Source: Escherichia coli (lineage in GTDB: Bacteria > Pseudomonadota > Gammaproteobacteria > Enterobacterales > Enterobacteriaceae). Taken from it: 64,000 bases of DNA. This document shows, in pieces, positions 1 to 64,000 of the stretch (positions within the stretch are counted from its first letter, which is position 1; each line of letters starts with the position of its first letter). The position numbers and the translations under genes are program-made. The notes below the pieces were generated by a model that was given only the letters and a program-made list of their open reading frames with translations, was not told the origin of the DNA and ran no database searches. The stretch lies in NCBI RefSeq assembly GCF_003334765.1, contig NZ_QOWT01000002.1; one strand, given 5' to 3'.

Positions 1-337
1 TCCGGTAGAACTATTAATGAAAGTACAACTGGGCGGCGGAACCAATATCGCCAGTGCCGTGGAGTATGGTCGGCAACTTATTGAACAACCAGCAAAAAGC
101 GTCATTATCCTCGTGAGCGATTTTTATGAAGGGGGTTCATCATCATTGCTGACGCATCAGGTGAAAAAGTGTGTCCAGAGCGGCATCAAAGTGCTGGGAC
201 TGGCAGCGCTCGATAGCACAGCAACGCCTTGCTATGACCGCGATACGGCCCAGGCGCTGGTTAATGTCGGCGCACAAATAGCCGCCATGACGCCGGGCGA
301 GCTGGCATCATGGCTTGCAGAGAACCTTCAGTCATGA
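1..337 (+). CDS. yehP: VWA-domain protein YehP, C-terminal fragment (gene starts upstream of window)
   Basis: ORF open to the window edge, stop at 335-337; recognised C-terminal sequence. Confidence 0.8.
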   Translation, partial: PVELLMKVQLGGGTNIASAVEYGRQLIEQPAKSVIILVSDFYEGGSSSLLTHQVKKCVQSGIKVLGLAALDSTATPCYDRDTAQALVNVGAQIAAMTPGELASWLAENLQS

Positions 338-2337
338 ATTCACTACGTCCGGAATTATTAGAACTGACACCACAGGCACTGACGGCGTTAAGCAATGCCG
401 GTTTTGTTAAGCGCAGCCTTAAGGAACTGGAAAATGGCAACGTCCCGGAAATCAGCCATGAGAACGGCGCTTTAATCGCCACCTTCAGTGACGGTGTCCG
501 TACCCAGCTGGCGAACGGCCAGGCACTGAAAGAGGCTCAGTGCACCTGTGGGGCCAGCGGCATGTGCCGTCATCGCGTGATGCTGGTGTTAAGTTATCAA
601 CGACTTTGTGCTACCGCCCAGCCTGCGGAAAAAGAAGAAGAGTGGGATCCGGCAATCTGGCTGGAAGAACTGGCTACCCTGCCCGATGCCACCCGCAAAC
701 GCGCGCAGGCGCTGGTCGCTAAAGGCATCACCATTGAGTTGTTCTGTACGCCGGGCGAAATTCCCTCTGCCCGCTTACCGATGAGCGATGTGCGTTTTTA
801 TTCCCGCAGCAGCATTCGTTTCGCCCGTTGTGATTGTATTGAAGGCACTCTTTGCGAACATATCGTACTGGCGGTACAGGCCTTCGTCGAGGCCAAAGCG
901 CAGCAAGCAGAATTTAACCATTTAATCTGGCAGATGCGCAGCGAACACGTCACATCATCTGACGATCCGTTTGCCAGCGAAGAAGGCCAAACGTGTCGTC
1001 AATATGTTCAGCAATTAAGCCAGGCATTATGGCTTGGCGGCATCAGCCAGCCGCTTATTCACTACGAGGCCGCTTTCAGCCGCGCGCAGCAAGCGGCGGA
1101 ACGCTGCAACTGGCGATGGGTGAGTGAATCGCTACGGCAACTGCGCGCCAGCGTTGATGCCTTCCACGCCCGCGCAAGCCATTATCATGCCGGAGAATGC
1201 TTGTGTCAGCTTGCCGCATTAAACAGTCGATTAAATTGCGCACACGAAATGGCGCAGCGCGACAGTGTTGGTGAAATTCCTCCCATGCCGTGGCGCACGG
1301 TCGTTGGCGCAGGCATTGCCGGAGAAGCAAAGCTTGATCATCTGCGGCTGGTGTCTTTAGGTATGCGTTGCTGGCAGGATATTGAGCATTATGGTTTACG
1401 CATCTGGTTTACCGATCCCGACACCGGCAGTATTTTGCACCTTTCGCGCAGTTGGCCGCGAAGTGAACAGGAAAACTCACCGGCAGCTACGCGTCGGCTG
1501 TTTAGTTTTCAGGCTGGCGCACTGGCGGGCGGGCAAATTGTTTCACAAGCAGCAAAACGCAGTGCCGATGGCGAGCTGCTGTTAGCTACCCGCAACCGCT
1601 TAAGCAGCGTTGTGCCGCTGTCGCCTGATGCCTGGCAAATGTTGAGCGCGCCGTTACGCCAGCCGGGCATTGTGGCTTTGCGGGAATATTTACGCCAGCG
1701 TCCCCCCGCCTGCATACGGCCTCTTAATCAGGTCGATAACTTATTTATTCTGCCGGTCGCTGAGTGTATTTCGCTCGGTTGGGATAGCAGCCGCCAGACG
1801 CTGGATGCGCAGGTAATCAGCGGCGAAGGTGAAGATAATCTGCTGACGTTATCACTGCCAGCCTCAGCCAGCGCGCCTTATGCCGTTGAACGCATGGCGG
1901 CGCTTTTGCAACAAACAGACGACCCCGTGTATCTGGTTTCTGGCTTTGTCAGTTTTGTTGATGGGCAATTGACACTGGAACCACAGGTAATGATGACAAA
2001 GACTCGTGCCTGGGCGCTGGACGCAGAAACTGCGCCTGTGGTGGTATCACTACCTTCTACCAGCGTTCTGCCTGTGCCGTCTACTGCTCATCAGTTGCTG
2101 ATGCGCTGCCAGGCGTTACTTATTCAACTGCTCCATAACGGCTGGCGCTATCAGGAACAGAGCGCTATTAGTCAGGCAGAGTTGCTGGCGAATGACCTCA
2201 CCGCGGTGGGTTTTTATCGGCTGGCACATGTGTTGGCACAATTTCGTAATACAGAAAGCGAGGCACGGGTAGAAGCAATGAATAACGGTGTTTTGCTTTG
2301 CGAACAATTATTCCCCATGCTTCAGCAACAAGGATGA
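334..2337 (+). CDS. yehQ: SWIM zinc-finger protein YehQ, function unknown
   Basis: Long ORF; ATG at 334 overlaps yehP stop (ATGA); two CxC-Xn-CxH motifs. Start 310 vs 334 uncertain. Confidence 0.8.
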   Translation: MNSLRPELLELTPQALTALSNAGFVKRSLKELENGNVPEISHENGALIATFSDGVRTQLANGQALKEAQCTCGASGMCRHRVMLVLSYQRLCATAQPAEKEEEWDPAIWLEELATLPDATRKRAQALVAKGITIELFCTPGEIPSARLPMSDVRFYSRSSIRFARCDCIEGTLCEHIVLAVQAFVEAKAQQAEFNHLIWQMRSEHVTSSDDPFASEEGQTCRQYVQQLSQALWLGGISQPLIHYEAAFSRAQQAAERCNWRWVSESLRQLRASVDAFHARASHYHAGECLCQLAALNSRLNCAHEMAQRDSVGEIPPMPWRTVVGAGIAGEAKLDHLRLVSLGMRCWQDIEHYGLRIWFTDPDTGSILHLSRSWPRSEQENSPAATRRLFSFQAGALAGGQIVSQAAKRSADGELLLATRNRLSSVVPLSPDAWQMLSAPLRQPGIVALREYLRQRPPACIRPLNQVDNLFILPVAECISLGWDSSRQTLDAQVISGEGEDNLLTLSLPASASAPYAVERMAALLQQTDDPVYLVSGFVSFVDGQLTLEPQVMMTKTRAWALDAETAPVVVSLPSTSVLPVPSTAHQLLMRCQALLIQLLHNGWRYQEQSAISQAELLANDLTAVGFYRLAHVLAQFRNTESEARVEAMNNGVLLCEQLFPMLQQQG

Positions 2338-2415
2338 AATAGTGCTTTTTACTAAGAGTTCTACTCCAGTTCCGGACTGCTCACGCCACGGTATTAGGCA
2401 TATTCTATATAGCCC

Positions 2416-2438
2416 CTGGTGAGAGTCACCAGTTTCTT
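2416..2438 (+). terminator. Probable intrinsic terminator after yehQ
   Basis: CTGGTGA / TCACCAG stem followed by TTTCTTG. Confidence 0.5.
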
Positions 2439-2461
2439 GATTAAATAAAATGGAGTTTTAC

Positions 2462-2923
2462 ATGAAGGCTTTCAATAAGCTGTTTTCCCTCGTTGTTGCA
2501 TCTGTTCTGGTTTTCTCTCTTGCTGGCTGCGGTGACAAAGAAGAATCGAAGAAATTCAGCGCCAATCTGAACGGCACTGAAATTGCCATTACCTATGTCT
2601 ACAAAGGTGACAAGGTGCTTAAGCAATCTTCTGAAACCAAAATTCAATTTGCCTCCATTGGTGCAACCACCAAAGAAGATGCTGCCAGGGCACTTGAGCC
2701 GTTAAGCGCCAAATACAAAAACATCGCGGGTGTTGAAGAAAAATTAACCTATACCGATACCTACGCGCAGGAAAACGTGACTATCGATATGGAAAAAGTG
2801 GATTTTAAAGCCCTGCATGGTATTTCAGGAATCAACGTTTCTGCTGAAGATGCCAAAAAAGGTATCACTATGGCGCAAATGGAACTGGTGATGAAAGCCG
2901 CTGGTTTTAAAGAAGTGAAATAA
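2462..2923 (+). CDS. yehR: Lipoprotein YehR (DUF1307)
   Basis: Signal peptide with lipobox LAGC; start at second in-frame ATG. Confidence 0.85.
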   Translation: MKAFNKLFSLVVASVLVFSLAGCGDKEESKKFSANLNGTEIAITYVYKGDKVLKQSSETKIQFASIGATTKEDAARALEPLSAKYKNIAGVEEKLTYTDTYAQENVTIDMEKVDFKALHGISGINVSAEDAKKGITMAQMELVMKAAGFKEVK

Positions 2924-2929
2924 TCTGTC

Positions 2930-2954
2930 GGCGGCCATGTTTCGCATGGCCGCC
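2930..2954. terminator. Shared hairpin between convergent yehR and yehS
   Basis: 10-bp GC stem GGCGGCCATG / CATGGCCGCC with 5-nt loop; no clear U-tract on either strand. Confidence 0.45.
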
Positions 2955-2963
2955 ATACCCGTC

Positions 2964-3434
2964 TTAGCTTTTCTTCACATGCTGGCGCGCTGCCAGTCCA
3001 CGCAGAAAATAACGTAAAAATTGATCGCCGCATTCGCGGAAGTTTTTATGATCCGGTGCACGCATCATCGCCGTAATTTCCGGCATCGAAACGCGGAACT
3101 GCTGTTCGGTGAGGATCGCCAGAATGTCATCGGTTTTCAGCGAAAACGCGATGCGTAATTTTTTCAGCACGATGTTGTTATTAATGCGACGTTCCGGCTC
3201 CAGTGCCGGAGCAGACTCATCCTTGCCGCGTTTTTCATAAATCAGGCCATTGAGGAATGACGACAAAACAATGTCCGGACAACGCTGAAAACCCTCTTCG
3301 TCTTCTTTACGTAGCCAGACGGCGATCTGTTCCGCGGTGGCTTCGACATTACCCAGCGCCAGAATACGCACCAGGTCATTATTATTGGCTTTCAAAATGT
3401 AGCGCACGCTGCGCAGAATATCGTTACTTAGCAT
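2964..3434 (-). CDS. yehS: DUF1456 protein YehS
   Basis: ORF in track; start chosen at MLSNDILRS. Confidence 0.8.
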   Translation of the reverse strand: MLSNDILRSVRYILKANNNDLVRILALGNVEATAEQIAVWLRKEDEEGFQRCPDIVLSSFLNGLIYEKRGKDESAPALEPERRINNNIVLKKLRIAFSLKTDDILAILTEQQFRVSMPEITAMMRAPDHKNFRECGDQFLRYFLRGLAARQHVKKS

Positions 3435-3480
3435 GAGGCCTTCAGGTGTTGATGAGGCAAAAAGCCATTTTAGCAGTCTT

Positions 3481-4200
3481 TTACAGGCCAATCGCCTCTT
3501 TTAAGCTTTTCAGATAACGGCGGCTGACCGGCACGGTTAAGCCATTACGCAAAATCAACTCGGCCTGGCCGTTATCTTCCAGACGAATCTCCTGTAAATG
3601 CGCGAGGTTAACCAGATACTGACGATGGCAGCGCAGTAGTGGTGTACGACTTTCCAGGGTACGTAATGTCAATTCGGTAAAGCCCTCTTTCCCTTCGTGG
3701 CTGGTAACGTAGACACCGCTCATCCGACTGCTGACAAATGCCACATCTTTCATTTGCAGCAAATAAATCCGACTATGCCCAGTACAAGGGATAAATTTCA
3801 GCGCCTGTTGATTTTCTGGTAACAGCGAAACATCCTGCTTGCTGCGTTCCTGCCGCAAACGCGCCAGCGTTTTCTCCAGTCGCGCTTCATCAATTGGCTT
3901 CAGCAGATAATCAAAGGCGTGTTCTTCAAAGGCTTTAATGGCGTATTCGTCAAACGCGGTGAGAAAAACAATATACGGACGATGTTCCGGGTCGAGCATC
4001 CCCACCATTTCCAGACCACTGATGCGCGGCATCTGGATATCGAGAAACAGCACATCCGGGCGCAGTTTATGCACCGCGCCGATCCCTTCCACGGCGTTTG
4101 AACACTCACCAACGATTTCAATATCGCTCTGCTCCTGCAAAAATACGCGCAGGTTCTCCCGTGCTAACGGTTCATCATCGACAATTAAGACTTTAATCAT
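3481..4200 (-). CDS. btsR: LytTR-family response regulator BtsR (YehT)
   Basis: Receiver domain ([10 protein letters not shown]) plus LytTR C-terminus; start overlaps btsS stop. Confidence 0.9.
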
Positions 4201-5882
4201 GCCTCGTCCCTCCATGGTAGTCGTAACGTTATTCGGGTGTAACTATCAGGCTCACAGGCGACGCTTATCCCATAGTCATCGCCAAACCGTTCACGTAAAC
4301 GCTTATCCACCAGATTCATCCCCAGCCCACTGGCATTGGTTACCGGTTGATACAAACCGGCATTGTCTTCGATCTCCAGCATTAAATGTTGCCCCTCACG
4401 TCGGGCGCTGATTGCCACTCGCCCTGTATCCAGCAGTTGTGATGTCCCATGTTTAATGGCGTTTTCCACTATCGGTTGCAGGGTAAACGCGGGCAATTGC
4501 TGCTGGGATAATTCTTGCGGAATAGCAATGTTGACCTGCAACCGCGACTGGAAGCGCGCCTTTTCAATTTGCAGATAAGCATTCACATGTTCAATTTCGT
4601 CGGCGAGAGTAACAAACTCCGAAGGCCGCTTTAAGTTTTTGCGGAAAAAAGTGGAAAGATACTGCACCAGCTGGCTGGCCTGTTCGCTGTCGCGACGGAT
4701 CACCGCTTTAATGGTGTTAAGCGCATTAAACAAAAAATGGGGATTCACCTGGGCGTGAAGCAGTTTGATCTCTGACTGGGTGAGCATCGCTTTTTGCCGC
4801 TCATATTGCCCGGCAAGGATCTGCGCCGAAAGCAGTTGCGCAATCCCCTCGCCCAGCGTGCGGTTGATTGAACTGAATAAACGGTTTTTGGCTTCATACA
4901 ATTTGATGGTGCCCATCACCCGCTGATTTTCACCACGCAACGGAATTACCAGCGTCGACCCCAGTTTGCATTGCGGATGCAAAGAGCAACGGTAAGGTAC
5001 TTCGTTGCCATCAGCGTAGACCACTTCACCGGTTTCAATCGCTTTTAAGGTATAAGTCGAAGAAATCGGTTTGCCGGGTAAATGGTGGTCGTCACCAATT
5101 CCGGTAAAGGCTAGCAATTTCTCTCGATCGGTAATCGCGACTGCACCAATATCCAGCTCCTGATACAGCACCTGTGCCACTTTCATGCTGTTCACTTCGT
5201 TAAACCCCTGGCGCAAAATGCCTTCCGTCGAGGCCGCCACTTTCAGCGCAGTGGCAGAAAAAGCTGAAGTGTATTTTTCAAACATCGCGCGTTTATCGAG
5301 CAATATACGCATAAACAGCGCCGCGCCGACGGTATTGGTGACCATCATTGGCGCAGCAATATTACTCACCAGACGTACCGCATCTTCATAAGGTCGGGCG
5401 ATCGCCAGGATGATCAACATTTGCACCATTTCAGCGACGAACGTGACGGCACCGGCGGTAATGGGGTTAAAGACTTTATCAGTGCGCCCGCGACGGATCA
5501 GGATGCTGTGTACCAGGCCGCCGAGCAATCCTTCAACGATGGTTGAGATCATGCAACTTAGCGCGGTCATGCCCCCCATCGAATATCGATGTAAGCCGCC
5601 GGTCAGACCAACCAGCCCACCGACGACCGGACCGCCGAGTAAGCCGCCCATTACCGCGCCTATCGCACGGGTATTGGCAATAGAATCGTCAATGTGCAAC
5701 CCAAACCAGGTGCCCATGATGCAGAAGATGGAAAAGACGATGTAGCAGAGAAATTTATGCGGCAGACGAACCGTGACCTGCATTAACGGTATGAATAATG
5801 GCGTTTTACTCATTAACCACGCAATGACTAAAAAAACGCACATCTGCTGAAGCAGCAGCAACACCAGATTAAAATCGTACAT
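4197..5882 (-). CDS. btsS: LytS-type sensor histidine kinase BtsS (YehU)
   Basis: N-terminal multi-TM domain, GAF and His-kinase regions; start at MYDFNLV. Confidence 0.9.
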
Positions 5883-6103
5883 ACCCGCAAACCACACTTC
5901 CCTTTAAAACGCGTAACATACATTGCCTGCGTTTAACTTTCTTTGAACTCTTGCAGAAAAATGAGAATTCGTGAGTACGATCACTCAAAATCGCCTGGCA
6001 AAAATAAAATCACCCTATAGATGCACAAAAAACGGGCAAAACTACCTGGTTCGCAAAACTGCGTCTAAAGTTAAACCGGGACCTCGCGAGCAAGGGTGAG
6101 ACG

Positions 6104-6835
6104 ATGGCGCTTTACACAATTGGTGAAGTGGCGTTGCTTTGTGATATTAATCCTGTCACGTTACGCGCGTGGCAGAGGCGTTACGGATTGCTGAAACCGC
6201 AACGGACAGACGGCGGTCATCGGCTGTTCAACGATGCCGATATTGACCGGATCCGCGAGATCAAACGCTGGATCGACAACGGCGTGCAGGTCAGCAAAGT
6301 TAAAATGCTGCTCAGTAATGAAAATGTTGATGTGCAGAACGGCTGGCGCGATCAGCAAGAAACATTACTGACTTACCTGCAAAGCGGCAATCTACATAGC
6401 CTGCGAACGTGGATCAAAGAGCGCGGTCAGGATTACCCCGCCCAGACACTCACCACACATCTGTTTATTCCTCTGCGCCGACGGCTTCAGTGCCAACAAC
6501 CGACTCTCCAGGCGCTGCTGGCGATCCTCGACGGCGTACTGATCAACTACATCGCCATTTGTCTGGCTTCGGCACGTAAAAAACAGGGTAAAGATGCGCT
6601 GGTGGTTGGCTGGAATATTCAGGATACCACCCGTCTGTGGCTGGAGGGCTGGATTGCCAGTCAACAAGGATGGCGCATTGATGTCCTCGCCCACTCGCTC
6701 AATCAACTACGCCCTGAACTATTCGAAGGCCGTACATTGCTGGTGTGGTGCGGTGAAAATCGAACCTCCGCCCAACAGCAGCAACTCACCAGTTGGCAAG
6801 AACAAGGCCATGATATTTTCCCACTCGGCATTTAA
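6104..6835 (+). CDS. mlrA: MerR-family transcriptional regulator MlrA
   Basis: 243 aa ORF with N-terminal MerR HTH; recognised sequence. Confidence 0.9.
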   Translation: MALYTIGEVALLCDINPVTLRAWQRRYGLLKPQRTDGGHRLFNDADIDRIREIKRWIDNGVQVSKVKMLLSNENVDVQNGWRDQQETLLTYLQSGNLHSLRTWIKERGQDYPAQTLTTHLFIPLRRRLQCQQPTLQALLAILDGVLINYIAICLASARKKQGKDALVVGWNIQDTTRLWLEGWIASQQGWRIDVLAHSLNQLRPELFEGRTLLVWCGENRTSAQQQQLTSWQEQGHDIFPLGI

Positions 6836-6894
6836 TGATTCGTTAACAAATGCGCTTTACTGTACAATCCTTTCGTTAACATAAGGAGTGCATT

Positions 6895-7002
6895 ATGCGC
6901 ATAGCTAAAATTGGGGTCATCGCCCTGTTCCTGTTTATGGCGTTAGGCGGAATTGGTGGCGTCATGCTCGCAGGTTATACCTTTATTTTGCGTGCTGGCT
7001 AA
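6895..7002 (+). CDS. yohO: Small membrane protein YohO (35 aa)
   Basis: Not in ORF track; read by eye. AAGGAG 7 nt upstream of ATG; single hydrophobic helix; 3-prime end overlaps yehW antisense. Confidence 0.7.
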
Positions 7003-7714
7003 GCGCCTGCACCAGCCTTTCAAACAGGCGGTCTGCGATGATCGCCGCCAGTGCCACCAGTAACGCCCCCTGGATCACATACGCGGTATTAAATCCGCTA
7101 AGCCCGATGATGATGGGCGTACCCAGCGTGCTGGCCCCTACCGTTGAGGCGATCGTCGCCGTACCAATGTTGATAATCACCGAAGTTCGCACGCCCGCCA
7201 GAATCACCGGAGCCGCCAGCGGTAGCTCGACCTTACGCAGTCGCTGACCACGACTCATTCCCATACCTTTCGCAACTTCTGTCACGCTGGCATCAATCGC
7301 TCCCAGCCCGGCAAGTGTCGCCTGCAGGACGGGCAGCACACCGTAAAGGATCAAGGCGATAATCGCTGGTTGCAGACCAAAGCCGATCACCGGAACGGCG
7401 ATCGCCAGCACTGCGACGGGCGGAAAAGTCTGTCCAACGGCGGCAATAGTTTCCACCAGTGGGCGAAATTCCGCGCCCCACGGGCGAGTGACAGCAATTC
7501 CGGCACCAGTGCCAATGATCACCGCAAACAAACTCGAAATTCCCACCAGCCAGAAATGAGCCAGTGCCAGAGCTGCAAAACTTTCTTGCTGATAAACGGG
7601 TCGTGGCAGTTGTGGGAACAAGGCAGCAAACAGCGGCTGGCTGTAAGGCAGCCAGAAAATCAGCGCCACAAACAGAGCAATGAGCCAGAACAGCGGATCG
7701 CGCAACATCTTCAT
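6983..7714 (-). CDS. yehW: Osmoprotectant ABC transporter permease YehW
   Basis: 243 aa polytopic permease ORF in yehZYXW order. Confidence 0.9.
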
Positions 7715-7718
7715 ACGC

Positions 7719-8645
7719 TTACGCCTCCTCCAGCAGATCCTGAAAATGCAGCGTGCCGCAAGGCTGGCCCTGCGTGTTCATCACCGGCAGCACCTCGCAT
7801 CCCCGCGCGACAAACAGGGAGAGCGCATCGCGCAGCGTCATCTCTTCTGCCAGTGCCTCACCTTCTGCCCGTTCTTCGCGACGCACGTAATCCGCCACAC
7901 TACGTAACGAAAGCAGGCGCACCCCCAGTTCACTACGTCCAAAAAACTGGCGGACAAAATCATTCGCCGGACGAGTCAGCATCGTCAGCGGATTCCCCTG
8001 CTGCACCACTTCACCGTGATCCATCAATACCAGATGTTCTGCCAGCCTTAGCGCCTCATCAATATCATGAGTGACCAGCACAATAGTGCGCCCCAGCAAA
8101 CGGTGAATGCGCGTCATCTCTTGTTGCAACGCGCCGCGCGTTACCGGGTCCAGTGCGCCAAAAGGTTCATCCATCAGTAAGACTTGCGGATCGGCAGCCA
8201 GTGCGCGCGCCACTCCCACACGTTGCTGCTGACCACCGGAAAGCTGATGCGGATAACGCTCACGCAAATTTGACTCCAGCCCCAGTAGCGCCATTAATTC
8301 GTCGATACGATCGTCAATCCGTGCCCGCGACCATTTTTGTAATTGCGGCACGGTAGCGATGTTTTGCGCCACGCTCCAGTGGGGGAACAGGCCAATAGAT
8401 TGAATGGCATAGCCCATCCGGCGGCGCAACTCCAGTACTGGCAGCGAGCGAATTTCTTCTCCGGCAAAGCGGATCACGCCGCTGTCATGTTCCACCAGGC
8501 GGTTAATCATTTTCAGGGTGGTGGATTTGCCGGAGCCAGATGTGCCAATCAGCACCGAAAAACTCCCTTCCTGAAAATTGAGATTGAGATCGTTAACGGC
8601 TTTTTGTGCGCCGAACAGTTTGCTGACATGGCTAAATTCAATCAT
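7719..8645 (-). CDS. yehX: Osmoprotectant ABC transporter ATP-binding protein YehX
   Basis: Walker [13 protein letters not shown] signature LSGGQQQR. Confidence 0.9.
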
Positions 8646-9795
8646 TACGTTTCACCTTCAGCAGTGCGATAAGCAAATCGAACAGCGCGTCGGTAAGCAC
8701 CGCCAGAACAATTACCGGGATCACCCCCAGCAACACTAAATCAATGGCGCTGCTTAGCAGCCCCTGGAAAACCAGCGCACCAAAACCGCCTGCGCCGATT
8801 AACGCCGCAATCACCGCCATACCTACAGTTTGCACCATCACCACCCGCAGGCTGCGCAGAAATACCGGTAACGCCAGTGGTAACTGAACATGCAGGAATC
8901 GCTGCGCCCCGCTCATCCCCATCGCTCTGGCGCTCTCCAGCACATCGCGCGGGATCTGGTTCAAACCGACTACCACGCCGCGCACCAGCGGCAGCAAGGC
9001 ATAGAGCACCAGCGCAATCAGTGCGGGTGTCATTCCGGTTCCTGCTATGCCGAGCTTCCCCAGCCACGGAAAGGCCGTAACCAGCGCGGCAAGCGGCGCA
9101 ATCAACAGGCCAAAGAGCGCCACCGAAGGCACGGTCTGAATGACATTGAGCAGAGAAAAAATTGCCCCCTGCCGCGCAGTGGAAAAGTAGCACCAGATGC
9201 CCAACGGCACACCAATCACTAACGCAGGCAGCACCGCACCAAACAGCAACGTCAAATGCTGTGCCAGCGCGTCGTCAAACACATCCTGACGGTTGGCGTA
9301 TTCTTTCATTAGTGAGAGATCGTTAAGCGTGCCGGAGTACAGCAACCACAGCGGAATAATGGCAATCTGCATATGCAACAACCAGCGCCACAGCGGATGC
9401 GTGGAGATTCGGCGGATGGCATCGCTACAGGCCAGCAATGCCAGCGCCGCAGCCAGCCAGAAACCACTGCCGAGGCTGGTACGCGCCAGCGCACTGCCAT
9501 TTTGCGCCAGTTGGGTCGCCGCCTTTCCTGCTCCCCACACCAGCAATACGAAGACGAATTGCGCCAGAATGAGTGCAAAAATGCTGCCTTTTTTAGCGGG
9601 AATAAAACAGGCTGTCAGCCAGGCGCAACCAACGCCCACCAGCATCCAGATCGTTTGCGGCCACAGTTGCCAGAGATGACGCCCTTCACCCGAGACTAAA
9701 CGATTAGGCGCGTAACTGATAAACGGCAGCGCCGCTGCGATTGCCGTCAGCAACAGCAGCAGCGCCAGAACAGGATTAATACGTAGATAAGTCAC
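8638..9795 (-). CDS. yehY: Osmoprotectant ABC transporter permease YehY
   Basis: 385 aa polytopic permease; 8-nt overlap with yehX. Confidence 0.9.
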
Positions 9796-9801
9796 GGGAA
9801 A

Positions 9802-10719
9802 TTACTTCGTCCACCCTTTTTGTTTCAGGTAGTCGGCAGCCACTTTTTTGGCATCCAGTCCTTCCACTGCAATGCTGGCATTCAGTTGCTGCAATGTTTT
9901 TGCATCGAGGCTGGCGAAGACTGGCTGTAGCCACTGTGCCATTTGCGGATACTCTTTCAGCACCGACTCACGCACCACTGGTGCAGGCGCGTAGATAGGT
10001 TGCACGCCTTGCGGATCGCTTAAGGTTTGCAGCCCCAGCGCCGCGACCGGACCGTCAGTGCCGTAAGCCATTGCGGCATTAACGCCAGAAGTTTGCTGGG
10101 CAGCGGCTTTAATCGTTACCGCCGTGTCGCCGCCAGCCAGTGACAGTAACTGATCCTGATCGAGTTTAAAGTCGTAGGCTTTTTCAAACGCGGGTAACGC
10201 ATCGGCGCGTTCGATAAACTCTGCCGAGGCTGCCAGTTTGAAGGTGCCGCCCTCTTTCAGATAACGACTCAGGTCAGCAAGCGAAGTGAGTTTGTTTTTC
10301 TCTGCCACATCCTGACGCACGGCGATGGTCCAGGTGTTATTCGCTGGTGCGGGCGTCAGCCAGATTAACTTGTTTTGCTCTGCATCGAGTTTTTTGACTT
10401 TCTCGTAACCTTGCTGCGCGTTTTTCCATGCCGCATCGTTTTCATCTTTAAAGAAGAAAGCGCCATTGCCGGTATATTCCGGATAGATATCCAGTTCACC
10501 GGAAGTAATCGCCCCGCGCACCACAGGAGTCGTTCCAAGTTGCACTTTATTGACCGTTGGTACGCCGTGGCTTTCGAGTACTTGCAAAATGATATTGCCG
10601 AGCAGCGCGCCTTCGGTATCGATTTTTGAACCGACTTTAACGGGGGAAGCCGCGTGCAGCGGCAGGCTCACGGCTGCCAACAAAACCAGTGAACCTGCCC
10701 AGACCTTTGAGAGTGGCAT
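9802..10719 (-). CDS. osmF: Periplasmic glycine betaine-binding protein OsmF (YehZ)
   Basis: Signal peptide plus substrate-binding protein fold; first gene of yehZYXW. Confidence 0.9.
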   Translation of the reverse strand: MPLSKVWAGSLVLLAAVSLPLHAASPVKVGSKIDTEGALLGNIILQVLESHGVPTVNKVQLGTTPVVRGAITSGELDIYPEYTGNGAFFFKDENDAAWKNAQQGYEKVKKLDAEQNKLIWLTPAPANNTWTIAVRQDVAEKNKLTSLADLSRYLKEGGTFKLAASAEFIERADALPAFEKAYDFKLDQDQLLSLAGGDTAVTIKAAAQQTSGVNAAMAYGTDGPVAALGLQTLSDPQGVQPIYAPAPVVRESVLKEYPQMAQWLQPVFASLDAKTLQQLNASIAVEGLDAKKVAADYLKQKGWTK

Positions 10720-10862
10720 GATGCTTTCCTCATTCTTTTACTGTTGTTTTCAGCGAATTAAGAGAAAAGCATAGTTGATAATGACAGAGTTAGCCTGAGC
10801 GGAAGGATTCAGTTGCAGAATCAGATAAATACTTAAAGGGCATATTTTGCCCGGCGTTTCTT

Positions 10863-10899
<37 letters not shown>

Positions 10900-10970
10900 G
10901 GGCGAAAATTCAGCAAGTTAAGATATGAACATCAGGCAAAGGGCGCAAACGTCGCGCCCTTACTAAAGCA

Positions 10971-13268
10971 TTACAGCAACTCAAACTCGCCTTTCTTAAC
11001 GCGTGCGGAATCAGTGCCGATAAAGACATTGAACTTGCCAGGCTCGGCGTCATATTTCATCTGTTGATTCCAGAACTTCAGCGCCTCGATATCAATCGGG
11101 AAGCTAACGGTCTGAGTTTCGCCCGGTTTCAGGGTGATTTTCTCAAAGCCTTTCAGCTGTTTCACCGGACGACTCATGGAAGCCGTCACATCCTGCAAGT
11201 ACATCTGCACTACCGTGGCCCCTTCGCGTTTACCGGTGTTCGTCACCTGCACGCTGGCCGTCACTTTGCCGTCACGCTTCATGGTCGGCGCAGAAAGTTT
11301 CACATCAGAGACGGTGAAAGTGGTATAGCTCAGACCATAGCCGAACGGATAAAGCGCCCCGTTAGCTTCATCAAAATAACGCGAAGTGTATTTGTTCGGC
11401 TTGTCGGCATTATACGGACGACCGGTGTTCAGATGGCTGTAGTACACCGGGATCTGCCCGACAGAACGCGGGAAGGACATCGGCAGCTTGCCGGACGGGT
11501 TGTAATCGCCAAACAACACATCGGCAATTGCATTACCGCCTTCAGTCCCCGCAAACCAGGTTTCCAGAATCGCATCAGCCTGCTGATCTTCTTTCACCAG
11601 CGCCAGCGGACGCCCGTTCATCAGCACCAGCACCAGCGGTTTACCGGTGGCTTTCAGCGCCGCAATCAAGTCACGTTGGCTTTGCGGAATAGTAATATCG
11701 GTACGGCTGGAGGCCTCGTGCGCCATCCCCTGTGCTTCACCGACTACAGCCACCACCACATCAGATTGTTTCGCCGTCTGCACCGCTTCATCAATCATCT
11801 CTTGCGGCGAACGCGGATCGACTTTGACCGCTTCTTCATACTGATTCAGGAAATCGATAATGCCTTTGTCACTGGTAACGTTCGCCCCTTTGGCATACAG
11901 CACTTTACCGTTTTCACCGACGGCATTTTTAATCCCGGTCAGCACGGTCACGGATTGATCTGCAACACCTGCCGCCGACCAGCTTCCCATCACGTCACGC
12001 TTGCTGTCTGCCAGCGGGCCAACCACCGCAATGGTTGCGGATTTTTTCAGCGGTAACGTTTCGAGACGGTTTTTCAGCAACACCAGGCTTTCACGCGCCA
12101 CTTCACGCGCTTCTTTGCGGTGCAGGCGGCTTTCGGCATTGGTATCCACCGGGTCAGACTCTTTCGGACCGAGATGGCTGTATGGGTCGTTAAACAACCC
12201 CATATCATATTTAACGTTCAGTACATGGCGGGCAGCATCGTCCAGCTCTGCCATCGTCACTTTACCGGATTTAATCAACCCAGGCAGATACTTCGAGTAG
12301 TACTCGTCGCTCATACTCATGTTGATTCCGGATTTCAGCGCCACGCGCACCGCATCTTCCGGGTCTGCCGCCGTGCCATGTTTAATCAGCTCTTTGATTG
12401 CACCGTGATCGGAAACGGTGATGCCTTTAAAGCCCCACTGGTCGCGCAGAACATCTTTCAGCAGCCAGGAATCGGAGGTGGCTGGCGTGCCGTTCAGCGA
12501 GTTCAGCGCCACCATCACCGCGCCGCTGCCTGCGTCCAGCCCCGCTTTGTACGGCGGCATATAATCATTAAACAGGCGCTGCGGACTCATATCGACGGTG
12601 TTGTACTCTTTACCGCCTTCTACCGCACCGTATGCGGCAAAGTGTTTGACGCTGGTCATCACCGAGTAGCGATCTGCCGGGCTTTTACCCTGCATCGCTT
12701 CCACCATGGTTTTACCCATTATTGAGGTGAGATACGTATCTTCGCCAAAACCTTCGGAAGCACGTCCCCAGCGCGGATCGCGCGAGACATCGACCATCGG
12801 TGCCCAGGTCATATTCAGGCCATCATCTGCCGCTTCATAAGCAGAGACACGTCCGACCGTTTTCACTGCATCGAGGTTAAAAGACGAGGCCAGACCGAGG
12901 CTAATCGGGAACACCGTGCGCTGACCGTGCAGCACGTCGTAAGCAAAGAAAAGAGGAATTTTCAGGCGGCTTAATTCCATCACCTGATCCTGCATGGCGC
13001 GGATATCCTGACGGGTTACGGTGTTGAAAATCGCCCCAACCTGACCGTCTTTGATCATCTCGCGGATCGCCTCTTTCGGGTTATCCGGGCCGACGCTGAT
13101 TAAGCGCAGCTGACCAATTTTCTCATCAACTGTCATTTTCTTAAGCAGTTCGGTGACGAACGCATCCCGCGCTTCGGGCGTTAATGGATGGTTGCCGAAT
13201 AAATCATCCGCCAGTGCTGGCTGCAGGGCCAGACTCACCGCGATTCCTACTGAACATAGCCATTTCAT
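10971..13268 (-). CDS. bglX: Periplasmic beta-glucosidase BglX (GH3)
   Basis: GH3 family sequence; start at MKWLCSVG signal peptide, not the longest ORF. Confidence 0.9.
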   Translation of the reverse strand: MKWLCSVGIAVSLALQPALADDLFGNHPLTPEARDAFVTELLKKMTVDEKIGQLRLISVGPDNPKEAIREMIKDGQVGAIFNTVTRQDIRAMQDQVMELSRLKIPLFFAYDVLHGQRTVFPISLGLASSFNLDAVKTVGRVSAYEAADDGLNMTWAPMVDVSRDPRWGRASEGFGEDTYLTSIMGKTMVEAMQGKSPADRYSVMTSVKHFAAYGAVEGGKEYNTVDMSPQRLFNDYMPPYKAGLDAGSGAVMVALNSLNGTPATSDSWLLKDVLRDQWGFKGITVSDHGAIKELIKHGTAADPEDAVRVALKSGINMSMSDEYYSKYLPGLIKSGKVTMAELDDAARHVLNVKYDMGLFNDPYSHLGPKESDPVDTNAESRLHRKEAREVARESLVLLKNRLETLPLKKSATIAVVGPLADSKRDVMGSWSAAGVADQSVTVLTGIKNAVGENGKVLYAKGANVTSDKGIIDFLNQYEEAVKVDPRSPQEMIDEAVQTAKQSDVVVAVVGEAQGMAHEASSRTDITIPQSQRDLIAALKATGKPLVLVLMNGRPLALVKEDQQADAILETWFAGTEGGNAIADVLFGDYNPSGKLPMSFPRSVGQIPVYYSHLNTGRPYNADKPNKYTSRYFDEANGALYPFGYGLSYTTFTVSDVKLSAPTMKRDGKVTASVQVTNTGKREGATVVQMYLQDVTASMSRPVKQLKGFEKITLKPGETQTVSFPIDIEALKFWNQQMKYDAEPGKFNVFIGTDSARVKKGEFELL

Positions 13269-13463
13269 ATGGATTTTTCTTCCTTTGTTGCCCGACGTGG
13301 CAGCGAAAATGGTGCAAAAACCGTAGTTTGCCATAAGCATGATGGAGAGAGAAAAAGAATGCTCAGTTTATTGTCTGAATTTTCAAAATATTCACTCGCT
13401 GAATTGTTATACAAGGCGCTATTCTAGTTTGTGATATTTTTTCGCCACCACAAGGAGTGGAAA

Positions 13464-15179
13464 ATGTCTTCCATGACAACAACTGATAATAAAGCCTTTT
13501 TGAATGAACTTGCTCGTCTGGTGGGTTCTTCACACCTGCTCACCGATCCCGCAAAAACGGCCCGCTATCGCAAGGGCTTCCGTTCTGGTCAGGGCGACGC
13601 GCTGGCTGTAGTTTTCCCTGGCTCACTACTGGAATTGTGGCGGGTGCTGAAAGCCTGCGTCACCGCCGACAAAATTATTCTGATGCAGGCCGCCAATACA
13701 GGCCTGACCGAAGGATCGACGCCAAACGGTAACGATTATGATCGCGATGTCGTTATCATCAGCACCCTGCGTCTCGACAAGCTGCACGTTCTTGGCAAGG
13801 GCGAACAGGTGCTGGCCTATCCGGGCACCACGCTCTATTCGCTGGAAAAAGCCCTCAAACCGCTGGGACGCGAACCGCACTCAGTGATTGGATCATCGTG
13901 TATAGGCGCATCGGTCATCGGCGGTATTTGTAACAACTCCGGCGGCTCGCTGGTGCAACGTGGCCCGGCGTATACCGAAATGTCGTTATTCGCGCGTATA
14001 AATGAAGACGGCAAACTGACGCTGGTGAACCATCTGGGGATTGATCTGGGCGAAACGCCGGAGCAGATCCTTAGCAAGCTGGATGATGATCGCATCAAAG
14101 ATGACGATGTGCGTCACGATGGTCGTCACGCCCACGATTATGACTATGTCCACCGCGTTCGTGATATTGAAGCCGACACGCCCGCACGTTATAACGCCGA
14201 TCCTGATCGGTTATTTGAATCTTCTGGTTGCGCCGGGAAGCTGGCGGTCTTTGCAGTACGTCTTGATACCTTCGAAGCGGAAAAAAATCAGCAGGTGTTT
14301 TATATCGGCACCAACCAGCCGGAAGTGCTGACCGAAATCCGCCGTCATATTCTGGCTAACTTCGAAAATCTGCCGGTTGCCGGGGAATATATGCACCGGG
14401 ATATCTACGATATTGCGGAAAAATACGGCAAAGACACCTTCCTGATGATTGATAAGTTAGGCACCGACAAGATGCCGTTCTTCTTTAATCTCAAGGGACG
14501 CACCGATGCGATGCTGGAGAAAGTGAAATTCTTCCGTCCGCATTTTACTGACCGTGCGATGCAAAAATTCGGTCACCTGTTCCCCAGCCATTTACCGCCG
14601 CGCATGAAAAACTGGCGCGATAAATACGAGCATCATCTGCTGTTAAAAATGGCGGGCGATGGCGTGGGCGAAGCCAAATCGTGGCTGGTGGATTATTTCA
14701 AACAGGCCGAAGGCGATTTCTTTGTCTGTACGCCGGAGGAAGGCAGCAAAGCGTTTTTACACCGTTTCGCCGCTGCGGGCGCAGCAATTCGTTATCAGGC
14801 GGTGCATTCCGATGAAGTCGAAGACATTCTGGCGTTGGATATCGCTCTGCGGCGTAACGACACCGAGTGGTATGAGCATTTACCGCCGGAGATCGACAGC
14901 CAGCTGGTGCACAAGCTCTATTACGGCCATTTTATGTGCTATGTCTTCCATCAGGATTACATAGTGAAAAAAGGCGTGGATGTGCATGCGTTAAAAGAAC
15001 AGATGCTGGAACTGCTACAGCAGCGCGGCGCGCAGTACCCTGCCGAGCATAACGTCGGTCATTTGTATAAAGCACCGGAGACGTTGCAGAAGTTCTATCG
15101 CGAGAACGATCCGACCAACAGCATGAATCCGGGGATCGGTAAAACCAGTAAACGGAAAAACTGGCAGGAAGTGGAGTAA
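13464..15179 (+). CDS. dld: FAD-dependent D-lactate dehydrogenase Dld
   Basis: Recognised sequence; start at MSSMTTTDNK with GGAG upstream. Confidence 0.9.
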   Translation: MSSMTTTDNKAFLNELARLVGSSHLLTDPAKTARYRKGFRSGQGDALAVVFPGSLLELWRVLKACVTADKIILMQAANTGLTEGSTPNGNDYDRDVVIISTLRLDKLHVLGKGEQVLAYPGTTLYSLEKALKPLGREPHSVIGSSCIGASVIGGICNNSGGSLVQRGPAYTEMSLFARINEDGKLTLVNHLGIDLGETPEQILSKLDDDRIKDDDVRHDGRHAHDYDYVHRVRDIEADTPARYNADPDRLFESSGCAGKLAVFAVRLDTFEAEKNQQVFYIGTNQPEVLTEIRRHILANFENLPVAGEYMHRDIYDIAEKYGKDTFLMIDKLGTDKMPFFFNLKGRTDAMLEKVKFFRPHFTDRAMQKFGHLFPSHLPPRMKNWRDKYEHHLLLKMAGDGVGEAKSWLVDYFKQAEGDFFVCTPEEGSKAFLHRFAAAGAAIRYQAVHSDEVEDILALDIALRRNDTEWYEHLPPEIDSQLVHKLYYGHFMCYVFHQDYIVKKGVDVHALKEQMLELLQQRGAQYPAEHNVGHLYKAPETLQKFYRENDPTNSMNPGIGKTSKRKNWQEVE

Positions 15180-15185
15180 AAATTA

Positions 15186-15209
15186 CGGATGGCAGAGTAT
15201 CGCCATCCG
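15186..15209. terminator. Hairpin between convergent dld and pbpG
   Basis: CGGATGGC / GCCATCCG stem; T-run on the minus-strand side. Confidence 0.55.
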
Positions 15210-15216
15210 AATTCAC

Positions 15217-16149
15217 TTAATCGTTCTGTGCCGTCTGCCCCGCCGCCGCCATTTGGGCGGCTTTTTGTTTTTTATAGCTCAACGCTGCTGCCGGCACAGG
15301 CATCACTTTACCGGTTTCAATCCAGGTACGCAGGCGGCTGGCATCGGCAAAATGGGTATATTTGCCAAACGCGTCCATCACTACCAGCGCCACCGGTTTA
15401 TTATTGATAACCGTACGCATCACCAGACAATGGCCCGCCGCATTGGTAAAGCCGGTTTTGGTTAACTGAATATTCCAGTTATCGCGATACACCAGATGAT
15501 TAGTATTGCGGAACGGCAGCGTATACGTCGGATTAGAGAAGGTTGCCATATCTTCCCGGGTAGTACTTAACTGCCCGATCAACGGATATTGTTTGCTGGC
15601 AATGAGCAGTTTGGTTAAGTCACGGGCAGTTGAAACGTTATGCACCGACAATCCGGTAGGTTCAACAAAGCGCGTGTTGTTCATTCCGAGCGATTTCGCT
15701 TTCGCATTCATTGCCTTAATAAAGGCTTTGTAACCACCGGGATAATGGTGCGCAAGGCTTGCCGCCGCGCGGTTTTCTGAAGACATCAGCGCCAGCAACA
15801 GCATATCTTTACGGCTGATTTCGCTATTCAGTCGTACGCGCGAATAGACCCCTTTCATCTCCGGCGTCTGGCTGATATCCACTTTTAGTTTTTCATCCAG
15901 CGGCAGTCGTGCATCCAGCACAACCATCGCGGTCATTAATTTGCTGATAGACGCAATCGGACGCACCAGATCCGGGTGGTTCGAATAGATCACTTTGTTG
16001 GTATTCAGATCAACAATCATCGCGCTACCGGAGGCAATTTCCGGTTGTGAAGCGGTGGTAGCGGCTGCCGTTTTCGCAACGGCCTGCGGTGCAAAAGGCA
16101 CAGCCAGCATCAGGGCCAGGCTAAATAAAGAAACTCGAAATTTCGGCAT
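15217..16149 (-). CDS. pbpG: D-alanyl-D-alanine endopeptidase PBP7
   Basis: Signal peptide, SxxK motif (SISK); start at MPKFRVS. Confidence 0.9.
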
Positions 16150-16322
16150 GATGAGCATTCAGATAGTGGTTCACGCGCACGGGTTGCGCACCGCCGGAGT
16201 AAGGATTTACTGAGGCTAGCGACGCCATCATAACGAGCAAAAAGTGCGATCGTCAAAGGAGAATCGTGAGGAAATGCTGCATTGCTGACATTTACGCCAG
16301 CAATGCAACGTCAAAGAACTTT

Positions 16323-16910
16323 CTAGAACAAACGATAACCGTAGCCCCATAGTATAACGGTTAGGGCGAGCAGCACTTCCAGTACCAGCACGCCAATCGC
16401 CAGCGTCGAACTAGAGAAGCTAAGGCCTTCCTCTTTGTTGATATTCAGGAAGCTCGGAATACCAAGGTAAAGCAGGTAGCCGGTGTAAAACAGCGCCACC
16501 GTGCCGACCAGCGCACACAACCAGACCAGTGGATAAAGCGCCACCAGACCGCTTAAAAACAGCGGAGTTGCAACGTAGCCCGCGAAGACCATGCAGTGCG
16601 CAAGTGACGGACGCTGCGGATAATTACGCGCCATCCACCAGATGACCCGCCCCATCACCGCGACCCCAGCCAGCATAACGCCGTAAAACAAGACAGCCAG
16701 CGCCAGTCCGGTAAACCAGGATAACTTCAGGATAGTGCCATCGCCAAAATTCCAGCCAATCTGTGTAGTGCCAATGAAGGCGCAAATCACCGGAATCGCC
16801 GCCATCAGCAAAACGTGGTGGGTGTAATGGTGAGAAATCGTTTCGTTTTCGCGATTAATCACCTGCATTTCACGATCGGGATGGGAAAACAGTCCCCAGA
16901 CATGGCTCAT
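16323..16910 (-). CDS. yohC: Yip1-family inner membrane protein YohC
   Basis: Polytopic membrane ORF; start at MSHVWGL. Confidence 0.8.
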   Translation of the reverse strand: MSHVWGLFSHPDREMQVINRENETISHHYTHHVLLMAAIPVICAFIGTTQIGWNFGDGTILKLSWFTGLALAVLFYGVMLAGVAVMGRVIWWMARNYPQRPSLAHCMVFAGYVATPLFLSGLVALYPLVWLCALVGTVALFYTGYLLYLGIPSFLNINKEEGLSFSSSTLAIGVLVLEVLLALTVILWGYGYRLF

Positions 16911-17079
16911 ACCGCCCCCTTGTTGTGAGTTCATGAACCTGACAGTTCAAGTATAAGTCAGCTTGTGATTATTTTTTGTTCGCCCATGTAATTTTCACTG
17001 TCTGATGAACGTCCTTTTTCAGCGTGAATGATTCACAGGGTGTATGCTTACTGGCAACCAAAGGGAGACAGACTGGCCT

Positions 17080-17658
17080 ATGGATCTCAATACACTTATC
17101 TCACAATATGGTTATGCCGCGCTGGTGATCGGTAGCCTGGCGGAAGGTGAAACCGTGACTTTGCTGGGAGGCGTTGCGGCGCATCAGGGGCTATTAAAGT
17201 TCCCGCTGGTGGTACTTTCTGTGGCGCTTGGCGGCATGATTGGCGACCAGGTGCTCTATCTGTGCGGGCGGCGGTTTGGCGGCAAGCTGTTACGCCGTTT
17301 CTCGAAACATCAGGATAAAATTGAGCGGGCGCAGAAACTTATCCAACGCCATCCGTATCTGTTTGTCATTGGTACGCGCTTTATGTATGGCTTTCGGGTG
17401 ATTGGCCCGACGCTGATTGGTGCCAGCCAGCTGCCGCCGAAAATCTTTCTGCCGCTGAATATTCTCGGCGCATTTGCCTGGGCGTTGATTTTTACCACTA
17501 TTGGTTACGCTGGTGGTCAGGTGATTGCGCCGTGGTTGCACAATCTCGACCAGCATTTGAAGCACTGGGTCTGGTTGATTCTGGTCGTGGTTCTGGTGGT
17601 GGGCGTGCGCTGGTGGCTGAAACGACGCGGGAAGAAAAAGCCGGATCATCAGGCGTAA
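17080..17658 (+). CDS. yohD: DedA-family inner membrane protein YohD
   Basis: DedA-like ORF; start at MDLNTLISQYGY. Confidence 0.85.
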   Translation: MDLNTLISQYGYAALVIGSLAEGETVTLLGGVAAHQGLLKFPLVVLSVALGGMIGDQVLYLCGRRFGGKLLRRFSKHQDKIERAQKLIQRHPYLFVIGTRFMYGFRVIGPTLIGASQLPPKIFLPLNILGAFAWALIFTTIGYAGGQVIAPWLHNLDQHLKHWVWLILVVVLVVGVRWWLKRRGKKKPDHQA

Positions 17659-17664
17659 AACCAT

Positions 17665-17702
17665 TGCCCTGGATAAGGCGTTCGCGCCGCATCCGACATC
17701 CG
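17665..17702. repeat. REP-like element
   Basis: GGATAAGGCGTTCGCGCCGCATCCG after yohD. Confidence 0.7.
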
Positions 17703-17787
17703 GAGTACCATGCCTGATACGACGCTTGTGCGTCTTTTCATGCCGACCAAAATATTACCCAATGAAATATCCACGCACCTCACTGCG

Positions 17788-18549
17788 CTATTCTGGGTTG
17801 AACTGTGGATTCGCCAACATAAAGCCGCCATCCACTATCAACGACTGCCCGGTGGTGTAATTTGCGCCCTCCGAACAAAGCCACACCACCAGGCTGGCAA
17901 TCTCATGCGTTGCGCCAAAACGCCGCAAGGGAATCGAAGGCTCCGCGTCGGGCTTCACGTCGCTGTCATCCATGCCATTCATTGGCGTGGCGATCGCCCC
18001 AGGCGCGACTGCGTTCACCAAAATCTTATGCCTGACCAGCTCCAGCGCCATCGCTTTGGTTAACCCACCGAGCGCATGTTTAGCGGCTGTGTAGGCGCTG
18101 GCATCCGGCAGCGGCGTATGTTCATGTACCGACGTAATGTTGATGATGCGACCGCCCTGCCCTTGTTTCACCATCTGACGAGCCGCAATTTGCGAGCATA
18201 AGAATGCACCATCGACATCAACGGTAAAAATCTTGCGCCACTCATCAAAAGCCATATCAAGAAACGGCGCTTTGGTCATTGCACCCGCATTATTCACCAG
18301 CACATCAATGCGCCCCAGCCGTTGAATGAGTTTCTCCAGCGCCAGTGCCCCTTCTGGTAGATTGCCGAGATCCAGCTGCACGATCTCCGCACGTACGCCG
18401 TGGCTAACTACCTCACGCGCGGTATCTTTTGCCCCTTCTTCATCTGAGTGCCAGGTAATACCAATATCAAACCCCTGCTGCGCCAGTAATAACGCGCACT
18501 CTTTGCCGATCCCCGAATCGGAGGCGGTAATAATCGCAACCTGTGCCAT
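17788..18549 (-). CDS. yohF: Short-chain dehydrogenase/reductase YohF
   Basis: TASDSGIGK NAD(P)-binding motif; start at MAQVAII. Confidence 0.85.
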   Translation of the reverse strand: MAQVAIITASDSGIGKECALLLAQQGFDIGITWHSDEEGAKDTAREVVSHGVRAEIVQLDLGNLPEGALALEKLIQRLGRIDVLVNNAGAMTKAPFLDMAFDEWRKIFTVDVDGAFLCSQIAARQMVKQGQGGRIINITSVHEHTPLPDASAYTAAKHALGGLTKAMALELVRHKILVNAVAPGAIATPMNGMDDSDVKPDAEPSIPLRRFGATHEIASLVVWLCSEGANYTTGQSLIVDGGFMLANPQFNPE

Positions 18550-18601
18550 CGAGTTCTCCACTTAACGCTGAATAAACGTTAAGTATAGAAGGCGCATATC
18601 A

Positions 18602-20038
18602 TCAGCGTTTGTAACCCCCGCCCAACGCACCAGTGAGTTGAATGGAGGCATCCAGCCACTGCCCTTGCAATAACAGGCCATTGGCCCGCTCACGCAGCGC
18701 GGGGATTCTGGCTTCGCTGACGCGGGAACCAGCAATGATGCCCGCGTTAAAGCGCGCCTGCGCAAGACCTACCACACGCAAGGCATCGCGCTCAATTTGC
18801 GCCTGATGCTGGTTTTTCTCCGCCAGTGTCTGAACCTGACTGGCTGCCCGCGCCACGTCATTCACCGCTTCAACCACCGCTTTGTTGTAGCTGGCGATAG
18901 ACAAGTTGCTTTCGGCTTTTGCGATATCGAGATTGGCGTTAAGACGACCACTATCGAAAATGGGTAGCGTCAGGCCTGCCGTAACGCCCATTTGCTGCGC
19001 GGAATGACGGAACAGATCGCTTAAGTGCAACGCATCCTGTTGCAGGAAGGCCATCAGGTTGATGTCAGGATAAAATGCCGCTTTTGCCGCATCAATGGTG
19101 CTTAGCGATGACTCAACGTACCAGTGCGCCGCCTGCAAATCTGCCCGCCGGGCCAGTAAGGAGTACCCCAGTTCATCAGGAAGCTGGCTTGCCACTTTCG
19201 GCAACGCGACCGGTTTAAGCTTCAATGACTTTGTCTGGTTATTTGTAAGTGCGCTTAACCGTGCCTCAATAATTTTCATTTTCCCCGCGACATCGTTGAG
19301 CTGCTGCCGGGTTTTGCTGGCATTAATATCGGTTTCCACACCTTCAACTGAAGAAGTAATCCCGTTCTGATATAGCTGGCGATCGGTCGCGATAATGGTG
19401 TTCTGCTCTTTTTCTATTTGCTGCAAGACCGTGTTTAACGCCGCCTGGGTTTGCCACTCCCAGTACAGGCGGGCTACGCTGCCAGCCAGCAATTGGCGGG
19501 TTTGCTCGCGTTCCGCCGCCCGTGCTTTAACCGTACCCAGGCGGGCAGTAACCTCCGCCCGATTCTTTCCCCAGATATCGAGATGCCAGCCCGCCGTTAA
19601 GCCAAAAGTACCGTTGGTGTACCACGGGCCGGTCGTACCTGCGGCCGGATCGTTCAGAGCAAACGGCCCCATTAAGCCTTCTGCCGACATTTTTTGCCGC
19701 TCCATATCCGCCGAAAAGTCGATCTGCGGACCATCCTGAGTGGCAACTGCCTTCGCCTGGGCTTCAGCTAGCTGAATGCGCTGTTCAGCCACCTGCATAT
19801 CCGGTGCGTTCTGTAGTGCATTGTTAATTAAGGAAGTGAGTTGATTATCGTGATACTCCAGCCACCATTGGCTGTCTGGCCAACCATTTTTCAGCGCCGT
19901 GGGTAATGCGGTGTCAACTTGTGCAGCGGGCGTTTGCTGGCTTAACGCCTGGCGGGTTTCATGCATAGGCGCACACCCGGCCAGCATCAGTAACAGCGGA
20001 AAACAGGCGATGGCTGGATAAAAGGAATCACGATTCAT
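18602..20038 (-). CDS. mdtQ: Outer membrane efflux lipoprotein MdtQ (OMF family), apparently intact here
   Basis: Continuous ORF with signal peptide and lipobox LLMLAGC; start at MNRDSFYP. Confidence 0.8.
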   Translation of the reverse strand: MNRDSFYPAIACFPLLLMLAGCAPMHETRQALSQQTPAAQVDTALPTALKNGWPDSQWWLEYHDNQLTSLINNALQNAPDMQVAEQRIQLAEAQAKAVATQDGPQIDFSADMERQKMSAEGLMGPFALNDPAAGTTGPWYTNGTFGLTAGWHLDIWGKNRAEVTARLGTVKARAAEREQTRQLLAGSVARLYWEWQTQAALNTVLQQIEKEQNTIIATDRQLYQNGITSSVEGVETDINASKTRQQLNDVAGKMKIIEARLSALTNNQTKSLKLKPVALPKVASQLPDELGYSLLARRADLQAAHWYVESSLSTIDAAKAAFYPDINLMAFLQQDALHLSDLFRHSAQQMGVTAGLTLPIFDSGRLNANLDIAKAESNLSIASYNKAVVEAVNDVARAASQVQTLAEKNQHQAQIERDALRVVGLAQARFNAGIIAGSRVSEARIPALRERANGLLLQGQWLDASIQLTGALGGGYKR

Positions 20039-20261
20039 GGGGGAATAATCAGGTAAGAAAAGGTGCGCGGAGATTACCGTGTGTTGCGATATATTTTTTA
20101 GTTTCGCGTGGCAATACATCAGTGGCAATAAAACGACATATCCAGAAAAATATACACTAAGTGAATGATATCTTCCGATTTATCTTAATCGTTTATGGAT
20201 AACGGCAAAGGGCTTCGTTTTTTCCTATACTTATTCAGCACTCACAAATAAAGGAACGCCA

Positions 20262-20345
20262 ATGAAAATTATACTCTGGGCTGTATTGATTATTTTCCTG
20301 ATTGGGCTACTGGTGGTGACTGGCGTATTTAAGATGATATTTTAA
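20262..20345 (+). CDS. yohP: Small membrane protein YohP (27 aa)
   Basis: Not in ORF track; read by eye. AAGGA upstream of ATG; single hydrophobic helix. Confidence 0.65.
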   Translation: MKIILWAVLIIFLIGLLVVTGVFKMIF

Positions 20346-20439
20346 AATTAATTAATGTCATCAGGTCCGAAAATAACGAGAATATTTCAGTCTCTCATCC
20401 TGTTGCGCTCCTGTCATGTGCATTGCTTCATATAATCAC

Positions 20440-20640
20440 TGGCGCAAGGAGCGCGCAGGGGGCGGCCAATCGCCGCCGCCCCCTGCACCCCCGGGCTCTG
20501 GCGAACAAAATCGCCGCTGCGCGGTGCCCTCGACTTATCCCTTACGGCTACCGGGTCGGGCGCGAGGTAACATCCCTGTAAAACGCGCCCTCAGCCCACA
20601 TCCATGTGGGCTGCCCCGGCCTTCAGGGAACGCCTCGGCA
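20440..20640. repeat. GC-rich structured intergenic element with strong hairpins; not a canonical REP
   Basis: 12-bp GC stem near 20455-20486 and palindrome near 20593-20614, in AT-rich flanks between yohP and dusC. Confidence 0.45.
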
Positions 20641-20717
20641 ATTTTGACGCCACCAAACAACCGTGCGGCCTATTGATAAAGAGCTAACACATTGTCAAAA
20701 AACATCACTATGGTTTT

Positions 20718-21665
20718 TTAGAGTTTCTCGATATCAATTGCCTGAATAGCCCTTGCAATATCAGGGGAATTATTCAACACCCGAACATGCTGAAATAATT
20801 CCGTTGCTTCATCGTATTCTTTACGCAAATAACTCAACCACTGTTTAATCCGCGCAACGTGATATAACCCGGTATCGCCCTGCTTTTCCAGACGGGTATA
20901 TTTTTGCAGCAAAGCAACCACCTCCGGCCACGGCATTCGCGGTTCGTTATATTTTACCACCCGGCTCAGGTTGGGAATATTGAGCGCCCCGCGACCAATC
21001 ATCACTGCGTCGCAGCCGCTGATCGCCATGCATTGTTGCGCGCTCTGCCAGTCCCAGATTTCACCGTTGGCAATCACCGGAATATTCAGCCGCTGGCGAA
21101 TATCGCCAATCGCCTGCCAGTCAATATGCTCCGCGCGGTAACCCTGCTCTTTCGTCCGCCCATGCACCACCAGCTCCGTAGCGCCAGCCTGTTGAACCGC
21201 ATCGGCGATTTCAAATTTCTTCTCACCGCTGTCCCAGCCCAGACGCACTTTCACGCTGACGGGCAAATGCGCCGGTACAGCTTCACGCATCGCTTTTGCA
21301 CCCTGGTAGATGAGTTCAGGATCTTTGAGTAACGTCGCCCCGCCGCCGCTACCGTTAACCGTTTTCGACGGGCAGCCGCAATTGAGATCCACGCCCCAGG
21401 AACCTAACTCCACCGCACGGGCGGCGTTCTCTGCCAGCCATTGTGGGAACTGACCTAACAACTGCACGCGCACCAGCGTACCAGATGGTGTCCGGCTGGC
21501 GTTTTGTAGCTCAGGGCAAATGCGATGAAAGACTTTTACCGGCAGCAGTTGATCCACCACGCGGACAAACTCGGTGATGCACAGATCGTAGTCGTTAACT
21601 TCGGTCAGCAATTCACGCACCAGAGAGTCAAGCACTCCCTCCATCGGTGCCAGTAACACACGCAT
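20718..21665 (-). CDS. dusC: tRNA-dihydrouridine synthase C
   Basis: Dus-family TIM-barrel sequence; start at [11 protein letters not shown]. Confidence 0.9.
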
Positions 21666-21867
21666 ATCATCACCCGCAAAAAAATGAGGCGCTATGTTAG
21701 CGCCTATGGTCAGCGGATTAAAGGTCTGCAAAGAGGGATTGCTGCAAACTGCAATCCCTCTCTATGCTTGATGTATGCCTGAGTTCGCTGCGCATTGCGT
21801 AATGCCGGGGAGCGAAAAAATAAGCGCTGATTTCTTAATGTGATCGGTAGCACGTTTTACGAATTAA

Positions 21868-22994
<1,127 letters not shown>

Positions 22995-22996
22995 AA

Positions 22997-23064
22997 TTTG
23001 CGATGCGTCGCGCATTTTTGATGTATGTTTCACGCGTTGCATAATTAATGAGATTCAGATCACA
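22997..23064 (+). promoter_or_regulatory. cdd promoter region with two CRP sites (about 22997-23018 and 23049-23064)
   Basis: TGCGA-N6-CGCGCA and TGAGA-N6-TCACA half-site pairs about 50 bp apart upstream of cdd; matches the classical CRP/CytR-regulated cdd promoter. Confidence 0.75.
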
Positions 23065-23123
23065 TATAAAGCCACAACGGGTTCGTAAACTGTTATCCCA
23101 TTACATGATTATGAGGCAACGCC

Positions 23124-25119
<1,996 letters not shown>

Positions 25120-25203
25120 TATTCCCCTCTCCAGTTAATTATTGAGAATAATTATTACTTCACCTGATAAGCTGCGGATATCACATTCCTAACCGCAGCT
25201 ATT

Positions 25204-25219
25204 TGTGAATCTTTTCACA
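25204..25219 (+). promoter_or_regulatory. Perfect CRP consensus palindrome upstream of preT
   Basis: TGTGA-N6-TCACA about 95 nt upstream of preT start. Confidence 0.6.
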
Positions 25220-25312
25220 GTTTAAATTCCCCCGCACGCTTAGCCTTAATATCAGTACATTATTATTTACTAAACGCTCGCCTTAATTACCTATAGCATT
25301 AAGGAAGATCAC

Positions 25313-26551
25313 ATGCCGCAACAAAATTATCTGGATGAACTCACTCCGGCTTTTACGTCTTTACTGGCGATTAAAGAAGCCTCTCGCTGTTTATTATGTC
25401 ACGACGCTCCCTGTAGTCAGGCTTGCCCGGCACAGACCGATCCGGGGAAATTTATTCGCTCAATCTACTTTCGTAATTTTAAAGGCGCTGCCGAGACAAT
25501 TCGCGAAAATAATGCCCTCGGTGCCGTTTGTGCCAGAGTGTGCCCGACGGAGAAATTATGCCAAAGCGGTTGTACCCGTGCCGGTGTTGATGCTCCCATT
25601 GATATCGGCCGCTTACAGCGTTTTGTTACTGATTTTGAACAACAAACCGGAATGGAAATTTATCAGCCCGGTACTAAAACGCTCGGCAAAGTCGCGATTA
25701 TTGGCGCAGGTCCTGCCGGATTGCAGGCCAGTGTGACACTGACAAACCAGGGTTATGACGTCACGATTTATGAGAAAGAAGCGCACCCCGGTGGCTGGTT
25801 GCGTAACGGTATTCCGCAATTCCGGTTACCGCAATCAGTGCTGGATGCAGAGATCGCCCGTATTGAAAAAATGGGCGTGACCATTAAGTGCAACAACGAA
25901 GTCGGTAACACACTCACCCTTGAGCAGCTGAAAGCAGAAAACCGCGCGGTACTGGTCACCGTGGGGTTATCAAGCGGTTCCGGGCTACCGCTGTTTGAGC
26001 ATAGTGACGTTGAGATTGCCGTCGACTTCTTGCAACGTGCACGACAGGCGCAAGGCGATATCAGCATTCCACAAAGCGCATTAATTATCGGCGGCGGTGA
26101 TGTCGCGATGGACGTAGCCAGCACGCTGAAAGTTCTCGGCTGTCAGGCGGTAACTTGCGTAGCGCGTGAAGAGTTAGATGAGTTTCCGGCAAGCGAAAAA
26201 GAGTTTACCAGCGCCCGGGAGCTGGGCGTTTCGATCATCGATGGATTCACGCCAGTAGCCGTGGAAGGCAATAAAGTCACGTTTAAGCATGTACGGTTAT
26301 CGGGCGAACTGACGATGGCGGCAGATAAAATTATTCTCGCCGTCGGTCAGCATGCCAGACTAGATGCCTTTGCGGAGTTAGAGCCGCAGCGTAACACCAT
26401 CAAAACACAAAATTACCAGACCCGCGACCCGCAAGTCTTTGCTGCTGGCGATATTGTTGAGGGTGACAAAACCGTGGTCTATGCCGTGAAAACCGGGAAA
26501 GAAGCCGCCGAGGCGATTCATCACTATTTAGAGGGAGCTTGCTCATGTTAA
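25313..26551 (+). CDS. preT: NAD-dependent dihydropyrimidine dehydrogenase subunit PreT
   Basis: Fe-S cysteine clusters and GAGPAG FAD/NAD fold. Confidence 0.9.
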
Positions 26552-27780
26552 CGAAAGATCTTTCGATTACTTTTTGCGGCGTGAAGTTTCCCAACCCGTT
26601 CTGCCTCTCTTCTTCGCCGGTAGGCAACTGCTATGAGATGTGTGCCAAAGCCTACGACACAGGTTGGGGCGGTGTGGTGTTTAAAACGATCGGCTTTTTT
26701 ATCGCCAACGAAGTCTCGCCGCGTTTTGATCATCTGGTGAAAGAAGATACCGGTTTTATCGGCTTCAAAAATATGGAGCAGATTGCTGAACATCCGTTGG
26801 AAGAGAATCTGGCCGCCCTGCGTCGGCTGAAGGAAGATTACCCGGACAAAGTATTGATCGCTTCGATCATGGGGGAAAATGAGCAGCAATGGGAGGAGCT
26901 GGCGCGCCTGGTGCAAGAAGCTGGCGCGGATATGATCGAGTGTAACTTCTCCTGTCCGCAAATGACTTCTCATGCGATGGGTAGCGATGTCGGGCAAAGC
27001 CCGGAGCTGGTAGAAAAATATTGTCGGGCAGTGAAACGGGGTTCCACGCTGCCAATGCTGGCGAAGATGACGCCGAATATCGGTGATATGTGCGAAGTGG
27101 CGCTGGCGGCGAAGCGCGGCGGCGCAGATGGCATTGCGGCGATTAACACCGTTAAATCCATCACCAATATCGATCTTAATCAGAAAATCGGTATGCCGAT
27201 CGTTAACGGAAAATCGAGTATTTCCGGATATTCCGGTAAAGCGGTAAAACCGATCGCCCTGCGCTTCATTCAGCAAATGCGCACCCATCCAGAACTGCGC
27301 GATTTCCCAATCAGCGGTATCGGCGGCATTGAAACCTGGGAGGATGCGGCTGAGTTTTTATTGCTCGGCGCAGCAACGTTACAGGTGACCACCGGCATCA
27401 TGCAGTACGGGTATCGGATAGTGGAAGATATGGCAAGCGGGTTGTCGCATTATCTCGCCGATCAGGGATTTGATTCGCTGCAGGAGATGGTAGGTCTGGC
27501 GAATAACAATATTGTCCCGGCGGAAGATTTAGACCGCAGTTATATTGTCTATCCCCGTATCAATCTTGATAAATGTGTTGGCTGTGGACGCTGTTATATT
27601 TCCTGTTACGACGGCGGTCACCAGGCGATGGAATGGAGCGAGAAAACCCGCACACCGCATTGTAATACCGAGAAATGTGTGGGTTGTCTGCTTTGTGGTC
27701 ACGTCTGCCCGGTGGGTTGTATTGAGCTCGGGGAAGTGAAGTTTAAGAAAGGCGAGAAAGAACACCCGGTAACGTTGTAA
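26545..27780 (+). CDS. preA: NAD-dependent dihydropyrimidine dehydrogenase subunit PreA
   Basis: Dihydroorotate-DH-like domain plus C-terminal 4Fe-4S motifs; overlaps preT end. Confidence 0.9.
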
Positions 27781-27789
27781 AACCAGAGA

Positions 27790-27975
27790 CGCATCCGGCA
27801 TTTGGTTCCTGTCGCCGGATGCGGCTTGAACGCCTTATCCGGCCTACAAAACCATACAAATCAGTATGTTGAGCTTATTGTAGGCCGGATAAAACGCGCC
27901 AGCGTTGCATCCGGCATTTGGCTCCTGTTGCCGGATGCGGCGTGAACGCCTTATCCGGCCTACAAAACCACACAG
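27790..27975. repeat. BIME: cluster of REP copies
   Basis: Two near-identical direct REP units (GCCGGATGCGGC..CGCCTTATCCGGCCTAC) and an inverted partial copy between preA and mglC. Confidence 0.85.
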
Positions 27976-28022
27976 ATCATGATGTTATGTGCGTTTATGA
28001 CCGAATGCGGACCACATTCACA

Positions 28023-29033
28023 TCATTTCTTACGCGCGTATTTCAGTGAATCCAGCGCTACGGCGAAGATAATAATCGCCCCTTTGATGATGTACTGCCA
28101 GTATGGGTTTACGCCGATATACGTCAGGCCATAGTTGATGACGGTAAAAATAATTACCCCGGTCACCACGCCAATCACCGTCCCCACACCGCCGCTGAAC
28201 GATACACCGCCTACCACGCACGCCGCGATAGCATCCAGCTCATACATAAAGCCGAGGTTGTTGGTGGCAGAGCCGATACGTCCGGCTTCTAACATCCCGC
28301 CAAAGGCATAGAACACGCCAGACAACGCGTAGATCATCAGCAGGTTCAGGCCGACGTTGACACCAGATACTTTTGCCGCTTCCGGGTTACCGCCAATGGC
28401 AAAAATGTTCTTACCGAAGCGGGTTTTGTTCCACAACACCCAGACGAACGCCACCGCAATCAACGCGTAGAAGGTGATGTAAGAGAGACGGAAACTCCCC
28501 AGCGCGACAAAGCCCTGAGCAAAGGTAGAGAAGCCACTGTCAAAACCAGAAATTGGCGACGCCCCGACAAAGTCGTAATAGAGCGAGTTGATGCCATAGA
28601 CGATGATCATCGTGCCGAGCGTGGTAATGAACGGCGTCACGTTGAGATAAGCGATAATCAGACCGTTGATCAAACCGATCACCGCACCAATGGCACAGAC
28701 AATCAGAATAACCAGCGCAATCGGCATCGTCGCCATTTCCGGGAACACTTTGTTGGCGTTATCCATGGACTGCAATAATGTCGCAGCCACCACTGCCGCC
28801 AGCCCTACCTGACGACCAGCAGAAAGATCGGTCCCCTGGGTGACAATTAACCCTGCCACACCGAGCGCGATAATAATACGCACCGATGACTGGGTGAGAA
28901 TATTACTTAAGTTCAACAGACTTAAAAATGTTGGGTCCTGGAAAATAATAATCGCCAGCAAAACTAAAAGAACGACGTAAATACCGCCCTCTTTCAGGTA
29001 AGTAAGAAAACTTTTCTTATTTAACGCACTCAT
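28023..29033 (-). CDS. mglC: Galactose/methyl-galactoside ABC transporter permease MglC
   Basis: 336 aa polytopic permease; recognised sequence. Confidence 0.95.
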   Translation of the reverse strand: MSALNKKSFLTYLKEGGIYVVLLVLLAIIIFQDPTFLSLLNLSNILTQSSVRIIIALGVAGLIVTQGTDLSAGRQVGLAAVVAATLLQSMDNANKVFPEMATMPIALVILIVCAIGAVIGLINGLIIAYLNVTPFITTLGTMIIVYGINSLYYDFVGASPISGFDSGFSTFAQGFVALGSFRLSYITFYALIAVAFVWVLWNKTRFGKNIFAIGGNPEAAKVSGVNVGLNLLMIYALSGVFYAFGGMLEAGRIGSATNNLGFMYELDAIAACVVGGVSFSGGVGTVIGVVTGVIIFTVINYGLTYIGVNPYWQYIIKGAIIIFAVALDSLKYARKK

Positions 29034-29048
29034 GGGAAGCCCCTAATC

Positions 29049-30569
29049 TTAAAGGTGCAAAGACGCAAGACGCAGAATTTCGTTTTGCGTTGTTGTTTTT
29101 GTATCGACAATTCCGGAAACGAGACCATTGCTCATGACCAGAATACGGTCTGTTATCCCTAACAACTCAGGCATTTCAGAGGAGATAATAATAATCCCCT
29201 TGCCTTTCTTCGCCAGTTCGGCAATTAACTGATAAATTTCAAACTTCGCCCCGACATCAATACCGCGCGTCGGTTCATCGAGCATTAATATTTCTGGTTG
29301 CGTTAGTAGCCAGCGACCAATAATCACCTTTTGCTGATTACCACCGGAGAGCGAACCAATTTGCGTCCGATGACCCGGCGTTTTTACCCGCATCGAATCA
29401 ATCACCCACTGGGTATCGCTTTTCATCCGCGAGTTATCCAGTAAACCAACTTTATTTTTGTAGTTGCGAATATTGGAAATTAACGAGTTAAAACCAATAT
29501 CCAGATAGGCATAAATTCCCGTTGAGCGGCGCTCCTCAGTTACCAGTGCAAATCCATGGTTTATGGCTTCGTTGGCATTATGGTTATTGATCTGTTTGCC
29601 GTGCAACGTTATGGTGCCAGCCGATTTCTCGCGAATACCAAATAACGTCTCAACAATATCGGTACGTTTCGCCCCCACCAGACCGGCAATACCGAGGATC
29701 TCCCCTTTATGCAGATCAAACGAGACATCGCGAATCGACGGCTGGCGCAGTGACGTCAGGTTACGTACCTCGAGGATGACTTCGCCCGGTTTGTTTTCTT
29801 TGTCAGGGAAACGCTGGTTAAGAGAACGCCCAACCATCATGGCGATGATCTTGTCCATCGTCAGTCCTGCCAGCGGTTCGGTGGCGATCCACTGACCGTC
29901 GCGCAATACGGTAACTTCATCACATAACTGGAAGATTTCTTCCATTTTATGCGAGATATAAACAATACCGCAGCCGCGCTCTTTTAATTTACGAATAATA
30001 GTGAACAGATGATTGACCTCTTTTTCGGTTAACGAAGAAGTCGGTTCATCCATAATCACAATTTTCGCGTTATAGGAAAACGCTTTGGCGATTTCGATCA
30101 TCTGCATTTGCGAAACGGATAATGTGCCGACGCGCGCACGCGGATCGATATCAATATCCAGTTCGTCAAAAATCGCTTTGGTTTCGCGGTACATTTTGTC
30201 CTGATCGACAAACATGCCTTTGGTGGGATATCGCCCCAGCCACATGTTATCCATCACCGAACGTTGTAATACCAGGTTTAACTCCTGGTGTACCATCGAA
30301 ATACCATTTTCCAGGGCTTCTTTTGCAGAATGGAAATCGATCTCTTTACCCTGGAATAAAATGGTGCCGGAGTCTTTTTGATAAATACCAAACAGGCATT
30401 TTAATAATGTCGATTTTCCTGCACCGTTTTCCCCCATTAATGCATGGATAGAATGTGGCCGGACTTTTAAATTAACGTTATCAAGTGCCTTAACACCAGG
30501 AAAGGACTTGTTGATACCGCTCATTTCCAACAAGTATTCCCCGGAGGACGGAGTCGTTGAGCTGACCAT
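29049..30569 (-). CDS. mglA: Galactose/methyl-galactoside ABC transporter ATP-binding protein MglA
   Basis: 506 aa with duplicated ABC cassettes. Confidence 0.95.
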
Positions 30570-30629
30570 ATAATTTTACCTTGTTGGCCATACAATAAGG
30601 GCGCAGTAATAGACTGCGCCCAATCAGTC

Positions 30630-31628
30630 TTATTTCTTGCTGAATTCAGCCAGGTTGTCTTTATCTACGCCAACATAAGGTACGCGGACCACTTTGTTGT
30701 CGATTTTCCAGTTGGTGCCATCAGCCGCACCTTTACCATCGGCCAGGTTTTTCGCCAGATCAAAGGTCGCTTTCGCCTGGTTGTTAGCATCGTTCAGTAC
30801 GGTGCCCGCCAGTGCACCGGATTTCACCAGCGCCAGCGCTTCTGGCAGCGCATCGACGCCAAACACCGGAATGCTGGACTTGTTGTGTGCTTTCAGCGCT
30901 TCAACCGCGCCCATTGCCATCGCATCGTTGTTGGCGATAACCACTTCGATTTTGTTGGCGTTCGGGCCAGACAGCCAGGCGTCCATCTTATCTTTCGCCT
31001 GAGCGGTGTCCCACATTGCGGTATCTAACTGTAACTGTTCAGTTTTGATGCCTTTATCGTTCAATTCTTTAATCACGTAAGTGGTACGTGCTTCTGCATC
31101 CGGATGGCCCGGTTCACCTTTCAGCAGTACGAACTGAATCTGACCGTCTTTGTTCAGATCCCAACCCTGATTCGCCGCCCAGTGTTTAGCAATCAAATCG
31201 CCTTGAATAATGCCGGACTCTTTGGAGTCAGTGCCAACGTAGTAGGCTTTGTCGTAGCTATCCAGCGCCTTACGAGACGGTTCTTTGTTGAAGAAAACCA
31301 CCGGCACGTTTTGCCCACGCGCTTTCTCAATCACCGTACCCGCAGCTGCCGGGTCAACCAGGTTGATTGCCAGTGCCTTCACCCCTTTCGCCAGCAATAC
31401 GTCGATCTGATCGTTCTGCTTGGACTGGTCATTCTGAGAATCATTCATCAGCAGCTGAACATCTGGCGCGGCTTTCGCATCTTGCTCAATAGCCTTGCGC
31501 ACTACAGACATAAAGTTATCGTCGTACTTATAGATTGTTACACCAATGCGAGTATCAGCAGCGTGTGCAGCGGCACCGAATAACATGCTGGCCATCACAG
31601 CAGACAGGGTTAACACCTTCTTATTCAT
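30630..31628 (-). CDS. mglB: Periplasmic D-galactose/D-glucose-binding protein MglB
   Basis: 332 aa with signal peptide; recognised sequence. Confidence 0.95.
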
Positions 31629-31879
31629 GGTATCTCCGGTTTTTCTTATGCAGGGTAGTGCTTGAGATAAATGCTCGGCGGGGCAGTAGAGTTAATGAAG
31701 TGTTACTGAACGCCGAAGCTCACTTTTTAAAATTCGTTCTTCCATGCCCGGTAACGCTCCAGAAAACGGCTTTAATTGTTGTTATGACGCTGTTACCTCG
31801 GCAAAAGTGATTATTCACTGTTACATACGGGTTACAACGTTAAAACGGTGCAATCATAGCTATCACATTGTTAAGATAC

Positions 31880-31895
31880 TGTGAAATCACTCACA
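31880..31895 (-). promoter_or_regulatory. CRP site in mgl control region
   Basis: Perfect TGTGA-N6-TCACA between galS and mglB. Confidence 0.7.
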
Positions 31896-31899
31896 GATT

Positions 31900-31914
31900 G
31901 AAAGCGGTTACATC
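31900..31914 (-). promoter_or_regulatory. GalR/GalS-type operator half-match
   Basis: GCGGTTACAT matches the gal internal operator; overlaps galS stop codon. Confidence 0.5.
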
Positions 31915-32948
31915 GCCTGATTTGTTGAGTTAGTGATCGCCGCCGCATTCTGGCGTGTTGCGACAGAATGGCGACGCACTAACGTCGGCATAAAACAGTG
32001 GCTGGCACGAGGATCAATATTGCCTGCTGCCCCCTGCAAGGCCAGTTCGGTGGCTAATTTCGCCATTGAAGCAATGGGATAACGCACGGTCGTTAATTGC
32101 GGGTCGGTGTAACGGGCGATGGGAATATCATCGAAACCGATGATTGAGAGATGTAACGGAATCGCAATGCCATTATCTTTTAATGCTGTCAGTGCGCCAG
32201 CGGCCATATTGTCGTTATAAGCAAATACAGCGGTAAGTTGTAGATTGCGCCCCAGCAGTTCAACCATCGCCGCCTCACCGCCCGGCATGTCCGGCGTACC
32301 AGCGCCAATCCAGCTTTCCGGCGGAATAATATCCTGCTCTTTCAACGCACTCATCCAGCCTGCTTTACGCATGGCGTCATCTTCAATGCCGTGGCTGGAA
32401 GAAAGATAACCAATACGTTGATGACCGTTATTCAGCAACATGCGCGTCGCCATTCGGGCACCGCTGAGATTATCCAGGCAAACGCAACGATGGGCGTACC
32501 CCGGCACAACGCGGTTGATTAACACCATACCGGGAATGTTATCCATAAATTGCGCCAGTTCATCGTCACTCAATGCTTTTGAGTGAACAATCAACGCATT
32601 ACAACGCTGGCGAATTAACACCTCAATGGCGTGACGCTCTTTTTCCGCTTCATGATAGCTATTGCCGATTAGCACGTATTTCTGATGCTGCTGAGCGACC
32701 AGATCCACCGCTTTTACCAGCGCGCCGAAAAACGCATCAGAAACGTCCATCACCACCACGCCAATGGTGTCGCTAACCTGAGTTGCCAGCGCCTGGGCAT
32801 TGGCGTTTGGCCGATAATCCAGCTCACTCACGGCTTTCATTACTGCTTCACGCGTGTCGGCACTGACCAGCGTGCTGTTATTGAGCACCCGGGAAACCGT
32901 TGCCACAGAGACGCCAGCCTGACGCGCTACATCACGAATGGTGATCAT
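31908..32948 (-). CDS. galS: LacI-family galactose isorepressor GalS
   Basis: N-terminal LacI HTH ([23 protein letters not shown]). Confidence 0.9.
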
Positions 32949-33089
32949 ATTCACTACCTGTTATGAGATTGCAGTAAATGACTGCTTGCTGGCGGCTATT
33001 TTGTCAGCACTGAATACAGGACTTCGTGAATCGAGTCACAGCAATGGAAACGGTTACAGCCGTTTTGTTAACGAATGTGATCCAGATCG

Positions 33090-34247
33090 TTATCTTGATG
33101 TTTTAGATATTGCCGGTCCGGCAGCACGCAAAGTTAACTGACGCCAGAGCCATTCCACCGGCCCCTGGCGGAAGTAACGCAGCCAGATAACAGAGAAGAG
33201 GATATTCGCCAGCCATACCGGAATAACAAACGCCAGCAGCTCCAGGCGGTCAAAATGCATAAACAAACCGAGGTGGTAAAAAAGCGTGGTACAAATCAGC
33301 GTTTGCAATAGATAGTTGGTCAGCGCCATCCGTCCGACGCAGGCGATCGCAAGCACCAGCTTAAAGCGGCTCAATTGCGGCCAGAAGCCATAAAACAGCG
33401 ACGCATAGCCAATCGCCTGAAACGGCGCACTCAGTTCCCGCGGCATTTGAAGTAAGAAGGCACACCAGCGATACGCCCAGTCCAGCTGCCATTGCAGGGC
33501 GATGGCAGGAAGGTTAATGGTCACCCCAATCGCCACCAGCACAAAACCAGTACGACGATAGTGACGTAAGCTGAACTGCCCTTTCAGCCAGCCGCTGCGC
33601 ATCAGCGCCGCACCAATGAGCATCATCCCTGCCAGTTGCCAGCCATACTGTGCGCCCAGTGCCAGTAAACTGTTGCCAACACCATCGGCACGATAACTGA
33701 TCGCTTCAACGCCGCCGTGAAGCTTCCAGTATTTTTCATACAAAATAGCCGATGCATCCGGCGTCCAGGCGCGGCTGGTCTGGCTGTCGGAAATCAGCCC
33801 CAATAACAGCAAAACGCCAAGCCCCACCAGATAAAGCATGACGCCTGTATTAAACAGGCTTTTTACCGATGGCGCATCGCGCACCAGCCGCCAGCAGATT
33901 AAGCCCACCAGCCCGTAAGCCAGCAAAATATCGCCGTCCCAGAACAATAAACCGTGAATAAAGCCCAACAAGACTAACAGCGTTAACCGCGACTGGATCC
34001 AGCGTCTGCCACGGGGCAGCAACATTTGCAGGCCCGCACCAAACAGTAGCGCAAAAAGCGTGAGGAATTTCACCTGGCCGATGAGATCAAGAAATGCCCA
34101 AGTCCATGCATCCCGCGGCGTAATAGCACCGTACCAGGCGGGATTGAGATAAGCCGCCTTTGGTAGCCCAAAGGCGCTGATGTTTAATAGCAGGATCCCC
34201 AGAATGGCGACGCCGCGAACAAAATCGAGCGTGACGTTGCGCTCCAT
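33090..34247 (-). CDS. yeiB: DUF418 inner membrane protein YeiB
   Basis: 385 aa polytopic membrane ORF. Confidence 0.8.
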   Translation of the reverse strand: MERNVTLDFVRGVAILGILLLNISAFGLPKAAYLNPAWYGAITPRDAWTWAFLDLIGQVKFLTLFALLFGAGLQMLLPRGRRWIQSRLTLLVLLGFIHGLLFWDGDILLAYGLVGLICWRLVRDAPSVKSLFNTGVMLYLVGLGVLLLLGLISDSQTSRAWTPDASAILYEKYWKLHGGVEAISYRADGVGNSLLALGAQYGWQLAGMMLIGAALMRSGWLKGQFSLRHYRRTGFVLVAIGVTINLPAIALQWQLDWAYRWCAFLLQMPRELSAPFQAIGYASLFYGFWPQLSRFKLVLAIACVGRMALTNYLLQTLICTTLFYHLGLFMHFDRLELLAFVIPVWLANILFSVIWLRYFRQGPVEWLWRQLTLRAAGPAISKTSR

Positions 34248-34263
34248 GGTTCCTGCCTTTTAA

Positions 34264-34932
34264 TCAGTTGTGATGACGCACAGCGCGCAGAAACTCGTGG
34301 CGCGTATTCTGACTGGATTTGAACAATCCACCAAGAGAGGTCGTTGTCGTGGCACTGGTTGCATCGCGGATGCCACGCGCCTTCACGCAGTAATGCACCG
34401 CGTCGATCGAGACAGCCACGTTATTGGTGCCCAGCAGCGTTTGTAGCGCAATAAGAATTTGCTGCGTCAGACGTTCCTGCACCTGCGGACGCTGGGCAAA
34501 GAACTGCACAATGCGGTTAATTTTTGACAGACCGATCACCGAATCTTTCGGGATATAGGCCACCGTCGCTTTGCCATCGATGGTAACAAAATGGTGTTCA
34601 CAGGTGCTGGTCAGAGTGATATCGCGCACGGTGACCATTTCATCGACCTTCATTTTGTTTTCAATGAGGGTGATTTTCGGGAAATTGGCGTAATCCAGAC
34701 CGGAGAAAATTTCATCGACATACATTTTAGCGATGCGATGCGGCGTTTCCATCAAACTGTCATCAGCCAGGTCGAGATTCAGCAGCTGCATGATTTCGGT
34801 CATATGACCAGCAATAAGGCTTTTGCGCGTTTCGTTATCCATTTCATGCACGGGCGGGCGCAGCGGTGTTTCCAGTCCTCGCGCAACTAACGCTTCATGA
34901 ACCAGGGCCGCTTCTTTACTGAGTGATGGCAT
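34264..34932 (-). CDS. folE: GTP cyclohydrolase I
   Basis: 222 aa; recognised sequence. Confidence 0.95.
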
Positions 34933-35156
34933 TTATGATTTCTCCTGCAGGTGTGACGCCTCCGCCCTGCGTGGGGGCAAAGTTATTAAGCTGATTTACA
35001 GCCTGATTATTGTGCGTGAGGCGGCGCACATAATCCAGTATTCACAGCGATAATTATTGTAATTGCCGCTGCCTTTCATCAGCAGATGTTAAAACATCGT
35101 TATGCAAATACGGAAGTGAAAGTTACTCACAGCACATTGAATAAACGGTATGATGA

Positions 35157-36026
<870 letters not shown>

Positions 36027-36057
36027 AAGTCCGCCCGGTTCGCCGGGCATCTTCTCA

Positions 36058-38049
36058 TCAGAAGCGATAATCCACTGCCATAAAGTAACGACGTCCGTCT
36101 TCGTTATAGCTGTAGTCGTCACGACTGAGATCCTTGTCGCCAAGGTTCAGCACGCCTGCGCGCAGTTTGACGTCTTTAGTCACCTGCCAGGCCGCGCCGG
36201 TATTCCAGATGGTATAACCGCCCGGTGTTTTAGCCGTCGCGCTGTCGGCGCGTTTCTGCCCGGTATAGTGCCCAGAAACATAGAATGACCAGTCTTCCAG
36301 CGCCAGCGGTTTCCAGTCCAGCGTACCGTTAGCAGTATGGAACGGCAGATCGGATAGCGGTTTGTTTTCGCCGTTGCTGACATCACGACCATCGTTGTAG
36401 GTGTAGTTGATCGACAGTTTCCATTCATCGTTGAACGGAATTTTCAGTTCGGTTTCCACGCCCTGAATACGAGCTTTGTTAACGTTGTAGTAGCTAAATA
36501 CCGGTATGCGCCGTCCGTTAGCGCCCGTCTCAAAACCAACAAAGTTTTGGTAGCCCGGTGCAGCGTTGACGTCAGACGTACGGCTGATGCTGATACGATC
36601 TTTCACATCGTTACGGAAAACGGTAACGCTGGATTCAACCCCTTCCAGCCAGCCTTCTTCACCCATGTAGTAAAGCCCCAGCTCCCAACTTTCGCTGGTT
36701 TCTGGTTTCAGATCCGGGCTACCCACAATCTTACATGCGCCACGGCAGGAATTGCTCGTCCAGTCAGGGCTAAGTTGCAACAGAGAAGGTGCTTTAAATG
36801 CCGTCGCCCAGCCCCCTTTCACCGTTACGGTGTCGGTGGCGTTATAAACCAGGTAGGCACGCGGACTCCAGTGTTCACCGTAGGTTTCGTGATCGTCCAT
36901 ACGCACGCCGGTCGTCAGCGCCAGCGGCTCGAAGATCCGCCATTCATCTTCCACAAACAGCGCGTACTGGCTGGCAGACGTTTTGGAGCTGGTTCCCCCG
37001 GTCAGGTTCACCGCATCGCTAAGTTTGTCGTGACGCCATTCACCGCCAACCGTGAGAAACTGATTAATCGCCGTCAGCGGCAACGTGTATTTGCCGTCGA
37101 CCGTATTGCTTTCGGAAGTTATCGGGCTGCTGTTGCCAGGGTTTTTGTTCTCGACTTTCTCACCGTAGTATTTCAGTTCGCTGGTGCCGTAATCCCAACG
37201 CCCATTATGGCTGACGGAGTAGTTCTGGCGTTCCAGGCGGTTTTTGTCCAGCGAGTCGGAATCACGATCCTGACGGTCGAAACCGTATCCGGCAGTAAAA
37301 TCGTGATTTTGATTCGGTGTCCAGGCAAATTCGACATTGCCGTCGCGGCTGGAGAATCCTTCAATACGCGGCGTTTCTCCGGTATCGGTGGTCGTTGAGT
37401 TTTGCGGGTCATCCTTTTCACGTTTTGCCAGGCTGCCGTAAGCTTTCATTCCCAGCACACCATCAATTAATGGTCCACTGGTAAAGAACTGACCGTTATA
37501 GGTGTCACCGCGATCGCGATGTTCCTGAATGGTGGTATCGACGGTAACGGTACCCGACCATTTCTGACCGATTTTTTTGGTGATGATATTCACTACACCG
37601 CCGAGCGCATCGGAACCGTACAGCGACGACATCGGGCCACGGACCACTTCAATACGTTCGATGGAATCGACCGGGATCCAGTTCAGATCGAAATCATTGT
37701 GGCGGAAGACGGCATTGCGGGAGTTCACGCGTTTACCGTCGACGAGAATCAGGGTATAGCTGCTGTCCAGACCACGAATACTAACGCCCTTACGGTTATC
37801 CCCTTCGTTCGTCAGTTGTACGCCAGGCACTTCTTTGAGGACATCCTTCAGATTCTGTACCGGTTTTCGCTGCAGGTCTTCCTGGGTAATGACGCTGATA
37901 CTGGCAGGTGCATCTTTAAGATTTTGTTCCACGGAAGATGCAGTGACAACCATCGTTTCGCCATCATCATCGACCGCTAACACAGGCCATGCACAAGAAA
38001 TAGCGGACAAACACAGCCCGACCCGTACGAAAGGGTTCAACCTAAACAT
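36058..38049 (-). CDS. cirA: TonB-dependent catecholate siderophore / colicin I receptor CirA
   Basis: 663 aa; signal peptide, plug, C-terminal F residue typical of TBDTs. Confidence 0.9.
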
Positions 38050-38220
38050 TCCATATCTCCATGAGGTAACTACGAAAATAAAATGGGTTATCGCTCACAT
38101 CTTCTTCACGTCCCCTTGCGTACGGCAGCATCGCGGTGGACTTATTTTTTATGCAGGTGATCATCCCAGAAAGCCGGAACAGCCTCTGATTTGTCAGCCT
38201 TTTTTGATTGCGGCGTAACG

Positions 38221-38246
38221 ATAATGCAAACGATAACAATTATCAA
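38221..38246 (-). promoter_or_regulatory. Fur box in cirA promoter
   Basis: GATAAT / GATAAC / AATTATC hexamer array about 170 nt upstream of cirA. Confidence 0.75.
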
Positions 38247-38295
38247 TCCAAATGTTAAATTTTATATCCGCATGATTTGTCAGGGAAATGGAATT

Positions 38296-38326
38296 GAAAA
38301 AGCCCTCTCGGTTGAGAGGGCTTAGC
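38296..38326 (-). terminator. Intrinsic terminator downstream of lysP
   Basis: 10-bp GC-rich stem (AAGCCCTCTC / GAGAGGGCTT) followed by a U-run on the minus strand. Confidence 0.7.
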
Positions 38327-38342
38327 AAGGAAGGGAGGAAAC

Positions 38343-39812
38343 TTATTTCTTATCGTTCTGCGGGAACTTCATTTCGCTGTAGCGTACGAAGTGAGTTCCT
38401 TTAATCAGCTTGTAGCCGAACCAAATAATCAGGAACAGCGGGATACCAATATACGTTGCCGCTACGCCGCCCCAGTCAATAGTATCTTTCAGGAACGCTT
38501 CGTAGTTCTGGCCCAAAGTGATAATCAGACACAGAATGAATGCGAAGATCGGCCCCAGTGGGAAGAAACCTGAACGGTACGGCAGATCGTTAATGTCGTG
38601 TCCCTGCAATACGTAACCGCGACGGAAGCGATAGTGGCTAATGGCAATCCCCAGCCAGGCGATAAAACCCGTCATCCCGGAGGTGTTCAGCAGCCACAGG
38701 TATACCGTCTGGTTGCCAAACATGGAGGTCAGGAAGCACAGACCGGCAATCACCGTCGTCGCATACAGCGCATTACGCGGCACGCCACCACGCGACAGTT
38801 TAGCGAAAATGCGCGGCGCTTTACCGTCACACGCCAGGGTGTACAGCATACGAGTAGACGCATACATACCGGAGTTACCCGCTGACAGCACCGCCGTCAG
38901 AATAACTGCGTTCATCACCGCCGCCGCAGAGAGCAGACCCGCGTGCTGGAACACCAGGGTGAACGGACTAACGCTGATGTCTTTAACATCGTTACGCAGC
39001 AGGCTCGGATCGGTGTACGGAATAATCAGGCTGATAATCAGGATCGCGAACACATAGAACAACAGGATTCGCCAGAACACCTGACGTACCGCGCGTGGAA
39101 TGTTTTTCGCCGGATCTTCGGACTCGCCTGCAGCAATACCGATCAGCTCGGTTCCCTGGAAAGAGAAGCCGACAATCATAGCTACGCCGATCATCGCCGC
39201 AAAACCACCAGCAAACGGCGCTTCGCCGATTGTCCAGTTGCTCCAGCCCGCAGGCTGCGCGCCTTTGAAGATACCGATAATCATCAGCACGCCAACGATG
39301 ATAAAGACAATAACTGTCGTGACTTTGATCAGTGAGAACCAGTATTCCGCTTCACCAAAGCCACGAACTGAGATGTAGTTCAGCAGGAAGATAACGCCGA
39401 GGAACAACGCACTCCAGATCCAGCCCGGTGTATCCGGGAACCACCAGCTCATGACCAGCTGAGCTGCAACCAGGTCAACGGCGATAGTCACCGCCCAGTT
39501 GTACCAGTAGTTCCAGCCCAGCGCGAAGCCAAAGCCTTCTTCAACATAGTTCTGACCGTAAGTGGCAAACGAACCGGAAACCGGCATATATGCAGCCAGT
39601 TCACCGAGACTGGTCATCAGGAAGTAAACCATCAGGCCAATCAGCATATACGAGAGCAATGCCCCGCCCGGACCTGCCTGAGAAATCGTTGCGCCAGAGG
39701 CAACAAAAAGACCTGTACCGATGGAACCGCCAATGGCAATCATCGTCAGGTGACGCGCCTTTAATTCACGGCGTAAGCCCGGCGCTTCTGTGGTTTTAGT
39801 TTCGGAAACCAT
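38343..39812 (-). CDS. lysP: Lysine-specific permease LysP (APC family)
   Basis: 489 aa, 12-TM amino acid permease; recognised sequence. Confidence 0.9.
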   Translation of the reverse strand: MVSETKTTEAPGLRRELKARHLTMIAIGGSIGTGLFVASGATISQAGPGGALLSYMLIGLMVYFLMTSLGELAAYMPVSGSFATYGQNYVEEGFGFALGWNYWYNWAVTIAVDLVAAQLVMSWWFPDTPGWIWSALFLGVIFLLNYISVRGFGEAEYWFSLIKVTTVIVFIIVGVLMIIGIFKGAQPAGWSNWTIGEAPFAGGFAAMIGVAMIVGFSFQGTELIGIAAGESEDPAKNIPRAVRQVFWRILLFYVFAILIISLIIPYTDPSLLRNDVKDISVSPFTLVFQHAGLLSAAAVMNAVILTAVLSAGNSGMYASTRMLYTLACDGKAPRIFAKLSRGGVPRNALYATTVIAGLCFLTSMFGNQTVYLWLLNTSGMTGFIAWLGIAISHYRFRRGYVLQGHDINDLPYRSGFFPLGPIFAFILCLIITLGQNYEAFLKDTIDWGGVAATYIGIPLFLIIWFGYKLIKGTHFVRYSEMKFPQNDKK

Positions 39813-40016
39813 ACAAAAATGCTATCCATCTTAAAAATGAGGCGCGATTGTAGCAGACGATTGGCAATCCTTCCGGCAGAAATTCACGGTTATAAGACAC
39901 CTTCATGATCGCCCAGGGATTATAAGTAAAGCAGCCAATCTCTTTTCTGGCGAATGCATGCTGAAGGCGCTGCGTCACGAAATCGACACAGCACCAGCAT
40001 GTTCTTGTACAGCAAC

Positions 40017-40898
40017 TTAACGCGGCACATTTGCGGGATCGCAATAGTCCAGAAAGCGCCGTAGCGCGTTGGAAAGGTGTTTTTGCCGATGATGTATACG
40101 CCACAACGTACGCATCAGGCGCGGCAGAGGGACCGCAACTTCACTTAATGTGCCTGCCTGCAATTGATCTTCAATCACACGTCGCGACAGGCAACTAATT
40201 CCCAACCCATGACGCACCGCATGTTTGATTGCCTCGGAGTTACCTAATTCCATCGCCATCTCAAACTTCGGTAAATGTGACAGCAACAGATAATCGACAA
40301 TCTCCCGCGTGCCGGAACCGCGTTCACGCAGGATCCACGGCGCAGCGGCCAGCTGTTCTAAGGTGACCGGACCACGGGCCAACGGCGAAGTCGGCGCGGC
40401 GAAAACCACCAGCTCGTCTTCCAGCCACGGTTCAGAAATGATTTCAGTGCTGTGGCACGGTCCTTCAATAAAGCCAATATCAACGCGGAAATCCAGCACC
40501 GCTTGCATCACGTCCTGGCTATTCCCAACGCTAAGTTCAATCGGCAACTGCGGATAATCATGGCGATAACGGGCGATAACTGCAGGCAGAATGTAGTTAC
40601 CGATGGTACTACTGGCATAGATACGAATCGCGCCGTTGTCTTCGCGAAACAGTTGTTCGATTTCAACCGCCTGTTCAAGCAATGCCAACGCACGCGGATA
40701 GAGCAGCCGCCCGTGTTCATTAACAACCAGTCTTTTCCCCACGCGATCAAACAGTTGCACGCCAAGCTGCCCTTCCAGGTCGGTCAAGGCTGCGCTCACT
40801 GCTGATTGCGACAACGCCAGCATCACCGACGCCTGGGTGGTTGATCCACTTTTCAATACTTCTGCAAAAACTTCCAACTGCCGGAGGGTGATGTGCAT
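40017..40898 (-). CDS. yeiE: LysR-family transcriptional regulator YeiE
   Basis: N-terminal LTTR HTH; divergent from yeiH. Confidence 0.85.
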
Positions 40899-40996
40899 AG
40901 TCGCTTACCACTTATAAAGATTAATTATAAATATATAATCAATTTTATTTTTAAACCAGTTAGTCGTAACCTTATGCCCGGTTAAAGGAGAGGGTT

Positions 40997-42046
40997 ATGA
41001 CGAATATCACCTTACAGAAACAACATCGTACACTGTGGCATTTTATTCCGGGGTTAGCCCTGAGTGCAGTTATCACCGGGGTCGCCCTGTGGGGTGGTTC
41101 CATTCCCGCGGTTGCGGGTGCCGGGTTTAGTGCCCTCACCCTCGCAATCTTGTTGGGGATGGTTTTAGGCAACACCATCTATCCGCACATCTGGAAAAGC
41201 TGTGACGGTGGTGTGCTGTTTGCCAAGCAATATTTATTACGTCTGGGTATCATTCTTTATGGCTTCCGTCTGACGTTCTCGCAAATTGCCGATGTCGGTA
41301 TCAGTGGGATCATCATTGACGTGTTGACGCTGTCCAGTACCTTCCTGCTGGCTTGCTTCCTGGGGCAGAAAGTGTTTGGTCTGGATAAGCACACCAGCTG
41401 GTTGATCGGTGCCGGTAGCAGTATCTGTGGTGCTGCCGCGGTACTGGCGACTGAGCCGGTAGTGAAAGCGGAAGCCAGTAAAGTAACCGTGGCTGTTGCA
41501 ACCGTTGTTATCTTCGGGACCGTCGCGATTTTCCTCTACCCGGCGATATATCCGCTGATGTCTCAATGGTTTAGTCCGGAAACTTTCGGTATCTACATTG
41601 GTTCTACTGTGCACGAAGTGGCGCAGGTGGTGGCGGCAGGTCATGCCATCAGCCCGGATGCGGAAAACGCAGCAGTTATTTCCAAAATGCTGCGCGTGAT
41701 GATGCTGGCTCCGTTCCTCATCCTGCTGGCGGCGCGTGTTAAACAGCTGTCTGGGGCGAACAGCGGCGAGAAAAGCAAAATCACTATTCCGTGGTTTGCC
41801 ATCTTGTTCATCGTAGTTGCCATCTTTAACTCGTTCCACCTGTTACCGCAGAGCGTGGTGAACATGCTGGTAACGCTGGATACCTTCCTGCTGGCAATGG
41901 CGATGGCGGCGCTGGGTCTGACCACTCACGTCAGCGCGCTGAAAAAAGCTGGGGCGAAACCTCTGCTGATGGCACTGGTACTGTTTGCCTGGCTGATTGT
42001 TGGTGGTGGTGCGATTAACTATGTGATTCAAAGCGTCATCGCATAA
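40997..42046 (+). CDS. yeiH: UPF0324 inner membrane protein YeiH
   Basis: 349 aa polytopic membrane ORF. Confidence 0.85.
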
Positions 42047-42119
42047 ACCACTACATCTTGCTCCTGTTAACCCGCTATCATTACCGTTTTCCTCCAGCGG
42101 GTTTAACAGGAGTCCTCGC

Positions 42120-42977
42120 ATGAAATACATTGGAGCGCACGTTAGTGCTGCTGGCGGTCTGGCAAATGCCGCAATTCGCGCCGCCGAAATCGACGCAACC
42201 GCGTTTGCCTTGTTCACCAAAAACCAACGTCAGTGGCGTGCCGCACCGCTCACGACGCAAACCATCGATGAATTCAAAGCCGCCTGTGAAAAATATCACT
42301 ACACATCGGCGCAAATTCTTCCCCACGACAGTTATCTGATTAACCTCGGACATCCGGTCACTGAAGCTCTGGAAAAATCGCGCGATGCCTTTATAGATGA
42401 AATGCAGCGTTGCGAACAGCTGGGGCTTTCTTTGCTCAACTTCCACCCTGGCAGCCATCTGATGCAGATTTCAGAAGAGGATTGCCTTGCGCGTATTGCC
42501 GAATCCATCAACATTGCGCTGGATAAAACTCAAGGTGTGACAGCGGTGATAGAAAACACCGCCGGTCAGGGCAGTAACTTAGGGTTTAAATTCGAACATC
42601 TCGCGGCGATTATCGACGGCGTGGAAGATAAATCCCGCGTCGGCGTCTGCATTGATACCTGCCATGCTTTCGCTGCCGGGTATGATTTGCGTACTCCAGC
42701 CGAATGCGAGAAAACATTCGCGGATTTTGCCCGTACTGTCGGCTTTAAGTATCTGCGCGGGATGCACCTTAACGATGCGAAAAGCACCTTTGGCAGCCGC
42801 GTTGACCGCCATCATAGCCTCGGTGAAGGCAATATCGGTCATGATGCGTTCCGCTGGATCATGCAGGACGACCGTTTCGACGGCATTCCGCTGATCCTCG
42901 AAACCATCAACCCGGATATCTGGGCAGAAGAGATCGCCTGGCTGAAAGCGCAACAAACTGAAAAAGCGGTAGCCTGA
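42120..42977 (+). CDS. nfo: Endonuclease IV (AP endonuclease)
   Basis: 285 aa; recognised sequence. Confidence 0.95.
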
Positions 42978-42979
42978 AG

Positions 42980-44068
42980 ATGAATAACCGGGAAAAGGAG
43001 ATCCTTGCAATTTTACGGCGTAACCCGCTGATTCAGCAGAACGAAATTGCGGACATGCTGCAAATCAGCCGTTCGCGCGTTGCGGCGCATATTATGGATT
43101 TAATGCGCAAAGGCCGGATTAAAGGCAAAGGTTACATTCTCACCGAGCAGGAATACTGCGTAGTGGTGGGGACAATCAATATGGATATTCGCGGGATGGC
43201 GGATATCCGTTACCCGCAATCGGCTTCTCATCCCGGTACAATTCATTGCTCAGCGGGCGGCGTGGGACGCAACATCGCCCACAATCTGGCGCTGTTAGGC
43301 CGTGACGTCCATTTGCTTTCAGTGATTGGCGATGACTTTTATGGCGAAATGCTCCTGGAAGAAACGCGCCGTGCCGGCGTGAATGTCTCCGGCTGCGTTC
43401 GTTTGCATGGTCAAAGCACATCGACGTATCTGGCAATTGCCAATCGAGACGATCAAACCGTGCTGGCGATTAACGATACCCATCTGCTGGAACAGTTGAC
43501 ACCGCAACTACTGAACGGGTCGCGCGATTTACTTCGTCATGCGGGCGTGGTACTGGCTGATTGCAACCTGACAGCCGAGGCGCTGGAATGGGTCTTTACC
43601 CTCGCTGATGAAATCCCGGTGTTTGTCGATACCGTTTCAGAATTCAAAGCGGGCAAAATCAAACACTGGCTGGTGCATATTCACACCCTGAAACCCACTT
43701 TACCGGAGCTGGAAATTTTATGGGGACAGGCGATCACCAGCGATGCTGACCGTAATACCGCAGTGAATGCATTGCATCAGCAAGGTGTTCAGCAACTGTT
43801 TGTTTATTTGCCCGATGAGTCAGTTTATTGCAGCGAAAAGGATGGAGAACAATTTTTGCTGACCGCGCCAGCGCATACGACAGTAGACAGTTTTGGTGCT
43901 GACGATGGTTTTATGGCGGGCCTGGTATATAGCTTTCTTGAAGGATACAGTTTCCGCGACAGCGCCCGTTTTGCGGTAGCCTGCGCGGCAATTTCGCGCG
44001 CCAGCGGCAGCTTAAACAACCCTACCCTGTCTGCCGATAACGCGCTTTCATTAGTGCCAATGGTGTAA
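42980..44068 (+). CDS. yeiI: PfkB-family sugar/nucleoside kinase with N-terminal HTH, YeiI
   Basis: HTH N-terminus plus ribokinase-like domain (GGVGRNIA, GADD); starts 2 nt after nfo stop. Confidence 0.85.
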   Translation: MNNREKEILAILRRNPLIQQNEIADMLQISRSRVAAHIMDLMRKGRIKGKGYILTEQEYCVVVGTINMDIRGMADIRYPQSASHPGTIHCSAGGVGRNIAHNLALLGRDVHLLSVIGDDFYGEMLLEETRRAGVNVSGCVRLHGQSTSTYLAIANRDDQTVLAINDTHLLEQLTPQLLNGSRDLLRHAGVVLADCNLTAEALEWVFTLADEIPVFVDTVSEFKAGKIKHWLVHIHTLKPTLPELEILWGQAITSDADRNTAVNALHQQGVQQLFVYLPDESVYCSEKDGEQFLLTAPAHTTVDSFGADDGFMAGLVYSFLEGYSFRDSARFAVACAAISRASGSLNNPTLSADNALSLVPMV

Positions 44069-44072
44069 CAAT

Positions 44073-44168
44073 GTTGCCGGATGCGACGCTTAACGCGTCT
44101 TATCCGGCCTACAAATCAGGCAATTTCAGCAAGTAAATGTAGGCCTGATAAGCTTGCGCATCAGGCAA
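44073..44168. repeat. REP pair (convergent)
   Basis: GCCGGATGCGACGC..TATCCGGCCTAC and an inverted partial copy between yeiI and nupX. Confidence 0.8.
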
Positions 44169-44174
44169 TGACAC

Positions 44175-45425
44175 TCAAGCTAAACCAATAAAGAACCCGG
44201 CAATGGTCGCACTCATCAAGTTGGAAAGCGTCGCCGCCGCCAGCGCCCGTAAACCAAGCTGGGCGATTTCCGGCGCACGGTGTGGCGCAACCGCAGAAAA
44301 CGCCCCCACCACCACCCCGATAGAACCAAAGTTAGCGAAACCGCACAACGCGAAGGAAATAATCGCCACAGTTTTAGCATCGAGAGTGCCAGCCGTTTGC
44401 AGATAGGGTGAGAAATTGAGATAAGCGACAAATTCATTTATTGCCAGTTTCTGTCCAATCAAACTCCCGGCAAGATTCGCATCACTCCAGTCCACACCCA
44501 TCACCCACGCCAGTGGAGCCAGCAGGTAACCTAAAATGGACTCCAGCGAGGCATGTTCAAAACCAAACCAGCCACCAACGCCGCCGATAATACCGTTAAT
44601 CAACGCAATTATTGCAACAAATGCCATCACCACTGTTGCCACACCTGCGGCGATTTTCAGCCCGGTCATTGCCCCTGTCGCAGCGGCTTCAATAATGCTT
44701 TTTGGCGGTGTTTCGGTGAAAGAGAGGTTATTAAAGGAAACCTGCGAAGATTCCGTTGCCGGGCTTAACAGGCGGGCAAACAAGATCCCGCCAGGGATCG
44801 CCATTAATGATGCCGCCAGCAGATATTCCACAGGCACGCCCAGTGCGGCGTAACCAATCATTGTCGAACCAGCAATCGAGGCCATGCCACTACAAATCGC
44901 TGTAAATAATTCATTGCGATTCAGACGATCGATAAAGGGTTTGACGATTGCCGGAATTTCGTTTTGCCCGAGGAAAATGGTGGTGACCGCGACGAATGAC
45001 TCGATCTTGCTGATATTTAATGCTTTCTGGAAGATACCGCCGAGAATTCGAATTAAAATCCCCATCACACCGATGTAGTAGAGAATACTCACCAGCGCGG
45101 TGACGAAGATAATTGCCGGTAACACCCTGAAACCAAAGATAAATCCTGCACCATCAAATAAGGTATCCATTTTCGGTCCGACCAGAGAACCGAAGATAAA
45201 TGCGCTACCCGCGTCGCTGTACGCCATCACTTTATGCACGCCAAAAGCGACTTTTTCAGCGACCCAACGCCCTGGCGGTAACCAAAGCATAATGCCGCCA
45301 ATCACGACCTGTAACACTAACGCCGCGCCAACGGTACGCAGGCTGATCTTCTTCTTGTTTACTGACAGTAAAAACGCAATCGTCAGCAATACCACCATTC
45401 CCAGAACACTTCTCATGACATCCAT
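44175..45425 (-). CDS. nupX: NupC-family nucleoside permease NupX
   Basis: 416 aa polytopic transporter; close paralogue of psuT in this window. Confidence 0.85.
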   Translation of the reverse strand: MDVMRSVLGMVVLLTIAFLLSVNKKKISLRTVGAALVLQVVIGGIMLWLPPGRWVAEKVAFGVHKVMAYSDAGSAFIFGSLVGPKMDTLFDGAGFIFGFRVLPAIIFVTALVSILYYIGVMGILIRILGGIFQKALNISKIESFVAVTTIFLGQNEIPAIVKPFIDRLNRNELFTAICSGMASIAGSTMIGYAALGVPVEYLLAASLMAIPGGILFARLLSPATESSQVSFNNLSFTETPPKSIIEAAATGAMTGLKIAAGVATVVMAFVAIIALINGIIGGVGGWFGFEHASLESILGYLLAPLAWVMGVDWSDANLAGSLIGQKLAINEFVAYLNFSPYLQTAGTLDAKTVAIISFALCGFANFGSIGVVVGAFSAVAPHRAPEIAQLGLRALAAATLSNLMSATIAGFFIGLA

Positions 45426-45524
45426 AGTGATTATCTCTTCATGTCATATTGGGCGACGGCTTTCTGCCCATCAGAAATAGCCAGGCCTGCATCTTGCGAT
45501 ACCGGCCCGGCTTGTTATCAACAC

Positions 45525-46466
45525 TTAATGGGTTTTGATGTAGCCGCGCACGCACTCTTCGACTAATCCCCAGAACCAGTCTGTATCAATAGTGATGCCG
45601 ACTTTGGTATTGGCGGGCTTGCCAAGAACGCCCAGCTCGTCGCAGACGGTACGCCCATAGCAAGGGCCACTGTTGACGTCCACTTCGACGTACATCTCCT
45701 GGGTTTTAATGCCATCAGGGTTAATCAGATAACCGATGCAGGTGGCGTCGTGCACCGGGCCGCCAGCAAGGCCGTAGTTTTCGAACTGCGTTTTGAGAGT
45801 GAAGTTCATGATGTCGCTGAACAGCTCTCCGGCGGGGCCGCCTGCCCTTTCCATCCGAGCAATCACGTCCGGGGTGCAAACGGTCTGGTTGGTGAGATCG
45901 AGGCCCATCATCACTAATGGAACGCCGGAGGTGAACACTACGCGTGCGGCTTCCGGGTCGGCAAAGATGTTGAACTCGGCAGATGGCGTGAAGTTGCCTG
46001 TACCGTAAGCGCCGCCCATTAGCACAATTTCACGGATTTTGGGCAGGATCGCGGGTTGCATACGCATTGCCACCGCGATATTTGAAAGCGGACCAACCGG
46101 CACCAGAGTGATATCGCCATCGCTTGCCATCAGGGTATCAATGATATATTTCACCGCATGAGTGCTTTCTGCCTGGCGGGTCAGCGGCTCGAATACCGGG
46201 CCATCCAGTCCGGTTTCACCGTGAATATTATCGGCAACGATTTGTTGACGCATAATGGGCTGCGGCATCCCCGCATAAACCGGAACATTAATCTCCAGTT
46301 TCTGGCAAACATTCAGGCCATTAATTAATGTTTTATCAAGCGTCTGATTACCCGCTACAATAGTGATGCCTAATAAATCTATTGCCGGATGTTTCGCCGC
46401 CATCATTATAGCAATAGCATCATCATGACCCGGATCACAATCCAGAATAATTTTTCTCTTTTCCAT
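45525..46466 (-). CDS. rihB: Pyrimidine-specific ribonucleoside hydrolase RihB
   Basis: N-terminal DxDxxxDD calcium/ribose motif (DCDPGHDDA). Confidence 0.9.
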
Positions 46467-46634
46467 TGTTTATTTCCTCTGTTTCCAGTTGCGTTATTTT
46501 TCCTACAGCAAAGAAAATTCGACCGGGCCGATGATTGAATCTTAACAACAGCGTACGTATGCTAAATATGAGAAATCTCATAGCGGATAAACATCGTGAA
46601 AGAAATCCACAATAATGATCTTAAGCAGCAATTG

Positions 46635-47294
46635 ATGAGTGAATCCGCGTTTAAGGATTGCTTTTTAACGGATGTTTCAGCCGATACGCGGCTGTTTCAT
46701 TTTTTAGCGCGTGACTACATTGTGCAGGAAGGGCAACAGCCGTCCTGGCTGTTTTACCTGACGCGAGGCCGCGCCAGGCTTTACGCCACGCTAGCTAATG
46801 GTCGCGTGTCGCTGATCGATTTCTTTGCCGCCCCCTGTTTTATTGGCGAGATTGAGTTAATCGATAAAGACCATGAACCGCGTGCGGTGCAGGCTATTGA
46901 AGAGTGTTGGTGCCTTGCGCTCCCTATGAAACATTACCGTCCGCTGTTATTAAACGACACGCTATTTTTACGAAAACTCTGCGTCACCTTAAGTCATAAA
47001 AATTATCGTAATATTGTTTCTTTAACTCAGAATCAATCATTTCCGTTAGTGAATCGCCTGGCAGCATTTATATTACTCTCGCAGGAAGGTGATCTTTATC
47101 ACGAAAAGCATACGCAAGCGGCAGAGTATTTAGGCGTTTCTTATCGACATCTTTTATATGTTCTCGCGCAGTTCATTCACGACGGTTTATTAATTAAAAG
47201 CAAGAAAGGGTATCTCATTAAAAACAGAAAGCAGTTGTCAGGACTGGCGCTGGAGATGGACCCGGAGAATAAATTCTCCGGGATGATGCAGTAA
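46635..47294 (+). CDS. yeiL: CRP/FNR-family transcriptional regulator YeiL
   Basis: cNMP-binding-like domain plus C-terminal HTH; alternative GTG start at 46596. Confidence 0.8.
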
Positions 47295-47314
47295 AAATTA
47301 TTTTCAATAGCGCG

Positions 47315-47357
47315 ATTGCCGGATGCAACGCTTAATACGTTTTATCCGGTCTACAAA
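47315..47357. repeat. REP element
   Basis: TTGCCGGATGCAACGC..TTTATCCGGTCTAC between yeiL and psuT. Confidence 0.8.
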
Positions 47358-47364
47358 TCGAGCA

Positions 47365-48615
47365 TTACGCCAGACCAATAAAGAACCCGGCAATAGTCGC
47401 ACTCATCAGGTTGGAAAGCGTTGCTGCTGCCAGCGCCCGTAAACCAAGCTGGGCGATTTCCGGCGCGCGTTTTGGCGAAATAGCCGAAAATGCGCCAACG
47501 ACAACACCGATAGAACCAAAGTTAGCAAAACCACAAAGCGCAAAGGAGATAATCGCAATGGTTTTCACTTCCAGCGTGCCGCCCGTTTGCAGGTATGGGG
47601 AGAAACTCAGGTAAGCGACGAATTCGTTAATCGCCAGTTTCTGCCCAATCAGGCTACCCGCAAGATTGGCATCACTCCAGTCCACACCCATGATCCACGC
47701 CAGCGGTGCCAGCACATAGCCAAAAATACTTTCCAGAGAGGCATTGGCGAAACCAAACCAGCCGCCAATTCCGCCGATAATGCCGTTGATCAGCGCAATA
47801 ATTGCGACAAACGCCATTACCACCGTCGCCACACCAGCGGCGATTTTTAGCCCGGTCATCGCACCGCTCGCCGCCGCTTCGATAAAGCTTTTTGGCGGCG
47901 TTTCGCTGAACGACAGATTTTCAAATGTGACCTGCGAAGGCTCGGTTGCCGGGCTAAGAATACGTGCAAACAAAATCCCGCCAGGGATCGCCATCAGCGA
48001 TGCCGCTAACAGGTAGTCAATTGGTACGCCCATTCCGGCATAACCAATCATCATCGAACCAGCAATGGACGCCATCCCGCTACAAATTGCGGTAAACAAC
48101 TCGTTGCGATTCATGCGATCGATAAACGGTTTAACGATCGCCGGGATCTCATTTTGCCCGAGGAAAATAGTAGTAACCGCAACAAAAGATTCGATTTTGC
48201 TGATGTTGAGGGCTTTCTGGAAAATGCTGCCAAGGATGCGAATCAGCAGCCCCATCACGCCAATGTAGTACAGCAGACTGATGAGCGCAGTAACGAAAAT
48301 AATCGCCGGAAGTACGCGAAAGGCGAAGATAAAACCCGCACCGTCAAACAGGACATCCATTTTCGGCCCAACCAGCGAACCAAAAATGAAGGCGCTACCG
48401 GCATCACTGTAAGACATCACTTTATGAACGCCTAATGCCGCCTGTTCTACTGCCCATTTTCCCGGTGGGAAGTAGAGCATGATGCCACCAATAGCGATTT
48501 GCAGCAGCAGTGCGGCTCCAACCGTGCGCAAACTGATGCTCTTTTTATTCACTGACAACAGAAATGCTATTGCCAGTAACACCACCATCCCCACAACACT
48601 TCTCATTATATCCAT
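47365..48615 (-). CDS. psuT: NupC-family pseudouridine/nucleoside transporter PsuT (YeiM)
   Basis: 416 aa; close paralogue of nupX (by-eye estimate near 85-90 percent aa identity). Confidence 0.85.
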   Translation of the reverse strand: MDIMRSVVGMVVLLAIAFLLSVNKKSISLRTVGAALLLQIAIGGIMLYFPPGKWAVEQAALGVHKVMSYSDAGSAFIFGSLVGPKMDVLFDGAGFIFAFRVLPAIIFVTALISLLYYIGVMGLLIRILGSIFQKALNISKIESFVAVTTIFLGQNEIPAIVKPFIDRMNRNELFTAICSGMASIAGSMMIGYAGMGVPIDYLLAASLMAIPGGILFARILSPATEPSQVTFENLSFSETPPKSFIEAAASGAMTGLKIAAGVATVVMAFVAIIALINGIIGGIGGWFGFANASLESIFGYVLAPLAWIMGVDWSDANLAGSLIGQKLAINEFVAYLSFSPYLQTGGTLEVKTIAIISFALCGFANFGSIGVVVGAFSAISPKRAPEIAQLGLRALAAATLSNLMSATIAGFFIGLA

Positions 48616-48708
48616 AATGATTTTCCCTTCATGCCGGTAAATCCGGCGTCAGCGCCAGGTTTTGGTATGCTTGATGAGTACGGGCGACGGCTTTCTGCCC
48701 GTCAGAAA

Positions 48709-49647
48709 TTAACCCGCGAGACGCTGATATTCTTTGGCAATTTCGCTCGCCAGAATGGCGTTGTTGAACACCAGCTGGATGTTGGATTTCAGGCTGTCAC
48801 CGCCGGTCAGTTCAGCAACGCGCGCCAGCAGGAATGGCGTACTTTCTTTACCAATGACTCCCTGAGCTTCAGCTTCAGCTACCGCCTGATCGATCGCCGC
48901 ATTGATAGTGTGTTCCGGCATAGCAAACTGTTCCGGGATCGGGTTCGCTACCACGAGGCCACCGTTCAGACCGCTTTGCCATTTCACCGCCATTGCACGG
49001 GCAATTTCGCTGGCGCTGTCGAGACGAATGCTGACGTCAAACGGGCTGGTGCGGCAGAAAAACGCAGGCAGCGCTTTAGTCTGATAGCCAATTAACGGCA
49101 CACCGAAGGTTTCTAAATACTCAGTGGTTAATCCTAAATCGAGAATAGATTTCGCCCCGGCACAAACAACGGTGACATTAGTATTTGCCAGTTCTTGCAA
49201 ATCGGCAGAAATATCGAAGGTATGTTCCGCCCCGCGATGCACACCACCAATTCCCCCGGTGGCAAATACTTTAATTCCGGCAAGCGCCGCAATAATCATC
49301 GTTGAAGCCACAGTGGTTGCGCCATTTTTTCCGGCGGCAACAACAAAAGGTAAATCGCGACGACTAACTTTGGTCACGTTATGCCCTTCACGACCCAGTA
49401 ATTCAATTTCTTCTTTGCTTAACCCCACTTTCATCACGCCGCCAATAATGGCGATCGTGGCAGGTACAGCGCCCTGTTTACGAATAGTTTCTTCAACTTC
49501 AATTGCGGTCTGGGCATTTTGTGGGAACGGCATCCCGTGAGAAATAATGGTCGATTCCAGCGCCACAACCGGTTTTTTGTTTTTTAAAGCGTCCTGCACT
49601 TCCGGGGAAATTTGTAATAATTCAGGGGAAATTTTTAATTCAGACAT
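48709..49647 (-). CDS. psuG: Pseudouridine-5-phosphate glycosidase PsuG (YeiN)
   Basis: Indigoidine-synthase-A-like fold; recognised sequence. Confidence 0.9.
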   Translation of the reverse strand: MSELKISPELLQISPEVQDALKNKKPVVALESTIISHGMPFPQNAQTAIEVEETIRKQGAVPATIAIIGGVMKVGLSKEEIELLGREGHNVTKVSRRDLPFVVAAGKNGATTVASTMIIAALAGIKVFATGGIGGVHRGAEHTFDISADLQELANTNVTVVCAGAKSILDLGLTTEYLETFGVPLIGYQTKALPAFFCRTSPFDVSIRLDSASEIARAMAVKWQSGLNGGLVVANPIPEQFAMPEHTINAAIDQAVAEAEAQGVIGKESTPFLLARVAELTGGDSLKSNIQLVFNNAILASEIAKEYQRLAG

Positions 49648-50576
49648 TCTGCGTTCTCCACTAACGATATAACGTTGGCAATCGATAAATCGGGGTTATT
49701 GGTGTATTCACAGGAGAGCGCCATTGACGAACATCCCTGTGCGAAACGAACAGATTCGGCAAACGGCATTCCGTCTACCCAACACGAAGCAAGTCCCGCC
49801 ATCATGGCATCGCCCGCTCCGGTAACATTAATAACATTGGTTTTGATCGGCGCAGACCAGCCACTTTCACCGCTGATATCGCTGTAATAAACGCCGTCGC
49901 CGCCCATGCTCAATACCAGTCGGTTCAGGCCATGTTGATGGAACCAGGCAGCAACTTTTGCCACATCTTCACGCCCTGACAGCGCAATCCCACTCAGGGT
50001 TTCCGCTTCAAGGCGGTTTGGCTTGAGAGTGTGGATCTGATTTAGACGGTCGCGCACTTTGACACATTTCCATGCCGAAACCGGATCGACAAATACGGGT
50101 ACGTTGGCGGCATTATCCAGAATCCATGCCAGTGCCTCTTCACTGATATTACAGTCCGCGACAATGACCTTTGCCCTCTGAATAAATTCACCGTGCTGTG
50201 CGAGATATTCAGCTGTAATAGCGTTGCTAATATTCATGTCATTTATAGCAACCAGCATTTCACCGGTATTATCGAGTAATGATAAATAACTCGACGTATT
50301 TTCTCCCGGCACAATCAGGCATTTATCGACATAAACGCCAGATTGATTGGTTTGCGTTAGCAGCGATTGACCATAAAAATCACTGCCTACGGCGCTCAGT
50401 AGCCAGGCTTTGTTACCCAGCAACGCCAGGTTTTGTGCAATATTGCGCCCTACTCCACCAGGCGTAAATTTTATTTTACCTGGATTTGAATCCGCATAAT
50501 TTAATGATTCATGTGAATATCCGGCGACATCAATATTCGCCGAACCTATAATTACGACATAATCCTTTTCGCGCAT
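49635..50576 (-). CDS. psuK: Pseudouridine kinase PsuK (YeiC)
   Basis: PfkB family (GGVGRNIA, TGAGDAMMAG); 13-nt overlap with psuG. Confidence 0.9.
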   Translation of the reverse strand: MREKDYVVIIGSANIDVAGYSHESLNYADSNPGKIKFTPGGVGRNIAQNLALLGNKAWLLSAVGSDFYGQSLLTQTNQSGVYVDKCLIVPGENTSSYLSLLDNTGEMLVAINDMNISNAITAEYLAQHGEFIQRAKVIVADCNISEEALAWILDNAANVPVFVDPVSAWKCVKVRDRLNQIHTLKPNRLEAETLSGIALSGREDVAKVAAWFHQHGLNRLVLSMGGDGVYYSDISGESGWSAPIKTNVINVTGAGDAMMAGLASCWVDGMPFAESVRFAQGCSSMALSCEYTNNPDLSIANVISLVENAECLN

Positions 50577-50814
50577 AGCACGTCCTCTGGTAAAAAATTA
50601 CCAACCCTGTCAATCCACAAGAATATAGATACTGCAAAGACGGTTTAAACATGTGTTCATATTTAAACATGTGCTCATAGTATGCATGTTTTACGTAAAG
50701 TAAATTACCGCCAGAGAGGCAAAATGGGCAGATTTGAGCAGGCTCACAAAATGCGATTAAATGCCTGAATTACAAAAGCGAGGAATTTGTGACGGGATGC
50801 ACAGAACAGAACAA

Positions 50815-50843
50815 TAAAAAAGGGCAGAAAATAATCTGCCCTT
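50815..50843 (-). terminator. Intrinsic terminator, probable end of fruBKA transcript
   Basis: AGGGCAG / CTGCCCT stem with 8-nt loop followed by a U-run on the minus strand, about 155 nt past fruA stop. Confidence 0.55.
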
Positions 50844-50998
50844 GAGGAAATAACCTGAGTGTTTGATGAACGTTTGAAGTTTCTACTGAAAGATAAAACC
50901 ATTTAAATTCATAAAATTACATTCACAAACCGGTCATTCTCTTTGCGCTCATCAAATGTTACAGGACAGGAAATTTCTGCCCTGTAACACACCTTTTA

Positions 50999-52690
50999 TT
51001 ACGCTGCTTTCGCTACTGCGTCCACTTCCGGACGTTTCAGGAAGGCATAGGCCAAACCCGCCACCAGCGTACCGGCAATAATTGCTACCAGGTAACCCAA
51101 TACCGGCGTAATAGCGCCAGGGATCAGCAGAACAAACAGACCACCGTGCGGTGCCATCAGTTTCGCACCAATCGCCATTGAGATTGCGCCAGTCAGCGCC
51201 CCACCCACGATACAGCACGGCAGCACACGCATCGGATCACGAGCAGCAAACGGAATTGCACCTTCCGAAATGAAGCACAGTCCCAATACCAGAGCGGCTT
51301 TGCCACCTTCCTGCTGCGCTTTGTCGAATTTGCGACGCGCCACCATTGTTGCCAGACCCATTGCCAGCGGTGGCACCATACCTGCCGCCATAATCGCCGC
51401 CATCGGGCCATAGGTTTGAGTACTCAGCAGACCCACACCGAATGCGTACGCTGCTTTGTTTACCGGACCGCCCATGTCAGTACACATCATGCCACCGAGG
51501 ATCGCCCCCAGCAGAACCGCATTCGCAGTCCCCATGGTCTGCAGCCAGTGAGTCAGCCCTTCGAGAATGCCAGCAACTGGTTTACCGATCAGGTAGATCA
51601 TCGCCAGACCGACCACCAGACTGGAAATTAGCGGAATGATCAGGATCGGTTTCAGCGCCTCCATACTCTGTGGCAGTTTCAATTGCGTACTGATTAACTT
51701 CGCAATGTAACCAGCCAGGAAGCCCGCAATAATACCACCAATGAAGCCAGAACCGGTGCTGACCGCCAGCATACCGCCAATCAGACCCGGAGTGAGGCCC
51801 GGACGATCGGCAATGGAAAAGGCAATATAACCTGCCAGTACCGGCACCATCAGCGCAAAGGCTGAACCACCACCAATCTGCATCAGCGCCGCAGCCAACG
51901 TACCCGGCTCTTTAAACGCTTCGATACCAAAAGCAAAAGAAAGCGCGATACACAGACCACCTGCAACGACCATCGGCAGCATGTAAGAAACGCCCGTCAG
52001 CAAGTGACGGTATGCGCCTGCACTCTCTTTCTTACTTTCAGTGGTCGCCGTTTGAGCTTTGCCCGCCGGTTCATACGGCGTTGCTTCAGCAACCGCTTTA
52101 TCCAGTTCCTGCGCGGTTTTCTTCAGCGCCAGACCGGTAGAGGTACGATACATCGGTTTACCAGCAAATTTCGCCAGATCCACTTCGATATCTGCCGCCA
52201 CAATCACCAGATCCGCTGCTGCGACTTCTTCGGGAGTGATTGCATTACCCGCGCCAACAGAACCACGGGTTTCAACTTTCACCCACCAGCCACGTTTTTT
52301 CGCTTCGGTTTCAATGGCTTCAGCCGCCATAAAGGTGTGTGCTACGCCAGTCGGGCAAGCAGTCACCGCAACTACGCGTTTCGGACCGCTGGCGGCAACT
52401 GGTGCTGTCGCAGCGACCGGCGCAGTGTAAGGTTTCGCATGGCCTTTGGCTTCACTCAGGAACAGCTCAGGGTGCGCAACTGCCCGGGAAATATCGCCCA
52501 GCCAGACATTTTTACCGTTCAGCGCGCTGTCGTTCGGGATGGAATCACCGAGAACAATCGCCATTTCAGCGTCGTTCGGATTGTCGATGATTTCCAGTTT
52601 TGCTTTTCGCGCCGCCGCGCCCAGCAGGGTCTTCGCCATATAGGCGCGTGCCTGACCGAGATTAGCGTCAATAATCAGCAGCGTTTTCAT
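50999..52690 (-). CDS. fruA: Fructose PTS enzyme IIB'BC
   Basis: 563 aa; recognised sequence. Confidence 0.95.
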   Translation of the reverse strand: MKTLLIIDANLGQARAYMAKTLLGAAARKAKLEIIDNPNDAEMAIVLGDSIPNDSALNGKNVWLGDISRAVAHPELFLSEAKGHAKPYTAPVAATAPVAASGPKRVVAVTACPTGVAHTFMAAEAIETEAKKRGWWVKVETRGSVGAGNAITPEEVAAADLVIVAADIEVDLAKFAGKPMYRTSTGLALKKTAQELDKAVAEATPYEPAGKAQTATTESKKESAGAYRHLLTGVSYMLPMVVAGGLCIALSFAFGIEAFKEPGTLAAALMQIGGGSAFALMVPVLAGYIAFSIADRPGLTPGLIGGMLAVSTGSGFIGGIIAGFLAGYIAKLISTQLKLPQSMEALKPILIIPLISSLVVGLAMIYLIGKPVAGILEGLTHWLQTMGTANAVLLGAILGGMMCTDMGGPVNKAAYAFGVGLLSTQTYGPMAAIMAAGMVPPLAMGLATMVARRKFDKAQQEGGKAALVLGLCFISEGAIPFAARDPMRVLPCCIVGGALTGAISMAIGAKLMAPHGGLFVLLIPGAITPVLGYLVAIIAGTLVAGLAYAFLKRPEVDAVAKAA

Positions 52691-52706
52691 TATGCCTCTC
52701 CTGCTG

Positions 52707-53645
52707 TCAGTTAAAAGGTTGTAAGTCGACGCGCGCCATCATTGCGGCCAACTGCGGACGATCGGTAATACCCACATTGCTTTGACTTACCGCCAGGGCT
52801 GCAACAGCTGTCGCCAGACGCAGTGTGTGTTCACTGGATTCACGCATCAGCAAGCCATAAATCAGGCCACCAACCATAGAATCCCCTGCGCCAACGGTGC
52901 TTACGACATCGACTGACGGTGGTTTGGCGATCCATTCGCCGGAGGCATTAACCCAAAGCGCGCCTTCGGCACCCAGTGAAATAACAACATGCGCGATGCC
53001 TTGTTCACGTAGCGCATGTGCAGCTTCAATCACATCTTTCATTTCAGGCAGTTTACGGCCTGCCCAGATTTCCAGCTCGCGGCGGTTAGGTTTCACCAGC
53101 CACGGTGCCGCTTTCAAACCTGCTACTAACGCTTCACGGCTACTATCAAAGATAATGCAAGGACACTGACTACGCAGGCGAGTCATCCAGTCGGTGAACG
53201 CTTCCGGGCTGACGCCTGACGGTAAGCTTCCGCTGACACAGACCATATCGAACTGACCGAGCCAGCTCAGAGAATCAGTCACAAAGCGTTCCCAGTCGGC
53301 GGGGGTGACTTCAAAACCCGAGAAGTTGAAGTCGGTCACTTCGCCGTCTTTTTCCGTCAGCTTAACGTTAATTCGGGTGCGCCCCTGTACAACCTGGAAA
53401 CGGTTGGCAATGCCCAGCTCGCTGAACAGTTGCTGAAAACCATCCTGATTGTCTTTACCCAGGAAGCCGCCAACGGTGACATCAATTCCCAGGTCTTTTA
53501 ATACTTTGGCCACGTTGATGCCTTTACCCGCCGCATGCAGACCGGTGGTTTTCACCAGGTTCACTTCGCCGCGTTCAATTTCCGGGCAGAAACCAACAAG
53601 GTCATAAGCCGGATTAAGGGTGATAGTAGCAACACGTCTGCTCAT
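52707..53645 (-). CDS. fruK: 1-phosphofructokinase
   Basis: PfkB family, 312 aa; recognised sequence. Confidence 0.95.
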   Translation of the reverse strand: MSRRVATITLNPAYDLVGFCPEIERGEVNLVKTTGLHAAGKGINVAKVLKDLGIDVTVGGFLGKDNQDGFQQLFSELGIANRFQVVQGRTRINVKLTEKDGEVTDFNFSGFEVTPADWERFVTDSLSWLGQFDMVCVSGSLPSGVSPEAFTDWMTRLRSQCPCIIFDSSREALVAGLKAAPWLVKPNRRELEIWAGRKLPEMKDVIEAAHALREQGIAHVVISLGAEGALWVNASGEWIAKPPSVDVVSTVGAGDSMVGGLIYGLLMRESSEHTLRLATAVAALAVSQSNVGITDRPQLAAMMARVDLQPFN

Positions 53646-54775
53646 TATGCGCCCTCCCCAAGACCAGCAGCGATAGCGTCGCCGATTGCTTTCAGCGCCT
53701 GTTCAGCATCTGCACCCTGGGCGGTAAAGCGTAGGCGATGACCTTTCTTAACGCCAAGTGCCACAACTTTCATCAGACTACGTCCGTTTGCCGGTTTGCC
53801 GGTACCATCAAGGTTTGTCACGGTAATATCACTGTTAAATTGTTTAATGGTATTGACCAGCATGGTACCTGGACGAGCATGCAGGCCGTGTTCATTGCGC
53901 ACCACAAACTCCGCGCTTAACACGTCGTCGGTCGGCGCATCATCGCTGGTCAGCAGCGCCAGCAACGTTGCCGCATCCGCTTTCAGCAAGCGGTCAGCTT
54001 TATTGTCGAGCAATAAATCAGCGAGACGCTTAAGAACCGCGATGGGCTGATCGTCATTCATCGCCACACTCACCAGCATGGCTGCCGTTTCGCCGTCCAC
54101 ATCAAAAGCATTTGCCGCACGGCTTACCGCAATCGCGCTACGCAGATTGCCTTCGGCGCTATCGCTCAGCCAGATACCCTGTCCGAGATTCAGCGGTTGT
54201 TCATTGATGGCTTTGGTGACGAAAGTGGCGTCAACTGCCCCCGCCTCTTTCAGACGCGCAGCGTTCAGCGCCTGAAGAGTCAGCAGATCGCTGGCGACGA
54301 TATCCAGTGTCAGCATTTCGTTGTCGAGCTTCAGCTGCTCACTCTGCTTTTCGCCCATCAGTAATGCGCGAAGTTCTTCTGCTGTTGTTGCTGACTTCAG
54401 TTGTTCAGCAACGGAATCATCGCTCAGTACGTGGGTCAGCTGGCGTAGCAGGCCCAGATGTTCATCCGAGCTGGCAGCAATACCGATTGCCACGTACGCT
54501 ACCTGACCGTCACCCCAGGTGACGCCTTCCGGGAACTGAAATACCTGAACGCCGGTTTTCAGCACCTGATCGCGGGTGTCGGTAGTGCCGTGTGGAATAG
54601 CAATACCATTGCCGAGGAACGTTGAGGTTTGCTGTTCGCGCGCCAGCATGCCATTGACGTAGCCTTCTGCTACATTACCGGCCTGCACCAGCGCCGCAGC
54701 GACCTGGCGAATCGCCTCTTCTTTGTCTCCGGCCTTTTCGCCCGGATGGATGTCCTGTACGGATAACTGGAACAT
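53645..54775 (-). CDS. fruB: Fructose PTS IIA/FPr diphosphoryl transfer protein
   Basis: 376 aa; recognised sequence. Confidence 0.95.
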
Positions 54776-54789
54776 AGTTCTCCTCTCTT

Positions 54790-54810
54790 GCTGAATTGAA
54801 ACGATTCAGC
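54790..54810 (-). promoter_or_regulatory. Cra (FruR) operator, proximal
   Basis: 21-bp perfect palindrome GCTGAAT-TGAAACG-ATTCAGC just upstream of the fruB ribosome-binding site. Confidence 0.8.
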
Positions 54811-54861
54811 CTCTATGAGAAAAAAAGCGCCAACCTGGCTTAGGGTTAAAGACAAGATCGC

Positions 54862-54877
54862 GCTGAAACGTTTCAAG
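54862..54877 (-). promoter_or_regulatory. Cra (FruR) operator, distal
   Basis: GCTGAAACGTTTCAAG matches the Cra consensus core. Confidence 0.8.
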
Positions 54878-55142
54878 AAAGCATAATACTTCTGTTTCAG
54901 CACGCAAGGAAAGCCGTAAAGTTATGAGCAAAAGTTTGATGTGCTGCACAATTTTTTGCCATTTTTCCTAATTGCTGATGGGAAAATCCGTTATCAGCAA
55001 TTTCATTTCAGCAGCGTCAGCAGCCAATCAGCAACAGTGAAATGGCATTTTGACTATTCGTGGCGCTTTTGATTTCGCTGTCTGTTTATTTTCTGACAAG
55101 CAGCGTAAACTCCGCGTCTTCCTCTTCCAGTGATCGACCAGC

Positions 55143-56324
55143 ATGCATAACTCCCCCGCAGTCTCCAGCGCGAAATCGTTTGACCTGACCTCGACGGCGT
55201 TTTTAATCGTTGCCTTTCTCACCGGTATTGCGGGCGCTCTGCAAACCCCGACACTCAGTATTTTTCTTACCGATGAAGTACATGCCCGTCCGGCGATGGT
55301 GGGATTCTTCTTTACCGGCAGCGCTGTCATTGGGATTCTGGTAAGTCAGTTTCTCGCCGGGCGCTCTGATAAGCGCGGCGATCGCAAATCGCTGATTGTC
55401 TTTTGCTGCCTGTTAGGCGTGCTGGCCTGCACCCTTTTTGCCTGGAATCGCAACTACTTTGTTTTGCTATTCGTTGGCGTCTTTCTTAGCAGCTTTGGCT
55501 CGACCGCTAACCCGCAAATGTTTGCCCTTGCCCGTGAACATGCCGACAAAACCGGACGTGAGGCGGTGATGTTCAGCTCTTTTTTACGCGCTCAGGTTTC
55601 ACTGGCATGGGTCATTGGCCCACCGCTGGCTTATGCCTTAGCGATGGGTTTCAGCTTTACGGTAATGTATCTGAGCGCAGCGGTAGCGTTTATTGTTTGC
55701 GGTGTGATGGTGTGGCTGTTTTTACCGTCGATGCAAAAAGAGCTTCCGCTGGCGACCGGCACGATCGAAGCGCCGCGCCGTAACCGTCGCGATACGCTGC
55801 TGCTGTTTGTCATTTGTACATTGATGTGGGGCTCGAACAGCCTGTACATCATCAACATGCCGCTATTTATTATCAACGAACTGCATCTTCCCGAGAAACT
55901 GGCCGGTGTGATGATGGGGACCGCCGCCGGGCTGGAAATCCCGACGATGTTGATTGCCGGATATTTCGCCAAACGTCTGGGTAAGCGTTTCTTAATGCGC
56001 GTTGCTGCCGTGGGTGGCGTCTGTTTTTACGCAGGAATGCTGATGGCGCATTCACCTGTCATTCTGTTGGGCTTGCAGCTGCTAAATGCTATTTTTATTG
56101 GCATTCTGGGCGGCATCGGGATGCTCTATTTTCAGGATCTGATGCCCGGTCAGGCGGGTTCAGCCACCACGCTCTATACCAACACTTCGCGCGTGGGCTG
56201 GATCATCGCAGGATCAGTGGCGGGCATCGTCGCCGAGATCTGGAATTATCACGCTGTGTTCTGGTTTGCGATGGTGATGATTATCGCCACTCTGTTTTGC
56301 TTACTGCGGATTAAAGATGTTTAA
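55143..56324 (+). CDS. setB: MFS sugar efflux transporter SetB
   Basis: 393 aa, 12-TM MFS protein. Confidence 0.9.
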
Positions 56325-56575
56325 GGCGCGGTCAGCATTTCCAGATCGATAAGCCAGGTCATGGCCTGCTGACGCGAGTTACCGCACATTTCAGCGCTGG
56401 CTTGTAAGCCTGCACAGACTTTCGGTCGCAGTGGCGAGGTGAAAATTTTACAGCGTTGCTGTTCATCAAGCTGAATGCAGGGCGTATTGGCGGGCTTGCC
56501 ATCTGGCATACCGGGAATAGGGCTGGAAATTGAAGGGGCAGTGCAACACGCCCCGCAACCCGGACGGCATTCCAT
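56321..56575 (-). CDS. yeiW: Cysteine-rich UPF0153 protein YeiW
   Basis: 84 aa with 8 Cys; start at [11 protein letters not shown]; convergent 4-nt overlap with setB. Confidence 0.7.
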
Positions 56576-56729
56576 ACGTTGTTCTCTTAAGGTTAACCAC
56601 CGGATTGATGAGCGCGCACAGTACCACCTTTTTTGCACCAGCAAAAGTGCGAATACCACTTGCCCGAAAGGCCCGTCGCGAGTACTTTGTCGCGATATTT
56701 TTGACATTTTCGACTACAGGAATTTTTCG

Positions 56730-57302
56730 ATGCCAAGAGCGAACGAAATTAAAAAAGGTATGGTACTGAATTACAACGGCAAACTGCTGCTGGTTAAGGA
56801 TATTGATATTCAGTCGCCCACTGCCCGCGGTGCCGCTACGCTGTACAAAATGCGTTTTTCTGATGTCCGTACCGGGCTGAAAGTAGAAGAGCGTTTCAAA
56901 GGTGATGATATCGTTGACACCGTGACGCTGACCCGCCGTTACGTTGACTTCTCCTATGTCGATGGCAACGAATATGTCTTTATGGATAAAGAAGACTATA
57001 CCCCGTATACCTTCACCAAAGATCAGATTGAAGAAGAGTTGCTGTTTATGCCAGAGGGCGGCATGCCGGACATGCAGGTGCTGACCTGGGACGGTCAACT
57101 GCTGGCGCTTGAGCTGCCGCAGACCGTTGATCTGGAAATCGTTGAAACCGCACCAGGCATCAAAGGGGCATCTGCCAGCGCCCGTAACAAACCGGCGACA
57201 TTGAGCACTGGTCTGGTGATTCAGGTACCAGAATACTTAAGCCCGGGCGAAAAAATTCGTATCCATATCGAAGAACGCCGTTATATGGGGCGTGCTGACT
57301 AA
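56730..57302 (+). CDS. yeiP: Elongation factor P-like protein YeiP (EfpL)
   Basis: 190 aa EF-P paralogue; start at [10 protein letters not shown]. Confidence 0.9.
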
Positions 57303-57321
57303 CTTCAGCCGCATGCAGAAA

Positions 57322-57348
57322 AGGGATAGCTCAGGCTGTCCCTTTTTT
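57322..57348 (+). terminator. Intrinsic terminator after yeiP
   Basis: Imperfect stem AGGGATAG / CTGTCCCT followed by TTTTTT. Confidence 0.7.
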
Positions 57349-57524
57349 AATTTATTATACCAATCTTCTATTTTGCGCTTCCTGAACACCTTACGCCCTC
57401 AATTTTCACTCGTTGATTGATCGCCCTCACACTTCATCGCATTAACAATCCAGACCAATTTCAATTGCTGTCATATAACTTTACACTGTCGTTGTTAATT
57501 AATCGTTACTAAGACGTGACTCCT

Positions 57525-58991
57525 ATGAATACAATCGCCTCCGTTACGCTCCCGCATCATGTACACGCTCCACGCTATGATCGCCAGCAGTTGCAATCAC
57601 GTATCGTTCATTTTGGCTTTGGAGCCTTTCACCGCGCTCATCAGGCGTTACTGACCGATCGTGTGCTGAATGCCCAGGGCGGCGACTGGGGGATCTGTGA
57701 AATCAGCTTGTTCAGCGGTGATCAACTGATGAGCCAGCTCCGCGCACAGAACCATTTATATACCGTGCTGGAGAAAGGTGCGGACGGCAATCAGGTGATA
57801 ATTGTCGGTGCCGTTCACGAATGCCTTAATGCAAAACTGGATTCCTTAGCGGCAATTATTGAGAAATTTTGCGAGCCACAGGTGGCAATTGTTTCCCTGA
57901 CGATTACCGAAAAAGGCTATTGTATTGACCCGGCCACCGGTGCACTCGACACCAGTAATCCGCGGATTATTCACGATCTACAAACCCCTGAAGAACCTCA
58001 CTCCGCACCGGGTATTCTCGTCGAAGCACTGAAACGCCGCCGTGAGCGCGGCCTTACACCGTTTACCGTGCTCTCCTGCGACAATATTCCCGACAATGGT
58101 CATGTGGTGAAAAACGCGGTGCTGGGAATGGCAGAAAAACGTTCGCCAGAACTCGCCGGGTGGATAAAAGAGCACGTCAGTTTTCCGGGAACCATGGTCG
58201 ACCGCATTGTTCCGGCTGCAACCGACGAATCACTGGTGGAAATCAGCCAGCATCTGGGGGTGAATGATCCCTGCGCGATTAGCTGCGAACCGTTTATCCA
58301 GTGGGTGGTGGAAGATAACTTCGTCGCTGGGCGTCCTGCCTGGGAAGTCGCAGGTGTACAAATGGTGAATGATGTCCTGCCATGGGAAGAGATGAAACTG
58401 CGGATGCTTAATGGCAGCCACTCTTTTCTCGCTTATCTGGGTTACCTCTCAGGATTCGCCCATATCAGTGATTGCATGCAGGATCGCGCATTTCGCCATG
58501 CCGCCAGAACATTAATGCTGGATGAGCAAGCGCCGACACTGCAAATTAAAGATGTCGATTTAACACAATATGCGGATAAGTTAATTGCACGTTTTGCTAA
58601 TCCGGCGCTGAAACATAAGACCTGGCAAATCGCGATGGATGGCAGCCAGAAATTACCGCAACGCATGCTGGCAGGTATTCGCATACATCAGGGGCGCGAA
58701 ACGGACTGGTCGTTGCTGGCATTAGGCGTTGCAGGCTGGATGCGTTACGTCAGCGGCGTTGATGATGCCGGAAATGCCATTGATGTTCGCGATCCGCTTA
58801 GCGATAAAATTCGCGAACTTGTTGCGGGCAGCAGCAGTGAACAACGCGTAACCGCCCTGCTTTCCCTGCGTGAAGTTTTCGGTGATGATCTGCCAGATAA
58901 CCCGCATTTTGTGCAGGCCATCGAACAAGCCTGGCAACAAATCGTACAATTCGGCGCACATCAGGCGCTATTAAACACCCTCAAAATTTAA
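57525..58991 (+). CDS. yeiQ: Mannitol-dehydrogenase-family oxidoreductase YeiQ
   Basis: Long-chain mannitol DH family N- and C-terminal domains. Confidence 0.85.
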   Translation: MNTIASVTLPHHVHAPRYDRQQLQSRIVHFGFGAFHRAHQALLTDRVLNAQGGDWGICEISLFSGDQLMSQLRAQNHLYTVLEKGADGNQVIIVGAVHECLNAKLDSLAAIIEKFCEPQVAIVSLTITEKGYCIDPATGALDTSNPRIIHDLQTPEEPHSAPGILVEALKRRRERGLTPFTVLSCDNIPDNGHVVKNAVLGMAEKRSPELAGWIKEHVSFPGTMVDRIVPAATDESLVEISQHLGVNDPCAISCEPFIQWVVEDNFVAGRPAWEVAGVQMVNDVLPWEEMKLRMLNGSHSFLAYLGYLSGFAHISDCMQDRAFRHAARTLMLDEQAPTLQIKDVDLTQYADKLIARFANPALKHKTWQIAMDGSQKLPQRMLAGIRIHQGRETDWSLLALGVAGWMRYVSGVDDAGNAIDVRDPLSDKIRELVAGSSSEQRVTALLSLREVFGDDLPDNPHFVQAIEQAWQQIVQFGAHQALLNTLKI

Positions 58992-59108
58992 CGATTTCTG
59001 CGGTTAAAGCGGATGAAGCTCACCTTCGTCCGCTCTCCCCTTCTCTTTTCTGCCTTTTTTAGCCAGGATTAACGCTCAGTTAACTTACCAGAGTATTGCG
59101 GAGCCGTT

Positions 59109-60095
59109 GTGACCAGGACCAACCTCATCACCGGTTTTCTCGGCAGCGGGAAAACCACGTCGATTCTTCATCTGTTAGCCCATAAAGATCCCAACGAAAA
59201 ATGGGCGGTACTGGTTAATGAATTTGGGGAAGTCGGAATTGATGGTGCTTTGCTCGCCGATAGCGGCGCATTGCTGAAAGAGATCCCCGGCGGCTGCATG
59301 TGCTGCGTTAATGGTTTACCCATGCAGGTAGGGTTGAATACCTTACTGCGTCAGGGAAAACCAGACCGCTTGTTGATAGAGCCGACCGGGCTGGGCCATC
59401 CGAAACAGATCCTCGATCTGTTAACCGCACCAGTCTATGAACCGTGGATAGATCTGCGCGCCACCTTGTGCATTCTCGATCCGCGCTTGCTGCTGGACGA
59501 AAAAAGCGCCAGCAATGAAAACTTCCGTGACCAGCTGGCTGCCGCAGACATCATTGTCGCCAATAAATCCGACCGTACGACGCCCGAAAGTGAGCAAGCG
59601 CTACAGCGTTGGTGGCAGCAAAATGGTGGCGATCGACAATTAATTCACAGTGAGCATGGGAAAGTTGACGGTCATCTTCTGGATTTGCCGCGTCGCAATT
59701 TAGCCGAGTTGCCCGCCAGCGCCGCGCATTCTCATCAGCATGTCGTGAAAAAAGGGTTAGCAGCGTTAAGCCTGCCAGAGCATCAACGCTGGCGTCGCAG
59801 TCTGAACAGCGGGCAAGGATATCAGGCCTGCGGCTGGATATTCGACGCTGATACGGTATTCGACACCATTGGCATTCTGGAATGGGCGCGACTTGCACCG
59901 GTGGAACGCGTCAAAGGCGTGCTGCGTATTCCCGAAGGGCTGGTGCGAATCAACCGTCAGGGCGATGACCTGCACATTGAAACGCAAAACGTTGCGCCAC
60001 CGGACAGCCGTATTGAGCTGATTTCCAGCAGCGAAGCTGACTGGAATGCCTTGCAGAGCGCGCTGTTGAAGCTTCGTTTAGCGACTACCGCGTAA
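59109..60095 (+). CDS. yeiR: COG0523 (CobW-like) zinc-associated GTPase YeiR
   Basis: GTG start; P-loop GFLGSGKTT and CxCC motif. Confidence 0.85.
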   Translation: MTRTNLITGFLGSGKTTSILHLLAHKDPNEKWAVLVNEFGEVGIDGALLADSGALLKEIPGGCMCCVNGLPMQVGLNTLLRQGKPDRLLIEPTGLGHPKQILDLLTAPVYEPWIDLRATLCILDPRLLLDEKSASNENFRDQLAAADIIVANKSDRTTPESEQALQRWWQQNGGDRQLIHSEHGKVDGHLLDLPRRNLAELPASAAHSHQHVVKKGLAALSLPEHQRWRRSLNSGQGYQACGWIFDADTVFDTIGILEWARLAPVERVKGVLRIPEGLVRINRQGDDLHIETQNVAPPDSRIELISSSEADWNALQSALLKLRLATTA

Positions 60096-60133
60096 GGTTG
60101 CCTGCGTTTTTCAGTAAGATAATTAGAGAAAAT

Positions 60134-60847
60134 ATGATTAAAAATTTGCCGCAAATAGTGTTGTTGAATATTGTCGGCCTCGCGCTGTTTCTTTCCTGGT
60201 ATATCCCCGTTAATCATGGATTCTGGTTGCCGATTGATGCGGATATTTTTTATTTCTTTAATCAGAAACTGGTCGAAAGTAAGGCCTTTTTGTGGCTGGT
60301 TGCATTGACCAACAATCGCGCCTTCGACGGTTGTTCACTGCTGGCGATGGGTATGTTGATGCTGAGTTTCTGGCTGAAAGAAAACGCCCCTGGCAGACGA
60401 CGTATCGTGATTATTGGTCTGGTCATGCTATTAACTGCAGTGGTATTAAACCAGCTGGGTCAGGCATTAATTCCTGTAAAACGGGCCAGCCCAACATTGA
60501 CTTTTACCGATATTAACCGCGTCAGCGAACTGCTCTCTGTTCCCACGAAAGATGCCTCACGAGATAGCTTTCCCGGCGATCACGGCATGATGCTGCTTAT
60601 TTTTTCGGCATTCATGTGGCGTTATTTCGGCAAAGTTGCAGGCCTTATCGCCCTTATTATTTTTGTGGTTTTTGCATTTCCCAGAGTAATGATTGGCGCA
60701 CACTGGTTTACTGACATCATTGTCGGTTCGATGACCGTGATATTGATCGGTTTGCCCTGGGTGTTGCTGACGCCATTAAGTGATCGATTAATCACCTTTT
60801 TTGACAAATCACTACCAGGAAAAAACAAACATTTCCAAAACAAATAA
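60134..60847 (+). CDS. lpxT: Lipid A 1-diphosphate synthase LpxT (PAP2 family)
   Basis: PAP2 membrane phosphatase-like ORF; start at MIKNLPQIV. Confidence 0.85.
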   Translation: MIKNLPQIVLLNIVGLALFLSWYIPVNHGFWLPIDADIFYFFNQKLVESKAFLWLVALTNNRAFDGCSLLAMGMLMLSFWLKENAPGRRRIVIIGLVMLLTAVVLNQLGQALIPVKRASPTLTFTDINRVSELLSVPTKDASRDSFPGDHGMMLLIFSAFMWRYFGKVAGLIALIIFVVFAFPRVMIGAHWFTDIIVGSMTVILIGLPWVLLTPLSDRLITFFDKSLPGKNKHFQNK

Positions 60848-61258
60848 CTCACAGTAATTAACATCATCAGGGTTATTTTTATAGTGAGGATAATCCTGAT
60901 GATGCGCACCGTGCTTTCATCTATCGAACGCAAAAATCATTCTCTAAGTAAATGAATGGATTGCATGCGTTTCACTCAATTGTACTTTAATTGACCAACC
61001 CCACTTATTAACTTTCTGTATCACTTTTTCTTATAAAAAATCATGTAAAACCGCTCGCCAAGACCGCACCAATCGGGTAATCTCGAACTCGTTTTGCCTC
61101 GGCGGTAGATTATCCTCACAGCATATAATTTTGTGCGTTAGTCCACAGATTTGGCCTTAAGGAATTGTTTCAACATGCCCAGGTAATTAGTCTCGTGTCG
61201 CTTGGCATTTTTTTATAACGATATTTGTCGTTAAGGACTTCAAGGGAAAACAAACAAC

Positions 61259-61825
61259 ATGGTCAAATCTCAACCGATTTTGAGATATATCTTGCGCGGG
61301 ATTCCCGCGATTGCAGTAGCGGTTCTGCTTTCTGCATGTAGTGCAAATAACACCGCAAAGAATATGCATCCTGAGACACGTGCAGTGGGTAGTGAAACAT
61401 CATCACTGCAAGCTTCTCAGGATGAATTTGAAAACCTGGTTCGTAATGTCGACGTAAAATCGCGAATTATGGATCAGTATGCTGACTGGAAAGGCGTACG
61501 TTATCGTCTGGGCGGCAGCACTAAAAAAGGTATCGATTGTTCTGGTTTCGTACAGCGTACATTCCGTGAGCAATTTGGCTTAGAACTTCCGCGTTCGACT
61601 TACGAACAGCAGGAAATGGGTAAATCTGTTTCCCGCAGTAATTTGCGTACGGGTGATTTAGTTCTGTTCCGTGCCGGTTCAACGGGACGCCATGTCGGTA
61701 TTTATATCGGCAACAATCAGTTTGTCCATGCTTCCACCAGCAGTGGTGTTATTATTTCCAGCATGAATGAACCGTACTGGAAGAAGCGTTACAACGAAGC
61801 ACGCCGGGTTCTCAGCCGCAGCTAA
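61259..61825 (+). CDS. mepS: Murein DD-endopeptidase MepS (Spr), NlpC/P60 lipoprotein
   Basis: 188 aa; lipobox LSAC and catalytic Cys (DCSGF). Confidence 0.95.
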
Positions 61826-61873
61826 TAAACCGTTTGGATGCAATCCCTTGGCTATCCTGACGAGTTAACTGAA

Positions 61874-61898
61874 AGCACTGCTTAGGCAGTGCTTTTTT
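61874..61898 (+). terminator. Intrinsic terminator after mepS
   Basis: AGCACTGC / GCAGTGCT stem with 4-nt loop followed by TTTTTT. Confidence 0.85.
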
Positions 61899-62005
61899 GT
61901 TTTCATTCATCAGAGAAAATGATGTTTCCGCGTCTTGATCCAGGCTATAGTCCGGTCATTGTTATCTTTTAAATGTTGTCGTAATTTCAGGAAATTAACG
62001 GAATC

Positions 62006-63562
62006 ATGTTCATACGCGCTCCCAATTTTGGACGTAAGCTCCTGCTTACCTGCATTGTTGCAGGCGTAATGATTGCGATACTGGTGAGTTGCCTTCAGTT
62101 TTTAGTGGCCTGGCATAAGCACGAAGTCAAATACGACACACTGATTACCGACGTACAAAAGTATCTCGATACCTATTTTGCCGACCTGAAATCCACTACT
62201 GACCGGCTCCAGCCGCTGACCTTAGATACCTGCCAGCAAGCTAACCCCGAACTGACCGCCCGCGCAGCGTTTAGCATGAATGTCCGAACGTTTGTGCTGG
62301 TGAAAGATAAAAAAACATTCTGTTCATCTGCGACCGGTGAGATGGACATTCCACTCAATGAATTGATTCCGGCGCTCGACATTAATAAAAACGTCGATAT
62401 GGCGATCTTACCCGGCACGCCGATGGTGCCGAACAAACCCGCAATCGTCATCTGGTATCGCAACCCTTTGCTGAAAAATAGCGGCGTCTTTGCCGCTCTG
62501 AATCTCAACCTGACGCCTTCACTCTTTTATAGTTCACGGCAGGAAGATTACGATGGCGTCGCCCTCATTATTGGCAATACTGCGCTATCTACCTTTTCTT
62601 CACGTTTGATGAACGTTAACGAATTAACCGACATGCCAGTCCGTGAAACTAAAATTGCGGGCATTCCTCTGACCGTTCGGCTTTATGCAGATGACTGGAC
62701 ATGGAACGATGTGTGGTACGCATTTTTACTGGGCGGCATGAGTGGAACTGTCGTTGGCCTGCTCTGCTATTACCTGATGAGCGTACGTATGCGCCCCGGC
62801 AGAGAAATCATGACCGCCATCAAGCGCGAACAATTTTACGTGGCGTATCAACCGGTGGTGGATACACAAGCTTTGCGAGTAACGGGCCTGGAAGTACTGC
62901 TACGCTGGCGGCATCCTGTCGCGGGAGAAATTCCCCCGGATGCCTTCATTAACTTTGCCGAATCGCAAAAGATGATTGTGCCGCTGACTCAGCACCTGTT
63001 TGAGTTAATTGCCCGCGATGCCGCAGAATTAGAAAAAGTGCTGCCGGTAGGCGTCAAATTTGGTATTAACATTGCGCCGGACCATCTGCACAGCGAAAGC
63101 TTTAAAGCAGATATCCAGAAACTGCTCACTTCCCTGCCCGCACACCATTTCCAGATTGTGCTGGAAATTACCGAGCGCGATATGTTGAAAGAGCAAGAAG
63201 CCACACAACTCTTCGCCTGGCTGCACTCGGTCGGCGTAGAAATTGCTATTGATGACTTCGGCACCGGGCACAGCGCGCTTATCTATCTTGAGCGTTTTAC
63301 GCTCGATTATCTGAAAATTGACCGTGGATTTATCAACGCCATCGGTACGGAAACGATCACTTCCCCCGTACTTGACGCGGTGCTGACGCTGGCGAAACGC
63401 CTCAATATGCTGACGGTTGCTGAAGGGGTCGAAACGCCGGAACAGGCGCGATGGCTAAGCGAACGCGGCGTTAATTTCATGCAAGGCTACTGGATTAGCC
63501 GCCCGTTACCGCTGGACGATTTTGTTCGCTGGCTAAAGAAACCGTATACGCCGCAGTGGTAA
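62006..63562 (+). CDS. rtn: EAL-domain membrane protein Rtn (PdeN), c-di-GMP phosphodiesterase family
   Basis: N-terminal TM and periplasmic region plus C-terminal EAL domain. Confidence 0.85.
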   Translation: MFIRAPNFGRKLLLTCIVAGVMIAILVSCLQFLVAWHKHEVKYDTLITDVQKYLDTYFADLKSTTDRLQPLTLDTCQQANPELTARAAFSMNVRTFVLVKDKKTFCSSATGEMDIPLNELIPALDINKNVDMAILPGTPMVPNKPAIVIWYRNPLLKNSGVFAALNLNLTPSLFYSSRQEDYDGVALIIGNTALSTFSSRLMNVNELTDMPVRETKIAGIPLTVRLYADDWTWNDVWYAFLLGGMSGTVVGLLCYYLMSVRMRPGREIMTAIKREQFYVAYQPVVDTQALRVTGLEVLLRWRHPVAGEIPPDAFINFAESQKMIVPLTQHLFELIARDAAELEKVLPVGVKFGINIAPDHLHSESFKADIQKLLTSLPAHHFQIVLEITERDMLKEQEATQLFAWLHSVGVEIAIDDFGTGHSALIYLERFTLDYLKIDRGFINAIGTETITSPVLDAVLTLAKRLNMLTVAEGVETPEQARWLSERGVNFMQGYWISRPLPLDDFVRWLKKPYTPQW

Positions 63563-63643
63563 GGTGTGCTTACGTCCCTTATTATTCATAGTGAAAGCAT
63601 GCCGGATTGCGGCTAATGATGAGTAAAAGGAAATCCGTTGCAG

Positions 63644-64000
63644 ATGATTGTGCGCATACTGCTGCTGTTTATCGCTCTGTTCACCTTTGGTGTGCAGGCG
63701 CAGGCTATCAAGGAAAGCTATGCCTTTGCCGTGCTGGGCGAACCCCGGTACGCGTTTAATTTCAACCATTTTGATTATGTGAACCCCGCCGCGCCAAAAG
63801 GTGGGCAGATAACGTTGTCAGCCCTCGGCACCTTCGATAATTTCAACCGCTATGCACTGCGCGGCAACCCGGGCGCACGCACCGAGCAGCTGTACGACAC
63901 GCTATTTACGACTTCCGATGACGAACCAGGCAGTTATTACCCGCTGATTGCTGAAAGCGCACGCTATGCTGACGATTATTCCTGGGTGGAGGTCGCTATT
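63644..64000 (+). CDS. yejA: Periplasmic ABC substrate-binding protein YejA, N-terminal fragment
   Basis: Signal peptide MIVRILLLFIALFTFGVQAQA; ORF open to the window end. Confidence 0.75.
   Translation, partial: MIVRILLLFIALFTFGVQAQAIKESYAFAVLGEPRYAFNFNHFDYVNPAAPKGGQITLSALGTFDNFNRYALRGNPGARTEQLYDTLFTTSDDEPGSYYPLIAESARYADDYSWVEVAI

Follow-up and report, generated by a model that had tools for sequence, protein, structure and literature searches.

yehP and yehQ close a conserved five-component MoxR–VWA cassette that may encode a targeted remodelling machine

What do yehP and yehQ do together in Escherichia coli, one named by RefSeq as a VWA protein and the other as a SWIM zinc finger family protein? 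The question is raised by the first 2,337 nucleotides of the window, the whole stretch of 64,000 nucleotides that was analysed. The window derives from the E. coli chromosome: 2,700 bases are 100% identical to many strains, and for NZ_OZ121069 and others the 100% identity holds across 25 kb. The cirA pseudogene of the closest matching strain is absent from the window, and ATCC 8739 differs from the window by 57 mismatches over 14.7 kb. The RefSeq annotation agreed with the sequence-only reading in placing the 3′ end of yehP at 1–337 and yehQ at 334–2337. The features of this region are listed below.

1–337, plus strand: 3′ end of yehP, C-terminal part of the VWA domain (residues ~268–378 of 378; RefSeq).
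41–43 and 119–121, within yehP: MIDAS residues Thr281 and Asp307, respectively.
334–2337, plus strand: yehQ coding sequence, full length, 667 aa (open reading frame list; RefSeq WP_001373876.1).
334–337, plus strand: ATGA junction of yehQ start and yehP stop, candidate site of translational coupling (sequence; compared with 11 other loci).
448–612, plus strand: SWIM domain 1 (aa 39–93), with CxCx5CxH at 541–573 corresponding to C70, C72, C78 and H80.
730–903, plus strand: SWIM domain 2 (aa 133–190), with CxCx5CxH at 829–861 corresponding to C166, C168, C174 and H176.
979–1266, plus strand: predicted central helical bundle (aa 216–311).
1306–2019, plus strand: predicted beta-rich region with two OB-like barrels (about aa 325–430 and 470–562).
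2083–2331, plus strand: predicted C-terminal helical bundle (aa 584–666; AF2).
2416–2442, plus strand: terminator-like hairpin in the yehQ–yehR spacer (CTGGTGA-GAG-TCACCAG, then TTTCTTGATT; consensus scan only).

The two genes overlap exactly as proposed, with the ATG of yehQ at 334–336 and the TGA of yehP at 335–337 together forming ATGA. This junction is shared by Escherichia clades, Klebsiella, Erwinia and three distant lineages (L014, L024 and L025), and the gap or overlap between yehP and yehQ does not exceed 25 nt at the remaining compared loci. An SD-like AGAGAA is located 5′ of the yehQ start in the window; it is replaced by GGAGAA in other Escherichia clades, Klebsiella, Erwinia and L014. 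The YehQ N-terminus is kept among homologues. Because the tight yehP/yehQ junction is conserved, coupling of yehQ translation to that of yehP is plausible. The hairpin 3′ of yehQ is a possible operon end, and the fold of the whole yehQ–yehR spacer is unexceptional (z −1.2).

Both CxCx5CxH motifs previously noticed in YehQ were recovered at the same positions (CTCGASGMCRH at 541–573 and CDCIEGTLCEH at 829–861). The first C-C-C-H set is invariant in all 100 diverse YehQ homologues that we compared and the second is retained in 86/100, a degree of conservation far beyond chance. The Pfam SWIM family (PF04434) matched the first copy weakly (aa 56–88, i-E 0.0013, 18.7 bits) and gave an i-E of 0.16 for the second (aa 160–183). 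Among the homologues, SWIM was matched in 65/100 at E ≤ 0.1 and in 8/100 at E ≤ 0.001, and it was the only Pfam family to recur. In the AF2 model of YehQ (pLDDT 94.7, pTM 0.92), the first SWIM domain is composed of three strands followed by a helix that begins at the CxH, and the second adopts a matching strand-then-helix pattern. The assignment of YehQ as a SWIM-type protein is therefore upheld by invariant ligands and a fitting predicted secondary structure, although the HMM score is weak.

YehQ is like other SWIM proteins (PF04434) in carrying the CxCxnCxH motif, here twice and each time on a strand-then-helix unit. It differs from them in its weak HMM scores and in the fusion of its SWIM domains to a helical bundle and two OB-like barrels, which are followed in the AF2 layout by the C-terminal helical bundle. 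The best structural match of the barrels, itself weak, was to the DNA-binding domains of RPA70, and tandem OB matches of the YehQ model comprised RPA70, HIN, LEF-3, POT1 and SSB. NCBIfam and PADLOC profiles gave no match for YehQ or the YehP tail, and a PDB sequence search returned no relatives of YehQ, YehM, YehP or YehI. In the literature searched, we found no description of a SWIM–OB fusion or of its fixed operon partnership with a MoxR–VWA pair. SWIM domains may bind protein instead of DNA. The sequence-only reading had suggested that YehQ is the recognition component of an ATPase/VWA machine; this suggestion is strengthened by two OB-like barrels in a high-confidence model and stays conditional. 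Based on this model, YehQ looks like the targeting subunit of an ATP-driven machine.

The presumed motor of this machine is encoded upstream, by yehL. Its identity as a MoxR-type ATPase, stated in the sequence-only reading, was borne out by the K-12 annotation (MoxR-family AAA+ ATPase), and YehL is the namesake of one of the seven MoxR subfamilies (PMC3893208). YehL orthologues carry Pfam AAA_5, and the Walker A/B and arginine motifs (GEPGTAKS, VRFEE, ATAN and ALKRRF) are invariant in eight distant sequences. The best PDB sequence relatives of YehL are the AAA domains of midasin (E 3e-10). YehP consists of 378 aa with no extra domain; its MIDAS residues D222-x-S224-x-S226, T281 and D307 are invariant in nine distant orthologues. 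Precomputed Pfam assignments of YehP orthologues are VWA_CoxE and VWA_2. NCBIfam returned only sub-threshold matches to generic AAA and VWA models for YehL and YehP.

Between these two genes, yehM encodes a protein for which Pfam reports DUF5682 only. The model of its N-terminus adopts a fold of the TIKI/TraB/ChaN/erythromycin-esterase type with a parallel beta-sheet core, a relationship undetected by Pfam. Residues H11, H12, E35, E83, R175, E176 and H202 are invariant among 40 sequences and are candidates for the 2His/2Glu catalytic motif and conserved basic residue of this superfamily. YehM differs from the TIKI/TraB/ChaN/Ere superfamily in that this domain is fused to ~500 residues of HEAT-like helical repeats. 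ChaN, the best fold match, is a non-enzymatic haem binder. On the strength of the modelled fold, the N-terminal domain of YehM is a probable hydrolase.

yehP and yehQ close a conserved cassette of five components, in the order DUF4132 protein(s), YehL, YehM, YehP and YehQ; the sequence-only reading could not see that there are five conserved components rather than three. The product of the first gene is MolR-like, with an N-terminal WGR domain (E 2e-18) and DUF4132. There are one or two DUF4132 proteins per cassette, and the copies are ~37% identical where duplicated. Escherichia, Klebsiella, Intestinirhabdus and Erwinia all share the order AAA_5–DUF5682–VWA_CoxE–YehQ, which also holds at eight independent distant loci, among them those of Thorsellia, a Mesorhizobium MAG and a high-GC actinobacterium-like genome; a DUF4132 gene adjoins the cassette at seven of these eight. 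Linkage of yehQ to the ATPase and VWA genes, as had been anticipated, was present in every context that we examined (11 enterobacterial and 8 distant loci), so that both the SWIM signal and the linkage called for by the earlier proposal were found. At all loci the cassette genes share one strand, and their junctions are tight or overlap. No DNA-repair genes recur beside the cassette in the distant loci, and our literature search returned no functional study of yehQ, DUF5682, DUF4132 or the yeh genes.

The cassette is inherited as a unit with a patchy phyletic spread, and is borne on a chromid or plasmid in some taxa. In E. coli the locus occupies a fixed site in 5,419 of 5,426 complete genomes. 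Identity at the distant loci is 60–63% for YehL, 56–57% for YehP, 35% for YehM and 27–30% for YehQ. Purifying selection is evident from dN/dS values of 0.03–0.125 for yehL, yehM, yehP and yehQ, those of yehQ against other species being 0.09–0.125; the K-12 comparison of yehQ was a direct codon count, and the molR rows were left out as paralogue hits. We rejected E. coli "plasmid" matches, which were mostly mislabelled chromosomes or very large replicons, as well as a match to the VT1-Sakai phage, which represents chromosomal flank within a prophage record. Database fusions of YehP–YehQ, YehM–YehP and YehM–YehL were likewise set aside as evidence of interaction. They are mostly E. coli singletons, one high-GC example has a linker that resembles out-of-frame translation, and they were treated as putative frameshift artefacts at overlapping junctions.

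Several cassette genes are damaged in laboratory strains. In K-12 MG1655, codon 616 of yehQ (GAG, window 2179–2181) is changed to TAG with loss of the last 52 residues, and molR is broken and present only as yehF plus the yehH pseudogene. ATCC 8739 carries a nonsense mutation in yehP (W215*), and many truncated YehQ variants occur in public data. Full-length sequences form clusters of 11,049 and 4,644 members, and the cassette genes are full length in strains identical to the window. Because lesions are tolerated in several strains, the cassette is dispensable in culture; the K-12 lesions in yehQ and molR mean that screens in K-12 derivatives may have missed phenotypes. Natural isolates, such as the source of the window, are the right background for phenotypes.

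The E. coli cluster appears to have two regulatory inputs, a LexA box at the first gene and an H-NS-silenced promoter at yehL. The LexA box CTGGATAAAATTACAG (CTGG-N8-ACAG, one mismatch) is located directly upstream of the molR ATG, ~9 kb upstream of yehP, and molR has been listed among the LexA-regulated genes of E. coli (PMC6590174). One-mismatch LexA sites number 3 in 8 kb versus 2.7 expected, and the molR box is not significant alone. In Intestinirhabdus alba, where the DUF4132 gene abuts yehL, the arms of the box are kept and its flanks have diverged. We identified no perfect LexA boxes within the cluster or upstream of it and no molR-type box in Erwinia or the distant loci; for the distant cassettes, upstream matches to alpha-proteobacterial and Gram-positive SOS-box patterns were one-mismatch sites at chance level only. 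In Deinococcus, depletion of DdrO induces WGR and DUF4132 genes (PMC8533742). As for the second input, an AT-rich spacer of 300 bp, which has an H-NS-bound promoter of its own, sets yehL apart from the molR side, and hns/stpA mutants derepress yehL and yehM (PMC3686432). The molR box is suggestive of an SOS link, which might extend to yehP and yehQ.

Our preferred reading, which we put forward tentatively and with somewhat less than even confidence, is that the five components form a targeted YehL–YehP remodeller, with recognition by YehQ and the WGR protein and with YehM as its hydrolase, possibly assembled in a single complex. By analogy with other MoxR–VWA pairs and midasin, the YehL ring would use ATP to pull or remodel a target that YehP would grip via its MIDAS site. 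YehQ, probably with the WGR–DUF4132 protein(s), would direct the machine to a nucleic acid or nucleoprotein complex; if the target is nucleic acid, it would most likely be single-stranded or damaged DNA. The catalytic step would fall to YehM, as a candidate protease or esterase. yehQ would probably be translated by coupling to yehP.

This architecture is consistent in part with that of RavA–ViaA, in which the gene for a MoxR-family AAA+ ATPase also lies next to that of a VWA/MIDAS partner in one operon and for which a chaperone-like remodelling role is presumed (PMC3893208). However, YehL belongs to a different MoxR subfamily, and the cassette adds DUF5682 with its TIKI-like domain, a SWIM–OB protein and WGR–DUF4132. 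The cassette is not known to have a client such as Nuo or Frd. Midasin/Rea1 shares with the cassette an AAA_5 motor, long helical elements and a substrate-gripping MIDAS domain. Whereas midasin is a single chain of ~4,900 residues in which six AAA domains are fused, the cassette encodes separate proteins with one AAA domain each, and it has no link to ribosome biogenesis.

The targeted remodeller competes foremost with an anti-phage or conflict system, which would be a fifth type centred on a MoxR–vWA pair; we regard this as unlikely, yet deserving of serious weight. YehQ and WGR–DUF4132 would then sense invader nucleic acid, YehL–YehP would gate activation and YehM would be a toxic protease-like effector. 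The four described systems are indeed centred on MoxR–vWA pairs to which sensors and peptidase effectors are added, and they resemble the cassette in this core, in sensor- or effector-like partners and in inheritance as a unit (PMC7159879). Evolution is faster in the putative sensors than in the motor, as the identities of YehQ and YehM against those of YehL and YehP illustrate, and the duplication of DUF4132, the patchy spread with chromid or plasmid location in some taxa, and the recurring lesions (yehQ and molR in K-12, yehP in ATCC 8739) all point in the same direction. So do H-NS silencing, a GC content of 54–56% against 43–49% in adjacent 1-kb blocks, and the unusual divergence of the yehQ region among E. 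coli. However, the partners of YehP are DUF5682, SWIM–OB and DUF4132 proteins; VMAP, iSTAND, FtsH and beta-propeller modules are absent and YehP has no fused effector domain. The report of the ternary systems makes no mention of SWIM, WGR, DUF4132 or YehL (Kaur et al, 2020; PMC7159879), and PADLOC-DB 2.0 is blank for YehQ, YehP, YehI, YehK, YehL, YehM and YehR. In addition, the locus is core in E. coli at its fixed site, syntenic in Enterobacteriaceae and outside defence islands; its dN/dS reflects ordinary purifying selection, and no phage-borne cassette was found.

We consider it improbable that the cassette encodes a maturation or cofactor-insertion chaperone for a metalloenzyme, comparable with CoxD–CoxE (Mo-Cu of CO dehydrogenase), NorQ–NorD or CbbQ–CbbO. 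Characterised MoxR proteins are maturation factors for specific complexes (PMC3893208). In each of the three pairs, too, a MoxR ATPase of the AAA_5 type has a VWA protein as its partner, and YehP orthologues carry the VWA_CoxE match. The first gene of the cassette was historically labelled molR, for "molybdate metabolism regulator", and molR mutants were reportedly found in 1990 to need high molybdate. Nevertheless, genes of CoxD–CoxE, NorQ–NorD and CbbQ–CbbO adjoin those of their client enzymes, whereas no client gene recurs beside the cassette in the eight distant contexts, and these known systems are devoid of SWIM, OB-like, WGR and TIKI-type modules. The broken state of molR in K-12 also argues against this role, as does the observation that induction of the WGR and DUF4132 genes of Deinococcus left its molybdenum-cofactor genes unchanged (PMC8533742).

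That the cassette is a decaying relic without current function in E. coli is very improbable: the nonsense codons in K-12 yehQ (E616*) and ATCC 8739 yehP, the split molR of K-12, the many truncated YehQ variants, the H-NS silencing and the reported deletion of the whole region in the viable reduced-genome strain DGF-298 (the paper on that strain lists these genes) would fit such decay, but the genes are full length in window-identical strains and in the large majority of sequences, their dN/dS is low, and the catalytic and ligand motifs do not vary between phyla.

The targeted remodeller can also be cast as an SOS-linked extraction machine, in which YehQ and WGR–DUF4132 would find single-stranded or broken DNA, YehL–YehP would grip a protein stuck on it and the TIKI-type domain of YehM would cleave that protein; in this specific form we hold it to be doubtful at best. 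If true, it would be a bacterial convergent counterpart of the clearance of DNA–protein crosslinks by Cdc48/p97 with SPRTN/Wss1, or alternatively a parallel of midasin-type factor removal.

E. coli possesses only two MoxR ATPases (PMC3893208), and of their two systems that of YehL is the one still unstudied. Almost all E. coli genomes have it, and its fixed set of five genes recurs in Proteobacteria and in a high-GC actinobacterium-like lineage. The fold assignments convert what were domains of unknown function into a model open to testing. Together, the assignments of YehQ, YehM and YehP suggest a targeted AAA+/VWA remodeller equipped with a hydrolase, possibly acting on DNA-bound proteins.

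The window comes from the E. coli chromosome: bases 1–2,700 are 100% identical in many strains and were found in 5,419 of 5,426 complete E. coli genomes, and NZ_OZ121069 is one of the records that match the first 25 kb at 100% identity. The features of the yehP–yehQ end are as follows.

1–337: 3' end of yehP, VWA domain protein (RefSeq)
41–43: codon for YehP T281
119–121: codon for YehP D307
334–2337: yehQ, SWIM zinc finger family protein of 667 aa (RefSeq)
541–573: CTCGASGMCRH, SWIM motif 1 of YehQ
829–861: CDCIEGTLCEH, SWIM motif 2 of YehQ
2416–2442: weak terminator-like hairpin, 3' of yehQ

The sequence-only reading had placed both genes and both motifs at these positions, with the yehQ ATG (334) overlapping the yehP TGA in an ATGA, and all were confirmed in the sequence. 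Three distant lineages share this ATGA junction, as do Klebsiella, Erwinia and other Escherichia clades; at the other loci compared, the two genes are separated by a short gap or overlap slightly. This conservation is consistent with, rather than proof of, the translational coupling of yehP and yehQ suggested in that reading.

Within E. coli, the yehP–yehQ stretch (1–2700) is unusually divergent, with a best match only 90–95% identical in 1,446 of 5,421 records; over 25 kb (1–25000) the same is true of 8 of 5,455. Relative to K-12, 41 codons differ synonymously and 34 non-synonymously, the differences lying in clusters outside codons 351–450, and the pattern suggests allelic mosaicism or recombination. 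Further along, mlrA (yehV; 6104–6835, + strand) is annotated as an intact CDS in strains matching the window. This gene, which we take to be the integration site of the VT1-Sakai Stx1 prophage in O157:H7, is found with yehP and yehQ in the GenBank record of that prophage, which therefore includes chromosomal flank beside the prophage. Two Rfam matches score above the gathering score on the – strand: naRNA4, a nucleoid-associated ncRNA (27883–27960, 88 bits), and the Peptidase-S11 cis-regulatory RNA motif (16154–16234, 73 bits).

A search of 1.84 billion representatives returned 1,190 YehQ relatives, 401 of them below 1e-30, and 100 diverse members, 24–63% identical to the window protein, were aligned. 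The Cys-Cys-Cys-His set of SWIM motif 1 is invariant across all 100, whereas the ligands of motif 2 (C166, C168, C174 and H176) are kept in 86; the 14 members that lost them retain the first copy, as all do, and the second finger may be dispensable or have a structural role. YehQ scores weakly against the Pfam SWIM profile (i-E 0.0013 and 0.16), and SWIM is the sole family that recurs across its homologues (65/100 at E<=0.1). In the AlphaFold model (pLDDT 94.7, pTM 0.92), both motifs form short strands that lead into a helix starting at the CxH, in agreement with the earlier SWIM-type assignment. The model is organised as follows.

before SWIM 1: N-terminal helices
aa 39–93: SWIM 1
aa 133–190: SWIM 2
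aa 216–311: helical bundle
about aa 325–430 and 470–562: beta-rich region, two predicted barrels
aa 584–666: C-terminal helical bundle

The best Foldseek matches of YehQ in the PDB were tandem OB-fold DNA binders (RPA70 DBD-A/B, p202 HIN, LEF-3, POT1 and SSBs), for which the probability reached 0.99, though the E value was no better than 3e-3. With moderate confidence, we interpret the modelled beta-rich region as two OB-like barrels. The SWIM, VWA and MoxR-subfamily (YehL) annotations were already known from RefSeq and the literature; our literature searches turned up nothing on what yehQ or DUF4132 does, and no paper on DUF5682.

Upstream of yehQ, the E. coli order is a MolR-like gene, yehI, yehK, yehL, yehM and yehP. 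DUF4132 is present in both the MolR-like protein, which carries an N-terminal WGR domain (E 2e-18), and YehI, which has DUF4132 only; yehL encodes an AAA+ protein and yehM a DUF5682 protein. We surveyed linkage by scanning one genome per species and by looking up distant YehQ relatives. The order AAA_5–DUF5682–VWA_CoxE–YehQ was found in every case surveyed, namely in Escherichia, Klebsiella, Intestinirhabdus and Erwinia and at eight independent distant loci, including Thorsellia, a Mesorhizobium MAG and a high-GC actinobacterium-like genome. Seven of the eight distant loci have an adjoining DUF4132 gene, in many cases WGR-DUF4132; it is mostly upstream of the cassette, though one locus has it between yehM and yehP and another has it downstream. 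The anticipated linkage of yehQ to ATPase and VWA genes is thus conserved, and the unit has five components, not three. Public protein sets also hold apparent YehP–YehQ, YehM–YehP and YehM–YehL fusions (database matches P0008, P0069, P0230, P0271, P0299 and others); these are mostly singletons, one with a linker resembling out-of-frame translation, and are probably frameshift artefacts at overlapping gene junctions.

The Walker A (GEPGTAKS), Walker B (VRFEE), sensor (ATAN) and arginine (ALKRRF) motifs of YehL are kept in 8/8 distant sequences, and its closest solved sequence relatives are midasin AAA domains (E 3e-10). All five MIDAS ligands of YehP (D222, S224, S226, T281 and D307) are kept in nine distant sequences. 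For YehM, the only Pfam match is DUF5682, and structural matches include proteins named as members of the TIKI superfamily (PMC6254334). Its G-x-R-H-H-S-P, E-G-P-x-D, R-E-x-x-M and G-G-x-H motifs, invariant in 40 sequences, are apparently similar to the signature of active TIKI members, 2His/2Glu plus a basic residue; the rest of the protein resembles HEAT-type helical repeats.

Between-species dN/dS is 0.09–0.125 for yehQ, 0.08–0.12 for yehM and 0.03–0.08 for yehL and yehP; all four genes are under purifying selection, with the motor most constrained. At distant loci, identity is 56–63% for YehL and YehP, 35% for YehM and 27–30% for YehQ. Individual strains carry lesions. In K-12 MG1655, yehQ codon 616 is changed from GAG to TAG (window 2179–2181), leaving a 614-aa YehQ without its last 52 residues (K-12 locus L023, 17101–18945), and molR is split into yehF (WGR) and the yehH pseudogene, so screens in K-12 derivatives test a damaged cassette. 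ATCC 8739 (NC_010468.1), identical to the window over the first 2,700 bases, carries yehP W215* (TGG to TAG; 11843–11845 of its region L001), annotated as a pseudogene. Because this site lies ~160 bases upstream of the window start, the codon 215 allele is not readable from the window; in NZ_OZ121069, every gene is intact, including yehP.

Published work lists molR among the LexA-regulated genes that have a known SOS box (PMC6590174). The LexA-type box CTGGATAAAATTACAG (CTGG-N8-ACAG; L021 4534–4549; L008 1589–1604) lies just 5' of the start codon of the molR-like gene, with which the yeh cluster begins. Its arms, CTGGAT...ACAGGGATG, are kept in Intestinirhabdus alba, where the surrounding sequence has diverged and the DUF4132 gene directly abuts yehL. 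One-mismatch LexA boxes are not significant alone, and none was found in Erwinia; SOS control may extend to yehPQ. Depleting the DdrO repressor strongly induces WGR- and DUF4132-domain genes in Deinococcus (PMC8533742). In K-12, mutation of hns/stpA relieves repression of yehL and yehM, and the intergenic region is a binding site for H-NS (PMC3686432). The H-NS-bound spacer between yehK and yehL (L001 7524–7829) is AT-rich, at 43% GC; K-12 and the window's lineage have a version just ~0.3 kb long. The GC content of yehLMPQ is 54–56% versus 43–49% in adjacent 1-kb blocks (L001 8001–14000 versus flanks), a contrast that, together with H-NS silencing, fits an old horizontal acquisition.

The literature describes characterised MoxR-VWA pairs as chaperone-like maturation factors, in which the VWA/MIDAS protein is thought to hold the substrate peptide and the AAA+ ring to supply force (PMC3893208; PMC7159879). 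Based on this precedent and on the added parts of the cassette, we tentatively propose that YehL and YehP would act as motor and grip, that YehQ, probably with the WGR-DUF4132 protein(s), would direct the machine to DNA that is single-stranded or damaged, or to a nucleoprotein complex, and that YehM would be a hydrolase acting on the held substrate. What the data show directly is gene order, motifs, folds and selection; that the proteins assemble, bind nucleic acid and catalyse a reaction, and that yehPQ is tied to the SOS response, is inferred.

By sequence, the cassette belongs to the MoxR-VWA family but falls outside the four described MoxR-vWA ternary conflict systems, the survey of which makes no mention of SWIM, WGR, DUF4132 or YehL (PMC7159879). 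That it represents a new type of MoxR-vWA conflict or anti-phage system is unlikely, if worth serious attention: its putative sensors evolve fast, DUF4132 is duplicated, the unit is patchily spread and silenced by H-NS, and lesions recur, but it is core and syntenic in E. coli, under ordinary purifying selection, absent from phages, without a PADLOC match and devoid of the defining third components of known systems. We doubt more strongly that it is a metalloenzyme maturation chaperone like CoxD–CoxE, as the VWA_CoxE match and the historical molR name might indicate, since no client gene recurs and its modules are unseen in such systems. A decaying relic is highly improbable, being contradicted by selection and motif conservation.

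Our findings support and extend the sequence-only reading, in which YehQ could be the nucleic-acid- or protein-recognition component of an ATPase/VWA machine. The cassette represents a near-universal, uncharacterised putative machine of E. coli, the architecture of which is now testable.

Follow-up and report, generated by a model that had tools for sequence, protein, structure and literature searches.

Two very short hydrophobic reading frames, one of 35 codons and one of 27, raise the question of whether such frames are genes at all and, if they are, what their products would do for Escherichia coli. Both lie in the window (the whole stretch of E. coli DNA that was analysed, 64,000 nucleotides), where the first-pass annotation, made from the letters alone, had read them as yohO and yohP, genes for tiny membrane proteins that fall below the length cut-off of its ORF track. 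The features discussed below are collected in Table 1.

Table 1. Positions of the yohO and yohP features and of neighbouring elements in the window
Feature	Position	Strand	Description
yohO CDS	6895..7002	+	35 codons, ATG to TAA, one transmembrane (TM) helix; ORF list and RefSeq
yohO Shine-Dalgarno, AAGGAG	6883..6888	+	6 nt 5' of ATG; anti-SD duplex -8.8 kcal/mol
Probable yohO -10 element, TACAAT	6863..6868	+	TATAAT in most other genera; inferred from conserved columns in the mlrA-yohO spacer alignment
GTTAAC/ATTAAC boxes	6842-6847 and 6875-6880	+	33 nt apart, either side of the yohO -10; conserved in a 54-sequence alignment
yehW	6983..7714	-	last gene of the osmF-yehY-yehX-yehW glycine betaine ABC transporter operon, convergent to yohO; RefSeq
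yohO/yehW CDS overlap	6983..7002		20 nt, tail-to-tail; yehW stop within YohO codons F30-I31
pbpG leader	16154-16295	-	Rfam Peptidase-S11 RNA motif at 16154-16234
12-codon ORF (rejected)	16253-16291	-	part of a covarying hairpin
mdtQ	18602-20038	-	intact, 478 codons
yohP -10 element, CTATACT	20225..20231	+	sigma-S type, C at -13; predicted leader ~23 nt
yohP Shine-Dalgarno, AAGGA	20251..20255	+	6 nt 5' of ATG; anti-SD duplex -5.6 kcal/mol
yohP CDS	20262..20345	+	27 codons, ATG to TAA, one TM helix; ORF list and RefSeq
Promoter-like site antisense into yohP (rejected)	20361 to 20334	-	ATGACA, 16-nt spacer, TATCAT; 10/12 matches
yohP-dusC spacer	20346-20717		~200-nt GC-rich stretch; hairpin at about 20455-20490
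preA-mglC spacer	27791-27986		Rfam naRNA4 at 27883-27960 (-); suggested second copy at 27791-27870
galS-yeiB ORF	33026-33106	+	26 codons, GTG start
psuK-fruA ORFs	50724-50906	+	three ORFs of 14-18 codons
mepS upstream ORF	60899-60955	+	18 codons

yohO and yohP are catalogued E. coli genes

We found both frames in the ORF list, at the lengths and positions that the first-pass annotation had given, with ATG starts and, for yohP, the product MKIILWAVLIIFLIGLLVVTGVFKMIF. The products are identical to YohO (b4542) and YohP (b4679) of E. coli K-12, which bears out the claimed match to known small membrane proteins. The annotation was taken from the E. coli ML35 record NZ_CP025747.1 (3171433-3235432), which differs from the window at 11 positions and has no indels; hence, it transfers one to one. 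RefSeq has "protein YohO" (yohO) and "small membrane protein YohP" (yohP) at exactly these coordinates. YohO scored 80.1 bits against the NCBIfam equivalog NF010225 (cut-off 57, E = 8.8e-23, residues 1-35 on profile 1-35), and YohP scored 67.3 bits against NF011345 (cut-off 58, E = 7.7e-19, residues 1-27 on profile 1-27).

The correspondence with the K-12 genes includes their surroundings. In the window as in K-12, the gene for YohO (UPF0387; Pfam PF27791, UPF0387_membrane) encodes the same 35 aa, lies between mlrA and yehW and overlaps yehW by 20 nt. YohP, which is STnc1330 in Salmonella, has the same 27-aa sequence, the same position between mdtQ and dusC and a sigma-S-type -10 element. The difference lies in flanking mdtQ, which is intact in the window, in ML35 and in BL21(DE3) but is an annotated pseudogene in K-12 MG1655, whereas yohP itself is the same gene.

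We found the yohO segment in 5424 of 5426 complete E. coli genomes and the segment with yohP in 5422 (5417 with at least 80% of it covered). Two of 5426 yohO-segment matches in this collection are to records labelled plasmid, not chromosome; these records may have been misassigned, or a plasmid may carry the chromosomal segment. We found no evidence against the gene identity of yohO or yohP. It is nearly certain that they are the known E. coli genes b4542 and b4679, free-standing units of 27-35 codons, each with its own promoter and Shine-Dalgarno (SD) sequence and one TM helix. Both already stand in the curated K-12 annotation and in the NCBI automatic annotation; as an observation on this DNA, they are correct but ordinary.

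Sequence cues and selection on the reading frames

The signals on which the two genes had been called proved sound. The SD sequence is good in each case, and its AGGAG core is at least 95% conserved for yohO (54 distinct upstream sequences aligned), while an AGGA or GGAG motif occupies the yohP position in most genera of the cross-genus alignment. The single predicted TM helix was recovered in each protein, with peak 15-residue Kyte-Doolittle hydropathy of 2.60 for YohO and 3.27 for YohP.

How much such cues can prove is limited by how often they arise in shuffled DNA. Scanning both strands of the 48 intergenic regions of the window (about 7 kb; 6.7-7.2 kb) yielded 223 start-stop combinations that were 12 or more codons long, and only yohO and yohP combined an SD duplex of -5 kcal/mol or lower with hydropathy of at least 2.0. 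When the same intergenic DNA was shuffled 300 times with dinucleotides preserved, a mean of 0.39 ORFs passed, and 9% of the shuffles gave two or more. Hence, the SD, start and hydrophobicity cues are real but unconvincing alone, with a false-positive rate of about 0.4 per 7 kb of intergenic DNA, and the shuffles lend something to the view that the two ORFs are chance frames in AT-rich intergenic DNA and not genes.

That view was weighed against the conservation of the frames. We anchored 80 Enterobacteriaceae loci on dld, with flanks of up to 10 kb; YohO was detected by tblastn in 55 of these loci, YohP in 37. Selection was expressed as pooled Nei-Gojobori dN/dS; since the sequence pairs are phylogenetically non-independent, the contrast between frames is the meaningful control. 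For yohO, dN/dS was 0.126 in the annotated frame (pS 0.53, pN 0.11) against 1.6 and 2.6 in the other frames, and for yohP it was 0.020 (pS 0.65, pN 0.03) against 0.61 and 4.6. The third codon position carries most of the variation in both genes, the variable columns at the first, second and third positions numbering 18, 11 and 30 in yohO and 10, 1 and 24 in yohP.

The start codons are conserved as well. All 56 yohO copies (55 loci and the window) begin with ATG, as do 33 of the 38 yohP copies (37 loci and the window), and the other five have an in-frame ATG one codon upstream. TTG starts for these five were rejected because that ATG precedes each of them; hence, the five YohP proteins probably have 28 aa. 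Internal starts at 6937 and 20286 were rejected too, their SD motifs being poor and their conservation merely reflecting that of the full-length frames.

Frame-specific purifying selection over dozens of species, together with conserved start codons, SD motifs and promoters, leaves practically no room for chance frames, and the published detection of YohO and YohP protein had already refuted them. Judged by evolutionary conservation together with the published experiments, the gene status of yohO and yohP is settled. Codon-level conservation across species thus cleanly parts true from false small ORFs.

No further small gene found in the intergenic DNA

A length cut-off on an ORF track conceals real genes, and the first-pass annotation had supposed from yohO and yohP that more genes of fewer than 50 codons may go unrecognised here, proposing a systematic intergenic search for SD, start and hydrophobic short ORFs. 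The scan of the 48 regions was that search, and it does not support the supposition: in the 64 kb, no other intergenic ORF has a usable SD sequence and a hydrophobic helix. No other small intergenic ORF is conserved as a frame across genera in the 3.4-25 kb part of the window covered by the cross-genus loci, and the curated K-12 annotation of the homologous 64 kb has no other gene below 50 codons.

A 12-codon ORF on the minus strand, apparently conserved in 36 loci, was rejected. Citrobacter and Salmonella have AAG in place of its ATG, and the stretch forms a covarying hairpin; hence, it is not a gene. The hairpin, TGCATTGCTGGC / GCCAGCAATGCA (TGCGTTGCTG / CAGCAACGCA in Citrobacter), belongs to the pbpG leader, where it lies directly after yohC and, on the RNA, just upstream of the Peptidase-S11 motif (72.8 bits; gathering 34.8), and a conserved TATGAT box follows it.

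The nearest miss in the scan, between galS and yeiB, is a hydrophobic GTG ORF with a weak SD sequence (-4.0 kcal/mol). Three hydrophilic ORFs with strong SD motifs lie in the 422-nt psuK-fruA spacer, and one with an SD of -6.4 kcal/mol lies in the long region upstream of mepS. All these small ORFs are compatible with chance. The preA-mglC spacer holds naRNA4, a nucleoid-associated ncRNA derived from REP elements (88.3 bits), and cross-matches between the window and BL21(DE3) suggest a second naRNA4 copy of ~80 nt, 91% identical, beside it.

A probable sigma-S-type promoter of yohP and the described role of YohP in stress

About 30 nt 5' of the yohP ATG, CCTATACTT (variants CTACACT and CTAAGCT) is conserved across genera. 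The C at -13 of this -10 element agrees with the RpoS dependence seen in Salmonella, where production of tagged YohP depends on RpoS and on growth phase and where its transcript had originally been listed as the sRNA STnc1330 (PMC5437024). Chromosomal YohP-SPA is more abundant late than early in stationary phase, and it also rises in minimal medium and when oxygen is limiting (PMC12719787).

YohP is an integral inner-membrane protein, mostly N-out/C-in, whose SDS-resistant dimers depend on Gly15. SRP and FtsY insert it post-translationally via SecYEG or YidC, and its mRNA is found at the membrane (PMC7549839; PMC12648545). Producing YohP reduces membrane potential and fluidity, increases cardiolipin, and induces the stringent and phage-shock responses, nucleoid condensation and reduced metabolism (PMC12719787; PMC12542507). 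The depolarisation is sublethal, and deleting yohP lowers survival under stress (PMC12719787). We found residues 10-27 of YohP invariant in the 37 loci, and K2, G15 and K24 are all present here.

In the published picture, YohP is made from a sigma-S-type promoter in stationary phase or under nutrient or oxygen limitation and reaches the inner membrane post-translationally, through SRP with SecYEG or YidC or by targeting of its mRNA. There it dimerises via Gly15 and lowers the membrane potential sublethally; the drop in potential sets off the phage-shock and stringent responses, condenses the nucleoid and leaves the cell metabolically silent.

Such a peptide might instead be the toxin of a type I toxin-antitoxin pair, restrained by a cis-encoded antisense RNA. 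YohP shares with TisB, DinQ, Ldr and Ibs a short hydrophobic helix, a depolarising effect and nucleoid condensation (PMC12719787, PMC12648545, PMC12542507), and a promoter-like site on the minus strand points antisense into yohP (Table 1). This site is at chance level, however (one found against 1.3 +/- 1.1 in shuffles), and its -35 part lies in the 3' flank of yohP, which is unconserved even within Escherichia and which in most genera is occupied by a GC-rich hairpin directly past the stop; we rejected it as an antisense promoter. An antisense RNA with a conserved promoter is what marks a type I pair, and at yohP we found neither an Rfam sRNA family nor a conserved promoter. Unlike those toxins, YohP also acts sublethally, and its loss reduces stress survival (PMC12719787). 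A type I toxin is therefore a very unlikely description of YohP.

The distribution of yohP is patchier than its sequence. Either dusC or mdtQ or both flank it in 27 of the 37 loci that have it, and it is absent from the mdtQ-dusC spacer in 15 loci with both flanks, including E. albertii and several Citrobacter (loci L007, L013, L014, L016, L017, L023-L025, L036, L037, L040, L047, L054, L056 and L060). Hence, yohP is probably dispensable, though strongly constrained where present.

The E. coli sequence 3' of yohP differs from the hairpin of most genera and is variable, and two Escherichia lineages (L009 and L011) have a different sequence directly past the yohP stop. The GC-rich stretch in the yohP-dusC spacer includes a perfect 11-bp hairpin, CAGGGGGCGGC ... 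GCCGCCCCCTG. A 1.1-kb query (19800-20900) around it gave a median of 4 matches per E. coli genome and was at least 80% covered in 3302 of 5426 genomes; the window itself has no second copy of the spacer element. This variable spacer may hold a dispersed repeat.

YohO and its probable promoter

The mlrA-yohO spacer is 59 nt long and contains the conserved columns of the probable -10 element. Distant yohO homologues in unrelated upstream contexts have a TATAAT box 25-35 nt 5' of the start. Hence, yohO has its own promoter and is not simply the tail of mlrA. Scans with consensus promoters and terminators gave nothing above chance at yohO or yohP, and the conserved -10 elements are seen in the alignments only. 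In Citrobacter, the GTTAAC/ATTAAC boxes on either side of the yohO -10 are both retained although 8 nt between them are deleted, and as a pair they could be an operator.

The YohO orthologs are 34-37 aa long and share the core GG(I)GGVMLAGY, with invariant columns G19, G22, V23, M24, L25, G27 and Y28. The AlphaFold2 model of YohO is one helix (residues 3-34, mean pLDDT 89.8), on which the conserved glycine-rich face suits helix-helix packing. A Pfam-A profile search with YohO gave no significant match; the precomputed Pfam assignment PF27791 is on all the YohO homologues that we looked up. The family is very small: a search of 1.84 billion cluster representatives at E <= 1e-3 yielded 37, of which several are frameshifted fragments, and all its members are Enterobacterales-like.

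YohO has been detected by top-down mass spectrometry (PMC12529367), and its Ribo-seq signal is in the correct frame (bioRxiv 10.1101/2020.05.05.079178). The latter source calls YohO membrane-bound, citing Hemm et al. 2008. We found no functional study of YohO in the literature searched, and the PDB has no entry with YohO and none for YehYXW, the closest solved relative of YehW being a distant OpuA permease.

The yohO-yehW junction is conserved

The first-pass annotation had put the antisense overlap of yohO with the 3' end of yehW at about 20 nt, and it is exactly that. In all 54 dld-anchored loci with both genes, yehW is convergent to yohO and overlaps it. Overlaps of 26 nt (29 loci) and 20 nt (21 loci) are commonest, with 23 nt and 17 nt in two loci each, and the yehW stop always falls inside YohO codons F30-I31. 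Seven of these 54 loci have no mlrA match upstream.

For divergent yohO homologues, the context was obtained by exact-sequence look-up. The operon yehW-yehX-yehY-osmF lies downstream with a 20-nt overlap where the upstream neighbour is mlrA or a TonB-dependent receptor, with an 11-nt gap where it is a DinG-like helicase, and with a 0-nt gap where it is an EamA transporter and YohO is a 59-aa variant; YehW in the distant loci is about 64-67% identical to that of E. coli. Two further contexts lack the operon and hence the yehW junction: a 74-aa ORF upstream with bglX directly downstream, and a DinG-like helicase upstream with NUDIX and then bglX downstream.

Two loci, L091 and L094, keep an intact yohO (5001-5108 in both) with its TATAAT box, and osmF-yehYXW is missing between yohO and bglX. 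Comparison with L100, where the upstream helicase is the same and the operon follows, suggests that yohO stayed in place while the whole operon was gained or lost next to it. The dld-anchored loci had suggested that without yehW there is no yohO; this was rejected, since the distant homologues keep yohO without the operon. Two lineages do so, and hence a neighbouring YehW cannot be a strict requirement for YohO.

Altogether, yohO lies tail-to-tail with the operon in five upstream contexts, mostly with an overlap. That the yehW junction was kept through at least four changes of the gene upstream argues for a functional tie, be it a partnership of YohO with the permease, mutual antisense control or both, while shared ancestry in a tiny, Enterobacterales-like family explains part of the linkage. 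From genome comparison, the yohO-yehW linkage is a lead for function, not a demonstration of it. The literature searched holds no YohO-YehW interaction, phenotype or regulatory link.

Protein or RNA?

An excludon consists of overlapping convergent units, and yohO and yehW overlap at the CDS level by 20 nt here and by 17-26 nt in the 54 loci. The pair is among the convergent excludons that ExcludonFinder lists for E. coli from RNA-seq coverage (PMC12288877). Within 6600-7300, we found no intrinsic-terminator-like site downstream of the yohO or the yehW stop, the sole such site being inside the yohO CDS. Hence, the yohO and yehW transcripts must overlap further.

On this ground, yohO might work mainly at the RNA level, as an excludon with yehW: transcription running from the yohO promoter into yehW and from the yeh operon into yohO would act through mutual antisense interference and RNase III processing, with the peptide secondary. 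The conserved overlap, the lack of terminator-like sites past either stop and the ExcludonFinder entry all speak for this. Purifying selection, however, runs over the whole yohO frame, including the 75-88 nt beyond the overlap (dN/dS 0.126 against more than 1.5), the core of YohO is invariant, and the protein is seen by mass spectrometry and Ribo-seq. Moreover, yohO stays intact where the operon is absent, and in two distant relatives the genes do not overlap at all but abut or stand 11 nt apart. We consider a mainly RNA-level role improbable.

What YohO might do

Small membrane proteins that act on transporters offer analogies for both peptides. KdpF (partner KdpABC), AcrZ (AcrB) and MgtS (MgtA), the last two named in PMC12719787, are, like YohO and YohP, single TM helices of fewer than 50 aa without catalytic potential; the analogy is functional only, as they have no sequence similarity to YohO or YohP. 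KdpF shares a transcript with its partner; yohO, by contrast, converges on yehW. For YohO, the likeness extends to a conserved genomic association with a transporter operon.

By this analogy, YohO would most likely bind a larger membrane protein. The YehW/YehY permease of the glycine betaine ABC transporter OsmF-YehYXW would be the best candidate for such a partner, since the tail-to-tail pairing of yohO with yehW persists across otherwise unrelated neighbourhoods. The forced overlap of the 3' ends of the two mRNAs would probably add mutual antisense interference. We put forward tentatively, as a possibility that conserved gene order raises, that YohO is a dedicated partner of OsmF-YehYXW: its glycine-zipper helix may dock on YehW/YehY, or the yohO transcript and protein together may set the level of the transporter by way of the conserved tail-to-tail overlap.

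YohO may instead belong elsewhere, as a general membrane-stress protein or with an unlinked partner, its place beside yehW being inherited synteny. The AcrZ and MgtS genes are not adjacent to those of their partners. Two lineages have yohO and lack the operon, and in a family restricted to so narrow a clade, synteny would be expected to last. Against this, the gene upstream has changed at least four times with the yehW junction kept within a few nt, which exceeds what passive synteny predicts. Independence of the transporter seems to us to have close to an even chance of being right.

Implications

YohP now ranks among the better-studied bacterial small membrane proteins. YohO is a core protein of E. 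coli that is under purifying selection and has been detected, and its function is so far a matter of inference. If it is a partner of OsmF-YehYXW, an orphan small protein would gain a function and the transporter an accessory or regulatory component, and the conserved yohO-yehW junction makes this a concrete hypothesis that can be tested cheaply.

Follow-up and report, generated by a model that had tools for sequence, protein, structure and literature searches.

Escherichia coli has four outer membrane factors (OMFs) of the TolC type. One of them is the product of mdtQ (formerly yohG), which belongs to the NodT/OprM-like lipoprotein subfamily. Its best homolog of solved structure is VceC of Vibrio cholerae (PDB 1yc9), which matches residues ~51-477 of MdtQ with E = 1e-39. 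OprM of Pseudomonas aeruginosa (PDB 1wp1) follows with E = 1e-23 over residues ~51-477, and after it come CmeC, SilC, CusC, OprN and MtrE. VceC, which works with VceAB, and OprM, which works with MexAB, are like MdtQ lipoprotein OMFs with two OEP repeats, although both are distant from it in sequence. Within E. coli the closest paralog family is that of MdtP (YjcP), the outer membrane subunit of mdtNOP, which has the same NodT-type lipoprotein architecture (NF007390, E = 2.7e-106). TolC, in contrast, shares only ~12% sequence identity with MdtQ, which scores 54 bits with the TolC model against a cut-off of 225; TolC is not a lipoprotein. The genetic context also differs. The mdtP gene lies in an operon with its adaptor and its pump, and cusC likewise has adjoining pump and adaptor genes, whereas mdtQ stands alone (PMC11762307).

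A 2025 review of TolC places mdtQ in the E. coli core genome even though the gene is annotated as a pseudogene (PMC11762307), and the gene that adjoins yohP in K-12 has been named "the mdtQ pseudogene" (PMC12719787). An intact mdtQ outside K-12 is thus already published and is ordinary. Here we analyzed the mdtQ locus in a stretch of 64,000 nt of E. coli DNA, called the window in what follows. Our data indicate that it very probably carries the wild-type, functional allele of mdtQ and that the loss of a single base on the K-12 branch was recent; by analogy with its family, MdtQ would act as an outer-membrane exit duct. To the published record, the present work adds the exact lesion, allele counts over 5,426 genomes and the finding that the mdtQ adenine is the only indel over ~51-53 kb relative to MG1655; the overall picture is unchanged.

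Reading frame and family assignment of MdtQ

Inspection of the ORF table and of the raw sequence identified mdtQ as an uninterrupted frame of 1437 nt on the minus strand, which begins with the ATG at 20038 and ends with the TGA at 18602-18604 (Table 1). These are exactly the limits between which the first-pass annotation had described the gene as intact. A longer mechanical ORF of 508 aa, starting from TTG at 20128, was rejected because the family model, all RefSeq annotations and the signal peptide start at the ATG at 20038. The N-terminus, MNRDSFYPAIACFPLLLMLAGC followed by APMHE, opens with a charged n-region, which is followed by a hydrophobic core and by the lipobox L-A-G-C, in which Cys22 lies; the residue at position +2 is Ala. 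The lipobox consensus predicts a substrate of signal peptidase II. According to the Lol sorting rule, Ala at +2 is not an inner-membrane retention signal, and by this rule MdtQ is predicted to be located in the outer membrane.

The family assignment is supported by several models. The MdtQ equivalog NF008524 (NCBIfam) is matched from end to end, residues 1-478 on model positions 1-478, with 1024.4 bits against a cut-off of 650. MdtQ from the window also exceeds the cut-off of TIGR01845 (outer_NodT, the NodT/OprM-type lipoprotein OMF subfamily), with 274 bits against 210.05, and both features of this type, two tandem OEP repeats and an N-terminal lipobox cysteine (LLMLAGC, Cys22), are present in the sequence. 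The complete lipoprotein signal and the OMF-length body that had been noted from the letters alone are therefore real. Identity as MdtP was considered and rejected, since the protein scores 356 bits with NF007390, below the cut-off of 597.

At the DNA level, mdtQ of the window has 100% identity with genes annotated as mdtQ in many E. coli chromosomes. One of these is strain 720632, whose product is annotated as WP_001078139.1, and the window copy shows no difference from the common wild-type allele. The gene order yohF-mdtQ-yohP-dusC matches that of MG1655 and of other strains, which places the gene at the orthologous position. The end-to-end match with NF008524, the two OEP repeats and the complete identity to annotated genes show that this is not a chance ORF. 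Two ORFs on the plus strand lie antisense within mdtQ (19095-19370 and 19395-19739); they have no supporting evidence.

Table 1. Coordinates of mdtQ, its sequence features and its immediate flanks in the 64,000-nt window
Feature	Position	Strand	Description
mdtQ (yohG) CDS	18602..20038	-	478 codons + TGA, intact; ORF, sequence, NCBIfam, identity to annotated mdtQ
Lipoprotein signal peptide and lipobox (codons 1-22)	19973..20038	-	Cys22 is the predicted acylated first mature residue; translation MNRDSFYPAIACFPLLLMLAGC
A5 homopolymer (T5 on + strand), frameshift site	19887..19891	-	ORF nt 148-152, Lys50-Asn51; A4 in K-12; alignment with b2139, allele probes
First OEP repeat (aa 69-266)	19241..19834	-	Pfam PF02321, E = 2.2e-17
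Second OEP repeat (aa 293-473)	18620..19162	-	Pfam PF02321, E = 9.8e-13
Sole in-gene substitution relative to MG1655	18614..18614	-	ORF nt 1425, GGT in window, GGG in K-12, synonymous (Gly475)
Divergent mdtQ/yohP intergenic region	20039..20261	.	223 nt; presumably holds mdtQ promoter; 0-4 substitutions across six lineages
mdtQ-yohF spacer	18550..18601	-	52 nt; perfect 8-bp inverted repeat at 18560-18584; GGAG Shine-Dalgarno for yohF
yohF, SDR-family oxidoreductase	17788..18549	-	Directly downstream of mdtQ; 100% identical to K-12

The K-12 frameshift and its distribution in E. coli

In MG1655 (NC_000913.3), mdtQ is the annotated pseudogene b2139 (2227323-2228758, 1436 nt), and RefSeq tags the gene as "frameshifted" in AML001_ev02, a K-12-like assembly that agrees with MG1655 in gene order and protein accessions. 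The first-pass annotation had described the K-12 gene as a disrupted pseudogene, and pairwise alignment agrees with it: the K-12 copy is frameshifted and not an uninterrupted ORF, and the position of the frameshift could be located. There are exactly two differences between the MG1655 gene and the ORF of the window, the deletion of one A and one synonymous SNP. The A was lost from the run CTG-AAA-AAT-GGT. After the deletion the K-12 frame reads LKMVGQ... and ends at codon 70 with a stop. The remainder of MdtQ is open in the +2 frame and has neither a start codon of its own nor a signal peptide. K-12 therefore lacks the MdtQ channel, because translation stops at codon 70 and any product restarted downstream would have no signal peptide. 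With its A5 run and open frame, the window allele is not the K-12-type pseudogene allele.

The distribution of the two alleles was determined in 5,426 complete E. coli genomes. DNA of mdtQ was detected in 5,421 of them, and in 5,391 it covered at least 80% of the gene length. The A4 and A5 alleles were distinguished by allele-specific probes whose flanks of 22 nt force the 28-nt megablast seed to span the run. The A5 probe gave matches in 5,018 genomes, while the A4 probe of K-12 matched 355, always at 100% identity. A5 was present in all phylogroups sampled, including alleles that are 2.6% diverged. Since A5 is the species-wide state, the intact mdtQ is ancestral. It is also the normal condition of the gene in E. 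coli, and its presence therefore marks the window merely as "not K-12".

The origin of the A4 genomes was judged on 60 of the 355 records, picked at even steps through the ranking. Apart from EcN_Sk, each was either a laboratory strain or derivative of K-12 or fitted a K-12 origin. Among them are MG1655, BW25113, DH1, DH5alpha, EPI300, MC4100, C600/EC600, J53, JM109 and TG1, together with HMS174, NCM3722, RP437, S17-1 and mouse-gut evolution lines of O16:H48. On the basis of these 60 genomes, the A4 deletion is restricted to the laboratory lineage of K-12. Its presence in all the sublines sampled shows that the frameshift is older than their divergence.

The exceptional record, EcN_Sk (NZ_CP172017.1, 1762333-1765380), has a mdtQ-yohF segment that is 100% identical to K-12, frameshift included, although its name suggests a derivative of Nissle 1917. 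The mdtQ of genuine Nissle 1917 is intact and 97.7% identical to that of the window. As its segment is K-12-identical and unlike that of genuine Nissle 1917, EcN_Sk either has DNA from K-12 or was assembled as a chimera; introgression of K-12 DNA, engineering or chimeric assembly may account for it. In Nissle 1917 itself (NZ_CM189243.1), the intact mdtQ is followed directly downstream by a yohF that carries an internal stop and is annotated as a pseudogene.

Two further strains have changes of their own at this locus. In E. coli 720632 (NZ_CP025842.1, locus 1748-2445), an IS1A transposase gene is found 55 nt upstream of a mdtQ that is 100% identical to the one in the window. No yohP is annotated at the mdtQ locus of this strain, and the spacing between dusC and mdtQ implies an accompanying deletion. 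The IS1A insertion could either disrupt or drive the expression of mdtQ. In the human faecal isolate E. coli PSS-11 (NZ_AP027694.1), a single nucleotide has been lost independently at nt 575 of mdtQ, where CTGTACTGG has become CTGT-CTGG. This deletion lies outside a homopolymer and leads to a stop at codon 201, and the gene is otherwise identical to that of the window; either a natural loss or an error of assembly could explain the deletion. Independent truncations of mdtQ are also described for some isolates of Salmonella Typhi and Paratyphi A (PMC9241588). These truncations and that of PSS-11 indicate that mdtQ is dispensable in some niches.

Origin of the window and alternative readings of the intact frame

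The window corresponds to positions 2,208,767-2,272,720 of MG1655, in the same orientation. From 12,722 to 64,000 (~51 kb) it is 99.98% identical to MG1655 and differs from it by only 12 SNPs and one indel, which is the A of mdtQ; the nucleotide identity of most genes in this part is 100%. The left ~12.7 kb (1-12721, yehP to bglX), in contrast, are 2-5% diverged, the first ~10.9 kb being 97.7% identical, and at 12721, within bglX, the cluster of SNPs ends. Relative to MG1655 the window is thus a mosaic, with what looks like a recombination boundary at bglX. A stretch of 24 kb around mdtQ is 100% identical to ML35, NCTC9100, LR-64-2 and other non-K-12 isolates. From these sequence comparisons, we infer that the source of the window is a close non-K-12 relative of K-12. 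Such an origin implies a very recent date for the deletion on the K-12 branch. The first-pass annotation had left open whether the window came from a lineage other than MG1655 or carried the ancestral intact allele. Both hold, the former by the 12 SNPs and the diverged left arm and the latter by the occurrence of A5 throughout the species. For annotators, this means that the window should be treated as non-K-12 E. coli DNA and that mdtQ should be called as a normal gene and not as a pseudogene.

A similar case lies in the left arm. The yehQ gene (334..2337, plus strand) has 667 codons in the window, where GAG at 2179-2181 stands in place of the TAG amber codon of MG1655, and K-12 YehQ has 614 aa. 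There is also an in-frame insertion of 3 nt near nt 1705 relative to MG1655. Thus, yehQ looks like a second gene in which the K-12 reference has a damaged allele.

Two other histories of the A5 run have to be weighed against an inherited intact allele. The window could really be K-12, with an extra A introduced into the homopolymer by a sequencing or assembly error. A single-base difference in a homopolymer is typical of errors in long-read sequencing, and the near identity of the surrounding 51 kb to MG1655 would agree with such an origin. However, this reading has to leave aside the 12 further SNPs in the same 51 kb, the divergence of the left arm, the non-K-12 GAG codon in yehQ and the 24 kb that are identical to several independent isolates outside K-12. 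The same A5 run is moreover found in 5,018 independent genomes, and an artefact is effectively refuted. Slippage in a homopolymer is reversible in principle, and the window could for this reason also be a secondary revertant, that is, an A4 allele of the K-12 type that regained an A. Against this, every phylogroup sampled has A5, alleles as far as 2.6% diverged included, and at nt 1425 the window does not have the synonymous G that is specific to K-12. The parsimonious history is a single deletion on the branch of K-12. Reversion is accordingly left with a negligible probability, and an ancestral frame that was broken once in K-12 is the history that we retain.

A different alternative accepts the frame as intact and disputes its use. 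The gene may be cryptic or silent, without a role as an efflux duct, and be kept only through transcriptional coupling to yohF or the regulation of yohP. This would fit the absence of a Shine-Dalgarno sequence and of a mapped promoter (PMC11762307), the absence of an adjoining pump, and the loss of mdtQ in K-12, in PSS-11 and in some Salmonella Typhi at no evident cost. The evolution of the coding sequence argues otherwise. Pairs drawn from six intact alleles, which represent different lineages and are 1.1-2.6% apart, were compared by the Nei-Gojobori method. The pairwise dN/dS ranged from 0.04 to 0.19 (pooled ~0.11), and none of the six alleles has lost the frame, the lipobox or either OEP repeat. 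A ratio of ~0.11 across six lineages reveals purifying selection on the MdtQ protein. Together with a frame that is intact in 92% or more of the 5,426 genomes and the preservation of the signal peptide, the lipobox and both repeats, it speaks for selection on the protein itself, and a merely cryptic gene is quite improbable, though less so than an artefact or a revertant. We therefore favor a functional allele whose product probably works as an outer-membrane exit duct.

Proposed function, regulation and flanking genes

By analogy with its family, the precursor of MdtQ would be exported by Sec. Cys22 would then receive a diacylglyceryl group, after which signal peptidase II would cleave the precursor, and the Lol system would be expected to sort the protein, with its Ala at +2, to the outer membrane. 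There MdtQ may assemble as a trimer with a 12-stranded beta-barrel and a long alpha-helical periplasmic tunnel. Such a trimer could be the exit duct of a tripartite pump whose inner-membrane pump and periplasmic adaptor are encoded elsewhere. No pump or adaptor gene is adjacent to mdtQ in the window or in the MG1655 gene neighborhood, hence a partner encoded elsewhere.

A null mutant of mdtQ is quoted in the TolC review as more susceptible to puromycin, acriflavine and tetraphenylarsonium (PMC11762307). If the strain was K-12, these drug phenotypes are hard to reconcile with a pseudogene, which counts against the explanation by a functional allele. In that case they did not come from full-length MdtQ, and polarity on yohF might explain them. 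As the K-12 reference is atypical at mdtQ, knock-out collections made in K-12 cannot reveal the role of MdtQ, a lesson already in the literature.

YohP is a stress-induced small protein whose gene is transcribed divergently from mdtQ. In wild E. coli, one or several tripartite pumps could use intact MdtQ as a second exit duct that is independent of TolC and perhaps co-induced with YohP. We consider this rather doubtful. If true, efflux biology based on K-12 underestimates the repertoire of outer-membrane channels of natural and clinical strains.

No match to a Shine-Dalgarno sequence precedes the ATG of mdtQ (CCTGATTATTCCCCCATG). A scan of 17600-20800 for the sigma-70 consensus detected none in the 223 nt upstream of mdtQ, and fewer promoter-like sites overall than in shuffled sequence. 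The expression of mdtQ may be low or conditional, and its promoter is described as unconfirmed (PMC11762307). The low number of substitutions in the mdtQ/yohP intergenic region across the six lineages (Table 1), against a dS of 0.04-0.09 in the CDS, nevertheless suggests regulatory constraint.

On the other side of the gene, the spacer to yohF harbors an inverted repeat with perfect arms, ACTTAACG and CGTTAAGT, separated by 9 nt and without a T tract. The repeat is conserved in four of the six lineages, and the other two have single changes in the loop or the stem. Its arms may form a hairpin in RNA, or the palindrome may be bound by a protein. No terminator-like site was found between mdtQ and yohF in the scan of 17600-20800, and the two genes are probably co-transcribed.

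Rfam and tRNA scans of the whole window found nothing at or beside mdtQ. Elsewhere in the window, two Rfam matches on the minus strand scored above the gathering score. One is a Peptidase-S11 RNA motif just upstream of pbpG (16154..16234, 72.8 bits), and the other is the REP-derived element naRNA4/CssrE between preA and mglC (27883..27960, 88.3 bits). The window also contains the paralogous nucleoside-transporter genes nupX and psuT (44184..45443 and 47374..48633), which lie 3 kb apart on the same strand and share 79% DNA identity.

What the first reader, a model, noticed from the sequence alone, without database searches (positions are those of the whole stretch)
20440..20640. GC-rich, highly structured intergenic element between yohP and dusC
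Seen in sequence: about 200 bp of GC-rich sequence in AT-rich flanks, with a 12-bp perfect GC stem (about 20455-20486) and a second palindrome (about 20593-20614). It is not a canonical REP. The 86-aa ORF across it is Pro/Arg/Gly-rich and looks non-coding. Inference: a member of another intergenic repeat family or a structured RNA.
Basis: seen in the sequence. Interest (0 to 1): 0.4.

Follow-up and report, generated by a model that had tools for sequence, protein, structure and literature searches.

The report
Known replication-gap element RRS-dusC
The GC-rich structured stretch between yohP and dusC is the already published E. coli "replication risk sequence" RRS-dusC (Rudd's TRIP1 repeat), a DNA element that makes the replication machinery leave a short single-stranded gap, so the finding is real but not new.

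Summary
Window 20437-20660 is 64-72% G+C in 35-42% flanks. It has a perfect 12-bp stem, a 10-bp palindrome and a non-conserved 86-aa ORF.

The window is E. coli K-12 (mdtQ-yohP-dusC-yohJK). The element is RRS-dusC (Pham et al., NAR 2023 and 2024), called TRIP1 by Rudd in 1999. It lies 58-281 bp downstream of dusC. The published G-quadruplex motif sits exactly at 20473-20492 on the minus strand, which is the lagging-strand template. A 94.5% identical copy lies near lysO, and a short third copy lies between putP and efeU.

Published experiments show the element blocks polymerases and leaves gaps of up to 2 kb that bind RecA and SSB.

Comparison added points I did not find in the RRS papers I read:
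- Several helices covary, with wobble pairs on the G-rich strand.
- Two hairpin loops carry GGA and resemble the TwoAYGGAY RNA motif, but score below Rfam's threshold.
- The G-quadruplex potential is not conserved in Klebsiella-type relatives, whereas the hairpins are.
- The element is flipped relative to its neighbouring genes in 37% (dusC) and at least 19% (lysO) of 5,426 complete E. coli genomes.

Verdict: already known, with testable side observations.

The parts
20395..20666 (.). Full repeated unit (TRIP1/RRS family member): the extent of homology to the K-12 lysO copy
   Evidence: BLAST gives 272 bp at 94.5% identity to L003 2519-2789, in inverted orientation. In ST131-type strains the same block is flipped in place between yohP and dusC.
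20437..20660 (.). Published RRS-dusC ('281 bp-58 bp downstream of dusC', about 222 bp)
   Evidence: The dusC stop codon begins at 20718. The deletion coordinates come from PMC10592627. BLAST hits in other E. coli genomes cover query positions 8-227 of 20430-20660.
20473..20492 (-). Published G-quadruplex-forming motif GGGGGTGCAGGGGGCGGCGG
   Evidence: There is one exact match to the reverse complement in the window. The motif sequence is from PMC10592627. G4Hunter maximum is 1.84.
20455..20486 (.). Hairpin H1: 12-bp G+C stem (20455-20466 with 20475-20486) and 8-nt loop. It overlaps the G4 motif.
   Evidence: Stem. As single-stranded DNA it folds at -20.6 kcal/mol on the minus strand and -17.7 on the plus strand. 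At least 10 different stem sequences in relatives all form 10-12 bp, and the loop GGCGAUUG(A) is kept. ST131 carries double compensatory changes.
20405..20454 (.). Helix H2: arms 20405-20412 GCGCTCCT and 20447-20454 AGGAGCGC
   Evidence: Arms (I5). In Klebsiella-type relatives the helix is replaced by CGUUCAC/GUGAACG at the same spacing of 33-37 nt.
20592..20613 (-). Hairpin P1, with loop AUGGAU on the minus (G-rich) strand
   Evidence: Palindrome. There are 9 stem variants, of which 7 keep a stem of about 8 bp (two with one internal mismatch) and 2 are shorter. Three pairs have changes on both sides. The hairpin aligns to the first AYGGAY hairpin of Rfam RF01731.
20558..20590 (-). Hairpin P2: GGGCGCG/CGCGCCC stem enclosing ACAGGGAUGU on the minus strand
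   Evidence: Folds. Pair 101-121 changes GC to AU in three copies. Stem variants GC/GC, GG/CC and CG/CG are visible in the alignments. The hairpin aligns to the second hairpin of RF01731.
20497..20656 (-). Outer stem enclosing P1 and P2 (core arms 20506-20521 and 20631-20646)
   Evidence: Arms (I1). The stem appears in the minimum-energy folds. Compensatory and G.U intermediate variants occur in relatives.
20489..20613 (.). About 125-nt internal module that is absent from 'short' family members. It is bounded by imperfect direct repeats 20489-20506 and 20614-20631.
   Evidence: Direct repeats (D2). Short forms were found at lysO (L002), alx-sstT (L013) and putP-efeU (L028). A query of the module alone gives 2 places in K-12, whereas each arm gives 3.
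20262..20345 (+). yohP (27-aa small membrane protein), the left neighbour, convergent with dusC
20718..21665 (-). dusC (tRNA dihydrouridine(16) synthase), the right neighbour. The element lies in its 3' flank.

Best explanation
This is RRS-dusC, one of the two 'replication risk sequences' of E. coli K-12, which Rudd called TRIP1.

Shown by others: the element acts as DNA. When the fork unwinds it, the G-rich strand folds into a stable structure. Here that is the minus strand, which is the lagging-strand template. The structure is described as a G-quadruplex at GGGGGTGCAGGGGGCGGCGG, which overlaps a 12-bp hairpin. DNA polymerases stop at it. Lagging-strand synthesis restarts downstream and leaves a gap of up to about 2 kb that is covered by SSB and RecA. 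At least one RRS is needed unless a 200-kb region is amplified, and losing both changes genome-wide supercoiling.

Inferred by the authors: the transient gaps act as topological relief valves near the borders of the Ter domain.

Added here by comparison: what is conserved across the family is a multi-helix fold of the G-rich strand, made of an outer stem, two GGA-loop hairpins, hairpin H1 and helix H2. The G-quadruplex potential itself is not conserved, and neither is placement on the lagging-strand template.
For: Identity:
- The genes match K-12, and the element is 100% identical to K-12 strains.
- The position matches the published deletion coordinates.
- The published G4 motif matches exactly, once, on the minus strand.
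- An inverted copy, 94.5% identical, lies upstream of lysO at the published place.
- A third, partial copy exists, as Rudd's name implies.

Strand:
- GC skew of the plus strand is -0.034, negative in 7 of 8 bins. The minus strand is therefore the lagging-strand template, as published.

Mechanism (read, not tested here):
- RecA and SSB peaks at both loci are abolished by deleting the RRS (PMC10287960).
- Pol I, II and IV stop at the G4 site; ectopic RRS create new peaks; the double deletion is recovered only with an amplification (PMC11194060).
- Single-molecule work shows gaps at essentially every encounter (10.64898/2026.06.16.732529).

Structure:
- Fold z-scores are -5 to -6.7.
- 98.3% of cells are paired. 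Seven pairs and 20 cells have changes on both sides; 8/500 and 0/500 shuffles reach these values. Slid controls pair only 42-47%.
- Every copy has 5-9 G.U pairs and 0-1 A.C pairs on the G-rich strand.
Against: - The element is flipped relative to its flanking genes in 1,999 of 5,426 complete E. coli genomes at dusC, and in at least 1,048 at lysO. E69 is flipped at both loci in a single genome, and different O157:H7 isolates show each flip. In those strains the G-rich strand would be the leading-strand template, and the published work saw no RecA/SSB peak for engineered inversions.
- G4 potential falls to G4Hunter 0.64-1.5 in Klebsiella-type relatives, and some lack even four G2 tracts, while all helices are kept.
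- The polymerase stop site coincides with the 12-bp hairpin, so G4 and hairpin are not separated by the data I read.
- The conserved GGA hairpin loops are not explained by a pure 'obstacle' model.
- The topological-valve role is the authors' hypothesis.
Confidence: 0.72

Rival explanations
1. The selected function is at the RNA level. The G-rich strand would be transcribed as part of a UTR or from a local promoter into a structured RNA of about 270 nt. Its two adjacent GGA-loop hairpins would bind a CsrA dimer, as predicted for the TwoAYGGAY motif. Replication-gap formation would be a side effect of the same fold in DNA, or a second function.
For: - Every long copy matches Rfam TwoAYGGAY over the full model at 28-31 bits, always on the G-rich strand.
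- In Pseudocitrobacter, a second module 70 nt from the RRS passes the gathering score at 49.2 bits.
- The loops read CACAUGGAUGUG and UUACAGGGAUGUUA, close to the CsrA SELEX consensus RUACARGGAUGU (consensus from my own knowledge).
- TwoAYGGAY was predicted to bind CsrA (PMC4333381).
- One relative carries a third GGA hairpin (L097).
- G.U pairs greatly outnumber A.C pairs on the G-rich strand, in flipped copies too.
- The fold is kept whatever the orientation to replication.
Against: - All RRS copies score below the gathering score of 43, and the Klebsiella-type relatives give no gathering-level hit.
- The repeated unit has no conserved promoter or terminator: homology ends about 20 nt before the outer stem and just after H2, and no terminator-like site is found.
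- Orientation relative to neighbouring genes is inconsistent between loci.
- The CsrA CLIP-seq gene table of Potts 2017 lists dusC and ybjE as not bound. This is weak evidence, because reads from repeats may have been discarded.
- G.T wobbles also form in single-stranded DNA.
- The loop AUGGAU was fixed by my metagenome search pattern, so its invariance in that set is not evidence.
Confidence: 0.12
2. It is mainly a selfish or formerly mobile intergenic repeat. It would spread by an unknown single-strand mechanism, or by gene conversion and recombination of whole intergenic cassettes. Its hairpins would be conserved for that spread, as REP hairpins are for their transposase, and the effect on replication would be incidental.
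For: - There are four loci in E. coli, with presence/absence and long/short polymorphism. The alx-sstT locus has a long form in 1,659 of 5,426 genomes and none in K-12.
- Both orientations occur at the same locus.
- A single K. pneumoniae chromosome-size record holds 13 places, and tandem copies occur.
- Up to 10 places occur in some E. coli genomes.
- Chimeric copies exist between sequence types (r20, r23, r47).
- One copy is 97% identical to K-12's next to a DusC that is only 83% identical (L041).
Against: - I saw no terminal inverted repeats, no target-site duplication and no clean empty site; whole intergenic segments differ between haplotypes.
- No associated transposase was found.
- No copy occurs in the phage collection, and the plasmid records that hold copies are all typed non-mobilizable; the three E. 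coli ones inspected carry chromosomal genes and several others are chromosome-sized.
- Every one of 5,426 E. coli genomes keeps at least one copy with the hairpin region.
- Published work shows conditional essentiality and effects on topology.
Confidence: 0.12
3. It is a transcription barrier or mRNA 3'-end stabiliser between the convergent genes yohP and dusC, as proposed for REP/BIME elements.
For: The element lies between convergent genes and carries very stable G+C hairpins on both strands.
Against: - No T-run follows any stem, and the scan finds no terminator-like site.
- Other copies lie between co-directional genes: lysO-aqpZ, putP-efeU and alx-sstT.
- This role does not explain the conserved loops or the multi-helix fold.
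Confidence: 0.03
4. The 86-aa Pro/Arg/Gly-rich ORF (20416-20676, + strand) is a gene.
For: The ORF exists.
Against: - It is not conserved. The 94.5% identical lysO copy has at most a 21-aa ORF on that strand.
- Frames and lengths differ among 40 family representatives, and indels of 1, 26 and 78 nt occur.
- Its composition simply mirrors the G+C-rich repeat.
Confidence: 0.01

Closest known systems
RRS-lysO and RRS-dusC, replication risk sequences of E. coli (Pham et al., NAR 2023, PMC10287960; NAR 2024, PMC11194060)
   Same: This is RRS-dusC itself. The position, the published length of about 222 bp, the G4 motif, the strand, and the inverted partner near lysO all match.
   Different: Nothing differs for the K-12 copy. 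The homologous unit is longer than the published 222 bp, at 272 bp. The family is also more varied in orientation, copy number and form than the papers describe.
TRIP1 intergenic repeat (Rudd 1999, as cited in PMC11194060)
   Same: There are three copies in K-12 and the third is partial.
   Different: I could not read Rudd's paper. The location of the third copy (putP-efeU, MG1655 1,080,855-1,080,993) is my own mapping.
TwoAYGGAY RNA motif (Rfam RF01731; Weinberg 2010; predicted CsrA binder, Gardner and Eldai 2015)
   Same: Both have two adjacent hairpins separated by AG, with (A)YGGAY-type loops, inside an outer stem and on one strand. A true above-threshold instance lies next to the RRS in Pseudocitrobacter.
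   Different: The RRS scores 28-31 bits against a gathering score of 43. The second loop is AGGGAU, not AYGGAY. The RRS adds a G tract and helices H1 and H2. No transcript is known.
pilE G-quadruplex of Neisseria gonorrhoeae (cited as the only other gap-triggering sequence in PMC10592627)
   Same: Both are G-rich sequences whose folding during replication or transcription leads to a single-strand gap or nick with a programmed outcome.
   Different: The Neisseria element is a short canonical G3 quadruplex that serves pilin recombination. It is not a multi-helix repeat of about 270 nt.
REP/BIME and BoxC intergenic repeats of enterobacteria
   Same: All are dispersed, intergenic, G+C-rich and palindromic, and they often lie side by side. 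BoxC-like sequence follows many Klebsiella-type copies, and REP-like sequence flanks the Klebsiella tandem copies.
   Different: The sequences are unrelated. There is no REP-family Rfam hit in the element, and the RRS has no BLAST similarity to the BoxC-containing K-12 alx-sstT spacer. The RRS is also much longer and has far fewer copies in E. coli.

Membership tests
RRS (replication risk sequence) | G+C-rich repeat of about 222 bp lying 58-281 bp downstream of dusC in E. coli K-12 | tested here: met
   The dusC stop codon is at 20718, so the element is 20437-20660. G+C is 0.64-0.72.
RRS (replication risk sequence) | Carries the motif GGGGGTGCAGGGGGCGGCGG on one strand only | tested here: met
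   One exact match, on the minus strand at 20473-20492.
RRS (replication risk sequence) | The G4 strand is the lagging-strand template | tested here: met
   The plus strand has negative GC skew (-0.034), and the gene order is that of the K-12 left replichore. This is inferred from composition and synteny, not measured.
RRS (replication risk sequence) | Near-perfect inverted partner upstream of lysO | tested here: met
   272 bp at 94.5% identity on the opposite strand, MG1655 about 915,018-915,288.
RRS (replication risk sequence) | Triggers lagging-strand single-strand gaps that load RecA and SSB, and blocks polymerases | not testable with these tools
   Taken from PMC10287960, PMC11194060 and the 2026 preprint.
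TRIP1 (Rudd 1999) | Three copies in K-12, one of them partial | tested here: met
   K-12 strains have 3 places for each arm and 2 for the internal module. The third copy is a short form in putP-efeU.
TwoAYGGAY RNA (RF01731) | Covariance-model score at or above the gathering score of 43 bits | tested here: not met
   29.7 bits here, 28-31 bits in other copies, and no gathering-level hit in Klebsiella-type relatives.
TwoAYGGAY RNA (RF01731) | Two adjacent hairpins with AYGGAY terminal loops | tested here: inconclusive
   The P1 loop AUGGAU fits. The P2 loop is AGGGAU, AGGGAC or AAGGAC, so GGA is kept but a purine replaces the Y.
CsrA-sequestering sRNA (CsrB/CsrC type) | Transcribed RNA bound by CsrA through GGA hairpin loops | tested here: inconclusive
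   Two GGA loops are present. No transcript data were available. The published CLIP-seq gene table lists dusC and ybjE as not bound, but reads from repeats may have been lost.
REP/BIME | REP consensus palindrome; match to REP-derived Rfam models | tested here: not met
   There is no such hit in 19900-21000 at E-values up to 10. The same search method finds REP-derived naRNA4 hits in locus L022.
BoxC (intrastrand triplex repeat) | Similarity to the purine/pyrimidine-block BoxC sequence | tested here: not met
   The RRS has no BLAST hit to the K-12 alx-sstT spacer, which contains BoxC-like blocks.
Intrinsic terminator | G+C stem followed by a T/U run | tested here: not met
   No terminator-like site on either strand of 20150-20800.

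The most novel reading that the evidence does not exclude
The RRS may be the E. coli representative of a widespread enterobacterial family of structured elements of about 270 nt. The family has up to about 13 places per genome in a Klebsiella record. Its conserved core would be a covarying multi-helix fold of the G-rich strand with two CsrA-site-like GGA hairpins, related to the orphan TwoAYGGAY motif, rather than the G-quadruplex. That fold is kept whichever way the element faces the replication fork. The selected function would then be independent of lagging-strand placement, and possibly at the RNA level, for example titrating CsrA or another factor that binds hairpin loops. Alternatively, the TwoAYGGAY 'RNAs' could themselves be DNA-level elements.
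Probability: 0.2. Interest if true: 0.75.

Novelty: already known. Interest (0 to 1): 0.4.

Why it matters
The element in the window is one of the two sequences in E. coli known to programme post-replication gaps, and it is under active study. Re-identifying it from sequence alone shows that the scan works, but adds nothing new about its existence.

The comparative results obtained on the way bear directly on how it works:
- Natural strains carry it in both orientations at high frequency.
- The hairpins are conserved by compensatory change, with wobble pairs on one strand.
- The quadruplex potential is lost in relatives.
- Two loops look like CsrA sites.

Each point gives a cheap, decisive experiment on an open question: which feature of the RRS is the functional one, and must it face the lagging strand?

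Tried and rejected
- Copies inside the 64-kb window: none.
- Rfam at E-values up to 10: the only notable hit is the sub-threshold TwoAYGGAY match. The AgvB, miRNA and snoRNA hits are far below threshold and were treated as chance.
- Promoter and terminator scan: one promoter-like site outside the element, no more than expected by chance, and no terminator.
- BoxC, RSA and REP identity: checked through the literature and by sequence, and rejected.
- alx-sstT as the third K-12 copy: wrong. K-12 has BoxC-like sequence there. The third copy is in putP-efeU.
- Genome-collection scan with a right-arm pattern: only 16 loci, from Escherichia and Pseudocitrobacter plus small contaminant contigs. The pattern was too strict for other genera.
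- Terminal inverted repeats, target duplications or a clean empty site, to test mobility: none seen.
- A small ORF starting at the conserved AGGAGCGCAAC...ATG at the element's end: lengths and sequences are not conserved, and in relatives the 'Shine-Dalgarno' is one arm of helix H2. Rejected.
- Transcript evidence: the YohP paper, the Term-seq supplements and the CsrA CLIP-seq tables hold nothing for this spacer.
- Phage collection: no match.
- One regular expression for P2 stem variants returned nothing. P2 variation is therefore taken from the alignments.

Full report
**Observation.**
- Between 20400 and 20649 the G+C fraction is 0.64-0.72, against 0.33-0.42 on both sides.
- The perfect 12-bp stem is 20455-20466 with 20475-20486. 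The second palindrome is 20592-20601 with 20604-20613.
- The 86-aa ORF is 20416-20676.
- As single strands, 20437-20660 folds far better than dinucleotide-preserving shuffles. With DNA parameters the energies are -70.1 kcal/mol (minus strand, z -6.7) and -65.4 kcal/mol (plus strand, z -5.8). With RNA parameters they are -127.2 and -111.0 kcal/mol.
- No other copy lies in the window.

**Identity.**
- The window is E. coli K-12: yohF, mdtQ (frameshifted), yohP, dusC, yohJ, yohK, cdd. It is 100% identical to K-12 strains, and the spacer carries no annotation.
- A literature search led to the 'replication risk sequences' (RRS) of Pham, Wood, Dunbar, Cox and Goodman. [quoted passage not shown] With the dusC stop codon at 20718, this is 20437-20660.
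- Their G-quadruplex motif GGGGGTGCAGGGGGCGGCGG occurs exactly once, on the minus strand at 20473-20492.
- The plus strand has negative GC skew, -0.034, negative in 7 of 8 bins. The minus strand is therefore the lagging-strand template, as published.
- The partner copy upstream of lysO is 94.5% identical over 272 bp (window 20395-20666) and inverted.
- The authors say Rudd called the family TRIP1 in 1999 because of a third, partial copy. I mapped that copy to the putP-efeU spacer, MG1655 1,080,855-1,080,993. It keeps the 12-bp hairpin but has lost the first G5 tract and about 125 nt of internal sequence.
- The finding is therefore already known.

**Published mechanism (read, not tested here).**
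- RecA and SSB bound to single-stranded DNA peak on the lagging strand at both RRS and extend about 1.4-2.5 kb. Deleting an RRS removes its peak.
- Pol I, II and IV stop at the G4 site on the G strand, while the C strand has weaker effects at another position. RRS moved to other sites create new peaks. Both RRS can be deleted only together with a 200-kb amplification, or if other or inverted RRS are present. Losing both changes psoralen-measured supercoiling.
- Engineered inversions gave no RecA/SSB peak.
- A 2026 preprint reports gaps at essentially every replisome encounter in vitro, and fewer when the G strand is the leading-strand template.
- The 'topological relief valve' role is the authors' hypothesis.

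**Anatomy.** Reading the G-rich (minus) strand 5' to 3', the fold consists of:
- An outer stem, with core arms 20631-20646 and 20506-20521.
- Hairpin P1 (20592-20613), with loop AUGGAU.
- Hairpin P2 (20558-20590), enclosing ACAGGGAUGU.
- A G tract.
- Hairpin H1 (20455-20486).
- Helix H2 (20447-20454 with 20405-20412).

H1 as single-stranded DNA is worth -20.6 kcal/mol on the G strand and -17.7 on the C strand. It overlaps the G4 motif, so the published stop site does not by itself separate quadruplex from hairpin.

**Covariation.**
- I aligned 17 copies from Escherichia species and Pseudocitrobacter. In this alignment 98.3% of cells pair. Seven pairs and 20 cells have changes on both sides; 8/500 and 0/500 shuffles reach these values. 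Slid controls pair only 42-47%.
- ST131-type copies change H1 from GGCGGC/GCCGCC to GGAGGA/TCCTCC.
- The alx-locus copies change three P1 pairs while keeping the loop.
- A metagenome scan anchored on the two loops gave 120 loci, including about 25 relatives at 74-85% identity. Their closest matches in the plasmid collection are Klebsiella and Citrobacter records.
- In these relatives P1 has 9 stem variants, and H1 has at least 10 different stems of 10-12 bp with a conserved GGCGAUUG(A) loop. H2 is entirely replaced (GCGCUCC/GGAGCGC by CGUUCAC/GUGAACG) at the same spacing. The outer stem shows compensatory changes and G.U intermediates.
- Non-Watson-Crick pairs are almost always G.U on the G strand: 5-9 per copy, against 0-1 A.C.
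- Caveats: the structure was predicted on that strand, and the P1 loop was fixed by my search pattern.

**What is not conserved.**
- G4Hunter is 1.8-2.8 in E. coli-type copies but 0.64-1.5 in the relatives. Some of them lack even four G2 tracts.
- The ORF is not conserved.

**Family dynamics in E. coli.**
- There are four loci. At yohP-dusC, the K-12 haplotype is present in 3,317 of 5,426 complete genomes. A haplotype with the element flipped in place is present in 1,999 (sequences).
- At lysO-aqpZ, the K-12 haplotype is in 4,032 genomes and the flipped one in at least 1,048, plus short flipped forms.
- E69 is flipped at both loci in one genome, and different O157:H7 isolates show each flip. 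E. whittamii and Escherichia sp. E1V33 are flipped at dusC only.
- The flanking genes keep their orientation. In flipped strains the G-rich strand should therefore be the leading-strand template.
- alx-sstT holds a long copy in 1,659 genomes, a short one in some, and none in K-12.
- Internal deletions of 26, 78 and about 125 nt occur.
- All 5,426 genomes keep at least one copy with the hairpin region.
- A K. pneumoniae record of 5.37 Mb holds 13 places, with tandem copies in one spacer.
- No copy occurs in the phage collection.
- The main texts of the RRS papers I searched contain no occurrence of 'O157' or 'hairpin', and none of them is among the papers that mention TwoAYGGAY.

**Likeness to TwoAYGGAY.**
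- Every long copy matches Rfam RF01731 over the whole model at 28-31 bits, always on the G strand. This is below the gathering score of 43.
- In Pseudocitrobacter a second, divergent module next to the RRS scores 49.2 bits and is followed by its own G-rich hairpin.
- TwoAYGGAY was predicted to bind CsrA. The two RRS loops resemble the CsrA SELEX consensus, which I cite from my own knowledge.
- Against an RNA role: the repeated unit has no conserved promoter or terminator. Its orientation relative to neighbouring genes is inconsistent. The CLIP-seq gene table of Potts 2017 lists dusC and ybjE as not bound.
- I therefore keep the DNA-level explanation as the best one, and hold the RNA reading and the selfish-repeat reading as rivals.

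**Verdict.**
- The feature is real, correctly observed, and correctly guessed to belong to a repeat family. It is the published RRS-dusC, so its novelty is 'already known'.
- The side observations are leads for the field, not part of the finding's novelty. They are the natural flips, the covarying fold, the GGA loops, the non-conserved quadruplex and the multi-copy Klebsiella relatives.

Noticed in passing
window 20385-20720, compared with L006, L016, L018 and L019 (dusC locus) and L005, L015 and L002 (lysO locus): The whole RRS is flipped in place relative to its flanking genes in many natural strains: 1,999 of 5,426 complete E. coli genomes at dusC and at least 1,048 at lysO. E69 is flipped at both loci in one genome, and different O157:H7 isolates show each flip. 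The spacer sequence outside the element also differs between the two haplotypes.
   Followed up: yes
L028 2856-2994 (MG1655 1,080,855-1,080,993, putP-efeU spacer): The third K-12 family member is a short form. It keeps the perfect 12-bp hairpin, but the first G5 tract is lost (CCCCCTGCTGTCCCGG) and the 125-nt module is missing. Published ssGap-seq reports only two major peaks, so the hairpin alone may not be enough to make a gap.
   Followed up: partly
L026 928-1205 and L022 13937-14200 (alx-sstT spacer); K-12 equivalent L025 2547-2944: A fourth locus carries a long copy in 1,659 of 5,426 E. coli genomes. K-12 instead has BoxC-like CT/GA-block repeats at that spot.
   Followed up: partly
L011 2160-2380 and L024 about 5610-5830 (Pseudocitrobacter): About 70 nt from the RRS, on the opposite strand, lies a divergent module that passes Rfam's threshold for TwoAYGGAY (49.2 bits). 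It is followed by the hairpin GGGGGGCGCGGTTGCCCCCC, which gives the same order of parts as in the RRS.
   Followed up: partly
L149 2218-3261 (K. pneumoniae CP125156.1, pcaC to mechanosensitive-channel spacer): There are two tandem RRS-like copies about 440 bp apart, each flanked by REP-like sequence. The 5.37-Mb record, filed as a plasmid, holds 13 places in all.
   Followed up: partly
L097 (metagenome contig Ga0308165_1000381), representative r35: One Klebsiella-type relative carries an extra inserted hairpin, GCCCCAUGGAUGGGGC, which makes three GGA-loop hairpins.
   Followed up: no
Metagenome loci L044, L045, L052, L091, L098, L124, L135 and L137, just 3' of the element on the G strand: Many divergent copies are followed directly by a BoxC-like sequence (TTCCCCCTCACCCCAxCCCTCTCCCTCAA...GGGAGAGGGAG).
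   Followed up: no
L041 (metagenome contig SCPN01000374.1): This RRS copy is 97% identical to K-12's but sits next to a DusC fragment (90 aa aligned) that is only 83% identical to K-12's. The element is much more conserved than its neighbour, which could reflect recent transfer or a chimeric assembly.
   Followed up: no
L006, L016, L018 and L019: the dusC-proximal flank of the flipped haplotype: A short ORF (MMKLNKRFIVSDKLRFHY...) starts at the AGGAGCGCAAC-N-ATG at the element's end and runs antisense into the dusC 3' end. Three of the four differences between two species change the amino acid, so it is probably not a gene.
   Followed up: partly
window 18602-20128 (minus strand): mdtQ is annotated as frameshifted (a pseudogene) in K-12 strains. 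The ORF list shows a 508-aa frame starting at TTG.
   Followed up: no
L004 2403-2596 and L002 1460-1591 (E. coli plasmids pMTY11352_3 and pZ1323HEC0475-2): Two plasmids carry the chromosomal block hcp-lysO-aqpZ-ybjD, including an RRS. One copy has a 78-nt internal deletion. The other is a short, flipped form.
   Followed up: partly
L107 303-345 (TARA ocean scaffold): A marine contig has a pair of GGA-loop hairpins (GUCCAGACAUGGAUGUCUGGAC ... UUUUACAGGGAUGUUACC) without the RRS arms. It is probably an ordinary TwoAYGGAY-type instance picked up by the loop pattern.
   Followed up: no
L091 9696-9783 and L048 642-728: C4 antisense RNA (RF01695, a phage P1/P7-type family) lies a few kb from two Klebsiella-type copies. 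No link to the element was shown.
   Followed up: no

Follow-up and report, generated by a model that had tools for sequence, protein, structure and literature searches.

A perfect, single-copy inverted repeat in the divergent spacer between dusC and yohJ of Escherichia coli

Results

Organization of the dusC-yohJ spacer

The divergently transcribed genes dusC and yohJ lie on a 64,000-nucleotide stretch of the E. coli contig NZ_QOWT01000002.1 that we analyzed as a whole (hereafter the window). Their ATG codons, at 21665 on the - strand and at 21904, respectively, are separated by a spacer of 238 bp whose sequence is exactly that of E. coli K-12 MG1655, which the window as a whole resembles; adding 2208720 to a window position gives the position in U00096.3. 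An inverted-repeat search located within this spacer the hairpin AGAGGGATTGC-tgcaaact-GCAATCCCTCT (21732-21761), with arms of 11 nt that are 100% complementary and lie 8 nt apart. Measured from the ATGs, the hairpin is found 67-96 nt upstream of dusC and 143 nt upstream of yohJ. An earlier note, made from the letters alone, had described a perfect 11-bp hairpin with an 8-nt loop at this position, and the repeat search and the sequence agree with it in structure, in the distances to both genes and in the identity of the flanking genes. The hairpin carries no annotation in the sequence record, and searches of the accessible literature returned no paper for its sequence and no match for yohI together with yohJ. 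The features of the locus are listed in Table 1.

We compared the dusC loci of 80 species. Two conserved modules stand out, and the hairpin sits between them, in the fast-evolving middle of the spacer. On the dusC side, the arrangement CTTTAAT-N17-TAnCAT-AGCGCCTC-T7 is kept in most genera of the Enterobacteriaceae regardless of which gene lies upstream. The proximal dusC promoter shares its sequence with a terminator-like palindrome, AGGCGCTAacaTAGCGCCT (21687-21705, - strand), which is followed by T7 (21678-21684), ending 20 nt before the dusC ATG. The element reads as a promoter with a GC-rich discriminator and, at the same time, as an intrinsic terminator. The 5′ arm of this palindrome has decayed in Enterobacter and Leclercia, where the -10, the 3′ arm and the T-run remain. 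A promoter nested in an insulating terminator upstream of dusC is possibly of more interest than the hairpin itself.

The module on the yohJ side consists of a CRP site, mapped by Footprint-seq (PMC12871828), and a YieP operator, both of which keep an unchanged sequence all the way from Escherichia to Klebsiella, Kosakonia and Enterobacter. The conserved element TTAATTGTATGATGAAT matches the YieP motif atTTGTaTGAcaAAT (PMC7642389). The CRP site is centred at -36.5 of the yohJ transcription start site (TSS), an unusual position. The two operators, the yohJ promoter and the dusC promoter within the terminator-like palindrome make up the functional parts of the spacer.

Table 1. Positions of the features at the dusC-yohJ locus (window coordinates unless another record is named).
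Feature	Position	Strand	Remarks
Proximal dusC promoter	21677-21723	-	-35 TTTAAT 21717-21722, 17-nt spacer, -10 TAACAT 21694-21699, start ~21687
Hairpin-bearing spacer segment	21724-21793		only in genomes without the mhb cluster; alignable within Escherichia only
Extended stem, - strand RNA only	21729-21764	-	11 Watson-Crick pairs plus G.U, A-U and U.G
Left arm AGAGGGATTGC (+ letters)	21732-21742	-	3′ arm of the stem in - strand RNA
Loop, tgcaaact on +, AGUUUGCA in - strand RNA	21743-21750	-	8 nt
Right arm GCAATCCCTCT (+ letters)	21751-21761	-	5′ arm of the stem in - strand RNA
CRP site TGTGAtcggtaGCACG	21839-21854	+	conserved across genera as TGTGATCGGTAGCAC
YieP operator AATTGTATGATGAAT	21866-21880	+	overlaps the yohJ -10 (TATGAT)
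mhb cluster, example	1214-7320 of locus L083		TR01, NZ_CP033605.1

Transcription starts and ends near the hairpin

Published maps of transcript ends were converted to window positions. Kim et al. 2012 (PMC3415461, supplementary file 2) list a dusC TSS at v2 position 2228507, with 21 reads and a 5′ UTR of 100 nt. This start corresponds to 21765 on the - strand, 4 nt from the stem, and theirs is the single dataset that shows it. The same study places the yohJ TSS at 21883, which is independently confirmed by a dRNA-seq list that contains no dusC TSS and by Table S5 of PMC10469882. In that table, the columns of which we assigned from the EHEC locus numbers and known K-12 promoters, dusC starts are given 10 nt (K-12, RegulonDB 10.5) and 22 nt (EHEC, Cappable-seq) upstream of the ATG, and rightward K-12 starts appear at 21773 and 21789, both downstream of the hairpin. 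The 22-nt dusC start fits the -35/-10 pair that is conserved across genera. The distal start at 21765 is preceded by a poor -10 (CATACA) and a poor -35, and a promoter scan found nothing there at 9 of 12 matches.

The earlier note had held that an occurrence that was both unique and outside any transcript would speak against the hairpin. The hairpin does occur once only, but by the one TSS map that shows the distal start it spans +5 to +34 of a leftward RNA. With respect to the conserved proximal dusC promoter it lies at about -45 to -74. Thus, the hairpin is probably both at once: part of a weak distal transcript and upstream of the main dusC promoter. Any RNA begun at 21765 must cross the terminator-like element with its T7 run (U7 in RNA) to reach dusC. 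Term-seq (PMC7815308) shows no 3′ end in the dusC leader or at the hairpin.

Predicted folding of the RNA

In - strand RNA, the repeat is predicted to fold into a stem of 13-14 bp at -22.1 kcal/mol (z = -6.2; none of 200 shuffles does as well). The corresponding + strand fold reaches -19.9 kcal/mol, and the - strand fold is the stronger one because three extra G.U/A-U pairs form. If the TSS of Kim et al. 2012, which is missing from two other datasets, is used, 1-4 unpaired 5′ nt precede the stem. The whole leader from 21765 is predicted to form a 5′ stem-loop and a terminator-like stem-loop (-45.2 kcal/mol, z = -5.4); beyond the 5′ stem, this 100-nt leader consists of a 26-nt linker and then the terminator-like hairpin with U7. 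An sRNA-like product composed of the 5′ stem-loop, the linker and the terminator was considered and rejected, as the leader has neither an Rfam match nor a Term-seq 3′ end.

A terminator scan lists the hairpin on neither strand, and a U-tract is absent from both, as the earlier note had observed. The hairpin matches no Rfam family, and it displays neither that nor the compensatory changes by which a conserved structured RNA would be recognized.

Chance expectation, copy number and distribution

The window contains two perfect stems of 11 bp or more whose loops measure 3-12 nt, where 60 first-order Markov simulations predict 0.13. The chance expectation of such stems is about 5e-4 per 238-bp spacer and about 10 per 4.6-Mb genome. 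With some ten chance stems per genome, perfection alone is therefore no evidence of function: the perfection of the hairpin is locally unusual and no proof that it has one.

When searched with a 40-nt query, the hairpin was found in 4921 of 5426 complete E. coli genomes, in one place each (median 1, maximum 2). No second related site was detected in E. coli genomes at E ≤ 10, and no copies were found on plasmids, which bears out the view in the earlier note that the repeat is not REP-like. It is absent from about 505 complete genomes (~9%), and 805 of the 4921 positive genomes carry an internal mismatch in the 40-mer, so that about 16% have a substitution in or beside the hairpin. Outside the species, the hairpin is restricted to Escherichia; among the dusC loci of the 80 species it is not alignable in other genera, and in Klebsiella and Raoultella a mere GCTGCAAAGC...TCTCTATGCTT trace is left at the hairpin site.

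Sequence variation within Escherichia

Among 83 metagenomic contigs, 56 have the perfect hairpin, 13 carry G21728A, which is outside the 11-bp stem, and 14 carry a stem substitution, namely: C21752T (6 contigs), A21754T (4), G21741A (2) and G21751A (2, joined by A21731G). None of these 14 contigs has a compensatory change in the stem. In the 71 metagenomic E. coli spacers that were compared site by site the loop is invariant. The stem and the adjacent dusC-proximal spacer each have 0.14 polymorphic sites per nt, compared with 0.09 for 21773-21830 and 0.027 for the yohJ promoter.

The repeat is imperfect in three sister Escherichia species, where 2-5 positions of the 11-bp core are non-Watson-Crick, the loop measures 9 nt and the predicted energies are -6 to -16 kcal/mol. 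E. coli differs from them at the neighbouring positions 21734 and 21736, and both differences perfect the repeat. The three species group together in a dusC tree, which leaves the direction (perfecting or decay) unpolarised. Sister Escherichia (loci L001, L003 and L006) also have 35 nt extra, e.g. GGCAGGCACGCTTTCTGTTGCAAAAAAGCAGATCT, around 21775-21778, just upstream of the distal dusC -10; this insert supplies a TTGCAA -35-like hexamer that is missing in E. coli.

Across 10 distinct variants, no compensatory double change was found in the 11-bp core, and mismatches are tolerated. Selection on the - strand RNA structure had been suspected from the repeat of E. whittamii, which looked wobble-compatible, and was rejected on the 10-variant tally, in which wobbles and mismatches split evenly between the strands. 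The sequence variation gives no sign of measurable selection to keep the pairing.

A 6.1-kb mhb/gentisate cluster at the same site

Four of the genomes that lack the complete hairpin were examined, namely: O157:H7 TR01, TT12A, N96 and KY177. All of them have a 6.1-kb mhb/gentisate cluster between dusC and yohJ, comprising mhbM, maiA, a fumarylacetoacetate hydrolase gene, gtdA, mhbT and a divergent gene for a LysR regulator. mhbM is present in 612 genomes. In about 9-11% of complete E. coli genomes, O157:H7 included, this 3-hydroxybenzoate/gentisate (mhb) cluster replaces the interval from 21706 or 21724 to 21793. It exists as two divergent alleles (at least 99% and 90-95% identity), with some copies on plasmids, and it adjoins dusC in many species of Citrobacter, Salmonella, Klebsiella, Raoultella and Pseudocitrobacter; in the first four of these genera it is found at the very site that it takes up in E. 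coli. No integrase, recombinase or mobile genes flank it.

On the left, the cluster usually joins at 21706 (O157 type) or 21724 (KY177/E69/Citrobacter type), and on the right at about 21793; neither hairpin arm is kept. The segment 21724-21793 shows no similarity to the cluster, with alignment scores within the range of shuffled sequences. That the hairpin is a remnant of the mhbM 3′ end or of another part of the cluster was rejected, both local and positional alignments remaining within the shuffle range. A different junction occurs in O157:H7 TR01 (NZ_CP033605.1, L083 1196-1213), which is of K-12 type through the left arm and 3 loop nt and continues with O157 cluster sequence. This junction in the loop is unique among the 5426 genomes, and is either a real breakpoint inside the palindrome or an assembly artefact.

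Other hairpins in the window

A second stem at 16278-16307, between yohC and pbpG, had been called similar in the earlier note. It exists, with 10 bp and a 10-nt loop, but its context is unrelated to that of the dusC hairpin: it lies on the - strand, 17-46 nt downstream of the yohC stop codon (16324), at -24 kcal/mol, and upstream of the pbpG promoter (pbpG TSS 16221). It is probably a 3′-end hairpin of yohC that has nothing to do with the one upstream of dusC. The pbpG leader (16154-16234, - strand) matches the Rfam Peptidase-S11 RNA motif at 72.8 bits.

A further hairpin, ATGCCTGC-ctgtat-GCAGGCAT followed by TTTTCA (21959-21986), is found inside the yohJ ORF, at a position where Term-seq maps a 3′ end (2230706, window 21986; Adams et al. 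2021). This end implies a yohJ RNA of about 104 nt that is terminated prematurely. Over the same hairpin, Rfam returns a sub-threshold RyhB match (22.5 bits vs. a gathering score of 55) that is probably due to chance. In addition, a perfect 12-bp GC palindrome, GCAGGGGGCGGC / GCCGCCCCCTGC, with an 8-nt loop (20455-20486) is located between yohP and the 3′ end of dusC, within about 200 nt of GC-rich sequence, and is unannotated in MG1655.

Discussion

Given that no constraint is detectable and that about 9% of E. coli genomes do without the hairpin, its likeliest status is that of a lineage-specific palindrome. We put the probability at about one half that the hairpin is such a palindrome, in single copy, and that it contributes at most in a minor way to the protection of an mRNA 5′ end. 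In the RNA begun at 21765, the repeat would fold into a 5′-terminal stem-loop of 13-14 bp with 1-4 unpaired 5′ nt. A single-stranded 5′ end is required by RppH as well as by the 5′ sensor of RNase E, and mRNAs are stabilised by structure at the 5′ end (reviewed in PMC3997798). By analogy with ompA and papA, the stem-loop may hinder RppH as well as 5′-end-dependent entry by RNase E, which would make the transcript longer-lived. The share of the distal transcript in DusC expression is probably small, because the strong U7 terminator-like hairpin must be crossed and dusC has a conserved proximal promoter of its own. The hairpin is best seen as an evolutionary accident with a minor RNA-level effect at most, rather than as a dedicated regulatory device.

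It is also possible, if more doubtful, that the repeat is a purely neutral DNA palindrome, which arose by chance or by templated quasi-palindrome mutation, and that the 21765 start is transcriptional noise. The ten or so perfect stems expected by chance in a genome, the variants without detectable constraint, the absence of the hairpin from part of E. coli and from all other genera, and the distal TSS that two other datasets do not reproduce all agree with this, and the differences at 21734 and 21736, which both perfect the repeat, are the signature expected of a template-switch mutation. On the other hand, a primary 5′ end has been mapped at a distance of 4 nt from the stem, which makes it probable that the RNA hairpin forms in some transcripts, and the dusC tree does not tell perfecting in E. 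coli from decay in the sister clade. A role at the DNA level, as the operator of a putative dimeric transcription factor or as a supercoiling-driven cruciform, is improbable. The 8-nt spacer and GC-rich arms of the hairpin would be unfavourable to cruciform extrusion, despite the perfect dyad symmetry that recommends both versions. The centre of the hairpin (21746.5) is at -59.5 of the proximal dusC promoter (~21687), which is near a class-I activator position, and at -136.5 of the yohJ promoter; yet the true operators of this spacer, those of CRP and YieP, are invariant across genera, whereas the hairpin cannot be aligned outside Escherichia, matches neither the YieP motif nor the CRP consensus, has yielded neither another copy nor a related site at E ≤ 10 in E. 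coli genomes, and has half-sites in which substitutions segregate freely. The promoter regions of E. coli show a statistical enrichment of inverted repeats (PMC6060812), which also favours an operator or a cruciform. A YieP operator had been suspected at the hairpin because YieP represses yohJK, and was rejected since the motif matches 21866-21880 instead; a CRP operator was likewise rejected, the CRP site being at 21839-21854 and the hairpin being unconserved outside Escherichia. We see a slim chance that the dyad serves, in E. coli only, as the operator of a putative regulator or as a supercoil-sensitive cruciform coupling dusC (tRNA-dihydrouridine synthase) to the divergent yohJK exporter, or else that it is a natural case of a quasi-palindrome perfected by template switching.

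The segment that gives way to the mhb cluster, where this is present, includes the hairpin, and TR01 switches to cluster sequence within the loop, as would be expected of a scar or recombination hot spot of cluster gain or loss, be it an attachment-like core (11-8-11) or a deletion junction. This explanation is very unlikely, and is largely refuted by the junction sequences: the TR01 junction is one in 5426 genomes, typical cluster genomes diverge at 21706 or 21724 and carry neither arm, the segment does not resemble the cluster, which has no integrase or mobile genes beside it, and sister Escherichia species without the cluster already have the repeat. An island attachment site, as suggested by TR01, was rejected on the unique junction and the different breakpoints of the other cluster genomes. 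There remains the stable stem on both strands, which could belong to an intrinsic terminator or to a repeated extragenic palindrome of the REP/BIME type. The chance of either is negligible, given that there is no U-tract or terminator-scan entry on either strand, that the flanking genes are divergent, so no gene ends there, that Term-seq has no 3′ end at this position, and that a genome holds one copy. Taken together, the dusC hairpin is real and ordinary, and is not a hidden regulator, a repeat element or a recombination site. The spacer in which it lies is also the site of a 6-kb presence/absence polymorphism, that of the mhb/gentisate cluster, in E. coli.

Several known systems invite comparison with the hairpin. 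The YieP operator (motif atTTGTaTGAcaAAT) and the CRP operator (TGTGA-N6-TCACA) resemble it in their dyad symmetry and lie in the same 238-bp region; they differ from it in being invariant from Escherichia to Klebsiella and Enterobacter and in having experimental support, and the hairpin matches neither motif. Quasi-palindromes in E. coli are subject to templated mutation, as described by the Ripley model. The hairpin is like such sites in that the sister repeat is imperfect and two neighbouring E. coli differences perfect it, but two substitutions are too few to tell a templated event from independent mutations, and their direction is unpolarised.

Perfect inverted repeats of E. coli and their cruciform-forming potential were mapped genome-wide by Miura et al. 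2018 (PMC6060812). The dusC hairpin, which is perfect, has an 11-bp unit and an 8-nt spacer and is located in a divergent promoter region, has exactly the properties of their non-terminator class with R ≥ 8 and S ≤ 8. That study offers statistical enrichment only and gives individual repeats no function.

A parallel to the reading that we prefer, of a lineage-specific palindrome that at most helps a little to protect an mRNA 5′ end, is provided by the 5′-terminal stem-loops of ompA (hp1) and papA, which stabilise E. coli mRNAs (Emory, Bouvet and Belasco 1992, as cited in review PMC3997798). The dusC-side hairpin differs from these in that its TSS comes from a single source, its pairing is neither conserved nor compensated, and its transcript meets a terminator-like hairpin before the coding region. 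It is like them in its predicted stability and, if the start of Kim et al. 2012 is used, would also be like them in beginning 1-4 nt from a primary 5′ end, with less single-stranded 5′ RNA than RppH and RNase E would need to attack efficiently. If this reading is true, the hairpin would be one more case of the well-understood protection of mRNA 5′ ends that ompA and papA exemplify, here on a minor transcript of a non-essential tRNA-modification gene.

Follow-up and report, generated by a model that had tools for sequence, protein, structure and literature searches.

A conserved CRP operator upstream of the preTA operon of Escherichia coli, its putative promoter geometry and an adjoining hairpin

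Gene context of the yeiS–preT intergenic region

The window analysed here, a 64-kb stretch of DNA corresponding to E. coli K-12, carries the local gene order cdd-sanA-yeiS-preT-preA, with all five genes on the plus strand according to the RefSeq annotation and the list of open reading frames (Table 1). Downstream of preA comes mglC, on the opposite strand. The genes preT and preA (25313..27780) code for the two subunits of NAD-dependent dihydropyrimidine dehydrogenase and form the operon under the CRP site described below. This site and a hairpin next to it both lie within the 193-bp intergenic region separating yeiS from preT. The 441 bases around them match E. coli K-12 MG1655 with 100% identity, and RefSeq gives the same order there, yeiS and then preT.

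Open reading frames of at least 20 codons were absent from 25120-25312, an Rfam scan of 24800-25500 at E <= 1 returned no match, and a scan for consensus promoters and terminators made no call within the yeiS–preT intergenic region. Just 3' of yeiS there is a perfect hairpin or palindrome with arms made of A+T only, TAATTATT-GAG-AATAATTA (25136-25154); the embedded TTGAGAATA is also kept in Citrobacter. At 25134-41, GTTAATTA resembles an ArcA half-site. Transcripts of preTA were reported to be lower in anaerobic growth (bioRxiv 10.1101/820084).

As to known transcription starts, the list of Kim et al. 2012 includes a weak start of two reads at window position 25085, inside yeiS and 228 nt 5' of preT; therefore, some transcription may run from there across the hairpin and the CRP site. 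A further yeiS start in the same list falls at window position 24853, inside sanA, and no CRP-dependent preT start is found there.

Table 1. Genes and sequence features around the yeiS–preT intergenic region (window coordinates)
Feature	Position	Strand	Remarks
cdd	23124-24008	+	
sanA	24158-24877	+	upstream of preT, codirectional
yeiS	24880-25119	+	upstream of preT, codirectional
Hairpin, 8-bp perfect stem AGCTGCGG / CCGCAGCT, 15-nt loop	25170..25200	+	sequence, fold, Escherichia conservation
22-bp CRP operator ATTTGTGAATCTTTTCACAGTT	25201..25222		centre 25211.5; sequence, chance test, RegulonDB/SELEX listing, conservation
TAGCCT, candidate -10 hexamer of a class II preT promoter	25241..25246	+	conserved spacing; putative role
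TATTAT, alternative -10 hexamer, class I geometry, CRP at -61.5	25261..25266	+	hexamer match in Escherichia
Weak hairpin CCTTAAT (25281-87) / ATTAAGG (25298-304)	25281..25304	+	sequence conserved in three genera
preT	25313-26551	+	RefSeq annotation of identical K-12 sequence; ORF list
preA	26545-27780	+	RefSeq annotation of identical K-12 sequence; ORF list

A perfect CRP core that is already on record

The core of the CRP operator, TGTGAATCTTTTCACA, occupies 25204-25219 and is composed of TGTGA (25204-25208), the spacer ATCTTT and TCACA (25215-25219), thus matching the consensus at 10/10 core positions. Reading of the sequence confirmed the coordinates given for this palindrome in the preliminary description, as well as those of the hairpin with its perfect 8-bp stem and 15-nt loop. 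The distance of "about 95 nt" from the CRP site to preT, also given there, is fine as an approximation: 93 nt separate the 3' end of the core from the ATG at 25313.

Two perfect TGTGA-N6-TCACA sequences are present in the window, against 0.04 +/- 0.2 expected by chance, and none of 100 shuffles contained two. The second of them is the CRP site of mglB (31880-31895). When up to two mismatches are allowed, CRP-like matches in the window fall to the chance level (26 vs 24.9 expected). No second CRP-like site with at most two mismatches occurs in the yeiS–preT intergenic region, and a tandem CRP architecture of the CytR type at preT was rejected because the first site has no such neighbour.

The preliminary description had proposed that CRP controls preTA, a claim now supported by an activator row in RegulonDB, by SELEX-chip binding (PMC3105977) and by conservation across genera. 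It had also taken the site as not established, which turned out to be wrong, as the site is already present both in RegulonDB and in a published SELEX screen (PMC3105977). In Table 1 of Shimada et al. 2011 (PLoS One 6:e20081; PMC3105977), yeiT, the former name of preT, appears as a CRP target already included in RegulonDB and is recovered by Genomic SELEX-chip with cAMP-CRP. Table S3 of the same paper places a SELEX peak, "yeiS> >yeiTA", at 2.23195 Mb with the sequence TGTGAAAAGATTCACA, which is the reverse complement of the CRP site; given a preT start at 2,232,055 in these coordinates, the peak maps to about 25208 of the window. Specific SELEX peaks were in general seen only in the presence of cAMP (PMC3105977). 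Finally, Table S4 of PMC3105977 reproduces the RegulonDB row: yeiTA, activator, -57.5, TGTGAATCTTTTCACA.

The RegulonDB site of yeiTA (preTA) and the one described here are the same object, with an identical 16-mer at an identical locus; the sole disagreement concerns the position relative to the transcription start, -57.5 in RegulonDB and -41.5 in our reading (see below). The flanks printed in the yeiTA row of Table S4, aaacgcagctatt...gtttaaattcaaa, differ from those of the genome, aaccgcagctatt...gtttaaattcccc, around the identical 16-mer core; this is probably an artefact of transcription or conversion. The text supplements of the Crp ChIP-exo paper do not contain preT, and CRP is not discussed in the preTA/5-fluorouracil papers examined. 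In vivo, the CRP dependence of preTA rests on the "activator" label of RegulonDB. Overall, with its listing and its binding in SELEX, the preTA CRP site is an established database entry backed by in vitro binding (RegulonDB, Genomic SELEX). Since the entry is a long-standing one, its confirmation brings nothing new.

Conservation of the CRP operator

A scan for PreT in species-representative genomes gave 19 orthologous loci from E. coli, E. albertii, E. whittamii, the cryptic Escherichia clades, about 12 Citrobacter species and Pseudocitrobacter. Together with 12 E. coli genome sequences, these loci of Escherichia, Citrobacter and Pseudocitrobacter made up the 31 sequences inspected. A perfect TGTGA-N6-TCACA was found 5' of preT in all 19 loci, with variation confined to the spacer, and both half-sites were unchanged in 31/31 sequences while the flanks diverged. 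In the alignment across genera, the block CTATTTGTGAATCCTTTCACAG stands out as conserved amid these diverged flanks.

Within E. coli, the 40-bp stretch around the CRP site occurs as a single copy in 5423 of the 5426 complete genomes. The alleles sampled, the weakest matches included, carried changes in the spacer (T25213C) or in the flanks and never in the half-sites. The yeiS–preT region is otherwise unusually polymorphic in this species: over 231 bp (25100-25330), identity to K-12 is at least 99% in 1462 genomes and just 80-90% in 3469 genomes. Such a split in identity points to two old allele classes in E. coli. Fixed amid this polymorphism are the CRP half-sites, TAGCCTT and a block around the ribosome-binding sequence. 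The conservation pattern of the CRP site is the footprint that would be expected of a functional operator.

Putative geometry of the preT promoter

The hexamer TAGCCT follows TCACA after exactly 21 nt in 24 of 25 sequences and after 20 nt in the remaining one. The 21 nt in between have diverged, with about 9/21 bases common to K-12 and Citrobacter. With CRP centred at -41.5, TAGCCT would occupy -12 to -7 and transcription would start near 25253. The hexamer matches TATAAT at 3/6 positions and retains T-12, A-11 and T-7.

Two promoters of the same window, those of mglB and cdd, served as internal controls for class II geometry, and in both of them 21 nt separate TCACA from the -10 hexamer. The mglB promoter (CRP core 31880-31895, minus strand) resembles that of preT in its perfect core as well; it differs in having a -10 element, TATGAT, that matches the consensus well, unlike the 3/6 match of TAGCCT, and in being listed with GalS and GalR control in addition. 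The cdd promoter, likewise CRP-activated, has a core with one mismatch (23049-23064) and TAAACT as its -10 element. Both cdd and preTA belong to the nucleoside/pyrimidine catabolism group; however, the RegulonDB rows show a CytR operator set between tandem CRP sites at cdd, whereas preT has a single CRP site and no evident CytR arrangement. The CRP positions given by RegulonDB are -41.5 for mglB and -42.5 for cdd (reproduced in PMC3105977). The conserved spacing of TAGCCT, together with the match of 21 nt to mglB and cdd, leads us to favour a class II promoter for preT, with CRP at -41.5 and a putative start near 25253. As for the invariant non-consensus bases of TAGCCT(T), a different factor binding there would be another possible explanation.

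GCCTTAA is present in two copies in the intergenic region, one in TAGCCTTAA (25241-25249) and one in CGCCTTAATT (25280-25288), and both copies are kept in all three genera, Escherichia, Citrobacter and Pseudocitrobacter. An extra copy of TAGCCTT, 12 nt past the first one, is found in most Citrobacter loci. The GCCTTAA pair could consist of a -10 element and, in the untranslated region, a sequence pairing with it, or else represent sites of an unknown factor.

CRP is competent for activation at distances of -41.5, -61.5, -71.5 and so on; by this spacing dependence, a site centred at -57.5 is neither canonical nor activation-competent. These distances matter for a different reading of the same CRP site, to which we would give somewhat less than an even chance: a class I promoter, in which CRP would touch RNA polymerase at its alpha C-terminal domain, with TATTAT as the -10 element and CRP at -61.5, or with transcription starting at 25269. 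The latter start is the one implied by the -57.5 that RegulonDB records, in disagreement with the -41.5 obtained from TAGCCT, and the spacing dependence of CRP just mentioned weighs against it. In favour of this reading, TATTAT matches the -10 consensus at 5/6 positions and sets the CRP centre at exactly -61.5 in K-12. Hexamers with 4-5 of 6 matches, their offset unchanged or shifted by 1 nt, are found in other Escherichia, but not outside this genus. There, the best-matching hexamers give CRP positions of -64.5 in Pseudocitrobacter and, for the majority of Citrobacter loci, of -67.5/-68.5, with three loci deviating further; these spacings are out of helical phase, which speaks against a class I promoter. 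Reading of the sequence also revealed no usable -35 element for this arrangement, and in about one third of complete E. coli genomes an ERIC element is inserted directly past TATTAT.

The 5' untranslated region and the ERIC insertion

The insertion in question, an ERIC/IRU repeat, lies 3' of the CRP site and 5' of the preT start codon, at the TA corresponding to 25268-69; its length is 125 bp or 203 bp, and truncated forms occur as well. Of 30 rows taken at even spacing from the genome ranking, 11 carry it, which corresponds to approximately one third of complete E. coli genomes, and it is also present in E. albertii and the cryptic clades. We assign the insertion to ERIC on the grounds that AAGTAAGTGACTGGGGTGAGCG and GTGAGTCCCCAGGAGCTTACAT match the ERIC2 and ERIC1R primer sequences; K-12 is free of the insertion, and the ERIC primer sequence is absent from the K-12 window.

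In ERIC-bearing strains the CRP site is perfect; therefore, the promoter is probably located upstream of the insertion, and ERIC is probably transcribed within the 5' untranslated region. The insertion may thus alter this untranslated region and the expression of preTA. We propose, as a tentative possibility only, that the -57.5 of RegulonDB may be wrong and that preTA would have a class II promoter with the invariant, non-canonical -10 element TAGCCT and, where inserted, ERIC within its 5' untranslated region.

Closer to preT, a weak hairpin of 7 bp (25281-25304) overlaps the ribosome-binding sequence AAGGAAG (25301-07). The block forming it, GCCTTAATT...CATTAAGGAAGA, is nearly invariant across the three genera, and the CTTTAAT variant of its 25281-87 arm in Pseudocitrobacter still pairs via G-U. 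The fold of this hairpin (about -4 kcal/mol) is no better than that of shuffled sequences, with z of about +0.6 to +0.7.

The hairpin upstream of the CRP operator

The arms of the upstream hairpin are AGCTGCGG (25170-25177) and CCGCAGCT (25193-25200), enclosing the loop at 25178-25192. The structure begins 50 nt past the stop codon of yeiS, and the 22-bp CRP operator immediately follows it. Five of its 8 bp are G-C pairs, and it folds with -13.5 kcal/mol (z = -4.2 vs shuffles). A perfect 8-bp hairpin with a 3-20 nt loop is no rarity in itself: the window contains 34 of them vs about 17 expected (20 vs about 8 for the subset with G+C-rich stems). Therefore, the hairpin is notable for its intergenic position and its conservation in Escherichia. 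The preliminary description had offered no interpretation of it.

In 12 Escherichia sequences the stem is kept, and the loop is more variable than the stem. One stem pair varies among C-G, U-G, C-A and, in E. albertii, U-A, the last being a compensatory change from C-G; a second pair varies between A-U and G-U. In total, there are two G-U variants and one C-A mismatch. A covariation test on these 12 sequences, with a single compensatory pair, was not significant, since 210/500 shuffles reached the observed score. The sequence of the hairpin is specific to Escherichia and absent from Citrobacter and Pseudocitrobacter, which retain the CRP site. In Citrobacter, a different hairpin, GGGAttAATGCTG...CAGCATTTCCC (-14.2 kcal/mol), is found between yeiS and the CRP site.

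Compared with Rho-independent terminators, the Escherichia hairpin shows a likeness in its G+C-rich 8-bp stem past a stop codon, followed by the U-containing AUUUGUGAAUCUUUU. It differs in its loop, 15 nt vs the typical 3-8, and in the interruption of the U-tract AUUUGUGAAUCUUUU; the terminator scan did not call it. A canonical intrinsic terminator was rejected on these grounds. Most likely, the hairpin is an RNA 3'-end or termination-type structure of the sanA-yeiS transcript.

One might also suppose that the hairpin and the CRP site compose a single DNA module in which the 8-N15-8 inverted repeat is the operator of a second regulator, in the manner of CytR at cdd. The repeat does end where the 22-bp CRP operator begins and is conserved in Escherichia, and the neighbouring cdd is co-regulated by CRP and CytR according to the RegulonDB rows. 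However, the repeat is missing in Citrobacter and Pseudocitrobacter, where the CRP site is kept, and this lack of joint conservation outside Escherichia makes an operator acting at the DNA level less likely. In addition, natural variants of the G-U type keep the RNA pairing while breaking the DNA symmetry, and the CRP site at preT is one, unlike at CytR-type promoters. The arms of the hairpin are also unlike the CytR octamer GTTGCATT. Overall, we consider a joint module improbable: the hairpin is a separate, ordinary element and not a part of the CRP site.

Discussion

Our results make it very probable that the palindrome upstream of preTA is a cAMP-CRP operator acting as an activator site, likely in a class II promoter, with the hairpin being a separate element at the RNA level. 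Hardly any room is left for the idea that CRP binds there as a bystander, at a high-affinity site without effect on preTA: it is true that, according to Shimada et al., some CRP targets in RegulonDB are based on sequence prediction alone (PMC3105977), but the half-sites are unchanged in 31/31 sequences from three genera while the neighbouring bases drift, the spacing to promoter-like elements downstream is fixed, and the RegulonDB annotation is that of an activator.

Hence the following scenario might be depicted. When glucose is scarce, cAMP-CRP would occupy the single near-consensus site at 25204-25219 and activate the dihydropyrimidine dehydrogenase operon preTA (formerly yeiTA). Bound at -41.5, CRP would replace the -35 element and recruit RNA polymerase to TAGCCT (25241-46), with transcription putatively starting near 25253. 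In this way, preTA would join cdd in the catabolite-controlled group of nucleoside and pyrimidine salvage. The hairpin at 25170-25200 would act at the RNA level, ending the sanA-yeiS transcript, and would adjoin the CRP operator by happenstance.

In gut E. coli, the anticancer drug 5-fluorouracil is inactivated by the bacterial dihydropyrimidine dehydrogenase, PreTA (bioRxiv 10.1101/820084), and for this reason the regulation of preTA is of some practical interest. Catabolite control via the CRP site implies that the inactivation of 5-fluorouracil would depend on the carbon source. Beyond the CRP site already known, possible refinements concern the promoter class, i.e., class II at -41.5 vs the recorded -57.5, and the effect that the ERIC polymorphism may have on preTA. 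If it is true that the promoter is of class II and that ERIC lies within the 5' untranslated region, the expression of preTA could be strain-specific, and so could the capacity of gut E. coli to inactivate 5-fluorouracil.
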